A DNA stretch of 44,254 bases from the NCBI GenBank assembly GCA_040397565.1, contig JBBAVU010000004.1, positions 1 to 44,254 of the forward strand, read 5' to 3'. The position numbers and the translations under genes were made by a program. Shown here piece after piece: positions 1 to 44,254 of this stretch; the stretch's first letter is position 1, and the number at the start of each line of letters is the position of its first letter. Below the pieces are notes generated by a model. It was not told the DNA's origin and ran no database searches. It was given only the letters and a program-made list of their open reading frames with translations. The stretch comes from Pirellulales bacterium. GTDB taxonomy: Bacteria; Planctomycetota; Planctomycetia; Pirellulales; UBA1268.

Positions 1-1145
1 ACCACGACTTCGAGGTGAAGCCCAACGGCAACGTGCTCATGATCACGTGGGAGCGGAAGACCTATGAGCAGGCCGTGCAGGCGGGGCGACGCCCGGATGA
101 CGTGCCCGTCGCACCGGGCACGAACGGCATACGCGAACTCTGGCCCGACAGCATCATCGAGGTGAAGCCGAATTCGCCAGCCCCAGGCCACACCTACGCC
201 GAGGGGGGCGAGATCGTGTGGCGGTGGAACCTGTGGGACCACCTTGTCCAGAACGTCAACCCGCAGAAGGACAACTTCGGCAACGTCGCCCGCAGTCCCC
301 ACAGGATCGACGTCAACTACTACATGAAGGGGACCGGCATGGGCGGCGTCCCGGCCGACTGGACCCACTTCAACTCGATCGACTACAGCCCGGAGCGGCA
401 GCAGATCATCGTGTCGAGCCGCGAGTTCTGCGAGTTCTGGATCATCGACCAGAGCACGACGACCGAGGAAGCCAGGGGCAGCGTGGGAGGGCTGAGCGGC
501 AAAGGGGGCGACATTCTCTACCGCTGGGGCAATCCCGCCGCCTACGGCCGCGGAAACTGGCGGAATCAGCAACTGCACTATCAGCACGACCCGCAGTGGA
601 TCGAGCCGGGGCTGCCGGGAGCCGGCAACATCCTGGTGTTCGACAACGGCTGGAGTTCAACTCCACGGCGATCCAGTTTTTCCAGGGTTTTGGAGGTCGC
701 GCTGCCGTACGATGGAAACGGTGGATACACCTCCCCGACGGCCCGCGGTGCGATCGTCTGGCGGTACACGGCCAATCCGCCGAAACAGTTCTTCGCCCGT
801 ATCATCTCCGGTGCGCAGCGGCTGCCCAACGGCAACACGCTGATCAACGAGGGTACCGAGGGCCGCTTCTTCGAGGTCACGAATCAGAAACGCATCGTGT
901 GGGAGTACGTGAACCCGGTCGTCGGACCGGGGCCCTCCGCCATCCTGCGGCAGGGCGAGCGGCCGGCTGTCAACGAGCAGATCAGAGGGCTGAAGATCCC
1001 GGGCGTGTACATGAACCTCGTCTTCCGGGCGTATCGCTACGGCCGGGCATTCTCAGGCTTCGTCGGCCGGGATCTCACTCCAAGCGGACCGATTGAACTG
1101 CCGACCGCCACTGCGAGTGCCTTCGCCGGCCTCGGCAGGAGATGA
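1..1145 (+). CDS. Arylsulfotransferase (ASST)-family beta-propeller protein, 5'-truncated by window edge
   Basis: The reading frame is open to the window start: frame 3 reads ..HDFEVKPNGNVLMI.. ahead of the listed start at 15. Strings HFNSIDY, FWIIDQS, GGDILYRWGNP and NILVFDNG match my recollection of the ASST/arylsulfotransferase_2 family. Stop TGA at 1143-1145. Confidence 0.55.
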   Translation, partial: HDFEVKPNGNVLMITWERKTYEQAVQAGRRPDDVPVAPGTNGIRELWPDSIIEVKPNSPAPGHTYAEGGEIVWRWNLWDHLVQNVNPQKDNFGNVARSPHRIDVNYYMKGTGMGGVPADWTHFNSIDYSPERQQIIVSSREFCEFWIIDQSTTTEEARGSVGGLSGKGGDILYRWGNPAAYGRGNWRNQQLHYQHDPQWIEPGLPGAGNILVFDNGWSSTPRRSSFSRVLEVALPYDGNGGYTSPTARGAIVWRYTANPPKQFFARIISGAQRLPNGNTLINEGTEGRFFEVTNQKRIVWEYVNPVVGPGPSAILRQGERPAVNEQIRGLKIPGVYMNLVFRAYRYGRAFSGFVGRDLTPSGPIELPTATASAFAGLGRR

Positions 1146-2633
1146 TCCGACGAGCTTCTCGAGGGCATCGCGTGCCACCGCGGCCGCCGGTTCCACGACG
1201 AGCCGGCCCTCGGCGGCCACCGCGGCGACGGTCGCCCGGCCGGTGAGCAACTCGGCAAGCGTGTCCGCGGCGACCCAGGCGGTCGGAGTGGCCCGCGCGG
1301 GCAGGCCCACGTGCAGGGATGCCGGGCGACCGGCCTCGAGGCCGATCGTCCACTGGCCACCACCCGCCCCGATCGCCGCCAGGCCGACGCCGGCAGACGG
1401 CGGAGCCGACCACCGTGCCTCGCCGAGGCGACGCTCGAGGACCGCGCGGCCCGAGCCGGCGCAGGCCGTCCGGCCCGGCGGAGGCCAGCGAAAATCGTTC
1501 GCGATCGCGAACCGACAAAGTCGCCCAAGCGCCGGCTCGTCGAGCGGCGGTGCGGGCAGGTCGGGCACGGCGTGCCGCGTGTTCGTCGCGTCGAACACCG
1601 GGTCGTCGCTCCAGTAGGCCCGGTAGACGTCCATCTGGTCGCGAAACAGCCGGCCGAGCATCTCCGGCCCGAGCCGGAGGAAGGCCTCGGCACGCTGCGC
1701 TGCGGCCCCGTCGGCCGGTCGGCACCGGCGCACCGCAGCCATCTCGCCGACCAGGCCCTCGAACACCCGGCAGAGCGTGGCGACGTCGGTCGGCGTGTCG
1801 CTCGTGAGGTGGTACGTGCGGCCGTGAAGCGACTCGTCGCACATGATTCTCGTCATCACGGCCGACACCCAGTCGACCGGCACAAGGTTCTTCCGCTCGC
1901 TCCCGTCCAGGCCGAGCACGTCGAGGAACGATCCCGGCTCCAACGCGGCCGCGAGGAACGACTCCGCGAAGGGCGCCACGATTCGCAGCGGCTTGTAGAA
2001 GCCGTGGAAGGTGTTCGTGAAGCCGTGCACGAGGTCGCCGACGATGATGCTCGGGCGGAACACGGTGCGGCTCTCGATCCACGCCGCGTTCGTCACCTCC
2101 TGCTCCGCGACGATCTTGCTCCGCTCGTAGTCGTTGCCCGGCTCCTGGGCGACGTCGAGCTCCCGTTCGAGGATCGTCCCGCGGCGGCGGCCGCAGACGT
2201 AGGCGGTGGAGACGTGGTGGAGCCGGCGGATCCCGGCGGTTCGGCAGAGGCCGAGCAGGTTTCGCGTGCCGCCGACGTTGCTGGTGTAGGGTTCCCCGTC
2301 GGCCGCCCGCCGCTGGAACGAGAGGCTTGCGGCCGCGTGAACGACTTCGTTCACGTGGCGGCAGACCCACGCCAGCTGATCGTCCGTGAGACCCAGGCCG
2401 TCGGCGACCAGGTCGCCCTCGAGTACGACCGGGCACGGCACCGACGCGCCGGCCACCTGCCACCAGTCGCCGAGCAATTCGTCGACGCGGTCGGCCGCCG
2501 ACGTCGATGCCGATCGACGAACCACGACCGCCAGACGTCGGCCCGCCGCCGCCAGGTCGCGCACGAGCGCGCGTCCAAGCAGGCCGGTCGCGCCGGTGAG
2601 CAGCGTATACGAGTCGGTGGATGATCTCGCCAT
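1053..2633 (-). CDS. Thioester-reductase / fatty-acyl reductase type SDR (R-domain-like) fused to a C-terminal SCP2-like lipid-binding domain
   Basis: Rossmann motif LLTGATGLLG, then HAAA, NVGGT, STAYV and catalytic YERSK (Y-x3-K), as in terminal reductase / NAD_binding_4 enzymes. The last ~110 aa (GQWTIGLEAG...LTGRATVAAVAAEGRLVVEP) look SCP2-like. ATG at 2631-2633 lies 18 nt downstream of the preceding stop; the ORF-track start at 2648 is a TTG. This is the last gene of the PKS operon. Confidence 0.75.
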   Translation of the reverse strand: MARSSTDSYTLLTGATGLLGRALVRDLAAAGRRLAVVVRRSASTSAADRVDELLGDWWQVAGASVPCPVVLEGDLVADGLGLTDDQLAWVCRHVNEVVHAAASLSFQRRAADGEPYTSNVGGTRNLLGLCRTAGIRRLHHVSTAYVCGRRRGTILERELDVAQEPGNDYERSKIVAEQEVTNAAWIESRTVFRPSIIVGDLVHGFTNTFHGFYKPLRIVAPFAESFLAAALEPGSFLDVLGLDGSERKNLVPVDWVSAVMTRIMCDESLHGRTYHLTSDTPTDVATLCRVFEGLVGEMAAVRRCRPADGAAAQRAEAFLRLGPEMLGRLFRDQMDVYRAYWSDDPVFDATNTRHAVPDLPAPPLDEPALGRLCRFAIANDFRWPPPGRTACAGSGRAVLERRLGEARWSAPPSAGVGLAAIGAGGGQWTIGLEAGRPASLHVGLPARATPTAWVAADTLAELLTGRATVAAVAAEGRLVVEPAAAVARDALEKLVGSSPAEAGEGTRSGGRQFNRSAWSEIPADEA

Positions 2634-2651
2634 GGCGTGCGGGGCCAAAGG

Positions 2652-3416
2652 TCAGAAGTGAATCGACGCCCCGCCGTCGACGACGAGCGTCTGCCCCTGC
2701 ACGAGGTCCGCCAGGGGGCTCGCCAGGAAGAGGACGGCGTCGGCGACGTCGGTCGCCTCGAGCATGCGGTCGCCGGTCATCGTCTTCGATCGCCGGCCGG
2801 CGAACATCTCCGCTGCCCCCGGCAGGCGCCGCGTCGAATCGGTTTCGACGAGGCCGGCCTCGACCACGTTCACGTTCACGCCCCGATCGCCGAGCTCGAG
2901 CGCCCAATGACGCGCAAGCGCCGTGAGGGCCGCCTTCGTGCCGCCGATGAGCCCGTACATCGGGAGAGCCATGTGCGTGCCGTGGCTGGAGAGGACGACC
3001 ACCTTCCCACGGCCCGGCCCGGTCCCCAGCAGCGGCGCCGCCTCCTTGAGCAGGTGTACGAGCGACAGCACGTTGGTGTGCATCGCCGCGTCGAAGTGGA
3101 GCTGCGTCGTCGCGGAGAGCGGACGGAAGCCGCCGGTGGCGGCGTTGTGCACGAGGATGTCGAGCCGGCCGAACTCCCGACGCACGAAGCCGATCATTTC
3201 GGCCACGTCCTCCTCCTCGCCGACATCGGCCCGCACGCACACAGCCCGGCGACCGAGGGCGGTGATCCGCTCCGCGACCGCCTCGGCCTCCGGCAGGCTC
3301 GTCACGAAGTTGACGACGACGTCTGCACCCGCCTCGGCGAGCCGCACCGCGCACGCCCGGCCGATGCCGCGGCTCGAGCCGGTGACGACCGCGACCTTTC
3401 CCGTGAGATCGATCAT
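2652..3416 (-). CDS. FabL-type enoyl-ACP reductase (SDR with Y-x6-K), probable trans-acting ER for the PKS
   Basis: 254 aa starting MIDLTGKVAVVTGSSRGIGRACAVRLAEAG. It is collinear with my memory of B. subtilis FabL ([35 protein letters not shown]..). The catalytic spacing Y154-GLIGGT-K161 (2934-2957) is Y-x6-K, typical of enoyl reductases, not the Y-x3-K of FabG. ATG 3414-3416 overlaps the upstream stop as ATGA. The upstream part of the 397-aa track ORF is Arg/Gly-rich junk. Confidence 0.75.
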   Translation of the reverse strand: MIDLTGKVAVVTGSSRGIGRACAVRLAEAGADVVVNFVTSLPEAEAVAERITALGRRAVCVRADVGEEEDVAEMIGFVRREFGRLDILVHNAATGGFRPLSATTQLHFDAAMHTNVLSLVHLLKEAAPLLGTGPGRGKVVVLSSHGTHMALPMYGLIGGTKAALTALARHWALELGDRGVNVNVVEAGLVETDSTRRLPGAAEMFAGRRSKTMTGDRMLEATDVADAVLFLASPLADLVQGQTLVVDGGASIHF

Positions 3417-4099
3417 GACGGTTCGGATGCTCCTGGTGACGTGCAGGCAATGCGGTCGGTGACGGCCACGGCGACGACGTGGTCCCCCTCCACGATGAAA
3501 CGGCCGGTGCCGTGAACGGCGCGGAAGAAACCGCTCACCCGCCACCGGAAGGCCTGTTCCGAGATCCGTTCGACGGCGACCCGCCGCGGCCGAAACCCCT
3601 CGTCGACCGCGGCCGCCTTGTACGCGGCCTCCTTCGCGGCCCATTCGAGCGGCACGTTCCGCGGGTCGGTCACGGCCGAGAGCCCATCCGACTCCAGAAA
3701 GCGGGCGAGCGGCTCGGGAGACACGGCTGCCGGCGCCACGATGTCGATCCCCACCTGCCCGCCGCGACAGGCTGCGATGGCGACGAGTTCCGTCGGCGCA
3801 CTGCTCGCCGGCCGCCGATGGGTGTGGGAGATGGAGATGCCGCACGCGGCCGGTGCACCTCCGTGCAGCACGACGGGTCGGCCCGAGGGGGGCAGCGCCG
3901 CCACCCGCAGTGATGACGGCGACACCCCGAGCACGTTCGCGGCGAGTCGCTCCGCGAGCCGGCTACCGGCCACCGACGGCGAAAGCCCCGCCGTGCGGGC
4001 GGTCCAGATTTCCACCCGGCGACCGTGCACGTCCACTCGCTGCTTCGTGACCGCAGCAGCCGCAGCGTCGGCGACGAATCGTGGAAGTGGGGCTATCAC
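3413..4099 (-). CDS. 4'-phosphopantetheinyl transferase, Sfp/EntD type
   Basis: QVGIDIV metal-binding motif and the EWAAKEAAYKA (W..KEA..K) signature. GTG at 4097-4099 overlaps the PKS stop codon (4096-4098) as GTGA. Its own stop overlaps the next ATG as ATGA at 3413-3416. Confidence 0.8.
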   Translation of the reverse strand: MIAPLPRFVADAAAAAVTKQRVDVHGRRVEIWTARTAGLSPSVAGSRLAERLAANVLGVSPSSLRVAALPPSGRPVVLHGGAPAACGISISHTHRRPASSAPTELVAIAACRGGQVGIDIVAPAAVSPEPLARFLESDGLSAVTDPRNVPLEWAAKEAAYKAAAVDEGFRPRRVAVERISEQAFRWRVSGFFRAVHGTGRFIVEGDHVVAVAVTDRIACTSPGASEPS

Positions 4100-7000
4100 G
4101 GCGTCTCCTCTGCTGAAACGATCGCGAGATGAAGGCCCTCGACGGCCAGGATCGCCTGCCCGTCCGCGCCCACGACGACGAAGTCGTACAGGCTCTCCGA
4201 CGCCGACTGCGCCTGGAGCAGGAGCCGCATCCGGCACATCTCTCCGGCCACCGGCCGCGCGGCAATTCGCACTCGCTCGATCCGCACCGGAAGCTCCACC
4301 CGCCGACCGCACAGCAGGTAGGAATAGACGGCGCATGCCACGAGACACCCGTCGAGCACTTCCACGGGCACCGTCCATCCGCGCGTGCCGCGTGGGAGAG
4401 CCACTCCCTCTCCGTGCGGCGCCACCAGCCGGCCCCAGCCGCCGCTGCGGTCGAGGGAGAGGTCCTTGAGGCCGCGGAACGACGCCCCGTGCACGAGCGG
4501 CGCGTCGTCCGGGTAGATCATCGGGTTGAAGGGAAACGCCGGCTCACCGACCTCGGCCACGATCCGCTCGCAGGCACCGCCCGGGACCTCGGCCCGGAAG
4601 TGGACCCATTCGACCGTGCGATCGAGACCGGTCAGCGGCCGGGCGTAGCCCTGAACCCGGATGCCACCGTCACCGCGGCTCACCTCCGCCCGCACGATCC
4701 TCGGCTCCTTGTCGGGAAACTCGAGGGGCCGCTCGACGACGAAGTCCCGAATCTCCTCGACTCGCTCGCCCCCGCCGCCCGCCCGCGCGGCCTGGGCCAC
4801 GATCTCGAGCCCCATGACCGCCGGCAGCAACGGCCGGCCGTGCAGGAGGTGCTCCAGGAGAAAGCGATCGCTGACGGGATCGAGGCGGAAGAGCACATCG
4901 ACGGCATCACCACGGTGATCGACCCGGTCCACGAGGCTGCCCGCGTCCGCGACGGTCGCGGCTGTCGTCGCTTTCGGCGGCAGGGCGTCCGGGCACATTG
5001 CCGGCTCGGTGACGAGCACTTCGGCATCCGGCAGCCCTGCCTCGATGTCGTCCACGAATCGACGCACGCCCTCGGCGAGCGGCATGAACTGCAGTCCCAG
5101 CTTCTCGAGGGCCAGTTTGCTCTCGGGACGAGACGCCATGCCGACCTCTCCCCACGCGTGCCAGTGGAAGGTGGCCGCCATGAGGCCGGGCCGCCGTGCC
5201 CGCCAGGCGGCGATGCTCTTGGCGAGCAGGTCGTTGGCCAACGAGTAGTCCGCCTGTCCGAGCCCCCCGAGCCGGCCGCTGGTCGATCCGAACCCGACGA
5301 GGCACTCGAGCGACCGTGGATCCACCACCGCCATCAGATGCTCGAGACCGAGACACTTGGGGCCGAGCGTGGCCTCGTAGCCGGCACGGCTCTTCCGTTC
5401 GAACCGGCAGGCTGCCTCCTGCCCGGCGCCGTGGATGATGCCGCGGATCGGCCCGACCTCAGCGACGACCCGCTCCACGAGTCGCCGGACCTCTCCCGCA
5501 TCGACGAGGTCGCAGGCAAGGTACCTGGCATTCACTCCGGCCTGCACGCACCGTGCCAGCGTCGCCTCGATCTCGATCGACTTCTCGATGCTGCGCCACG
5601 CGTCCCGCGGGTCGTCGCCACGCTCCCGCGCCCGCCGCATCACGTCGGCCATGAGGAGTCGGCGGCCGGCCTCGTCGAGATCGATCCACGCCGGGTCGAT
5701 CGCGACCGGCCGCGTCGACCCGACGAGCACGAGCGACAGGCCGTGTCGCCTGCCGACGGCGACCGCGCACGCCGCCGTCACGCCGCGGGCCCCACCCGTC
5801 ACGAGCCAGACACTGCCGCGGTCGAGCGCCGCGAGGGGGCGTTCTCCGCATCGCAGGGGAGCCTCCCGCGGCACGACCGTCACCCGCCGCACGCCTCCCG
5901 AGGCATCGGCGTCGGCAAGCAGGCCCGTCTCCACGGGTCCCGCTCCATCGAGCATCTCGGCGATGATCGCCGCGGCGGCGGTATTCGAGGGGAGGCCCTT
6001 GCCCGCGTCGACGACCCGCACGTGCAGATCGGGAAACTCCCGGGCGAGGGCCTTGCCGAGCCCCGTCAACCCGCCGCCGTCCGCAGCCGGCACGTGCCCC
6101 GAGAGGCCGAAGTCGCCCCCGAGATCGACCACCGCCGTGAGCGTCGCCCCCGCGAGGCCGTCCGCCGCGAGGCGAACGCCGATCCACCGCTGGCAGGCGA
6201 AATAGGCCGCTGCCAACACCCGCTCCCGCCTCATGGTCCATGGCTCGTGATCGGCGGCCGTCGGACGCACCGGCATCAGGACGAGATGACGAACAGGACC
6301 CGATCGCTCCGCATCGTCAATGGCGGCGACGGCTGCGTGAGCCGTCTCGCTCGAAGCGGTCACGGGCCGCGCTCCCGCCGTGGCCAGTGCGGCAGCCAGT
6401 GACGCTGCGAGTTCGTCGTCGCCGAGCACGAGCACCCGCTCGCCGGCGAGCGACCGCGTTCCCCGTGCAGCCGCGCGATCGACGACCTCGAGCCGATACC
6501 GACGGGTGACCGCTGCCACCGGTTCCTCCGGCGCACAGTGCCGTATCGCCACATCCGCGCCGATCGGCCCATCCCCGCTGATCAAAAGGGGCACGACATC
6601 GCCGAGCCAGTCGGCCGTGAGCGGACCGCCGGAACGGGCCACGGGGCCTTCCTCGCCGATGCCGACGGTGAACCAGACGCACGTGGTCGAGAGGGAAGCC
6701 ATTCTTCGTGCTGCCTCAGGGCTCCTCGCGAGCAGGTCACCAAGCGCCATCTCCGGGGCACGCATCCCGTCGTCCAGAAGCAGGCTCGCAAGCGGCGACG
6801 GTGGCTGTGAGTCCTCGAACGTCGAGCCGAGCGGAACGAGACGGCCGGCCGGATCCACGCAGTGGATTCGGCCGCCGGCAGCGAGGTCGGCGACCACGAG
6901 GCCCTGTGCCGCTTCTCCAGCGGCCTGCAGCTCATCGCCCGCCATCGCGACGGTGCGACAGCGGGTCGCTATCCGCTCGACGAGTCGTGTCATGGCCGAC

Positions 7001-10000
7001 CCGACGACGCCCCCCTGCCGCCCGCGGGACGCCGCGAGCACGGCGATCCCAGCGTCGTTCCATCCCGCCACGGCGCCCTCCATCGCCGGCAGGCCCACGA
7101 CGGCCCCCGAGAGGCCGCCGTTGAACCTACGGGCTACGGGTGTGGCATGGCGACCAAAGCAGACGACCAGGCCACGCGTTCCGGCGGAAGCAGGGCCGGT
7201 GATCGGCGCCACCACCAGGCGTTCCCACGCCGCGTCGGCCGTTGCCGAGATGCGGGTGACCGGATCGAGCACCGCCGTCGCGGCGGCACCGGGAGACGGC
7301 TTCGTGTCCCGATCGGGACCGCGGCCATCACGATCGCGGCCCACCCGTGGCAGCAGGTAATCGAGCAGGTGCCGTAGCGTCGGGAACGCATCGAGCGACA
7401 CGTCGTCATCCGCCGCGAGTCCGTACTTCAGGCCGATCTCCCCCACCATCTGTGCCTTGCGGATGCTGTCGATCCCCAGGTCTGCCTCGAGGTCGGCGTC
7501 GAGTTCCACGATCTCGCGTGGATAGCCCGTCTGCTCCACGACGAAATCGACAAGAAACGTCGCGATCTCCGCGGTCGCTGCGGTCGCCGCCGGATGGTGC
7601 TCATTCCCGCCCGCTCGCCCGTTTCCGTGGCCGTTCCCGAGCGCGGCAGCGGCCCGATTTCGATCGCGTCGTCGCGCGGTGGCGTCGAACACATGCACCC
7701 GCGAAGCCGGTCGCGTGCGGTCGACGCCGGAGGCCGCGGGGGGCGGTGACGGAGGCCGCAGGGCCCCTGCGGCTTCGAGCTGCGCGACGAGCCGCCCGAG
7801 GGTTTCCCGGGAGCATCGTCCGCGCTGGTCGAACTGCACGAACCGAACCCCTTCCTTCCCCTCGAGAACCCGCCGCGTCAGTCCGGTCAGCACACCAGAG
7901 GGACCGACTTCCACGAACGTGCGCACGCCCCGCTCGTAGAGCCGCAGCACCGTGTCGATCCAGCGGACGGTCCGCGTCATCTGGGCGACGAGGCTGTCGC
8001 GAATCGAAGCGGCGCCGCCGAGCACTTCGGCCGAGGTGCTGCCGAAGGTGGGAAGCCGGGGAGGCTCGATCGGCAGCGTGTCGATGACCCCCGCCAGACG
8101 GTCAGCCGCCACGGCCAAGAGCGGCGTGTGAAAGGGGCTCGGCACCGCAAGCCGTTTCGACTTTACCCGCTCTGCCTCGAGCAGTGACTCGAAGGCATCC
8201 ACATCGCGCGACAATCCGCCGACGACGAACTGCTCCGGGGCATTCTCCGCGCAGAGCCAGACCCGGTCGCGGAACTGCCCGAGGGCCTGGTCCACGGTGC
8301 CGCGATCCGCGATGACCGAAAGCATCGCGCCATCCCGTGGGCCATGACGCTCCACCGCGTCGGCGCGGGCCCGCGTCGCCCGCGCAGCCGAGACGAGGCT
8401 CCAGCCGCCAGTGGCGACGAGGGCAGCGTACTCGCCGAAGGAGTGGCTGGCGACGACGTCCGGCTCGAAGCCGAGCCGCTCGAGCGTCCGCCACGCCACG
8501 AGGTCGGCGAGCAACACCGACCACTGCGTGTCCCAGACGCGGAGCCCCAGGCCAGTGGGACCGAAGCCGGAGTGGTCGTGCCAGGCGATGTCCGACAGCG
8601 TGGGCTGGCCGGCCGACCGCGCGGCGGCATCGACGTCGGCGATCGCCGCCGCGCCCTCGGGCAGGCCGGCGAGGTCGCGAAACATGTCGGCGTACTGCGA
8701 CCCTTGGCCGGGAAAAACCGCGGCGACGAGACGCCTGCCGGACGCCGGGACGGCCGCGGGGCCGACGGCGGTCCCGACGGTGGCCCCGGGGGAGGCCGGC
8801 CCGCACGATCGCGGCACGACCGCACCGTTGTCCACCACGACATGACCGGCCAGGGCACCGTACGCGACCGTCACGCCGCCAGCGCGATACCGTGTCTCGC
8901 CGACCGCCGCGATCGGCAGTCGCTCCGTCGCCGCCTCGAGGCCGTGCACCTCGCGACGCCGCGTTGAGAGCGCCGCCGAGCCGGGAAGAAGGCCCTCGTC
9001 GACCGCCCGCGTCAGCATCAGCATTCCTGCCGCCCCTGCCGCGGCACCGACATGGCCGATGAGCCCGTTGATCGCACCGGCGACCGGCGGTGACGCGGTT
9101 TTGCCGTACGCATCACCGATGGCCGCGAGCTGTGCGTCGCACCTGTCGTGCCCGCCGGCCGCGGCGACCGCCACGGCTCCCACCACCTCGGAACCGATGC
9201 CCGCATCCCGATGGGCGTTTTCGATGGCCAGCTTCACGGCGGCCGCCGCCGCGCGGTCGCCACCGAGGCCAACCCCGCGGATGACGCCGCGGACCCGGTC
9301 GCCCGCGGCCCGCGCGTCGGCGAGCCGCTTGAGCACGAACACGACCGCACCCTCCGCCGGCACGTCCCCGCCGGACGACAGGCCGTCGAGCACGCATATC
9401 GGCCGGGGGGCCAGATGCCCGGCCAGCGATCGCCCCTCGTACGACATGAAGTCGAGGCATCGCTCGCCGGCGGCGCACAGGACCGTGTCGCAGTCCCCCC
9501 GCCGCAGCATGTCGACCGCCGCGGACACCGCCGTCACGCTCGAGCAGTCGCCGGCGTCGATCGCGACCGCCCCCCCCATGAGATCGAAGGTCTTCGTGAG
9601 CCGACTGGCGAGCGTGCTGCTCGTGAAGCTTCCCGTCTCGTCGACGACCGCCGGCATCCGCTCGATGAGCGCCGTTTCAAACGCAGCGACGATCTGCTCC
9701 CGGTCCGCCAGACAGACGCCACGCCGATGGAGCGCAGCCGCGAGCAGCCGCACCGTTTCGGGAAGCCGCAGCCCCATCTGAAGCTGGTTCGAGAAGTCGC
9801 CGCCGAACCGCGTGCCCACCACGACCGCCGCGCGGCGGCGGTCGAAAGCCCGAAGTCCACCGGCGTCAGCGACCGCCTCGTCGGCCGCCTCCAGAAGCAT
9901 GAACTGCAGCGGATTGGCGGCGGCGATCTGCTTGGGCGGAACTCGGTGACGCCGCCAGTCGTACGAGAAGCCCCGCACGAAGCCGCCGACGTCCGCCACG

Positions 10001-11619
10001 ACGTGCCACGGCCGCGGGCCCGAGCGATCGAGCACGCCCGGGGAATCCCAACGGTCCGTCGGTGCGGGGCCGATCGCACTCTCCCCGCGGTCGAGCCGTG
10101 CGTAGAACGCCTCTCGCGTCAGCGATCCGGGCAGCACGCATCCGGCACCAACGATGGCGATCGCGTCGTGATCGGCCTCCCGACCGGGCCGCGTCATGGC
10201 CGGTCGGGGCTTCGTCGACGGCATGTGTTCCGCGAGTGCCAGGTGCACGTTCAGACCGCCGATGCCGAACGCGTTGACCGCCGCGAGTCGGGGCGTGCCG
10301 TCTGCGTGGGCGGGCCAGGGCATCGCGGTTCGCGGAACGACGAACGGACCTCGCTCCCAGTCGAAGGAGCGGCTGAGTTCTCCTCCGGTGAATCCTGGGG
10401 GAATCATCCCGTGCTCGAATGCCAGCACAACCTTGACGAGGCTCGCGAGGCCGGCGGTCTCGAGGGTGTGGCCGATGTTGGACTTCACGGAGCCGATCGG
10501 CAGCTTCCGGCCCGGCGGCACGTGGTCCGACATCACCCTCGCGAGTGCCGCAAGCTCTGTGGCGTCGCCCACCTGCGTGCCGGTGGCGTGCGTCTCGATG
10601 TACTCGAGCCTGGCGAGATCCGCGGGGTCGGGGTAGGCCCGCTGCACGGCGGCGATCTGACCCTCCTGCCGAGGCGCCCAGAGGCTCTTTCCCTTGCCGT
10701 CGCTCGCGACGCCGAGACCACGGATGACGCCGCGAATGCGGTCGCCGTCGGCCACCGCCCGCGCGAGCGTCTTGAGGACGATCGCCACGTACCCCTCCGC
10801 GGTAACGAGCCCGTCGGCGGCCTCACCGAACGGGAACGAGCCGGTCGCACTGACCGACTGGGCGGCCGAAAAGAGCACCAGGCTGTCGGACTTGCAGTAG
10901 GAGGCGCCGCCCACGATGGCCTGGTCGATGGTGCCCTGCAGCAGGGATCGCCCGGCGATGGCCAGCGCCTGGAGCGACGAAGCGCACGCCGCGTCGACGA
11001 CCAGGTAGGGCCCGCGGAGCGCCAGGGCCTCCCGCACGATGGCCGCCGCGCCGAGGGCGTCGAGGTGGAGCCGTTCGCCCGGCATGCGGGGGGGATATCT
11101 TCGCCGGACGCCATCGATGACCTCCGCCGCCACCGCGCGGACATCGTCACCGAGCACGTCCCTTGCCGCCTCGACGTCGGCAAGGATCCTCGTCGCCTCC
11201 TCGATCCCGCTTGCGTACACGATGTCGCCGATCTTCGTGCTGCCCCCGGTGTGCCCCACGTAGACGCCGGTGGACCGGCCGGAGGGCATGGCGAAAGGAT
11301 CGAGGCCGGCATCGAGACACGCCTGCGACGCCACCTCGAGGAATAGGTGATGCGCCACGTCGTAGCGGCGGAGCAGGTCGTCCGTGATCGGACAGCGACG
11401 CGGATCGACCGCACGATCCGGGACGAGACCGCCGATGTCCGAGTACGTCCGGCCGATCTTTCCCTTTTCGGGATCGAAATACAGATCACGCTGCAGCCTG
11501 GAGTCGGGCAACGGTCCCCACGCCGTTCGGCCCTCCACCACGAGCCGCCAGAACTCCTCGAGCCCGTCGGCTCCGGGCAACCGGCAGGACATGCCCACGA
11601 TCGCAAGCGACTCGGTCAA
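4096..11619 (-). CDS. Type I polyketide/PUFA-synthase-like megasynthase: KS - KS2 (CLF position) - AT - ACP - unassigned insert - KR - DH
   Basis: 2507 aa; domain coordinates are my own counts. KS1: aa 3-462 (10234-11613), with DAAC212ASS, ETH344ATGT, NIGH384. KS2: aa 486-925 (8845-10164), with DAGDC692SS, GGH824, LIGH856. AT: aa 963-1285 (7765-8733), with GQGSQ, SHS1060FGE, PFH. ACP: aa 1345-1425 (7345-7587), with LGIDS1385I. Unassigned region: aa 1445-1720 (6460-7287). KR: aa 1725-2200 (5020-6447), with WLVTGGARGV and Y2125. PS-type DH: aa 2235-2507 (4099-4917), with H2257LLHGRPLLP. No TE domain. The start is TTG at 11617-11619, with AGGA 9 nt upstream; the first ATG (M10) would cut the conserved IAIVGMSCRLPG strand. 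Confidence 0.9.
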   Translation of the reverse strand: MTESLAIVGMSCRLPGADGLEEFWRLVVEGRTAWGPLPDSRLQRDLYFDPEKGKIGRTYSDIGGLVPDRAVDPRRCPITDDLLRRYDVAHHLFLEVASQACLDAGLDPFAMPSGRSTGVYVGHTGGSTKIGDIVYASGIEEATRILADVEAARDVLGDDVRAVAAEVIDGVRRRYPPRMPGERLHLDALGAAAIVREALALRGPYLVVDAACASSLQALAIAGRSLLQGTIDQAIVGGASYCKSDSLVLFSAAQSVSATGSFPFGEAADGLVTAEGYVAIVLKTLARAVADGDRIRGVIRGLGVASDGKGKSLWAPRQEGQIAAVQRAYPDPADLARLEYIETHATGTQVGDATELAALARVMSDHVPPGRKLPIGSVKSNIGHTLETAGLASLVKVVLAFEHGMIPPGFTGGELSRSFDWERGPFVVPRTAMPWPAHADGTPRLAAVNAFGIGGLNVHLALAEHMPSTKPRPAMTRPGREADHDAIAIVGAGCVLPGSLTREAFYARLDRGESAIGPAPTDRWDSPGVLDRSGPRPWHVVADVGGFVRGFSYDWRRHRVPPKQIAAANPLQFMLLEAADEAVADAGGLRAFDRRRAAVVVGTRFGGDFSNQLQMGLRLPETVRLLAAALHRRGVCLADREQIVAAFETALIERMPAVVDETGSFTSSTLASRLTKTFDLMGGAVAIDAGDCSSVTAVSAAVDMLRRGDCDTVLCAAGERCLDFMSYEGRSLAGHLAPRPICVLDGLSSGGDVPAEGAVVFVLKRLADARAAGDRVRGVIRGVGLGGDRAAAAAVKLAIENAHRDAGIGSEVVGAVAVAAAGGHDRCDAQLAAIGDAYGKTASPPVAGAINGLIGHVGAAAGAAGMLMLTRAVDEGLLPGSAALSTRRREVHGLEAATERLPIAAVGETRYRAGGVTVAYGALAGHVVVDNGAVVPRSCGPASPGATVGTAVGPAAVPASGRRLVAAVFPGQGSQYADMFRDLAGLPEGAAAIADVDAAARSAGQPTLSDIAWHDHSGFGPTGLGLRVWDTQWSVLLADLVAWRTLERLGFEPDVVASHSFGEYAALVATGGWSLVSAARATRARADAVERHGPRDGAMLSVIADRGTVDQALGQFRDRVWLCAENAPEQFVVGGLSRDVDAFESLLEAERVKSKRLAVPSPFHTPLLAVAADRLAGVIDTLPIEPPRLPTFGSTSAEVLGGAASIRDSLVAQMTRTVRWIDTVLRLYERGVRTFVEVGPSGVLTGLTRRVLEGKEGVRFVQFDQRGRCSRETLGRLVAQLEAAGALRPPSPPPAASGVDRTRPASRVHVFDATARRRDRNRAAAALGNGHGNGRAGGNEHHPAATAATAEIATFLVDFVVEQTGYPREIVELDADLEADLGIDSIRKAQMVGEIGLKYGLAADDDVSLDAFPTLRHLLDYLLPRVGRDRDGRGPDRDTKPSPGAAATAVLDPVTRISATADAAWERLVVAPITGPASAGTRGLVVCFGRHATPVARRFNGGLSGAVVGLPAMEGAVAGWNDAGIAVLAASRGRQGGVVGSAMTRLVERIATRCRTVAMAGDELQAAGEAAQGLVVADLAAGGRIHCVDPAGRLVPLGSTFEDSQPPSPLASLLLDDGMRAPEMALGDLLARSPEAARRMASLSTTCVWFTVGIGEEGPVARSGGPLTADWLGDVVPLLISGDGPIGADVAIRHCAPEEPVAAVTRRYRLEVVDRAAARGTRSLAGERVLVLGDDELAASLAAALATAGARPVTASSETAHAAVAAIDDAERSGPVRHLVLMPVRPTAADHEPWTMRRERVLAAAYFACQRWIGVRLAADGLAGATLTAVVDLGGDFGLSGHVPAADGGGLTGLGKALAREFPDLHVRVVDAGKGLPSNTAAAAIIAEMLDGAGPVETGLLADADASGGVRRVTVVPREAPLRCGERPLAALDRGSVWLVTGGARGVTAACAVAVGRRHGLSLVLVGSTRPVAIDPAWIDLDEAGRRLLMADVMRRARERGDDPRDAWRSIEKSIEIEATLARCVQAGVNARYLACDLVDAGEVRRLVERVVAEVGPIRGIIHGAGQEAACRFERKSRAGYEATLGPKCLGLEHLMAVVDPRSLECLVGFGSTSGRLGGLGQADYSLANDLLAKSIAAWRARRPGLMAATFHWHAWGEVGMASRPESKLALEKLGLQFMPLAEGVRRFVDDIEAGLPDAEVLVTEPAMCPDALPPKATTAATVADAGSLVDRVDHRGDAVDVLFRLDPVSDRFLLEHLLHGRPLLPAVMGLEIVAQAARAGGGGERVEEIRDFVVERPLEFPDKEPRIVRAEVSRGDGGIRVQGYARPLTGLDRTVEWVHFRAEVPGGACERIVAEVGEPAFPFNPMIYPDDAPLVHGASFRGLKDLSLDRSGGWGRLVAPHGEGVALPRGTRGWTVPVEVLDGCLVACAVYSYLLCGRRVELPVRIERVRIAARPVAGEMCRMRLLLQAQSASESLYDFVVVGADGQAILAVEGLHLAIVSAEETP

Positions 11620-11829
11620 GATCTTGCGTCCTGGTTGGTGGTGGAAGGCGTGCGGTCCGCCGTCAGCATCCGTGGCGAACGCAGTGAGGGAGTGAACCCG
11701 TCGACGACCGAGCGGAGTATGACTTCACCCGCATGGTAGTCAAGGTTTTCGCCCCGTCGCGCGACCCGCTTGTGCCGTCGTTTGCCACCGGTTCGCCCCC
11801 GCTAGGGCGGGAGGGTATGGTGGTCTCGC
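11620..11829. promoter_or_regulatory. Divergent intergenic region between the PKS operon and the condensation-like acyltransferase gene (promoters and RBSs expected)
   Basis: This is the only sizeable non-coding gap (210 nt) flanking the PKS operon, and the genes leave it in opposite directions. AGGA lies upstream of the PKS TTG and GGGAGGG at 11809-11815 lies upstream of the ATG at 11830. I could not recognise -35/-10 hexamers. Confidence 0.35.
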
Positions 11830-13149
11830 ATGCCCTCATCCGCGGCCACCTGCGATCGTGTCCAGTCCGTCACGAGCAGGTCGCTCGATCCGCTCGAGCA
11901 CCTCATGCTCACGGATGCCCGGCCGGGGCATCCACTCTGCTTCTTCATCGAGTGCGACGTCGAGGGTGTTCTCGACGAGGATCGCCTTCGCACGGCGCTC
12001 GCCGCAGCGGCTCAGCGGCATCCACTCTTCCGCAGCAGGGCGAGGTTGGGCGGCTGGCGACCACACTGGCTCGAGCCGGATGTCGCCCCTGCCCTGCTCT
12101 GGCATCCCACCGCGAGTGATCGGCCGTGGCGATCCCCCGATCTTGCGATGGAAAGCGGGGCGAGGTTGGTGGTGCTCTCGGGCGATGCCCCGGACCGCCA
12201 CCGGGTCATCCTCCAGGTGCAGCATGCGGTCTGCGACGGGCTCGCCGCCATCGAGTTTCTGGGGGATGTCTGGGCGGGCTATGCCGGCCTCACTCCGCCG
12301 CCGTTTTCAACGCGACGACGCTCCGACGACGCGGTCGCCTCCACCCCGATGACGACTTCGGCCGACATGCGCAGGGACGCGGTCGCGTTCTCCCGCTTTC
12401 GACCGCGGCCGCTCGCCCCGCTTCACGGCACGCACGAGGGCTCAGGCGTCTTCCGGCCGCTTCACCCGCCGTACCTCACGCGTGTGTTCGATCGCGACAC
12501 GACCGTTCGCCTGAGGCGTGGCGCGACCGCGCGTGGCATCACGCTCAACGACGTCGTCGTGACGGCGACGATGCGGGCCGCGATCGCATGGAACGAACGT
12601 ACTGTCGGCGAGGCGGGCAACGTGCGGATCAACGTGCCGGTGAGCCTCAGGCCGCCGGGAACACGGCAGCCGGCCCGCAACGTGCTGGGCTACGCATTTC
12701 TCGACCGCATGCCCGAGGAGTGTCGCGACCGTGACCAACTCGCATCGTCGATCGCGGCTGCCACCCGCTGGATCCTCGCCACGAACGCGGCGGCGGAGTT
12801 TCTCGTGGGCCTGCGTGCGGTCAGCCGGGTGCCGGGCCTGCTGCGACTGCTGACGCGGCTGCCCGTCTGCCACGCAACCGGAATCGTCAGCTGTGCCGGC
12901 GACCCGAGCCGGCGGATGCGGTCGGGCGTCGGAAAGATCGACGGACTCGACGCGCCGGGCGGCGTCGTGATCCGCGGCATGTCGGGCGTGCCGCCGCTGC
13001 GACCTCGCACCCGTGTGGCGATCGGGGCAACCACCTACGGTGGATCTCTGGCCCTCTGCTGCACGTGCTCGGCCGGAGCGGATCACCACGACGCATCGGC
13101 CCGCTTCCTCGACCTCATCCAGCCGGAAATCGAAGCCTTCGCCGACTGA
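11830..13149 (+). CDS. Stand-alone condensation-domain / WS-DGAT-like acyltransferase
   Basis: 439 aa. The N-terminus SLDPLEHLML..RPGHPLCFF resembles the C-domain / wax-synthase N-terminal motif. The catalytic motif Q-H-AVC-D-G sits at aa 131-137 (12220-12240), the usual HHxxxDG position, with only the second (catalytic) His kept. Confidence 0.65.
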   Translation: MPSSAATCDRVQSVTSRSLDPLEHLMLTDARPGHPLCFFIECDVEGVLDEDRLRTALAAAAQRHPLFRSRARLGGWRPHWLEPDVAPALLWHPTASDRPWRSPDLAMESGARLVVLSGDAPDRHRVILQVQHAVCDGLAAIEFLGDVWAGYAGLTPPPFSTRRRSDDAVASTPMTTSADMRRDAVAFSRFRPRPLAPLHGTHEGSGVFRPLHPPYLTRVFDRDTTVRLRRGATARGITLNDVVVTATMRAAIAWNERTVGEAGNVRINVPVSLRPPGTRQPARNVLGYAFLDRMPEECRDRDQLASSIAAATRWILATNAAAEFLVGLRAVSRVPGLLRLLTRLPVCHATGIVSCAGDPSRRMRSGVGKIDGLDAPGGVVIRGMSGVPPLRPRTRVAIGATTYGGSLALCCTCSAGADHHDASARFLDLIQPEIEAFAD

Positions 13150-13157
13150 CGACGACT

Positions 13158-14438
13158 CTAGGGCAGCTTCACGAAGCCGTCGAACCACGGCTTCACCGCG
13201 AGCGTCGCCGAGACGTACGACGCACGGTGGTCGGCCCGTTCGCCCGCCGAGAGGAACTCCACCTGCGGGCTGCCGAGCATCTTTCCGAAGTCGAACACCA
13301 TCCGCGAGACAGCCGGCGGAATCGCCTCATCGGCATCGCCGCCGTAGGCCCGCAGGGGCGTCTTGATCTTCCAGCGATAAGCCCCCGCTTCCTCGAGCAG
13401 ATCCCAGAACCGCCCACGGCCGCTCTCCGCCCCCTCGATGAACGAGGGCTTCAAGAGCCCGGTCACACCGCCAGGCACCGAGGCATCGTACTCCGGCCAC
13501 GGAAGCTCCCCGTCGAAAAACCTCCGCGAGGCGGCGAGGTGTTCCGGCTTGATTGCCGAGGCCGCGAGGCCGGGGAGCCGGGCGTATTCCTCCTGCGACC
13601 AGAGCATGTTGCTGATGCAGCCCTTGATCCAGGCGGCATCCTGCGGACGCGGGTTCGCAATCGGCCGACGGAAGGCCGCCGCGAGATCGACCGGCGCACT
13701 CACGGTCGCGGCAGCGGTGACCGGAACGCCGAGCGTCTCCAGCCGACGGAGGAACTGCATCGTCGACCAGCCCCCCTGCGACCAGCCCCAGACGAACAAC
13801 TTCGGCGTCGTCTGCCCGAGCGAGTCGAGCACCGCCTTCGACGAGCGGTAGTGGTCGAGCATCGACTGCGTCGTGCCCCGCGCCACGATGAAGCAGTTGG
13901 GCAGCCGCGACGCCCCCAGGCCGAAATAGTCGGCGCCGATCACGACGTAGCCCTGGCCTGCGAACGCGGCGAGGGCCAGTTGCGTCTCGTACGAGTTGTC
14001 GGGGCGGGAAGGCACCTGGTCGCGGCCGAAGACCGTGCCGTGCTGGTAGCTGAGGAGCGGATGCGTCTTCGAGCCGTCCTCCGGGACCGCCAGCAGGCCG
14101 CTGCCGAGGGTCGGCTGGTTGTCCCATTCGGGAACCACGGAATCGAACTGGACCTCGTAGAGCGTCACGCCGTTCCGCGGTGCGGGGAACTTCGACTTGA
14201 AGTCGGCCGACTTCATCGTCGAGCCCTGCGACGGGTCGAAGCCCCCCATGAACGTGTCGAGGCCCCGGTCGAGGATCTCGCCCAGCCGGGCCTTGTCGTA
14301 GCTGCCGATCTTCCGGTACCGCACGCCCGACGCCACCGGCGTGAACTCCTGGTCCGCCGAAAAGGCGGTGCCAGCCGCGGTGAGAACGCATGCGACGAGC
14401 GAGCAGATGGCGAAACACCACGAGCGAGCGATGGTCAT
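13158..14438 (-). CDS. Secreted alpha/beta-hydrolase, lipase-like
   Basis: The start at MTIARSWCFAICSLVACVLTAAGTAFSA gives a signal-peptide-like N-terminus, with AGGGGG upstream. Nucleophile elbow GWSQGG (GxSxG). Size and layout resemble the secretory lipase family. The 24 aa upstream in the track ORF are unlikely to be coding. Confidence 0.6.
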   Translation of the reverse strand: MTIARSWCFAICSLVACVLTAAGTAFSADQEFTPVASGVRYRKIGSYDKARLGEILDRGLDTFMGGFDPSQGSTMKSADFKSKFPAPRNGVTLYEVQFDSVVPEWDNQPTLGSGLLAVPEDGSKTHPLLSYQHGTVFGRDQVPSRPDNSYETQLALAAFAGQGYVVIGADYFGLGASRLPNCFIVARGTTQSMLDHYRSSKAVLDSLGQTTPKLFVWGWSQGGWSTMQFLRRLETLGVPVTAAATVSAPVDLAAAFRRPIANPRPQDAAWIKGCISNMLWSQEEYARLPGLAASAIKPEHLAASRRFFDGELPWPEYDASVPGGVTGLLKPSFIEGAESGRGRFWDLLEEAGAYRWKIKTPLRAYGGDADEAIPPAVSRMVFDFGKMLGSPQVEFLSAGERADHRASYVSATLAVKPWFDGFVKLP

Positions 14439-14547
14439 GGAACCCCCTGGATTGAACTGCAGATCCTCATATGGGGGCGGAGTGTATGCGGGTGTGCGCG
14501 GCGCACGCAAGCATGCATCGCCTCGCCCCGGACGAGCCCGGAGCCGT

Positions 14548-15309
14548 TCACTTCCCGAGCGCCGCCTCGGCGTGGCGGAGGATCTCGGTGGGTGTCCGAA
14601 CGACGCCGCTGAACGGCCGCTCCATCTCCAGGATGAGAAAGATGGCGCTGCTCACCGACAGCGAGCAGAGGAAGAGTGCCAGGAACACCGTCACATTCCG
14701 CTGGGCGAACAGTCCGTAGCTGAAGAACGTGACCACCAACCACAGGCCGAGGGTGAGCAGGAAAAGCAGCGGCATCTGGGCGTGCTGCTCGGCCGCCAGG
14801 GCCCACCGTGCCCGGAGCGCCGCCTCGCCGAGCTTCACGAGCTGTTCCTTGATGCCCTTCTGCCTGAGATCACGTGGCTCGAGCGCATGGATACGGTCCG
14901 CCGTGTCCTCGATCCAGGCTGCGGACTCGAGCGGATCGTAGTTCTTCGACGCACCCTCTCCCAGGCTCGTGAGCCAGGCGAGCCTGCGCCGCATCATGGT
15001 CACGACTTCGGCCCGGATGTCCGTCGCCTCCTCGCCATACCGCCGCAGCAGGCGGTCGATCGTGATGAGGTCGATCGCGGCGTCGTGCACGTTCCTGCAG
15101 GTGAGCTCGTAGGTGCTCTTGGCCGACGCCGTGGCTAGGCCCAGGATGAGCGCGGTCATCGCAGTGATGGTGCCGATGGCGAGCCGCACGGTGTCCTTCG
15201 TCTCGCTCCCGACGTGATCCGCCGGCAGCTGCCGCTGGACGAAGAGCCCGATGGCGGCCGCGGCGCATGTGGAAAGCATGACCAGGCCGGCGATAACGAT
15301 GGGGTTCAT
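14548..15309 (-). CDS. DUF4239-family membrane protein
   Basis: 253 aa. It has an N-terminal TM helix, a central soluble helical region and two C-terminal TM helices (PLLFLLTLGLWLVVTFF, VFLALFLCSLSVSSAIFLILEM). This matches my recollection of DUF4239. GGAG lies 8-11 nt upstream of the ATG. Confidence 0.55.
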   Translation of the reverse strand: MNPIVIAGLVMLSTCAAAAIGLFVQRQLPADHVGSETKDTVRLAIGTITAMTALILGLATASAKSTYELTCRNVHDAAIDLITIDRLLRRYGEEATDIRAEVVTMMRRRLAWLTSLGEGASKNYDPLESAAWIEDTADRIHALEPRDLRQKGIKEQLVKLGEAALRARWALAAEQHAQMPLLFLLTLGLWLVVTFFSYGLFAQRNVTVFLALFLCSLSVSSAIFLILEMERPFSGVVRTPTEILRHAEAALGK

Positions 15310-15386
15310 GCGACTCTCCGAACGGACGCCGCCAGTCTATCCTCCCGCTGTCCTGACAGCCCCGGGGCCGCGGGCGGCCGCGGCGT

Positions 15387-18300
15387 CTATTTCGGCGAAA
15401 CGACCCGCACGGTCCGGGCCACACGGAAGCCCATGTAGTCGGTGGTGTCGGTCATCACTGCATAGTTGATTCGTGTGGCGGAGCGGGTCTCCCAGCGGGA
15501 GTGCATGAACGATCCGCCCCGCTGGGCCCGGAACACGTTCCGGAACGCATCCCCCGCATAGAGTTCCGCCTCATCCTCGACGTCGTCGAGTTGCGTCGCC
15601 GCGCGCAGCCGCTCCTGCGGATCCGGCAGGTAGATGTTCTGGCTCCATTCGAGCACGTTACCGAGCGTGTCGAAGAGGCCATAATCATTCGGTTTCAGTC
15701 GGGCCACCGGATGCGTCATGCCGTCGGAGTTGCCCGCCGACCATGCATACCGCGACAGCAGTTCTTCCGATTCGCCGTAGGGCCGATCGGTCGTCGATCC
15801 GGCACGCGTCGCGAACTCCATCTCCGCCTCGGTGGGCATGCGATAGCCCGAGAGGTCGAGCAGGTTTCGCTTCGGGCGGACGTCGATCCGGCCGTCGGCA
15901 GACACGTCCTCGTAGCACCACTGCGTCGGAGGAATGCCTTCCTGCTCGCTCAGGAAATTGCAGTAGGCGGCTGCCGCGTACCAGTCGATCCGTACCGCCG
16001 GAAGATCGGGGTCGCGGCCCAGGCTCGAAGGGAGGGCGTAGTCCGGTTTGAATTCCCGAAACTGGTCGATGGTGACCGGCGTGTCGGCGATCGCGTAGGT
16101 TCGTCCGATCCGCTTCGGATGCACCGGATCGTTGAAGGTCGCGGCATCGTCGTCTTTGGGCGAGCCCATGGAAAACTCGACCGGCCCGGGGATCACCACC
16201 ATCGTCTGTCCGACCGCGTTGAACTGCCACGAGGGTTTCGTCGCGTCGGAAGGGCCCGCGGTCGCCGGCGGCACGGCGGCACGGCGGGAAGCTTCCGCCC
16301 GCAACGCCGCGTCGGTCTCCCGCAGCCACGCGTCGTCGTTCCACATCCGCAGCAGCCACTTGCTCGCGCCGTGGATGCCCGGGTCCGGATCGTGCCGATA
16401 CAGGTCCCGCGCCCTCGAAACCATCCTCTGCCGCACGTCGCTCGGGACGTTCTCCTCTGCATAGGAGCCGAGGATGAGCAGGATCGCCCGGCGGACCGAA
16501 ACATCCCGCTCCTCGTCGAACCGGTCCGCCACTTCGACGCTCCCCGCCCCGGAGGTGGCGAGTCGATCGATCACGTAGCTGCGAATCCGCGGATCGGGGG
16601 CCTGCCGCAGCAGCCCCCACACCCGCTCCGGCCGGGAGAGCTTCACGAGGCCCACGGCCGCGTTCGCCTTCCGCTTCGCGGCCCGCTCCAGAACCGACTC
16701 GTCGGTCGATTCCGGCATCGCCCGGTCGATTTCGGCGAGGAGGACGGGAATCACCTCTCCGGCACGGGGCTCGACCTTCGTGAACGGGATCGTGTAGCCG
16801 TTGACGAAGTCGTCGAGCAGCAGCTCGGCCAGTTCCTTGGGCCGGTCCGAGAGATAGTCGCCGAGCACGCTCGCCGCCCGGACCCTCAGCGAGGAGGAAG
16901 GGCTCTCGAGGAAGATGTCGGTGAGAGGCGGTATGAGCCGTCCTTTCACGGGCCGCAGGCTCTCGCTCCACGTCCCGAGAACCAGCGGCTCCTCGTTCAC
17001 CATGAGGGCCGCCACCGACCGCGCAACGTCGCCCCACCGCGGGCTGTCCGGCTCGTAGGACGCCAGGGCACACGCCGCCCGGATACGGCTTCCGGCCGTC
17101 TGGGGACTGGTTTCCCCGAGGCGGGCCCAGAGCCGCTGCGCCACGACCTGATTGTAGGGCTCGAGCGACGCCACGATCACGCCGACGTCCTGCGGCCGCG
17201 CCTCGAGCAGGTGCTCGAGCACCGGCTCGACCTGCGAACCGTCGGCCGGAAGCAGGGCGAGGTGGATGGCGAGATCCCGCACCGGATCGTCACGCGTTGC
17301 CTGCTGCCGTGAGGCGGCTTCGAGGAGCGGCTGGACACGCGATCGATAGGGCTCGATTTGACGGACGATGGCCGGCACGTCCCTGATCCTCGCCACGAGC
17401 AGCCGCTCGCGCAGGACCGTCGCCCGGAGGTTGCCGAAGAACTCGCGGGCGATCCCGGCGGCGAGGAGCACGGTCACGATCCCGATGGCGGATCGGGACA
17501 GGTAATACCTTTCCGCCTCGCGCATCATCGCCTGCTGCGGCTGCGTCCAATCCCGTCGCCGCGTCCACCAGCGAATCTGCAGGCACTGCCACAACGAGGG
17601 CAACTGCCGGCGCTCGCGGCGGGCATTCCAGACGGTCGCCCGGTCGGCGAGGAGCAGCTCGGCCCGCCCGCGTCGGGTTTCCTTCTGTCCGCGGGTGAGC
17701 CACTCGCGGAGCGAGGGCACGAGGTAATCGTGGGCCAACTGGTAGGACACGCCGTCATGCCCGCCGTCGCCCGAGGCCGCCATGTCGTCCTGCTCGGAGA
17801 TCGCGACGATGAGCCTCAGCTCCGAGTTGAGCAGGTCGATCAGGCCGGAGAAATCAGCGGGGTGTCTCCCGTAGCCCGAGGCCTCCAGGAGTTCGTCCCA
17901 CGTGCGTCGCCGCCGGATCGTCGTGCCCTCCTCGGGAAGGAGGCACTTCAGCACCGCGCGGGCGGCCTTCTGATGGTGACGATGCCTCGCGGAGACGCTC
18001 GCCGCCCCGAAGGTCTCCTCGAGGAACGCCACCCCGACCCCCGCCGCACCGCCGAGCTTCCGGAGCACGGCCGGCTGCCACGGCTTTGCTTTCATGATCT
18101 CGGCGAAGAGCGCAAGCCGCACCGGAACGACCTTGCCATCGACGGCCAGGTCGTCGATCGCCTCGCGGAGAAACTGTGCCTGCTCGCGGCTCACGGAGCC
18201 GGGGTCGTCGGGCAGCCTGCCGTAGGCCCGCCCGAACGACGCGAGAACCTTCGCGGCATGGTCCACGTCGAAGAGGTCGATCATCGCGGAATTCGCCCGC

Positions 18301-20354
18301 TCGACGAGCCGCACGTCGATGTCGAACATGAACCGGTTGACCGTCACCCAGTAGTCGTCCCGCACCATCACGAAGCACTGCACGTGCGTGCCGTCGCACT
18401 GCCGCAGCGCGGAGGCGAGGTCGCCGTCGTGGTCTCGACCGTGGGTCTGGAGCCACTGCTCGAACTGGTCGACGACCATCAACAGCTTCCCCCCCTCCGG
18501 GATCAGTTCCCCTCGCCGCAGCCTCGTCACGGCCTCCGTCAGGCTGCAGTGCGGCGGCAGGTCGGGAAACCTCGCCCGGAGCCGGCCAACGAGGGTCTTC
18601 TCGGTGTCGTCGGCGGATGCCTCCACGAAGATCGCGATCACGGTCGGTGACAACCGCGGCAGCACCCCCGCCTTGATCAGCGAAGACTTTCCGCAGCCGC
18701 TCGGTCCGTAGACACACCCCACGGCGAACGTCTCGCCGGGGTCGCGGGCCTCGATCCGCGCCTTGATGAGACGGATCGAATCGGGAAGGCCCTGCAGGTT
18801 CCGCGGACCCGGCACCAGTTCGAGGTAAAACTCGCTGTCGGACGCGTCGAACGATCGCAGTCCCTTCGGCACGACCGGCGGAGGCCCGGCGGCCGAGGGC
18901 TTCGTGCCCGCCGCCGCGGTGGACGCAAGCGGCGCGAGCGGGCGGCCGAAACCGGTGCGCCGCACCACGTGCACGGCTCCATTCTTGTCGCGGATGCCCT
19001 CGGACGGACCGAAGGCCGACCGGACGTCCGGCGGAAGATCGACGTACGTCGCCTCGTCGATGATGAAGTCGCCGCCCGTGCAGGCCGACTGGTGGCGGGC
19101 GCATACGTTCACGACGTTGCCGACCGGCTTGTCGCCGTCCCAGGCCACCTCCCCGGTCGCGGCGCCGGTGCGAAACCAGTGCTCCGCGACCTTGTCGGTC
19201 ACCCGGCGGTTGTGCCCGGCCGTGGCTTCCTGCAGCGCCGACGCAAACCGATACGCGCCCAACGCCGTCTCGAAATGGAGAAAGAAGCCGTCCCCGGCGG
19301 TGTCGATGAGCCGGTAGACGGTCGGCGTCGAGGAGCCGTCCAACTGCGACAACGCCTGCTCCACGTACCCGGCCACCGTCCGCTTCATCTCGGCCGCAGC
19401 CCTTGGCCCCGCCGCCTGCTCGAGCAGGTGGATGCGTTCGGTGAAGCCCTTGAAATCGGCGAACACGAACGTGCCACGACCGACCCGCAGTCCCCGTTCC
19501 ACGGCGGCCACCGCGACGGTTCCCGGGTCCACGGGCAGGGCGAGGAGTTCGTCGGCGATCTCCTGGGCCGACTCGTACCGATCGACCAACCGCGGCCGGA
19601 GCATCTTGAGACAGACCCTTTCGAGCTCCGACGGGATCGACGCGTCGATCTGCCTGGGAGGAGTCGGGGCGGCGGCCACGATCACTTCCGTGAGCCGTTC
19701 GACGGAGTCGCCCTCGAAGGGGCGGCGGCCCGTCAACAACTCGTAGAAGACGACGCCGAGGCTGAAGATGTCCGACCGCGGCTCGACCCGGTGCTCCTCG
19801 CCGCGAATCTGCTCAGGCGACATGTACTCCGGCGTCCCCGCCAGGCGGCGGCCGCGGATGATCTGCGGGGAGAAATCCGTCACGAACACGTCGCCGCGTC
19901 GGTCGAGCAGCAGGTTGCTCGGCTTGATGTTTCCGTGCACGACGCGACGCAGGTGGGCCGCGTGGAGGGCACCCGCCACGATGCCCACGAGCCTCGCGGC
20001 CTCCCCGGGTGGAAGCCGCGACTCCGCGATCCGCTGCTGCAGGCTCATGCCCTCGATGAACCGGCTCACGGTGAAGCAGGGATGCTCCGCGGTCGAGCCG
20101 ACCTCGAACACCGGAACGACGTGCGGATGTTCGATCGCCGCGAACCGGCGAGCCTCCGCCAGGCAGGCCGCCAGGTGCTCGGGGTTCCCGGTCAGTTCCC
20201 GGTGGGGAACCTTGATGGCGACCATCCGTTGCAACTGGTCGTCATGCGCGAGGTACACCGTCCCGAACACGCCACGGCCGAGGGACGACGCCACGCGGTA
20301 CCGGCCGACCTGCGCCGGCTGCCGGCTGGAGGCATGTGGATCGGGGGCTTCCAT
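15387..20354 (-). CDS. Giant multidomain signalling protein: kinase-like (predicted inactive) - class III nucleotidyl cyclase - STAND/AAA NTPase - TM - HEAT-like repeats - FGE-sulfatase (SUMF1-type) domain
   Basis: 1655 aa. Kinase fold: aa 18-272 (19539-20303), with GRGVFGTV, VAIK48 and GTPEYMSPE, but the catalytic loop is VVH-G-N-IKPSN (19929-19937) and the DFG position reads DFS (19869-19877). Cyclase: aa ~290-465, with FVFADFKGFT, DTAGDGFF, GNVVNVCAR. Walker A is GPSGCGKS (550-557) and Walker B is LLMVVDQFEQ. TM helix: aa ~953-972. FGE domain: aa ~1376-1648 (15411-16229), with RIDWYAAAAYCNF, YRMPTEAEMEFA, GNVLEW, RGGSF. Confidence 0.85.
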   Translation of the reverse strand: MEAPDPHASSRQPAQVGRYRVASSLGRGVFGTVYLAHDDQLQRMVAIKVPHRELTGNPEHLAACLAEARRFAAIEHPHVVPVFEVGSTAEHPCFTVSRFIEGMSLQQRIAESRLPPGEAARLVGIVAGALHAAHLRRVVHGNIKPSNLLLDRRGDVFVTDFSPQIIRGRRLAGTPEYMSPEQIRGEEHRVEPRSDIFSLGVVFYELLTGRRPFEGDSVERLTEVIVAAAPTPPRQIDASIPSELERVCLKMLRPRLVDRYESAQEIADELLALPVDPGTVAVAAVERGLRVGRGTFVFADFKGFTERIHLLEQAAGPRAAAEMKRTVAGYVEQALSQLDGSSTPTVYRLIDTAGDGFFLHFETALGAYRFASALQEATAGHNRRVTDKVAEHWFRTGAATGEVAWDGDKPVGNVVNVCARHQSACTGGDFIIDEATYVDLPPDVRSAFGPSEGIRDKNGAVHVVRRTGFGRPLAPLASTAAAGTKPSAAGPPPVVPKGLRSFDASDSEFYLELVPGPRNLQGLPDSIRLIKARIEARDPGETFAVGCVYGPSGCGKSSLIKAGVLPRLSPTVIAIFVEASADDTEKTLVGRLRARFPDLPPHCSLTEAVTRLRRGELIPEGGKLLMVVDQFEQWLQTHGRDHDGDLASALRQCDGTHVQCFVMVRDDYWVTVNRFMFDIDVRLVERANSAMIDLFDVDHAAKVLASFGRAYGRLPDDPGSVSREQAQFLREAIDDLAVDGKVVPVRLALFAEIMKAKPWQPAVLRKLGGAAGVGVAFLEETFGAASVSARHRHHQKAARAVLKCLLPEEGTTIRRRRTWDELLEASGYGRHPADFSGLIDLLNSELRLIVAISEQDDMAASGDGGHDGVSYQLAHDYLVPSLREWLTRGQKETRRGRAELLLADRATVWNARRERRQLPSLWQCLQIRWWTRRRDWTQPQQAMMREAERYYLSRSAIGIVTVLLAAGIAREFFGNLRATVLRERLLVARIRDVPAIVRQIEPYRSRVQPLLEAASRQQATRDDPVRDLAIHLALLPADGSQVEPVLEHLLEARPQDVGVIVASLEPYNQVVAQRLWARLGETSPQTAGSRIRAACALASYEPDSPRWGDVARSVAALMVNEEPLVLGTWSESLRPVKGRLIPPLTDIFLESPSSSLRVRAASVLGDYLSDRPKELAELLLDDFVNGYTIPFTKVEPRAGEVIPVLLAEIDRAMPESTDESVLERAAKRKANAAVGLVKLSRPERVWGLLRQAPDPRIRSYVIDRLATSGAGSVEVADRFDEERDVSVRRAILLILGSYAEENVPSDVRQRMVSRARDLYRHDPDPGIHGASKWLLRMWNDDAWLRETDAALRAEASRRAAVPPATAGPSDATKPSWQFNAVGQTMVVIPGPVEFSMGSPKDDDAATFNDPVHPKRIGRTYAIADTPVTIDQFREFKPDYALPSSLGRDPDLPAVRIDWYAAAAYCNFLSEQEGIPPTQWCYEDVSADGRIDVRPKRNLLDLSGYRMPTEAEMEFATRAGSTTDRPYGESEELLSRYAWSAGNSDGMTHPVARLKPNDYGLFDTLGNVLEWSQNIYLPDPQERLRAATQLDDVEDEAELYAGDAFRNVFRAQRGGSFMHSRWETRSATRINYAVMTDTTDYMGFRVARTVRVVSPK

Positions 20355-20433
20355 GAGGATCCGAGGTGGAGGAAAGCCGTTGCCGGCGGAACCCCCAGTC
20401 TACCCGCACCGGACCGCCCGCGTGCCGCGGCCC

Positions 20434-21045
20434 TCAGGCGATCCCCTCGGCCCGCATGGCCTGCCAGTCGGCGTCGGTCGGCTTCGCGACGGTGCCGAAG
20501 ATGTAGTCCCCGATGGGAAACGCGACGTTGAAGTTCTTGTCGGGATAGCGGTGGTGGAGGAAGTGGTGCCTTGCCACGCCCTTGAATGCGGCCCACTGCG
20601 CGAAGGGCCTCCCCTCGGGCTTGTGCATCTCCAGGTGGATCTGGTTCCACAGCCAGTGATGGAGGCAGACGACCATCGGAAACATGACCGCGGCGGTCGT
20701 CGAGAACCAGACGAGCACGAGGCTCCCCAGCAGCGACTCGAGCACCCCTTCCAACAGGTTGAGCCGTATCCCGCGATCCTCCCCGCGGGGCACCGGATCG
20801 TCGTGGAACGACTTGCGGTACTGCTTGTGGTGCTCGACGGCGTGGCTCGTGAAGATTCGCTGGCGGGCCGCGAGGTTGCGGAAGGGGAAGTGCAGAGGCT
20901 TCTTGTGCATCAGCCGGCAGTGCACCTGATGCTCGATGATGGACATGAGAACGACGAGCACGACGAACCAGCAAAGGACGTGGATCACGAGCGACACGAT
21001 CTCAGGCGTCATGGTGGGGCCCTGGGTGGAATCAAGGGCCCACAT
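20434..21045 (-). CDS. Fatty acid hydroxylase / sterol desaturase superfamily membrane protein
   Basis: About 200 aa with TM segments and three His boxes: HQVHCRLMH, HAVEHH, HHFLHH. An alternative ATG lies at 21012 (MTPEIV..). Confidence 0.65.
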   Translation of the reverse strand: MWALDSTQGPTMTPEIVSLVIHVLCWFVVLVVLMSIIEHQVHCRLMHKKPLHFPFRNLAARQRIFTSHAVEHHKQYRKSFHDDPVPRGEDRGIRLNLLEGVLESLLGSLVLVWFSTTAAVMFPMVVCLHHWLWNQIHLEMHKPEGRPFAQWAAFKGVARHHFLHHRYPDKNFNVAFPIGDYIFGTVAKPTDADWQAMRAEGIA

Positions 21046-21150
21046 GTCGGCGAATGCAGCCGATCTTCTGGGGGCTTCTTAGCGGGGAGGTGTACCAGAC
21101 CGCCCCGCACGGCGTCAGGGCGATTCCGCGGCCTGAATCGACGCTTCGCG

Positions 21151-22641
21151 CTATTTTCCGCCCCGCTTCTTCGACCGAGGGCCGATGCTGCGACGCTTCG
21201 CCGGCCGCGCACCCCCCCCGCCGCGGTCGTGGCGGTGCGGCGGGCGGCGTGATCGATGCGGTTCCCGGGCCTCGGGCGGGTCGAGCCCCTCGTCGCTCTC
21301 GACGATCGTCGGCGCGAAGTGGTGCAGGATCGCTGCCGCGATCTCCGCCGCAGGCCGACCATCCGCGAGGAGACGGTCCACGACCCGCGCCTCGTGTGGA
21401 AACGGGCCGCGGGCGAGCGTCTCTCGCAGGTGTTCCACGATCGTGTCGGCGCGACGGCCCGCGACCATCTGCCCCGTGGGAACCGGTTCGCGTCGAATTT
21501 TCGTGGCGGTGAAACGCTCGATCGCCCGCAGGGCGTGGATGCCCCCGCCGGACACGAGCGTCACCGCCCTGCCCTTTCGGCCCGCCCGCCCCGTCCGCCC
21601 GATCCGATGAACGTAGTCTTCGGGATCGTAGGGAAGGTCGTAGTTGACCACCAGTTCAAGGTCTGCGACGTCGATGCCCCGGGCTGCGACGTCCGTCGCG
21701 ACGAGGAACCGGAACGCACCCTTTCGGAAGCTGTCCATCACGCGGGTTCGCTGGGGCTGCGCCATGCCCCCGTGGATCGGCGACGCGGAGCAGCCTCGAG
21801 CCGCGAGCAGGTCGGCCAGTTCCTCGACCATCCGCTGCGTGTTGCAAAAGATGAGGCCGCTGCGAACGTCGTGGAAGTCGATCGCCCGGCACAGCGCGGC
21901 GAACTTCGCGTGATGCCGCACCTCGTAGTAGACCTGCTCGACGAGGGGAGGGCCGCTGACGGCCTTCTTCGCGATGGCCACGGTCCTGGGATCACGGGAG
22001 TGGTGCCGGACCATCGCCTCGACGGGCGGCGAAAACGTCGCCGAAAAGAAGACCGTCTGCCGTGCGGCCGGGGCCGCGGCGAGCAGCTTCTCGACGTCTT
22101 CCTGGAACCCCAGGTCGAGCATCCGATCCGCCTCGTCGAGGATCAGCATCTTCACGCGGGCGAGATCGAGCGTGCCGCGGGCCATGTGGTCGGTCAGCCG
22201 TCCCGGCGTCCCGACGACGACGTGGGCGCCCCGCTTCAGTTCGACGAACTGCCGCTCGTAGGCGGAGCCGCCGTAGATCGCGACCGACCGCAGCGTCTTC
22301 TTGAACGCCGACAACTTGCGAACCTCGTCGGTGATCTGCATGGCCAACTCCCGGGTCGGGGCCAGGATGACCACCTGCGTCGCCGGCACGTGCGGATCGA
22401 CGCACTCGATCGCCGGGACGCAGAAGGCCGCGGTTTTGCCCGATCCGGTCTCCGATTGGCCGACGACGTCGTGACCCGAAAGCAGCAGCGGAATCGCCGC
22501 CGCCTGGATCGGCGACATCCTCGTGAAGCCGAGCTGGTCGACCGCCCGCAGCATTTCCGGCGAGAGGCCGAGCGATGAAAACGGCTGGCCATCCCCGGCG
22601 ATTGGCAGCCCGGTTGTTTCCATCATGTCCCGCGTGTCCAT
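21151..22641 (-). CDS. DEAD-box ATP-dependent RNA helicase
   Basis: Q-motif region FSSLGL..PIQ, motif I SETGSGKTAAF, motif II DEAD, motif III SAT, then HGGMAQPQR, ARGID and HRIGRTGRAG, with a basic Arg/Gly C-terminal tail. I chose the ATG at 22641 because the track start at 22689 would overlap the upstream RRM gene, whose stop is at 22664. Confidence 0.85.
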   Translation of the reverse strand: MDTRDMMETTGLPIAGDGQPFSSLGLSPEMLRAVDQLGFTRMSPIQAAAIPLLLSGHDVVGQSETGSGKTAAFCVPAIECVDPHVPATQVVILAPTRELAMQITDEVRKLSAFKKTLRSVAIYGGSAYERQFVELKRGAHVVVGTPGRLTDHMARGTLDLARVKMLILDEADRMLDLGFQEDVEKLLAAAPAARQTVFFSATFSPPVEAMVRHHSRDPRTVAIAKKAVSGPPLVEQVYYEVRHHAKFAALCRAIDFHDVRSGLIFCNTQRMVEELADLLAARGCSASPIHGGMAQPQRTRVMDSFRKGAFRFLVATDVAARGIDVADLELVVNYDLPYDPEDYVHRIGRTGRAGRKGRAVTLVSGGGIHALRAIERFTATKIRREPVPTGQMVAGRRADTIVEHLRETLARGPFPHEARVVDRLLADGRPAAEIAAAILHHFAPTIVESDEGLDPPEAREPHRSRRPPHRHDRGGGGARPAKRRSIGPRSKKRGGK

Positions 22642-22663
22642 GGGTGCGACGCCGCGACGGCTG

Positions 22664-22945
22664 TCAGAAACGTCGCCCGCCACGGCCACCGCCGGCCTCG
22701 CGCGGCTTGGCCTCGTTGACCGTGAGCCTGCGGCCGTCGAGGTCCTTCTCGTTCATGCCTCCGATGGCCCGCTGCGCGGCGTCGTCGGTCTGCATCTCCA
22801 CGAACCCGAACCCCTTGCTGCGGCCCGTGTCGCGGTCTTGGATGACCTGTGCGCTCACCACGGTCCCGAACTCGAGAAACATCTGCTCGAGCGTCTCGCT
22901 GGTCACGCTGTACGCGAGGTTTCCGACATAAAGCTTCTTTCCCAT
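22664..22945 (-). CDS. RNA-binding protein with a single RRM domain and RGG tail
   Basis: MGKKLYVGNL (RNP2), KGFGFVEM (RNP1) and a C-terminal GGGRGGRRF tail. AGGAG lies ~9 nt upstream of the ATG at 22943-22945. The gene sits 22 nt upstream of the helicase gene on the same strand. Confidence 0.85.
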   Translation of the reverse strand: MGKKLYVGNLAYSVTSETLEQMFLEFGTVVSAQVIQDRDTGRSKGFGFVEMQTDDAAQRAIGGMNEKDLDGRRLTVNEAKPREAGGGRGGRRF

Positions 22946-23135
22946 GAAACACCACACTCCTACGGATGACCCGGTTTACTTTCGGGGTCACTGCGAAAGG
23001 GCCAGAGAATGGCAGCCCGCCAGAGGATGAAGGCGAGCAAAAAGAAGCGGCAGAGGCTGTTCGCCTGCCACGCATCAAGGATGCTTCGTCCACAACCGAC
23101 GTTGACACTCTACGTGAAATCGGACGGAAAGCAAG

Positions 23136-23170
23136 CAAAAATGGAATGCGGGCGGCCCCCGCCTTCCCGC
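23136..23170 (-). terminator. Candidate intrinsic terminator after the sulfotransferase fusion gene
   Basis: The minus-strand RNA directly after the TAG stop (23171-23173) reads GCGGGAAGGCGGGGGCCGCCCGC. This forms a GC hairpin with GCGGG/CCCGC and GGCGG/CCGCC pairings. It is followed by AUUCCAUUUUUG. Confidence 0.45.
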
Positions 23171-25210
23171 CTACAGCGTTGGCCGGCCCTCCTCCAACCG
23201 CTTCAGATGGTATTTGCCCGCCGTTCCGCGACGCCATGCGGATAGCCATGCTTCTAGATCGCCGGCCAGCCTTTGCATGGCCAGATTCCAGTCCGAGCCG
23301 TCGCGCACCCACACGCACCGCACGCTCGGATACCAGACCGTCCGCTCGCTTCCCAACGGCCACGTGAGCCGCGGCTGCTCCCGGATCACGAGCCACGTGG
23401 GCACGCCGATCGCTCCCGCGAGATGCACCTGCGAGGCCGAGATCGCGATCAGCAGGTCACACGACCGCAGCACGGCGGCAAGCCCGTCGAGATCCTCGTA
23501 CAGATCGACCGGCTCCATCCGGACGCGTCGACCCAGCGGCCGCCACTCGGGGATTCTTCGCGGGTCGGCGTCGTGCTGTGCGGAAACGAACTCGATTCCC
23601 TGGACGGCGAGAAGGTGCCGCCAGCTTTCGAGCGGCGGCAGCGATTTGGCGGCGTTGGCGGTCTGCCAGACCAGGGCGACGCGGGGCCGCAGCGATCGCG
23701 GAAACCAGCGGCGCGAGTACCGCCCGACCCGGGACGGATCCGCAACGAGCCACGGCTCCCGCGGCATGGCCGCGGACGACGGGAGAAGGTAGTGGGAGAG
23801 CCGCTCCCACGTCGCATGGAAGCACGTGCCCGGCGGCACTGCTGGGCTCGACAAGACGCCGCGTGGCACCACGTGGAGTGCCGGGAATCTGCGTTGCACG
23901 AGCGGGATGAGACGGGCATCGACCTCGACGGTGCAATGTGCAGCCATCTCGCCGAGGTTCGAGAGCGCTGCTGTATACCGCAACTCGGCACCGAGGTGCC
24001 GGTACGACTTCCAGATGAAAAGCCGCCTTCCCGCCTCGAGCGGCTCTCCGGCCCAGGCCGCGAGACCACCACCGAATCGGGCCTCGGCCTGCTCGTCGCA
24101 GACCACCTCCATCCGCCATTGCACGGCGAGATCCTGCGTCCACTCGGCGATCGCCATCAATTCCTTCATTCGTTGGATCGACCGCGGATCGGCCCTGAAC
24201 GCTCGCGTCGCACATCGCTTCGCCTCCTCGTAGTCGAGCCTCGAGAGCGCCGCCGAGGATTGGACGGCCTGTTCGTGCGCGACGCTTTCGTCGCGGCGGC
24301 CCAGGATCGCCGCCGAGGGCTCGTACCCACACCCCGCGAGCATCGGCCCCGCGACCGCTTCATACTCATCCACCTCGCGCGGGAGCAGCGTCTCCAGCCA
24401 GCGGCCGATCCGGAGTGCATCGGGAGGGCGTGCCGTGAGCGCGAACGCCTCGCGACGCATCACGCTCGGCTGCACGCGGCCCCCTTCCACGACGCGGTCG
24501 CCGAGTTCCGAAAGCCGGCGGGCGGCGTGTTCGTGATAGCCGATCATCGTCGGCTCGTAGTCCTGCCCCAGGAAGCGGCAGATCCGCTCGAGCACGCCAT
24601 GCGTATCGCGGACGAGTTCCTCATAACGGACCTCCAGATAGGCGGGCAGCGAGGGGCCGTCACGTCGGCCCGCACCGACGGCGTCGCACCATTCCGCCGC
24701 CTGACGTGCGGGCGAGCGGATGGCCACGGACTGCAGCGAGAACCGGGAATGCATCTGCGAGGCGAAACAGTCGCGGCCGTCCCGGATCAGATGGATCACG
24801 TGGACGCCCGGGAGCACCCGGGCGATGCTCAGGAGGAACCGCACGTAGGAAGGGCTCTTGTCACCCACGACAGGCTTCGCATGCCGTTCGCGATAGCGTT
24901 CCCAGACGAGCCACAGCGCTTCGGCCCCCGACCGCCCGCGGCACGCCTCGCGATACGCGTCGCGTTCGATCCCGAGGTCCGGCCACTTGGGTTGCTCGAC
25001 CACGCGGGCGGCGACCTCTTCTCCGGACAGCGAGACCGCGTCGCGGAAGAGGCCCTCAGGAAACGCCGTCTCGGGCGCCATCGTGATCCGCGAATGGGAG
25101 TCGAGCATCAACCGCAGGAGCGTCGTGCCCGAACGAATGGCGCCGACGACGAGCGGCATCACACGCACCGGATCGGCACGCTCGGCACTGGTTGGTGATG
25201 GCGTGGACAT
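23171..25210 (-). CDS. Sulfotransferase (PAPS-dependent type) fused to a helical linker and a GT9-like (heptosyltransferase-fold) glycosyltransferase domain
   Basis: The N-terminus carries a 5'-PSB-like IRSGTTLL and a 3'-PB-like IHLIRDGRDCFAS. The C-terminal ~300 aa (ALVWQTANAAKSLP.., DLDGLAAVLRSCDLLIAISASQVHLAGAIGVPTW) resemble the GT9 fold. The ATG at 25210 (MSTPSP..) is preferred, because the track start at 25348 would overlap the upstream gene by ~100 nt. Confidence 0.6.
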   Translation of the reverse strand: MSTPSPTSAERADPVRVMPLVVGAIRSGTTLLRLMLDSHSRITMAPETAFPEGLFRDAVSLSGEEVAARVVEQPKWPDLGIERDAYREACRGRSGAEALWLVWERYRERHAKPVVGDKSPSYVRFLLSIARVLPGVHVIHLIRDGRDCFASQMHSRFSLQSVAIRSPARQAAEWCDAVGAGRRDGPSLPAYLEVRYEELVRDTHGVLERICRFLGQDYEPTMIGYHEHAARRLSELGDRVVEGGRVQPSVMRREAFALTARPPDALRIGRWLETLLPREVDEYEAVAGPMLAGCGYEPSAAILGRRDESVAHEQAVQSSAALSRLDYEEAKRCATRAFRADPRSIQRMKELMAIAEWTQDLAVQWRMEVVCDEQAEARFGGGLAAWAGEPLEAGRRLFIWKSYRHLGAELRYTAALSNLGEMAAHCTVEVDARLIPLVQRRFPALHVVPRGVLSSPAVPPGTCFHATWERLSHYLLPSSAAMPREPWLVADPSRVGRYSRRWFPRSLRPRVALVWQTANAAKSLPPLESWRHLLAVQGIEFVSAQHDADPRRIPEWRPLGRRVRMEPVDLYEDLDGLAAVLRSCDLLIAISASQVHLAGAIGVPTWLVIREQPRLTWPLGSERTVWYPSVRCVWVRDGSDWNLAMQRLAGDLEAWLSAWRRGTAGKYHLKRLEEGRPTL

Positions 25211-25251
25211 CGCGTCGTATGCCCCGGCGGGCCCGCGGGTGGCACCGCCGG

Positions 25252-25932
25252 TCAGGTCGCCCGCCCGTGCCGTGCCGACTCGCGCATGGCGTCTCGGGCG
25301 CGGCACCAGACGCCGGCATGCGGATGGTCGCGGTACGCTTCGATCCACGGGCCCCCATTCGTGTAGTGGATCATCTTCGTGGTTTCGTCCATTCGGTCGA
25401 GCGAGTTCCAGGCGAGCGGAATCTCGCCGATCTGCTCGTCAGGAATGCCCTGAAAGCGATGGAGGTAGGCGCCGGTCTGCGTGGCGACGGCCTCCCTGCT
25501 CCAAAGGGTCAGGTTTTCGCAGCTCATGATCATCAGGCTCGACCAGTTCTTTCGTGGATAGGCAGACTGCTCGCAGCCATACATCTTCACGGTGTTGACG
25601 GGCCGGTAGTCGTGCTTCACGACGCGAAGCGCAAGGCCGCTCATGTCGAGATCATCGAGCTCCTTGATGTCGGCGAAGCAGAGCATGTCGCTGTCCATGA
25701 AGACCGCCTTTCCCGCAAAGCCGCAGAGGTGCGGCACGAGGAACCGGGAGTAGGTGAACTCCGTCGAGGCCCGCGGGTCCGGCATCCGGTCGAGGCCGAC
25801 CTCGTGCAGCTTCAGGTAGCGGATGTCGAGTGGAATCGAGGCGTGCGCGAGCAGGCTGTGCCGCAGCACGTCCGCCGGCTCGGGGAAACGCGAATCCCAT
25901 CCGATGAAGATCGTCAGCATCCGGAGAAGCAT
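25252..25932 (-). CDS. GT8-like nucleotide-sugar glycosyltransferase (GT-A fold, DxD)
   Basis: The start MLLRMLTIFIGWDSR gives an N-terminal beta-strand at once. FTYSRFLVPHL and the DxD-type motif FMDSDM follow. An alternative ATG lies at 25920. The upstream 58 aa of the track ORF are Arg/Gly/Pro-rich. Confidence 0.5.
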   Translation of the reverse strand: MLLRMLTIFIGWDSRFPEPADVLRHSLLAHASIPLDIRYLKLHEVGLDRMPDPRASTEFTYSRFLVPHLCGFAGKAVFMDSDMLCFADIKELDDLDMSGLALRVVKHDYRPVNTVKMYGCEQSAYPRKNWSSLMIMSCENLTLWSREAVATQTGAYLHRFQGIPDEQIGEIPLAWNSLDRMDETTKMIHYTNGGPWIEAYRDHPHAGVWCRARDAMRESARHGRAT

Positions 25933-26090
25933 ACCAGCGCGGTCGATTCGCCCCGGCGGGCGGAGTCCAGTCGCCGCCGACGTTTCAGCGCGGCCCGGCT
26001 CCACCGCCCGAAACTGTCCCGCACCTGACGGGTACGCCCGTGGGGCGACGACGCCCCGGACTCCCGACCGGCATACGGTTGGTCGAACGC

Positions 26091-26912
26091 ATGGCACGTC
26101 CCCCATCGCCCCTTGGCCGCCCCAGGAACCCCGCCGTGTCGCTGCGCTATCTGCTCCGGATCGACTGGGACGTCGTCGCCGGGATCATCGCGGCAGTCGT
26201 GGCCATGCTCCTGAGCTTCATGGGGCTCGTCTCCGAGACCGTCGGACGGGGCATCATTCTCCTCCTGTGTGCCCTGCTATTGATCCGCGACCTCCGGGGC
26301 GAGGCTCGCGAGCACCGGATGTTCGACAAGCTCGACATCATCAAGCGACACGTCACCAACCTGTCGGCCGGGACGCAGGCCGACATCCATCTCGTCGGCC
26401 CGAAGCGGATGCGGCAGGAATTCAACGACTTCGCGACGACGGTGTATGGGGATGTCAGGTGGTTCAATGCCTGCTGCCGCATGTTCCGCCGCCAGGAGGT
26501 CTTCGACGTCACCCTTCGGCCGTTTCTCGAGAATCCCAACGTCACCGCGGTCCACCTGCTGTGCCGGCCCGAAGAGCGTCAATACTGGGCGACCGATCTG
26601 CTTCCGAAGCTGCGGAAGTGCGATCACGGGGCCAAGGTGCGGCCGCCGCTGTGGGGCGGCATCCGCACGAACGTCTCGTTCGTGCTGGGGGACGTGGACG
26701 GGGATGGCAAGGACGAGGCGGTGGTCACCATCATCGACGAGCCATTTGCCGCATCCAACCAGGGGCCGGCCGTGCCGCGGTTCCTGTTGCGGGTCTTCAG
26801 CCATTGCGACCTCATCGCCCCGCTCGAGGACATGGCCCGCCACGCGATGAGCGAATTCATGTCCACCGACGACGAGGCTGCAGCCGACGCCGGGCTCACG
26901 ACGCGGCCTTGA
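26091..26912 (+). CDS. Hypothetical membrane protein (two predicted TM helices plus ~200-aa soluble domain), no family recognised
   Basis: TM segments VVAGIIAAVVAMLLSFMGLV and GIILLLCALLLI. The codon usage looks coding, and the stretch is visibly less GC-extreme than its neighbours. ATG at 26091; the ORF-track start at 26040 is a GTG. I could name no motif. Confidence 0.45.
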   Translation: MARPPSPLGRPRNPAVSLRYLLRIDWDVVAGIIAAVVAMLLSFMGLVSETVGRGIILLLCALLLIRDLRGEAREHRMFDKLDIIKRHVTNLSAGTQADIHLVGPKRMRQEFNDFATTVYGDVRWFNACCRMFRRQEVFDVTLRPFLENPNVTAVHLLCRPEERQYWATDLLPKLRKCDHGAKVRPPLWGGIRTNVSFVLGDVDGDGKDEAVVTIIDEPFAASNQGPAVPRFLLRVFSHCDLIAPLEDMARHAMSEFMSTDDEAAADAGLTTRP

Positions 26913-28836
26913 CGACGGCCCCTTCCTCGGACACCGCCACCTGGTTCCTGCCGCGTTCCTTGGCCTGATACATCGCGTCGTCGGCACGTGCCAGCACGGC
27001 GTCGATCCCCTCGTCGGGACCGGCGAGCGTCACCCCGATGCTGATCGTCGACTCGATCATGCCATCGCCGGCCGCAATCGGCTCGGCAGCAAGCCGGCGC
27101 AGGTTCTCGGCGAAGGCGACTGCCTCCGCGACGCCGTCGATCCCGCGGAGGACCACGATGAGCTCGTCGCCGGAAATCCTGCCCGCAATGTCGTCGGCCG
27201 AACGCAGGCAGCCGCGAATCCTCTCGCCAAGGGCCTCCAGCACGTCGTCGCCCGTGGCGTGGCCGTGCACGTCGTTGATGGACTTGAAGCCGTCGATGTC
27301 GCACCACAGCAGGCCCACCACCGGCTCGCGACGTGCCAGGACCGCAGCGAGCCGCTCCAGCAGCTCCCCTCGGTTGAGCAGCCCGGTCTGCAAGTCGATG
27401 CGGGCGCGCCGCTCGAGGTCCCGCTCCATCCGCACCTGCGCGTCGATGATGTGCAGGGACGCCACCATGCCGCTCACGCTCCCCTCACTGGTCCGGTAGG
27501 GAAACGCATGGATCTCCATCCAGTGCGTTTCGCCGTCGGCGGCGCGGACCTGAACGCGGGACGTGACGCCCTGGCCCGCAAGCACCCTTGCCTTGTCGCG
27601 GTCGTACTCTTCCCGCGTCTCGTCGGTCGCGAGAAACTCCTTGCCGTCGCGGCCTATCCCATCCGCCTGCTTCCATCCGAGGACGGGCGTCACCGAGGGG
27701 GATATCCACAGGATCGTGTCGTTCGTGTCGAGCCGCAGGATGACGTCGGTCGAGTTCTCCGCGAGGAGGCGAAACTGCTCCTCCGAAGCGGCGAGCTTCT
27801 CGAGCGCCTCGTGCCGCTCGGAGACGTCCCGCCAGACGAGACTGATCCAACCGTCGCCGCAGATGCCGCGCACGTCCAACCGGCGGAGGCCGACGCCGCG
27901 AAGCATGAACGGGAAATCGTCCAGCACCAGTGGGCGGCCCGTGTCACTCAATTCGGCGAGCTTTCGCAGCAGGCCCGACGATTCGATTCCCAGAAGCGAC
28001 TCGCCGAGTCTCGTACCCACGAGATGGTCGCGGTCTGCCCGAAGCCATGAGCACGCGGCGGGGTTCACGTCGAGGCAGGTGAAGTCCACGACGTTGCGGG
28101 CGTCGTCGTGCACCGGCTCGACGATCGCGAGGGGGTCGAGCATCCCTTCGAGCGTCGCCCGGAGCCGTGAGCGTTCGGCGGCGACGATATCCTGAGCCTG
28201 CACCTCGCGGTGGATGTCACGCCACCCGCACACGCGGCTGATCACCGCCTGTCGGTCGTCGAAGACGGGCCGCATGGAGATGGAAAACCACCGGTAGCCG
28301 TCGTCGGCGATCCGCAGCCGCAGCCGCGCCTCGGCGGCCTCGCCCCGCGCCACCTGGTCTTCCAACGCCTGCGCGCGATCCCGCTCGTCGGGGTGGACGA
28401 ACTGCGCGAAGCGTTCACCGATCACGTCCTTGGGCTCTCGGCCGATCCCCTGCCTGACCGACGGGGTGATCCAGCGGATGATGCCGGCCTTGTCGGTCTC
28501 CATCACCACGTCGGTGGTGCTCTCCGTGAAGAGCTGGAACCGTCTGACCAGCTCGAGCTCCTCGGCTTGCCCCCTGGTGACCACCTCGAGAGCGCGGATC
28601 TCGTCGGCCAGCTGACGCCTCGATCCGCTCCGCGCCCGAATCAGGGACCGCCACAGCCACACCACGCACGCGAAAAACACGACGTCCGGGATGAGCGTCG
28701 CCGCCAGCCAGCTCCAGACCGGCACCCCGTCGAGAGACACGTCGAGAGCTTCTTTCCATGGCATGCGGAACCCTACGCCGTCCGAGGACGCCGGGGAAAT
28801 GTCGTCGCTCGGAGTGAGCCCGCCGTCGGCGATCAT
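26896..28836 (-). CDS. Membrane-anchored multi-PAS GGDEF-domain protein (diguanylate cyclase family, non-canonical SGDEL site)
   Basis: N-terminal TM WSWLAATLIPDVVFFACVVWLW, repeated PAS-like blocks, and a GGDEF domain (DLQTGLLNRGEL.., DIDGFKSINDVHGHATGD, AMYQAKERGRN). The signature reads S-G-D-E-L (27160-27174, verified at nucleotide level). Candidate starts are TTG 28890, ATG 28836 and ATG 28764. Confidence 0.75.
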   Translation of the reverse strand: MIADGGLTPSDDISPASSDGVGFRMPWKEALDVSLDGVPVWSWLAATLIPDVVFFACVVWLWRSLIRARSGSRRQLADEIRALEVVTRGQAEELELVRRFQLFTESTTDVVMETDKAGIIRWITPSVRQGIGREPKDVIGERFAQFVHPDERDRAQALEDQVARGEAAEARLRLRIADDGYRWFSISMRPVFDDRQAVISRVCGWRDIHREVQAQDIVAAERSRLRATLEGMLDPLAIVEPVHDDARNVVDFTCLDVNPAACSWLRADRDHLVGTRLGESLLGIESSGLLRKLAELSDTGRPLVLDDFPFMLRGVGLRRLDVRGICGDGWISLVWRDVSERHEALEKLAASEEQFRLLAENSTDVILRLDTNDTILWISPSVTPVLGWKQADGIGRDGKEFLATDETREEYDRDKARVLAGQGVTSRVQVRAADGETHWMEIHAFPYRTSEGSVSGMVASLHIIDAQVRMERDLERRARIDLQTGLLNRGELLERLAAVLARREPVVGLLWCDIDGFKSINDVHGHATGDDVLEALGERIRGCLRSADDIAGRISGDELIVVLRGIDGVAEAVAFAENLRRLAAEPIAAGDGMIESTISIGVTLAGPDEGIDAVLARADDAMYQAKERGRNQVAVSEEGAVVKAAS

Positions 28837-28995
28837 TTTCGCGGGGTGTCTCGTCGGCCGGCCGGTGGCACCGAACCCGGCGCAGTGCAACCGGCGTCGC
28901 CCGAGGCCGCTCGCGGGGGCCCTTCTTTCCCCGGCATGCGGGCGGAGCCGTAGAGTTCCGCCCGCAGCACTCTCCCTGCAAACGCCAGGTGCCCC

Positions 28996-30960
28996 GTGGA
29001 ACTCGCGCTACCGCACGTCGTCGTTCGAGTCTGTGGCACGGGCGTCGGCCCCGACCTCGTCGCGGCGCTGAGCGTGCACCCCGTCGAGGTGTCGGAAGCC
29101 CGTGACGTCTCGGAATTGCACCGGGTTTCCGACAGACGACCGGCCCTGCTCGTCGTCGTGGTCGATCCGCCCGACGCGCATTCGGTCGCCGTCGAAACCT
29201 GGGCCGATTTTCCTGGCACGCCCATCCTCATCGTCTCGGACGCGGCCCAGCCATTCGTGCCGAGCGACACGTCCCGCAGCGGATGGGTCGACACGGTCCC
29301 GAGCGGCCAGCCCGTCCAGGATATCTGCTGGCTCGTGCTCGAGGCGGCGAGCCGCGCCGCCCACGTACCCGGAATCGCGGAGCATCCACTCGGGCCGCAT
29401 CGGATCGACGTCGACGACAAGGGGATCGTCCTCGCCGTGTCCCCGACCCCCGACATGGCGATCAACAGCTTCTTCCGCCTGCGTCCCGGCGACTCACTGC
29501 ACTCGATCGTCGAACCGCTCGAGCGGAACGTGATCGACACCGCGCTCCGGCGGTCGCAGACCGACGGGGCACAGTTTTGCACCGTGCGGTTCTGTGACGA
29601 CCATGGACACCACCACATCGTCGCCTTGGGCTTGCGCACGATCGCCGACGCTCGCGTGGCGGTTCTTGCCCAGCCGCTGATATCCGGCGGCGCGATCGTC
29701 GGCCGTCACGTCAACAATCGTGATCCGATCACCGGGCTCCTCACCCGCTGGGCGATTTCGCGGGCGCTCGAGGCCCGTGAGCAGCGGGGGCCAATGGTCG
29801 GCAAGGCCGCGGTGATCCTCGTCTCGCTGGACGACTTCTCGGCGATCAGCAGCTACATCGGGCACCGCCAGACGGATCGCGTGCTCCAGGAAGTGGCGTC
29901 GGCGCTTCACCAGGTCTTTCCCTATCCGTCGCTCACGAGCCGACTGATGGGGGACACCTTCCTTGCATACGTTTCCGGGGCCGAGCACGACGAGCCCCTC
30001 CACCTCGCGGAACGGCTGCTCCAGACGCTCGGCGGCATCGATGTGCCGGGGTTTGCGCCGCGGTTTCAGCTCCGAGCGTCGGTCGGCGTGGCCAGCGTGA
30101 CCGAAGGGGACCACGACCTCGCCCTTCGTCTCGCGGAGGCCGCCGCCGCGGAGGCTCGCGCGGCCGGAGGGAATCGGGTGATCGTCGCCGGGTCGGCACA
30201 GTTCACCCGCGTCCAGGACCGGGATCTGACGGCGAGCATGGATCTTGGCTCGTGGGAAGTATGGCTGCAGCCGGTCGTGAGACATGGCAGCGATCGGGCC
30301 GAGTACCACGAGGCGCTCGCGCGATTCGACGGGGGCCAGCGGCACCTCGCGTCGCGGGCGGATTTCTTCACCGCGGGTCACGCACAGGGGCTGCTCGAAC
30401 GGTTCGACCGGATGATGCTGCAGCGGGCCCTCGCCCTGCTGGAGTCGCATCCGGACGCAAAGCTGGCTGTCAACGTCACGTACGAAACGTTCGTTTCATC
30501 GCGGTTTCCGGCGTCGTTCCTCGACCTCATCCGGCGGGTGCCGGATGGGTGCTGCAGAATCATCCTGGAGATCGCGCCCAGGTGCGTGTCGGTGCCGGAG
30601 GGGATCGTCCGGCCCCGGCTGGAGGCCCTCGCGTCGGCAGGGGTCGCGATTGCACTCGACGACTTCGGCAGCGGCATCTGCCGCCTCCGATACCTGACGC
30701 AGTGGCCGCTCGCCATCGTGAAGCTCGACCAGCTCGTGACCGGGTACGTCGACGACGACCCGCTGCAGCGGCAATTCGTCCGCACCGTGGTGAGCCTCTG
30801 CCGTGCCCGCGGGATCACGACCGTCGCCGAATACACCCGGAGCGAGGAACAGCTGGCACGGCTCGTCGCCGACGGCATCGATCTCTTCCAGGGCGAGCTC
30901 TTCGGCATGCCACGGCCGGCCGCCGAGCTGCTCAGATTGCCCGCGGGCGTTGGGGCCTGA
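28996..30960 (+). CDS. Receiver-like domain - PAS-like - degenerate GGDEF - EAL phosphodiesterase protein
   Basis: GTG start. aa 1-115 look like a receiver (LLVVVVD57, PILIVSD) but lack the N-terminal acidic pair. The GGDEF position reads MGDTF (29947-29961). The EAL domain has EAL at 30310-30318, plus ILEI, DDFGSG, VKLD, AEYTRSEEQ and QGELFGMP. Confidence 0.75.
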   Translation: MELALPHVVVRVCGTGVGPDLVAALSVHPVEVSEARDVSELHRVSDRRPALLVVVVDPPDAHSVAVETWADFPGTPILIVSDAAQPFVPSDTSRSGWVDTVPSGQPVQDICWLVLEAASRAAHVPGIAEHPLGPHRIDVDDKGIVLAVSPTPDMAINSFFRLRPGDSLHSIVEPLERNVIDTALRRSQTDGAQFCTVRFCDDHGHHHIVALGLRTIADARVAVLAQPLISGGAIVGRHVNNRDPITGLLTRWAISRALEAREQRGPMVGKAAVILVSLDDFSAISSYIGHRQTDRVLQEVASALHQVFPYPSLTSRLMGDTFLAYVSGAEHDEPLHLAERLLQTLGGIDVPGFAPRFQLRASVGVASVTEGDHDLALRLAEAAAAEARAAGGNRVIVAGSAQFTRVQDRDLTASMDLGSWEVWLQPVVRHGSDRAEYHEALARFDGGQRHLASRADFFTAGHAQGLLERFDRMMLQRALALLESHPDAKLAVNVTYETFVSSRFPASFLDLIRRVPDGCCRIILEIAPRCVSVPEGIVRPRLEALASAGVAIALDDFGSGICRLRYLTQWPLAIVKLDQLVTGYVDDDPLQRQFVRTVVSLCRARGITTVAEYTRSEEQLARLVADGIDLFQGELFGMPRPAAELLRLPAGVGA

Positions 30961-30972
30961 GACGACTGCCTG

Positions 30973-33900
30973 TCACTTCGGTGTCTTGAGCGACTCGAGC
31001 CACGCCACGAGGTCGACGAGCTCCTCGGCCGAAAGCGTCGCGGCCAGATCGGCCGGCATGAGCGACACCGACTGCCTCACGAGATCTTCGACCTCGCTCA
31101 CCGCGAGCGTCGTGTCGACGCCGTCGGCGCCGCGCATCACCATCTGCTCGGGAGTTCTCGAGATGACCAGGCCCGAGATGCTCCTGCCGTCGTCGAGCAA
31201 CGCCGTCCACGACTCGTAGTTGTGGCTGATCGCGGCCGACGGGGCGAGGATCGCCTCGTAGAGCGCCTCGCGTGAGAGCTTTGCGCCGACGCCAGACAGG
31301 TTCGGCCCGACCTCCTTCCCTTCGCCATTGACGACGTGGCACTTCGCGCAGGTGCCCGCCCCGGCGAACACCACCTTTCCGAGGTCGGCCCTGCCGTTCC
31401 GGCGCACGAGCTCCGCGACGGGTGGCAGCTTTTCCCCCTTCTTCGACCTTGGCATCGGGAGCACGTCGGCGGCAGCCTTCCGCACGCCATCCCAGGGGCA
31501 TGCCGATACGGCGTGGCCGGCGGCCTGAGCGAGCGGGCCGGAGAGTTGGCCGGCCTTCGCGAGCTCCACGAGTTGCTTGGCGCCGCGTTCGGTGCGGGCC
31601 TTCGCCCGGACGGCCGCCCGCTGAAGGTCCAGCGGAGCAACCTCATCGCGAATGACGCCGTCGATGATCTCCATCGCGCGGCCGTCGCCGAGGATGCCGA
31701 GCACCGTCACCGTCCTCGCCGCCTTCTCGCCCCCCGCCACGACCGTCGCCCGCACGGTGTCGACGCCGCCGAGGTCGAGCACGGCCCGCACGGCTTTCCC
31801 GCCGAGGTCGTCGCCCGTGAGTGGCTCCGCAGCCATCGCGACGAGATCGGTGACGCGGTTCTTCAGCCCGAACTTCCGAACGAGCTCCACGAACGCCGCC
31901 GACTGGCCGAGCGTCGCCGCAACCTCGTCGATGCGTTGGGCGACGTCCGGATCGGCCGCCGCGGCGGCGTCGAGCCGCATGACGAGTTCCGGGAGCACGA
32001 CCTTCATCTGCTCCTCGGTGCCCGTGAACCGCTTCACGATCTGGGGCATTGCCTCGCGAACCCTGGCCTGATCCTGGAAATCGAGAGCCCGGAGAAACGC
32101 GAGCGACTCGGATGTCGGTGTGGCGGGATCGGCGATGATGCCGAGAAGCAGGCCGGGCGATGCGGACGCCCGGCTCCGCCAGATGATCTCCCGGTCGGCC
32201 GCGGTCAAAGGCTGGCCGCCGCGGTTCGCCAGCCACGCCGTGAGTCGGCCATCCCACTGGCTGGACGAACCGGTTCCGTCGGCCCCGATGCCAAGCGCCT
32301 CGAGTTCCCAGCGATCGCCGGCCGAGTGCCGCGCGGCGAGCTTCGCCCAGGCGTGGTCCGCGCGATCGCCCGCCTCGCCGCGGAGTGCGATCGCCGCCTC
32401 GCGGCGGACGAACGGCGAGGGGTCGGCGGTGAGTTTCTCGACGAGCGATAGGACGTCGGCCTTCCGGCCGCGCGCCAGCCGGATCGCCACGCTCCGCAGC
32501 TGCTCATCCGCGTCGCCTGCGAGCTTCGCGATCCACGTGTCGGCCGAGCCGGCCAGCATCCCGGCCGCCCAGGCCAGCCGCGCTTTCAGCCGCGAGTCGG
32601 CCGCAGCGGCGAACGCCGCGGCAAGCGGTCCGGCCGCCTGTTCGGGCTCGCGGGCAATCCGCTCGAGGGCCATCGCCCGCGTGCAGGGATTCGGGCTCGC
32701 GATCGCAGCCACCGCACCCTCGACCGTGGAAAAGTCCGCCGGCGGCACGCTCCACTTCGAACCCGCGGGGGCTATCCGGTAGAGGCGGCCCTTCTCCGTG
32801 TCAGCCATGCCGTGGCCCCCCACGCCGGGGTCGTACCAGTCGGCGACGATGAGCGAGCCGTCGGGCGCCACGCAGACGTCGGACGGGCGAAACCATCGGT
32901 CGGCCGAGCCGTCGGCGACCGGTTCGATCCTCGCTTCAAACCCGGCGGCCTTGGGACTGACGACGTAGGCCCGCACGACGTTCGGACCGGCATCGCAGTG
33001 GATCACGGCCCCGCGGTACCGCTCGGGCAGGAGGCTTCCCTCGTAGACGCAGATGCCCGTCGGCGAGCCCCCGCCGGTCTGCAGCAGGTTCGGAACGACG
33101 CCGGGATCGTTCTGGTGCCAGTGCTGCAGCGGCGTCTCTTTTTCCATGTTCGTCCTCGCCGCCCGCCAGCCCGCGCCGGTCTTCTCGTCGACATAGCCGT
33201 AGTTGCCGAACTCCATCACCTGGTTGATGCGGACGCCCCGGTTGCCGTCGTCGTCGTTGTCGCTCTGCCAGAGCGTCCCGAACGAATCGACGGCGACTTC
33301 ATAGTTGTTGCGAAAGTTCCAGCCGAGTGTCTCGAAGTCACTGCCGTCCGCCCGACAGCGAAACACCATGCCCTGCCGGTAGGGCCTGCCCGAGTCGTTC
33401 ACCGTGTTGCCGAACCGGTCGACCATGGGCTTTCCGGCGGCGTCGTGCACTGCGTGCCCCGTGTTGCCGAAATTGAAGTACCAGCGGCCATCGGGCCCCA
33501 CCACGAAGGCGTGGAGCGAGTGGTCGTGCTGCGGTTCGCCGGTCTTCGTGAAGAGCGGCTCCCGGCGGTCGGCCACGAGGTCGCCGTCGTCGTCGTGGAA
33601 GATGAACGCGTTCGGCGAGCAGGAGACGATCACCTTCCGCCCCGCCCCGTCGCCGATCACGCAGATGCCGAGGGCCGAGTCGACGTCACGGCCCTGGTGA
33701 AACACCGTGCGCTTGTCGGCCTTGCCGTCGCCGTCGGTGTCCTCGAGCACGAGGATGCGGTCCCCCTCCTTCCGCGTCTCCCGCTTGCCGCGGTAGTTGA
33801 CGACCTCGCACACCCAGACCCGCCCCTTCGCGTCGACGTCGATGTTGGAGGGGCTCGAGAGCATCGGCTCGGAGGCGAAGAGCGTCGCCTCCAGTCCCTC

Positions 33901-34038
33901 GCCGAGCTTCAGCGATCCCGGGCCCGCCGCCGGTTCGACGGGCCCCGCGGCCCACACCGCCGCCGTCATGATCAGGGTCGCGATGACGGCGATCGCCGAC
34001 TGTCGGCAGACCGTCACGATCGGGCACAGACGCTTCAT
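30973..34038 (-). CDS. PVC-type membrane-bound dehydrogenase-domain / HEAT-repeat / c-type cytochrome (CxxCH) protein
   Basis: 1021 aa. It has a signal/anchor (CRQSAIAVIATLIMTAAVWA) and an N-terminal beta-propeller like soluble glucose/sorbosone dehydrogenases (LFASEPMLSSPSNIDVD, DGKADK), then a HEAT-like middle. The C-terminal heme motif CAKCH is at 31336-31350 (verified). A strong GGAAGGAGG RBS precedes the ATG at 34038. Confidence 0.75.
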   Translation of the reverse strand: MKRLCPIVTVCRQSAIAVIATLIMTAAVWAAGPVEPAAGPGSLKLGEGLEATLFASEPMLSSPSNIDVDAKGRVWVCEVVNYRGKRETRKEGDRILVLEDTDGDGKADKRTVFHQGRDVDSALGICVIGDGAGRKVIVSCSPNAFIFHDDDGDLVADRREPLFTKTGEPQHDHSLHAFVVGPDGRWYFNFGNTGHAVHDAAGKPMVDRFGNTVNDSGRPYRQGMVFRCRADGSDFETLGWNFRNNYEVAVDSFGTLWQSDNDDDGNRGVRINQVMEFGNYGYVDEKTGAGWRAARTNMEKETPLQHWHQNDPGVVPNLLQTGGGSPTGICVYEGSLLPERYRGAVIHCDAGPNVVRAYVVSPKAAGFEARIEPVADGSADRWFRPSDVCVAPDGSLIVADWYDPGVGGHGMADTEKGRLYRIAPAGSKWSVPPADFSTVEGAVAAIASPNPCTRAMALERIAREPEQAAGPLAAAFAAAADSRLKARLAWAAGMLAGSADTWIAKLAGDADEQLRSVAIRLARGRKADVLSLVEKLTADPSPFVRREAAIALRGEAGDRADHAWAKLAARHSAGDRWELEALGIGADGTGSSSQWDGRLTAWLANRGGQPLTAADREIIWRSRASASPGLLLGIIADPATPTSESLAFLRALDFQDQARVREAMPQIVKRFTGTEEQMKVVLPELVMRLDAAAAADPDVAQRIDEVAATLGQSAAFVELVRKFGLKNRVTDLVAMAAEPLTGDDLGGKAVRAVLDLGGVDTVRATVVAGGEKAARTVTVLGILGDGRAMEIIDGVIRDEVAPLDLQRAAVRAKARTERGAKQLVELAKAGQLSGPLAQAAGHAVSACPWDGVRKAAADVLPMPRSKKGEKLPPVAELVRRNGRADLGKVVFAGAGTCAKCHVVNGEGKEVGPNLSGVGAKLSREALYEAILAPSAAISHNYESWTALLDDGRSISGLVISRTPEQMVMRGADGVDTTLAVSEVEDLVRQSVSLMPADLAATLSAEELVDLVAWLESLKTPK

Positions 34039-34146
34039 GGCGAGCCTCCTTCCAGAACAACTCGTTAGTTATAGTCGCGAAGGTTCCGGGGTGAACTTCA
34101 ATCCGCGGGCACTCCCGTCCGAGCCCCGGTTAGAATTCGCCCCAGT

Positions 34147-36516
34147 ATGCCTGTCTGCCGAAAACGCGTGACGATCGGCGGCATCGTGCAGGGGGTCGGC
34201 TTCCGGCCGTTCCTCTGGCGGCTCGCCGGCCGGCATGGTCTCGCCGGCTGCGTCGAGAACGGGCCGGCGGGCGTCGTGGCCGAGGTGCAGGGCGAGCATG
34301 CGTCGATCGATGCCTGGCTGGCATCGCTCCGCCGGGAAGCTCCGCCGCTGGCGGTCGTGCAGGCGGTCGATCTCGAGGATCTGCCGGTCGTTTGTGACGT
34401 GCCGCGTGGTTTCGTGATCCACGGCGCCATGGATGCGTCCGCCGCCCGCGCCTGCCTGCCCGACGGAGCCACGCCCGCGGTCGTGCCCCCCGATATCGCG
34501 ACGTGCCGAGCCTGTCTCGCCGACGTCGCCGATCCCGCGAACCGTCGCCACCGCTATGCGTTCACCAGCTGCACCGACTGCGGCCCGCGGTTCACGGTCA
34601 TCGAGGGGCTTCCCTACGACCGGCCACGGACGTCGATGCGTGGGTTCCCGCTGTGCGCCGAGTGCACGGCCGAGTATCACGACCCCGCCGACCGCCGGTT
34701 CCACGCGGAGGCGATCGCCTGCCCCGCCTGCGGCCCCACCTGCTGGTTCACGACCGCGGCCGACCCCGGCGGAATCCGACCCTCGCGGCCCGCGAACGGG
34801 CTGCTCGCCGACGCCGCAATCGCTGCCGCCCGCGAGCGATTCCTGGGGGGAGACATCCTCGCCGTCAAGGGACTCGGCGGCTTTCATCTCGTCTGCGACG
34901 CGACGAACGCCGATACCGTCTCGCGGCTCCGCCGTCGCAAGGGCCGCACTGGCAAGCCACTGGCCGTGATGGTGGCCGACGTCACGGCGGCCCGCTCGAT
35001 CGCGGACATCGACGAGCAGGGCCGCAAGCTCCTCGAGAGTCGCGAGCGGCCGATCGTGCTCGCGCGAAAACTCGCCCGCACATCAGACCTCGCCGAATCG
35101 GTCGCCCCCGGCAACGGCTTCGTCGGCCTCATGCTCCCCGCCTGGCCCCTGCAGCATCTTCTCTGCGCCGGCATGCCGCCGCTCGTGACGACCTCTGGCA
35201 ACCGGGCCGAGGAACCGATCGCCTTCGACAATCACGAAGCCGCAGCGAGACTCGGCGACCTCGCCGACGGTTTCCTCATGCACGACCGCCCGATCGTCGT
35301 TCCCTGCGACGACTCGGTGGTCCGCTGCGTCGTGGGCGCAGCGATGCCGATCCGTCGCTCCCGCGGCTTTACGGCGTTGCCGATTCGCCTCGGTGTCGCC
35401 GGCCCCTCGGTGCTCGCCGTCGGGGGCGAGCTCAAGGCGGCGATCTGCGTCGCCCACGGCGAGGAAGCGATCATGAGCCAGCACATCGGCGACATGGGGT
35501 CGCTCGAGACCTACGCATCGCTCGGGCGGGTGGCCGACCACCTGCTGGCGGTTCTTCACGCAGAGCCACAGGCCGTCGCCTGCGATCTCCATCCCAGCTA
35601 CGTCTCGACCGCCTGGGCGCGTCGCTTCGCCGACTCCAGGGGCATCCCGCTCGTCTCGATCCAGCACCACGAGGCGCACGTCGCGGCGGTCCTCGCCGAT
35701 CATGGAGCACTCGGGAGCCGGATCATCGGCGTCTGCTTCGACGGCACGGGCTTTGGGCGGGACGGCACGATCCAGGGGGGCGAGTTCCTCACGGTGATCG
35801 ACGGCTGCTTCCGTCGGGCCGCTCATCTCGATTCCTTTCCGCTGCCCGGCGGCGACGAGAGCATCCGCCACCCGTGGCGCTCGGCGATCGCGGTGCTGCA
35901 CGCCGCCGGCATCGACCGAGCCGACTCGCTGCCGCCGTGCACGCAGCCAACGGCGGCGGCCCGAAAGCTGCTTGAGCGGCAGCTCGCTCGGGGATTCACC
36001 TGCGTGGCCACGACGAGCATGGGCCGGCTCTTCGACGCCGTCGCCTCACTCGCCGGCGTGCGGCACTCGATCAGCTACGAGGCCGAGGCAGCCATGGCCC
36101 TCGAAGCGATCGCCGGCGAGGCCCGCGACCCGCGGGAGCCCTACGCCTTCCCGATCGCATCGCCTGCTGAAAGCGGCTCGCCGCTTCGGATCGACTGGCG
36201 GCAGGCGGTCGGCGCGATCGTCCGGGATCTGACCGCGGGCGTGCCACCCGCCGAGATCGCCGCCCGGTTTCACCACGGCATCGCCGACATGATCGCGTCG
36301 GTCTGCCGAAGGCTCCGCGACGAGACGGGCATCGCCGCCGTGGGCCTCACGGGAGGCGTCTTCCAGAACGCCGTGCTCGTCAGGCTCGCGGTCGATCGGC
36401 TGCGGGCCGACGGGTTCGACGTCCTGCTCCACGAGCGGGTGCCCCCCAACGACGGCGGCCTCGCCCTCGGGCAGGCCGTCATCGCCCGCCAAGCCTGCGC
36501 TCGGCGAGATAGGTGA
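34147..36516 (+). CDS. hypF: [NiFe]-hydrogenase maturation carbamoyltransferase HypF
   Basis: Acylphosphatase N-terminus (IGGIVQGVGFRPF), two zinc-finger pairs (CRAC..CTDCGPRFT, CAEC..CPACGP), a YrdC-like block (ILAVKGLGGFHL) and a Kae1-like C-terminus ending NDGGLALGQA. Confidence 0.92.
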   Translation: MPVCRKRVTIGGIVQGVGFRPFLWRLAGRHGLAGCVENGPAGVVAEVQGEHASIDAWLASLRREAPPLAVVQAVDLEDLPVVCDVPRGFVIHGAMDASAARACLPDGATPAVVPPDIATCRACLADVADPANRRHRYAFTSCTDCGPRFTVIEGLPYDRPRTSMRGFPLCAECTAEYHDPADRRFHAEAIACPACGPTCWFTTAADPGGIRPSRPANGLLADAAIAAARERFLGGDILAVKGLGGFHLVCDATNADTVSRLRRRKGRTGKPLAVMVADVTAARSIADIDEQGRKLLESRERPIVLARKLARTSDLAESVAPGNGFVGLMLPAWPLQHLLCAGMPPLVTTSGNRAEEPIAFDNHEAAARLGDLADGFLMHDRPIVVPCDDSVVRCVVGAAMPIRRSRGFTALPIRLGVAGPSVLAVGGELKAAICVAHGEEAIMSQHIGDMGSLETYASLGRVADHLLAVLHAEPQAVACDLHPSYVSTAWARRFADSRGIPLVSIQHHEAHVAAVLADHGALGSRIIGVCFDGTGFGRDGTIQGGEFLTVIDGCFRRAAHLDSFPLPGGDESIRHPWRSAIAVLHAAGIDRADSLPPCTQPTAAARKLLERQLARGFTCVATTSMGRLFDAVASLAGVRHSISYEAEAAMALEAIAGEARDPREPYAFPIASPAESGSPLRIDWRQAVGAIVRDLTAGVPPAEIAARFHHGIADMIASVCRRLRDETGIAAVGLTGGVFQNAVLVRLAVDRLRADGFDVLLHERVPPNDGGLALGQAVIARQACARRDR

Positions 36517-37162
36517 GCCACTCGTCGATCCCCTGCCCGGTCTTCGCCGAGGTCTCGAGGACGCGGATGCCGGGCCGCACGGCCTCGAGGTTCGCGACCG
36601 CAAGGTCGCGGTCGAACTCGCAGGCGGTCGCGAGGTCGATCTTCGTGATCGCCACGAGATCGGCCGTGTTGAAGAGGCCGGGGTATTTCAGCGGCTTGTC
36701 CTCCCCCTCCGTCACCGAGAGCATCGCGAGGCGGACCGACTCGCCGAGGTCCCAGCTCGTGGGGCAGACGAGGTTGCCGACGTTCTCGATGAAGAGGTAG
36801 TGCAGCCCGGCAAGATCCCAGCCGTCGAGGTGCGACTGCACCATCTCCGCCTCGAGGTGGCAGAGGCCGTGGGTCATGATCTGCCGCACGGGCACGCCGC
36901 TCCTCGCGAGCCGCCGGGCGTCGTTGTCGGTCTCGAGATCGCCGACGACGGCGGCGACGGGGATGCCGCGGCCGTGGAGCCGGGCGAGCGTCGCCTCGAG
37001 AAACGCCGTCTTGCCGGTGCCGGGGCTCGCCACGATGTTCACGACGACGACGCCCTGCGACTCGAACCGCCGCCGCATCGCACGGGCCGTCTCGTCGTTC
37101 TTCTTGAGGATTTTCGTACGGACCTCGAGGATCCGCGGCATCGGCGTGACGGGCTCGCTCAT
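36479..37162 (-). CDS. hypB: Hydrogenase nickel-incorporation GTPase HypB
   Basis: Starts MSEPVTP. P-loop SPGTGKT, the CH metal site GLCHLEA, ENVGNLVCP and TKIDL. It lacks a His-rich or CxxCGC N-terminus. The ATG overlaps the hypA stop as ATGA (37159-37162). The 3' end overlaps convergent hypF by 38 nt. Confidence 0.9.
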   Translation of the reverse strand: MSEPVTPMPRILEVRTKILKKNDETARAMRRRFESQGVVVVNIVASPGTGKTAFLEATLARLHGRGIPVAAVVGDLETDNDARRLARSGVPVRQIMTHGLCHLEAEMVQSHLDGWDLAGLHYLFIENVGNLVCPTSWDLGESVRLAMLSVTEGEDKPLKYPGLFNTADLVAITKIDLATACEFDRDLAVANLEAVRPGIRVLETSAKTGQGIDEWLTYLAERRLGGR

Positions 37163-37524
37163 GCGACGGCGTTCTCCACGGGCTCGATCTCGATCGATTC
37201 GACCTCGAGCTCGTTCCCGGCCCGGATGTCGCCGCTCGGGCGGCCACAGGTCGGGCAGGCGAGGCTGCCGATTCCCGCAAGCTCCCGCTCCCCGTCGCAC
37301 GACGCACACCGGATCGTGACCGGCACGACGACGACGCGGAGCTCGGCCCCGGCCAGCGGCGTGTCGGCGGTGGCGACCTCGAAGGCCGACCGCAGGGCCA
37401 CCTCGTGCACGCTCGCGAGCCTTCCCACGCGGACCGTCACGGCGACGACCCTCCCTCCGCCCGCCGCCGCAACCTCCTCGCGGGCGATCTCCACGATACT
37501 CGTCGCAATCGATAGCTCGTGCAT
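37159..37524 (-). CDS. hypA: Hydrogenase nickel-insertion protein HypA
   Basis: 121 aa starting MHELSIA, the canonical MHE Ni-binding N-terminus. Zinc motif CASC...CPTC. Directly coupled to hypB. Confidence 0.9.
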   Translation of the reverse strand: MHELSIATSIVEIAREEVAAAGGGRVVAVTVRVGRLASVHEVALRSAFEVATADTPLAGAELRVVVVPVTIRCASCDGERELAGIGSLACPTCGRPSGDIRAGNELEVESIEIEPVENAVA

Positions 37525-37573
37525 GGGGCTGCCGCCTGCGTTGGTGGACGCCATCAGTCTACGGCCGCGGCGA

Positions 37574-37981
37574 CTACGCCACCCAGAGCGACGTCTGCCG
37601 CGATCGACGGATGCGCGCATCATGCGTGGCCAAAGGCAGCCTGCCCGCGCGGGCCGTGGCCACGATGAGTCGATCGGCAGGATCCTGGTGAAAGGTCGCC
37701 GGCAGCCGATTCATCTCCGCGACGACGGCGGGTGTGATGGGGATTATCTCGACCGTGGCCGGTGAAGCGGCGATACGCAACCAATCCTCGAGGGCATCGT
37801 CGAGCCGCAGCCGATCGAGCTGCACGAGCATGGCAACCTCCCAGAGACTGATGTCGCAGAGGCGGGGCCGCTGACCGCTCGGAAGGTCGTCCAACACCGT
37901 GCGCTCGCGGGCAGAAAGCCGGGTATCGCCCAGCATCCACCAGACCCAGACGTGCGTGTCGAGGAGCGGCGACTTCGTCAT
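37574..37981 (-). CDS. vapC: PIN-domain toxin, VapC family
   Basis: 135 aa starting MTKSPLLDTHVWVWW. Conserved acidic positions: LLD-T, SLWE, DPADRLIVATA, THD. The ATG overlaps the antitoxin stop as ATGA (37978-37981). The upstream part of the 221-aa track ORF is non-coding-like. Confidence 0.8.
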   Translation of the reverse strand: MTKSPLLDTHVWVWWMLGDTRLSARERTVLDDLPSGQRPRLCDISLWEVAMLVQLDRLRLDDALEDWLRIAASPATVEIIPITPAVVAEMNRLPATFHQDPADRLIVATARAGRLPLATHDARIRRSRQTSLWVA

Positions 37982-38211
37982 CGCAAGACTTCGATCTCGG
38001 ACTCCTCGACGACACTTGCGAACGGGTCTCCCGTGAACGCTCCGCGCCCGCGAAGGGCGAGCCACGCCTTGTCGTCGCGTGCCGGCACCAGACGGGCCAC
38101 CGGCCGCCCTCGCTTGAGGATGACGAGTTCCTCGCCCGTTCGGCTGACCTCGTCGAGGAGCCGAAGGCAGCGGGCCTTGAAGGCAGAAGCATTGATCTTC
38201 ATGAGAACCAC
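37978..38211 (-). CDS. Phd/YefM-family antitoxin
   Basis: 74-77 aa: (MVL)MKINASAFKARCLRLLDEVSRTGEELVILKRGRPVARLVP. This is the typical Phd/YefM N-terminal fold with an acidic C-terminal tail. Start is GTG 38211 or ATG 38202. Confidence 0.75.
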   Translation of the reverse strand: MVLMKINASAFKARCLRLLDEVSRTGEELVILKRGRPVARLVPARDDKAWLALRGRGAFTGDPFASVVEESEIEVLR

Positions 38212-38212
38212 T

Positions 38213-38229
38213 GTACATGACTGGTGTAC
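38213..38229. promoter_or_regulatory. Inverted repeat GTACA-N7-TGTAC immediately upstream of the antitoxin gene (candidate TA operator)
   Basis: The sequence gtacatgactggtgtac is read directly. It lies 2-11 nt upstream of the candidate antitoxin starts, in the divergent gap shared with the endopeptidase-hypCDE operon. Confidence 0.3.
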
Positions 38230-38326
38230 GCGATGTCAAGGCTCCAGATCGGCATCCTCTGCTTCGGATTCACTCGCCTTCTCCTGCATGGGCAGCGGTA
38301 AACTTGGTTCTCCACGCGAGCCGCCA

Positions 38327-38848
38327 ATGGTTCCCAAAGCTTTCACCCCAGCCACTGCCCTGCCAAACGTGTGTCGAACGCTCGTCGTCGGCTGCGGCAG
38401 CATGCTCGGCGGAGACGACGCAGCCGGGCCGGAACTCATCCGCAGGCTCGCCACCCGCCCGCTCCCTCCGGGCGTGGCGTGCGTCGATGCGGGCACGTCC
38501 GGGTTCGAGGTCGTGCTGCGGATGCGGGGCGTGCCGGAGGTCATCGTCGTCGATGCCTGCGAGTCGGGCGATGAGCCGGGGGCGATCCACGAAGTCGACG
38601 GCGAGTCGCTCGATGCCTCGCCCGGCCCCGCGGGCGTGAGCATCCACAGGCTGCGGTGGGATCAGGCGATCGCCCTCTCCCGGCCGCTCTTTGGCGACGC
38701 GTCGCCGCGACTCACCGCTTTCCTCGTCGAGGGCTGCCGCTTCACGCCCGGCGAAGGGCTCTCGCCAGAGGTCGACCGGGCGGTCGACCGGCTCGTCGAT
38801 CTCATCGCTGAGCGGCTCGCACAGCTGGATGGTTGGGAGACTCGCTGA
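38327..38848 (+). CDS. [NiFe]-hydrogenase maturation endopeptidase (HyaD/HoxM/HoxW family)
   Basis: [16 protein letters not shown] matches the GxGNxxxxDDGxG motif; VVDAC and SIHRL supply the other metal ligands. The start is uncertain: ATG 38288, ATG 38327 or GTG 38369. Stop TGA 38846-38848 shares one base with the hypC ATG. Confidence 0.8.
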
Positions 38849-39099
38849 TGTGCCTCGCCGTTCCGGGACGGGTCGAGTCGATCCACGAGGACCGCGGCCT
38901 CCGCATGGGCCGCGTGGACTTCGGCGGCGTCGTGAAGGAGGTCTGCCTCGCCTACCTGCCGGAGCTCGCCGTCGGCGACTACGCGATCGTGCACGTCGGC
39001 TTCGCGATCTCGAAAATCGACGAGGCCACGGCCCGAGAGACGCTCCGCACGCTCGAAGCGATCGGAGAGCTCGAGGAGATCGGGGCGATCGAGCCATGA
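38848..39099 (+). CDS. hypC: Hydrogenase assembly chaperone HypC
   Basis: Starts MCLAVPGRV, with the essential Cys2. I therefore chose the ATG at 38848 rather than the track start at 38833. The stop overlaps the hypD ATG as ATGA. Confidence 0.9.
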
Positions 39100-40202
39100 A
39101 GCATCTCGCCGAATACCGCGACGCGGAGGGGGCCCGCAGGCTCGCGGCGGAGATCGACCGGATCACGACCCGCTCCTGGGCGATCATGGAGGTCTGCGGC
39201 GGCCAGACCCATTCGATCCGGCGAAATGGCATCGACCAGCTGCTGCCGCACGGACACGACCGTGGCGTCGAGATGATCCACGGGCCCGGCTGCCCGGTCT
39301 GCGTGACGCCGATCGAGGTGATCGATCGGGCGGTGGCGATCGCCCGCCGACCAGGAGTGATCTTCTGCTCCTACGGCGACATGCTCCGCGTGCCGGGATC
39401 GCAGGGGGATCTCCTCGAGGCGAAAGCCGCCGGGGCCGACGTGCGGGTCGTCTACTCGCCGCTCGACGCCGTGAAGCTCGCGGAACTCCATCCAGACCGC
39501 GAGGTCGTGTTCCTCGCGATCGGCTTCGAGACGACCGCCCCGGCGAACGCGATGGCCGTGAAGCTGGCGAAGACGCGGGGCATCCCCAACTTCTCGATGC
39601 TCGTCTCACACGTGCTCGTTCCGCCGGCGATTCACGCAATCATGGAAAGCCCCGGTTGCCGCGTGAACGCGTTCCTCGCGGCCGGCCACGTCTGCAGCGT
39701 CATGGGAACCCGGCAGTACCCGGCGATCGCGGAGCGGTTCCGGGTGCCGATCGTGATCACCGGCTTCGAGCCGCTCGACCTGCTCGAGGGGATTCGCCGC
39801 GCCGTCGTGCAGTTGGAGGCGGGACGGGCGGAGGTGGAAAACGCCTACCCGCGGGTCGTGACCGAAGGAGGCAACGAGCAGGCAATGGCGGTGATCGCAG
39901 AGGTGTTCGCCGCGACCGACCGCACCTGGCGCGGCATCGGCACGATCCCCGCGAGCGGCTGGAGGCTCTCGGAGAACTACCGCGCGTTCGACGCGGAGGA
40001 GCGGTTCGACGTCGGCGCGATCGAGGGCCGCGAGTCGCCGCTGTGCCGCGCGGGCGACGTGCTCAAGGGCTCGCTCAAGCCGAACGAGTGCCCCGCCTTC
40101 GGCAGGGAGTGCACGCCACGGACGCCCCTCGGTGCGACGATGGTGTCGGGCGAAGGGGCGTGCGCGGCCTACTACCACTACGGCATCGCTCCGCATGGCT
40201 GA
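39096..40202 (+). CDS. hypD: Hydrogenase maturation Fe-S protein HypD
   Basis: Starts MKHLAEYRD. Motifs [19 protein letters not shown] and the C-terminal Cys cluster. The upstream 135 aa of the 503-aa track ORF overlap the endopeptidase and hypC genes in another frame. Confidence 0.92.
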
Positions 40203-41271
40203 ATATCCGGCCGACGCTGCCGGCTTCTCCTGCCCGACGCCGCTTCGCGACCACGAGCATGTGACGCTCGCGCACGGTGGCGGGGGCCTGCTCTCCCGGG
40301 AGCTCGTCGAGCGGATCTTCCTGCCGGCCTTCTCGAACCCGATTCTCGCGGAGCTCGGCGATGCGGCTGTCCTCGACGTCGCGGAAGCGGTCGCGGGTGG
40401 CGGACGCCTGGCCGTCTCCATCGACGCCCACGTCGTGCGGCCGCTCTTCTTTCCGGGCGGCTCGATCGGTGAGCTGGCCGTGAACGGCACGGTGAACGAC
40501 CTCGCGATGAGCGGTGCGACGCCGATCGCGCTTACGGCGGCGTTCATCATCGAGGAGGGCCTTCCGCTGGCCGACCTTGCCGCCGTCGTCGATCGCATGG
40601 CCGCGGCGGCCCGCAGAGCGGGCGTGCGGATCGTCGCCGGCGACACGAAGGTCGTCGAGCGGGGAAGCGGCCACGGCCTCTCGATCACGACGTCGGGCGT
40701 GGGCGTCGTGCCTGGAACGTCTCAGCTCGGCCACGCACCATCCCGATCAGGCGACATCGTGCTCGTCAGCGGCACGATCGGCGACCACGGCATGGCCGTG
40801 ATGAGCGTCCGCGAGGATCTCGGGTTCGACGCGGCGATCGAGAGCGATTCCGCCCCGCTCACCGGCCTCGTGCAGGCGATCCTCGCCGCCTGCCCGAATG
40901 TCCGGCTGCTCCGCGACCCGACCCGCGGCGGCGTGGCCGCGAGCCTCAACGAGATCGCGGAGAGTGCGAAGGTCGGCGTCGAGATCGACGAGGCCACGAT
41001 TCCCGTCGATCCCGCCGTGGCCGCCGCCTGCGAACTGCTCGGGCTCGATCCCCTGCTCGTGGCGAACGAAGGGAAGCTGCTCGCGATCGTGCCGCAGGAA
41101 TCCGCCGCAGCAGTGCTCGCCGCGATGCGGTCGCACGAACTCGGCCGCCGTGCCGCCGCGATCGGCCGCGTCGTCGCCGACCACCCCCGGGTCGTCGTGA
41201 TGCGGACGGCGATCGGCGGCAACCGCATCGTGGCGATGCCGGTCGGCGACCAACTGCCACGGATCTGCTGA
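40195..41271 (+). CDS. hypE: Hydrogenase maturation protein HypE (carbamoyl dehydratase)
   Basis: Starts [10 protein letters not shown]-synthase-like fold ([19 protein letters not shown]). It ends in PRIC, the conserved C-terminal Cys motif. Overlaps hypD by 8 nt. Confidence 0.9.
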
Positions 41272-41307
41272 TGAAAAGTGAATGCTCAATCGGAACCAGA
41301 GTTGACC

Positions 41308-41446
41308 GTTCGGGGCTGCCCGTGCCCAGGAGCCGGCGTATGCAGACAAGCGAAGCAAGGATTGCGGAGCGAAGTCTGCATCCGAGCGAGCGGAAGGCAG
41401 GATGCCTGCAGCGAGCGTCCGGCGATGGGCACGGGCAGCCCCGAAC
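41308..41446. repeat. Structured intergenic element closed by a perfect 20-bp inverted repeat (candidate ncRNA, processing site or bidirectional terminator)
   Basis: GTTCGGGGCTGCCCGTGCCC (41308-41327) is the exact reverse complement of GGGCACGGGCAGCCCCGAAC (41427-41446). The stem can extend with GCCGG/CCGGC after a small internal loop. Inner hairpins: ATGCAGAC/GTCTGCAT (41340-41347 with 41374-41381) and GCAGG/CCTGC. It lies between the convergent hypE and rnc genes. Confidence 0.6.
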
Positions 41447-41466
41447 CCAGCACGTTTGACGAACCG

Positions 41467-42213
41467 CTACGGCGCCACCGGTCCGCCGGTGATCTCGACG
41501 AGGGCGTTCGAGGCGGCCCGCTGCTCCGCCTCCTTCTTGTTGCGACCCCAGGCGGGGGAGTAGCGGGTGGAGCCGATCTGGGCGGAGACCTGGAAGGTCT
41601 TGCTGTGGTCGGGGCCTGCCTCGCCGACGACCTCGTAGGTCGGCGTCACGCCGAAATCCCGCTGCGAGAGCTGCTGGAGGATCGACTTGTGGTTCGAACC
41701 CTGGGCGCCGGAGGCGACGTTCACGATCTCCGGGGCCATGAAGCGGTCGATGAGCCGTTTCGCGGGCTCGAGGCCGCCGTCGAGGTAGATCGCAGCCACG
41801 AGTGACTCGAAAAGGTCCGAGAGCACCGACATCGGCACGGGCCGGTTCACGGCGAGCCCCTTGCCGACGATCAAGAAGTCGATGAGTCCGAGCTCGTCGC
41901 TGATCCGGCTGCACGTCTCCCGGCTCACGACGACCGACTTGATCCGCGTGAGGTCCCCCTCGAGCGACTCCGGGTAGAGCCGGTAGAGCGTCTCGCAGAC
42001 AACGAGCCCGAGAATGGCGTCGCCCAGAAACTCCAGACGCTCGTTCGAGGCGAGGCGGTGCTGGGCCCCCGAGGCATGCGTGATCGCGGCCACGAGGAGC
42101 GATTCGTCGCGAAACTCGTAGCCGATCCGTCGCTGGCACTCGGCCAGATCGACGCCGTGGGCCGGTCCTCCGGCCACTCCGCGGCCCGCAGTCGTGTCCT
42201 TTCGTGCTGCCAT
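41467..42213 (-). CDS. rnc: Ribonuclease III
   Basis: 248 aa starting MAARKDTT. It has the signature NERLEFLGDAILG, the second acidic cluster DLFESLVAAIYLDGG, and a C-terminal dsRBD (KSILQQL..GPDHSKTF..GRNKKEAEQRAA). The rest of the 844-aa track ORF is antisense to the HtrA gene. Confidence 0.92.
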   Translation of the reverse strand: MAARKDTTAGRGVAGGPAHGVDLAECQRRIGYEFRDESLLVAAITHASGAQHRLASNERLEFLGDAILGLVVCETLYRLYPESLEGDLTRIKSVVVSRETCSRISDELGLIDFLIVGKGLAVNRPVPMSVLSDLFESLVAAIYLDGGLEPAKRLIDRFMAPEIVNVASGAQGSNHKSILQQLSQRDFGVTPTYEVVGEAGPDHSKTFQVSAQIGSTRYSPAWGRNKKEAEQRAASNALVEITGGPVAP

Positions 42214-42402
42214 CCTGCGGTTTTCCCTCGCCTGCCGACCCTGCGTCGGGCCCAGGAAACAGTACGGGCCATTTTCCCCGGCTGTCAACGCGCCCGGCCG
42301 CGGCTCGAACGGGCCGCCACCCGCCCCTTCGAACACCCGCCGGACCTCCTGCGTACCAACCCCTGTGCGTACAATCGTCGCACGAAAGGGAGGATTTCTT
42401 TC

Positions 42403-43956
42403 ATGACTACCAATCACCGGTTTGCATCGAGTTTTCGGATTCGGGGGTCGGCCTGCGCAGGCTTGGCGGCCCTCATGACGGTCGTGGCGATGTTGCTCTG
42501 CCACGGCCCCGCGGCGGCCGACGAGCCGCCTGCCGTCGCCGAGGCCCGCAGCCACGCCACGGCCCTGTCGAACGCCTTCCGCTTCGCGGCCGAAAAGGCC
42601 ACGCCGAGCGTGGTCGTCGTCCGCAGCGAGACGAAAGCCCGGAAAGTCGCCGCCGACAGTAATCCCCGTGGCGGCCCCCGCGGCGGCGGCGGCGAGAACC
42701 CCTTCAAGGGCACCCCCTTCGAAGACTTCTTCAAGGACGGGCTCCCGGAGGGCTTTGAATTCCGCGGCCCCGGCGGCCAGGGCATGCCACGGCGGAGCGG
42801 CGTGGGCTCGGGCGTGATCGTCGACCCGACCGGCATCGTCCTCACGAACAACCACGTCGTCGAGGGGGCCGACACGGTCACGATCGAGCTCTCCGACGGC
42901 CGGAAGTTCAAGGCCGGGGAGATCAAGACCGATCCCGAGAGCGACCTCGCGGTCGTGAGGCTCGAGGGGGCCAACGACCTGCCCACGGCCAAGCTCGGCG
43001 ACTCCGACACGCTCGAGATCGGCGACTGGGTGATCGCGATCGGCAATCCCTTCGAACTGGAGACGACCGTCAGCGCCGGCATCATCAGCGGCAAGGGCCG
43101 CGAGCTGGGCTCGATTCGCCGGGCGAAGTTCCTCCAGACCGACGCCGCGATCAACCCGGGCAACTCGGGTGGTCCGCTCGTGAACCTCGCCGGCGAGGTG
43201 GTTGGCATCAACACCGCCATCGCGAGCAATAGCGGCGGCTACCAGGGGATCGGCTTCGCGATCCCCGTCAACCTCGCCAAGTGGGTGAGCGGCCAGCTCA
43301 TCGCGAAGGGCACCGTCGAGCGAGGCTACCTCGGCGTCTCGATCGGACCGCTCGACGACGAGACCGCCACGAAGCTCGGCATCGCCGGAAAGAAGGGGGT
43401 GCTCGTCACGGAAGTCATGGAGGGCTCCCCCGCCGCCGCCGCAGGCGTCCAGGAACTCGACGTCGTCACGAGCTTCAACGGCACCCCGGTGGACGGTCCG
43501 CGTTCGCTCCAGGAGGTGGTCGAACGCTCGGAGATCGGCAAGCCGCACACGGTCACCGTGCTGCGGGACGGCCGTCCCGTGACTCTCAAGGTTTCGGTGA
43601 AGCCGCTGCCGGAGTCGATGGCCGCCAAGGGGCCGAGCGGGCCGAGGCTTGCACCGAGCGGGGAGAACACGTTCTACTCCGCCGATCTCGGCCTCGAGGT
43701 CCGCAACAAGGACGCCGATGCCGAGAACGCCTACCCCGGATTCGAGGGCGTGGTCGTCGATCGGGTCGACGCCGACGGCCTCGCGGCCGCCCGCGGCATC
43801 GCCCCGGGGATGCTCGTCCGTCGGGTCGGAAAGACGGTGGTCAAAAACGTTTCGGAGTTCGAGAAGGCCCTTGCAGATGAAAAGGTGGAGAGCGGCGTGA
43901 TGCTGCTCGTCCGCACGCCCCGCGGCAACCAGGTGGTGATTCTCGAAAAGGAGTGA
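42403..43956 (+). CDS. htrA: HtrA/DegP-family periplasmic serine protease with two PDZ domains
   Basis: Signal/anchor [16 protein letters not shown]. Catalytic triad contexts LTNNHVV, DLAVVRL and GNSGGPL. Two PDZ-like blocks (GVLVTEV.., GVVVDRV..). GGGAGG lies ~10 nt upstream of the ATG at 42403. Confidence 0.9.
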
Positions 43957-43978
43957 CGTCGGGGCCGGCCCCGCAGGA

Positions 43979-44254
43979 ATGGCGACCCTCGGCGTCAACA
44001 TCGATCACGTGGCCACGATTCGGCAGGCCCGCCGGACCGTGGAACCGGATCCCGTCTGGGCGGCGGCGCTCGCCGAACTCGGCGGCGCCGACGCCATCAC
44101 GGTTCACCTCCGCGAGGACCGCCGGCACATCCAGGATCGCGACCTCGAGGTGCTCCGCCGCACGGTGCAGGTGAAGCTCAACCTCGAGTGCGCGATCGAG
44201 CCGGAGATGGTCGCCATCGCCTGCCGGGTGAAGCCCGATCAGGTGACACTCGTG
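43979..44254 (+). CDS. pdxJ: Pyridoxine 5'-phosphate synthase, 3'-truncated by window edge
   Basis: This gene is not on the ORF track because it has no stop in the window. My translation from ATG 43979 gives [56 protein letters not shown].., the canonical PdxJ N-terminus. Confidence 0.85.

Follow-up and report, generated by a model that had tools for sequence, protein, structure and literature searches.

The window, the 44,254-nucleotide stretch of Pirellulales bacterium contig JBBAVU010000004.1 analysed here, contains a tightly packed gene cluster that encodes a long-chain lipid synthase. We place the cluster, together with the mechanism proposed below, at a joint probability of roughly 0.55 among the PUFA-synthase/heterocyst-glycolipid-synthase systems, often termed "secondary lipid" synthases; under the same joint estimate, the product is most likely a long lipid with a largely saturated chain, in a reduced state when it comes off the synthase.

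Four genes follow one another on the minus strand in the order synthase (PKS), 4'-phosphopantetheinyl transferase (PPTase), enoyl reductase (ER) and thioester reductase (TR). The synthase stop overlaps the GTG start of the PPTase gene (GTGA, 4099-4096) and the PPTase stop overlaps the ER start (ATGA, 3416-3413), 4-nt overlaps that show both gene pairs to be translationally coupled. The ER stop (TGA, 2654-2652) lies 18 nt from the next ATG, that of the reductase gene at 2633, and 210 nt separate the TTG start of the synthase (11619) from the ATG of a divergent acyltransferase (11830); all of these junctions are as the initial annotation described them. A sigma-70-like site in the divergent gap (11743-11716, minus strand) faces the synthase gene and is the sole one found in 900-13400, which is weak evidence since 0.3 would be expected. 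The genes within the span first proposed, 1053-13149, stand; its left limit does not, as the cluster reaches an arylsulfotransferase (ASST)-like gene left of 1053. The catalytic motifs of the KS, AT, ACP, KR, DH, PPTase, ER, reductase and acyltransferase are all intact.

Table 1. Genes, synthase domains and intergenic region of the cluster, in window coordinates.
Feature	Position	Strand	Evidence
ASST-like beta-propeller gene	1..1145	+	Pfam Arylsulfotrans 2.2e-14; Arylsulfotran_2 1e-8
Stand-alone thioester-reductase/fatty-acyl-reductase-type SDR with C-terminal domain	1053..2633	-	NAD_binding_4 5.4e-38
FabL-type enoyl-ACP reductase (SDR, Y-x6-K), proposed trans-acting ER	2652..3416	-	adh_short_C2 1.1e-58
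PPTase, Sfp-type	3413..4099	-	Pfam ACPS weak, 7e-4; GIDIV and WAAKEAAYKA motifs
PfaA/Hgl-like iterative type I PKS/FAS, 2507 aa	4096..11619	-	KS, CLF, AT, ACP, X, psiKR-KR, DH
Dehydratase (DH), PKS-type double-hotdog	4105..4887	-	PKS_DH_N 5.2e-9; PS-DH 1.7e-6
KR, structural and catalytic sub-domains	5140..6522	-	KR 5.4e-24 at aa 1938-2157
X domain	6535..7212	-	Ntn-hydrolase fold, isopenicillin-N acyltransferase (AAT/peptidase C45)-like (probable)
Single ACP (LGIDS)	7354..7554	-	PP-binding 9.2e-7
Acyltransferase (AT) domain, FabD-like	7852..8727	-	Acyl_transf_1 6.9e-26; NCBIfam FabD 9e-46
Second KS-fold domain, chain-length-factor type	8800..10182	-	ketoacyl-synt 4e-35
KS domain	10195..11619	-	intact Cys-His-His triad: DAACASS, HATGT, NIGH
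Divergent intergenic region	11620..11829		210 nt between PKS and acyltransferase
PapA5/WS-DGAT/NRPS-condensation-superfamily acyltransferase, QHAVCDG	11830..13149	+	PapA_C 5.5e-4; NCBIfam PapA5 9e-11

Within the synthase, Pfam assigns KS to residues 3-470, a second KS to ~490-930, AT to 968-1256, PP-binding to 1356-1422, KR to 1938-2157 and PS-DH to 2245-2505, with no ER or TE domain in this search, reproducing the KS-KS2-AT-ACP-X-KR-DH order already proposed. KS2 retains the KS fold but is of the chain-length-factor (CLF) type rather than a catalytic KS: in a KS1/KS2 alignment of six synthases, Asp occupies the catalytic Cys position (GDCSS) and no counterpart of the first His remains. The DH motif HLLHGRPLLP, seen in the translation, fits HxxxGxxxxP, and the psiKR part is alignable even among distant relatives. 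In place of the single ACP, relatives carry two to four in tandem (three, two and four LGxDS motifs in loci L085, L087 and L089). The top NCBIfam match of the synthase is PfaA at 619 bits, under the cut-off of 1010; every score of the FabL, thioester-reductase and PapA_C models likewise falls under its curated cut-off.

The X domain is probably an Ntn-hydrolase, isopenicillin-N-acyltransferase-like domain, as judged from its AF2 model (mean pLDDT 65.6, core 10-residue blocks mostly 76 to 94). All 50 Foldseek matches listed share the Ntn fold, comprising 49 proteasome subunits and isopenicillin-N acyltransferase 2x1c (probability 0.97, highest TMq 0.41), and among those listed all are weak, with E 3e-3 or worse. 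Seven of 20 members give a sub-threshold Pfam AAT hit, the best at 1.5e-4, and the region around GWNDAGL matches PDB 3gvz with E 0.2. The likeness to isopenicillin-N acyltransferase/peptidase C45 comprises the modelled fold, the GWNDAGL region and a Gly-Cys nucleophile, the expected self-cleavage site, kept in about half of the relatives (43 sequences surveyed). In contrast to those enzymes, X sits inside a megasynthase, a setting for which the literature searched gave no description of an Ntn/AAT-like domain, and all its matches are sub-threshold. The window copy moreover lacks the N-terminal sub-domain, has Trp where relatives have Gly-Cys, and looks catalytically dead. With one ACP, no Rieske oxygenase in its cluster and a degenerate X domain, the window holds a reduced form of the family; Rieske oxygenases are frequent in the clusters of relatives.

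PPTase orthologues at the same position match ACPS at up to 1.5e-9. For the ER, FabL is the best NCBIfam match (251 bits, under the 328 cut-off), the B. subtilis FabL structure 3oic scores 185 bits against 131 for the runner-up, and the motif YGLIGGTK aligns with the Y-x6-K of B. subtilis FabL itself; JGI names the cluster members "enoyl-ACP reductase III". The assignment as a candidate FabL-type trans-acting ER is thereby supported. When checked for reclassification as housekeeping SDRs, the ER stays in the FabL class and the second SDR in NAD_binding_4.

This second SDR, the TR, consists of an SDR region (aa 1-390) and, at its C-terminal end, a small alpha/beta domain (aa 395-500) with a GGGQWT motif; TGATGLLG and YERSK are conserved. 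The top Foldseek matches of its AF2 model (pLDDT 82.5) are the MxaA R domain, an S. coelicolor PKS thioreductase domain (8v1x), CAR R domains and a rice FAR. The initial annotation of a thioester reductase fused to an SCP2-like domain therefore holds for the reductase, whereas the SCP2 match of the window protein lies under the Pfam threshold (E 0.011-0.058); seven of the 18 family members have an SCP2_2 match, at best 6.7e-5, so that the tail may, weakly, be SCP2-like. The TR may not be the sole release activity: the PapA5-like acyltransferase could equally offload the chain straight from the ACP, as could the Ntn/AAT-like X domain of relatives.

The acyltransferase, annotated earlier as a divergently transcribed QHxxxDG enzyme and confirmed as such, has H132, D136 and G137 invariant across 19 homologues. 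Like mycobacterial PapA5 of the PDIM pathway, it is a stand-alone HHxxxDG-type condensation-superfamily enzyme beside a lipid PKS, and PapA5 structures in the PDB are recovered by its family profile at 1e-13 and 1.6e-7. The similarity is nevertheless roughly at superfamily level, with PapA_C reaching 19.8 bits where the cut-off is 30 and Gln in place of the first His, and the same profile matches PvdL best (4e-19) and WSD at 1.6e-5.

Reductase relatives occur in 494 species-level genomes, with hundreds of planctomycete genomes represented. In the best 80 loci drawn from these 494 positive genomes, the order synthase, PPTase, ER, TR is kept almost everywhere, the ER lies directly upstream of the reductase on the same strand in 62, and the PKS is present in 46 of the 47 whose upstream sequence spans 4 kb or more. 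The five extra contigs inspected all encode the acyltransferase divergently from the PKS, an arrangement seen in loci L085-L090. The block is therefore conserved across Planctomycetota. A distant clade including Blastopirellula marina combines PKS, ER, reductase and a C-like enzyme (28% identity to the window acyltransferase, E 6e-28) with a class-III aminotransferase and an AMP-ligase. This gene set makes sense only where the TR yields an aldehyde and the C-like enzyme takes the reduced compound as its substrate; it points to aldehyde release and lends support to the earlier prediction that reductive release precedes esterification or amidation.

The same clade raises the possibility, in our view unlikely, that the window cluster ends in an amide lipid, a long-chain amine bearing an N-acyl group, which is the prediction from gene content for the Blastopirellula clade. 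Reduction by the TR would then go no further than the aldehyde; the amine would come from a transaminase gene located elsewhere, and amide formation would fall to the condensation-like enzyme. Consistent with this, the class-III aminotransferase lies directly after the reductase in the B. marina, L074, L075 and L084 versions, the AMP-ligase occurs in three aminotransferase-bearing versions (L072, L074, L084), a window acyltransferase homologue is found in L072 and L074, and the best scores of the acyltransferase profile are with amide-forming NRPS condensation-domain proteins. However, no aminotransferase or AMP-ligase homologue was found in the window or any close-family locus.

A sulfated lipid is improbable. 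The ASST-like gene, convergent with the reductase gene, has its 5' end cut by the window edge, with its frame open from base 3; the full-length L007 orthologue has 529 aa and an N-terminal LEERMLL motif, which, by comparison with planctomycete secreted proteins, we take to be a likely secretion leader. The favoured reading, too, has this exported protein probably working on the product beyond the cytoplasm; here the putative ASST would, outside the cell, sulfate either the freed alcohol or a chain that carries a hydroxyl group, and its partner would be a phenolic sulfate or the product of the acyltransferase. Clusters contain the gene repeatedly, in either orientation and at two distinct positions, adjoining the reductase in L005-L007, L009, L019, L052, L060, L061 and L065 and directly following the acyltransferase in L085-L087. 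It is nevertheless accessory, being missing from L088, L089 and L090, three of the five extra contigs centred on the acyltransferase; most other loci stop short of the region. Characterised ASSTs use phenols and are not known to use alkanols.

The conservation of the ER bears on another reading, to which we give little credence: that the synthase and FabL make membrane fatty acids, or that FabL is a housekeeping ER parked in the operon, with the reductase and acyltransferase serving a side branch. No other gene of the cluster is as conserved as the ER (median identity 85% in loci with an adjacent ER against 41-63% for the other genes, and 82-96% within the close family), which therefore might double as, or simply be, the housekeeping enoyl reductase; the very wide distribution of the cluster (494 genomes) fits as well. 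Against this, the CLF, dedicated PPTase, reductive release enzyme and PapA5-like transferase typify specialised lipid pathways, and the accessory genes (Rieske, ASST, aminotransferase) differ by lineage.

With PfaABCDE, the cluster shares a KS-CLF pair, AT, KR and PKS-type DH after the ACP region, a dedicated Sfp-type PPTase and, in relatives of its synthase, tandem ACPs. It differs in placing the whole synthase on one polypeptide, in a release that would be reductive rather than to free acid or phospholipid, and in using a separate FabL-type SDR, with the FMN-dependent PfaD absent, which bears out the "condensed variant" proposed initially. A synthase for a polyunsaturated fatty acid or a polyolefin precursor, like the Pfa systems feeding OleABCD, is very improbable: the PfaA top match, KS-CLF pair and tandem ACPs of relatives favour it, but the PfaA score is far under its cut-off, neither a FabA-type dehydratase/isomerase domain nor PfaD is found in the cluster genes of the window, and the planctomycete types I and J of Shulse and Allen differ in architecture.

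The hgl island of Anabaena/Nostoc provides KS, CLF, AT, ACP, KR, DH, ER, thioester reductase and PPTase functions (PMC11804610). The window cluster resembles it in having a PfaA-like type I PKS/FAS of the iterative kind and the same function set, and in its predicted product, a long, mostly saturated chain released reductively as a fatty alcohol. In hgl, however, the functions are split among several proteins and the alcohol is glycosylated, whereas the window cluster has no glycosyltransferase but a PapA5-like acyltransferase, a separate FabL-type SDR as ER, a stand-alone reductase with an extra C-terminal domain, and an Ntn/AAT-like domain embedded in the synthase. The zeamine/fabclavine polyamine pathway likewise pairs a PUFA-like synthase with a stand-alone thioester reductase (PMC5811116, PMC3547906); the B. 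marina-clade version shares its aminotransferase as well, but the window has neither an aminotransferase nor NRPS/PKS partner genes. As the initial annotation claimed, no characterised product for this cluster appears in the literature searched, including a 2025 review of the phylum.

For the favoured reading, a long reduced lipid from a secondary lipid synthase, the component genes are those described above, and we infer the chemistry from their sequences. The PPTase would prime the single ACP, and the KS-CLF pair and malonyl-type AT would extend the chain iteratively. After each condensation, the KR and PKS-type DH would yield a trans-2-enoyl-ACP, to be reduced by the separately encoded FabL-type SDR in place of an FMN-type PfaD. 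The stand-alone TR would convert the finished acyl-ACP thioester to an aldehyde, possibly on to an alcohol, while its lipid-binding-like tail may hold the chain. The long reduced chain thus released would then be acylated, the divergent PapA5/condensation-like enzyme acting on the freed alcohol with, possibly, a second synthase-bound chain as donor. The outcome would be a wax-ester-like envelope lipid.

The gene models in the window (G+C ~69%), collected in the table, were set by homology because spurious ORFs overlap real genes. The initial annotation had described four tightly packed minus-strand genes, and every junction is exactly as it gave them: the PKS and PPTase genes share a GTGA overlap at 4099-4096, the PPTase and SDR genes share an ATGA overlap at 3416-3413, and the SDR stop codon (2654-2652) is followed, after an 18-nt gap, by the reductase ATG at 2633. 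A 210-nt gap separates the PKS start from the ATG of the divergent acyltransferase gene. The sole sigma-70-like site within 900-13400 lies inside this gap, oriented toward the PKS, and is weak evidence.

Cluster genes and neighbouring genes of the window
Gene	Position	Strand	Remarks
Arylsulfotransferase (ASST)-like beta-propeller ORF	1-1145		cut by the window edge
Reductase	1053-2633	-	
FabL-type SDR (ER)	2652-3416	-	
PPTase	3413-4099	-	
PKS	4096-11619	-	2507 aa; start at 11619
Acyltransferase (condensation-like)	11830-13149	+	ATG at 11830, divergent to PKS
Alpha/beta hydrolase	13158-14510	-	450 aa; weak LIP (secretory-lipase) and Hydrolase_4 matches
Bestrophin-like membrane protein	14548-15309	-	
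Ser/Thr kinase with nSTAND1 NTPase	15387-20354	-	1655 aa; C-terminal FGE-sulfatase (formylglycine-generating-enzyme-like)
Sulfotransfer_3 protein	23171-25348	-	725 aa; domain N-terminal, long uncharacterised C-terminal part; ~10 kb from cluster
PAS-GGDEF and GGDEF-EAL signalling proteins	26896-30960		
HypF (hydrogenase maturation)	34147-36516		
RNase III protein	41467-44001	-	844 aa; RNase III and dsRBD in last ~210 residues; N-terminal 630 residues without Pfam match

A genome scan with the reductase family recovered relatives in 494 species-level genomes, and the best 80 loci were analysed. These are planctomycetal, save for MAG titles judged to be mislabels: 'Chitinophagaceae', 'Chitinophaga' and 'Candidatus Kuenenia' (loci L005, L011, L012, L014, L042 and others) were rejected because gene content and closest relatives are planctomycetal, and such titles are probably binning or taxonomy-label errors in public records. 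A FabL-type gene lies directly upstream of the reductase gene, on the same strand, in 62 of the 80 loci, and the PKS is present in 46 of the 47 having at least 4 kb of upstream sequence. Since the reductase-centred loci mostly end within the 8-kb PKS, five more contigs were examined through acyltransferase homologues; in each of the five the acyltransferase gene is divergent to the PKS, behind which come the PPTase and, if the locus extends that far, the ER. With the arrangement of ER, PKS and acyltransferase kept across loci, the block is a conserved unit, as the initial annotation demanded of it.

Genes for Rieske non-haem iron oxygenases, one or two per locus, occur in 46 of the 80 best loci (e.g. 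L001 and L002) and on one contig located through the acyltransferase (L090); the window's clade (L005-L007) lacks them and has a single ACP, and the window thus carries a reduced version of the family. The Rieske genes are of two types, mutually 31-36% identical, located between PPTase and ER or after the reductase; their best NCBIfam match, the glycine-betaine monooxygenase GbcA, is weak. Weak NCBIfam matches to the sterol demethylase proteins SdmA/SdmB fall far under the cut-offs and were set aside as generic SDR/Rieske similarity. The clade of Blastopirellula marina DSM 3645 has PKS, PPTase, Rieske, ER, reductase, class-III aminotransferase, AMP-ligase and an acyltransferase homologue. This distant version spans positions 2-15765 of locus L072 in the cultured strain and recurs at L074, L075 and L084, all without the X domain (PKS residues ~1470-1695, between ACP and KR), which is conserved in the close family.

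Beyond the acyltransferase, 8 nt (13150-13157) separate its stop from that of the alpha/beta hydrolase gene, whose product has a hydrophobic N-terminal leader suggesting secretion and might cleave an ester product. This lipase-like hydrolase was rejected as a core part, as the other lineages examined showed no homologue flanking the acyltransferase. The Sulfotransfer_3 protein has a possible link to the ASST-like gene, and the bestrophin-like, GGDEF and HypF neighbours seem unrelated to the cluster.

Pfam resolves the PKS into KS, a second KS, AT, one PP-binding domain, KR and a PKS-type DH; neither ER nor TE was found, as had been annotated. Alignment of KS1 and KS2 from six family members shows that KS1 keeps the Cys-His-His triad, while in KS2 the Cys is replaced by Asp and the first His is missing, identifying KS2 as a chain-length-factor (CLF)-type partner. 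The window PKS thus contains the KS-CLF pair of PUFA synthases. Its single ACP forms no tandem, and relatives carry 2-4 tandem ACPs.

Region X of the synthase represents a probable Ntn-hydrolase domain. The AlphaFold model, calculated with sequences from the representative search, has a mean pLDDT of 65.6, with most 10-residue core blocks at 76-94. All 50 Foldseek matches listed adopt the Ntn fold, comprising proteasome subunits and isopenicillin-N acyltransferase (IAT, 2x1c); all are weak, with E no better than 3e-3 and TM 0.3-0.4, and 2x1c has the top query TM-score among them. At the sequence level, PDB 3gvz aligns across the GWNDAGL motif of X (E 0.2), and the Pfam AAT family (PF03417; isopenicillin-N acyltransferase, peptidase C45) gives sub-threshold matches to 7 of 20 members and none to the window copy; full-length fragments with a complete X domain gave no AAT match at E ≤0.1. 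Searching 1.84 billion representatives with phmmer returned 12 matches; Pfam shows the six that were scanned to be PKS fragments, and the rest are short or weak, leaving X without stand-alone relatives detectable by sequence. With X as the sole query, a word-indexed search of proteins returned nothing, probably because Ala/Gly-rich words swamped the candidates, and no paper describing an Ntn/AAT-like domain inside a PKS was found in the literature.

The N-terminal sub-domain of X ends in G-x-C in 22 of 43 non-redundant relatives (20 GGC, plus GNC and GTC), at what we take to be the position of the self-cleavage site and nucleophile of IAT. Relatives without G-x-C have Phe, Leu, Ile, Ser or Trp at the nucleophile position; in the window's clade the sub-domain is lost and the residue is Trp (AAWERLVV in the window). 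The Ntn/AAT-like domain is the most unusual element of the cluster and is degenerate in the window. A far-reaching interpretation, which we consider unlikely as a whole, would make X a new in-line PKS domain, a self-cleaving IAT-like Ntn hydrolase that in the Gly-Cys relatives cuts the megasynthase between the ACPs and KR-DH, the new N-terminal Cys then transferring or releasing the ACP-bound chain; the window's clade would have lost this function, reductive release taking over entirely, and the cluster may in addition make undescribed, phylum-wide planctomycete envelope lipids.

The SDR encoded between PPTase and reductase is most similar to FabL. NF005975 (FabL) tops 235 SDR models with 251.1 bits, below its cut-off of 328, and the closest solved relative is B. 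subtilis FabL (3oic; 185 bits, runner-up 131), in which YTTVGVSK aligns with YGLIGGTK of the SDR, matching the Tyr-x6-Lys spacing.

The reductase matches PF07993 (NAD_binding_4) with 131 bits, above the cut-off of 20.1, and TIGR01746 with 100.6, below the cut-off of 213. The TGxxGxxG and YxxxK motifs are kept in the family alignment, with the Gly-rich core T13-G20, Y169, S172 and K173 invariant. The AlphaFold model, built on 18 homologues (pLDDT 82.5), has an R-domain fold, matching the myxalamid (MxaA) R domain with E 8e-19 and TMt 0.68; other Foldseek matches include a S. coelicolor PKS thioreductase domain (8v1x), CAR R domains and the rice FAR (DPW). Both SDRs thus retain their assignments, and neither is reclassified as an unrelated enzyme such as FabG or a sugar epimerase. 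The C-terminal 100 residues form a small, confidently modelled alpha/beta domain with a helix/strand order that seems compatible with the SCP2 fold. SCP2_2 was detected in 7 of 18 relatives, with 6.7e-5 as the best value. For SCP2/SCP2_2 the window protein reaches 14-17 bits (E 0.011-0.058), under the cut-off of 23.2, and a profile of the domain found no SCP2 match among PDB sequences. Of the R-domain/SCP2 release enzyme initially annotated, the R-domain family and fold hold, and the SCP2 tail is sub-threshold in the window protein; an SCP2-like tail is plausible. Behind the acyltransferase of one lineage (L090, 11657-12931) lies another NAD_binding_4 reductase, shorter at 424 aa and without the C-terminal domain.

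The divergent acyltransferase carries QHAVCDG, in which H132, D136 and G137 are invariant among 19 homologues; the first position varies (Q, H or other). In the HHxxxDG motif of the condensation/PapA5/WS-DGAT superfamily, the second His is essential. As a single sequence the protein scores under the Pfam cut-off; its family profile matches PDB entries for the NRPS condensation protein PvdL (4.4e-19), PapA5 (1.1e-13) and the wax-ester synthase WSD (1.6e-5). Three homologues (P0183, P0190 and P0196; ~726 aa) are fused to PF04072 (leucine carboxyl / polyketide O-methyltransferase).

The chemistry of these parts may be read by analogy with known Pfa/Hgl synthases, FabL, R domains and PapA5. With its iterative KS-CLF core, KR, PKS-type DH and a trans-acting FabL-type ER, the synthase would produce a long, mostly saturated chain, for which the adjacent, translationally coupled reductase would be the obvious release enzyme. 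The B. marina order of reductase, transaminase, ligase and condensation-like enzyme, hard to explain otherwise, argues that the reductase gives an aldehyde and that the condensation-like enzyme acylates the reduced product. This gene content predicts an N-acylated long-chain amine for that clade, making an amide lipid the closest alternative; the window has no transaminase, so that reduction to an alcohol followed by O-acylation, yielding a wax-ester-like lipid, would be the most economical reading there.

A sulfated lipid is a further alternative, drawing on the ASST-like gene. Several lineages have a homologue of this gene next to the reductase, and others have one immediately behind the acyltransferase, a recurrence that marks the gene as an accessory cluster member. 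The N-terminal LEERMLL motif of a full-length ASST orthologue is presumably a planctomycete secretion leader. A third alternative assigns the FabL-type enzyme a housekeeping role: compared with the window proteins, ER relatives have a median identity of 85%, against 63% for the reductase, 53% for the PKS and 41% for the PPTase, and this much higher conservation than in the cluster neighbours raises the question of whether the ER also serves primary fatty acid synthesis. The wax-ester-like reading is the one we follow; the finding is real, and its interpretation holds on each point that was put to the test.

The Hgl and Pfa synthases are the nearest known systems; the cluster would work like them and is a member of neither, as it fails the defining tests of both. 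The functional set of Hgl is also that of the window cluster, and the Hgl release of a fatty alcohol by a thioester reductase (TR) has a predicted counterpart in the adjacent TR-family reductase of the window. Hgl also encodes a glycosyltransferase and a glycolipid exporter; Pfam gave no such domain in the cluster genes or in those neighbours that were scanned. Pfa systems have a FabA-type DH and PfaD, whereas Pfam gives only PKS_DH_N and PS-DH in the window, with none of the FabA-like dehydratase/isomerase domains that set cis double bonds, and no FMN-dependent PfaD-type domain in any cluster gene, the ER there being an SDR. The PfaA model TIGR02813 is the best NCBIfam match of the PKS, at 618.8 bits below its cut-off of 1010.1. 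A PUFA or olefin precursor, which the KS-CLF pair might suggest, is the weakest alternative given these differences.

The planctomycete types surveyed by Shulse and Allen differ from the window cluster; types I and J contain PfaD and other architectures and were rejected as candidates. Species-description papers count such clusters only as 'type I PKS' or 'hglE-KS', and a review of the phylum from 2025 links none of the planctomycete type I PKSs to a product (PMC12673574). The cluster family seems not to have been characterised.

Planctomycetes abound in lakes, in soils and on algae. At least 494 species-level genomes carry a member of the cluster family, whose layout resembles a structural-lipid pathway more than a rare-antibiotic one. 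If the reading is true, the enzymology would include a FabL-type SDR acting as trans-ER of a PUFA-like synthase and a stand-alone reductase with its own lipid-binding-like tail, and relatives may show a new Ntn-hydrolase-type domain within a megasynthase. The related version in cultured Blastopirellula marina DSM 3645 offers a practical entry point for genetics, and the product, once identified, could turn out to be a new class of lipid and possibly an environmental biomarker.
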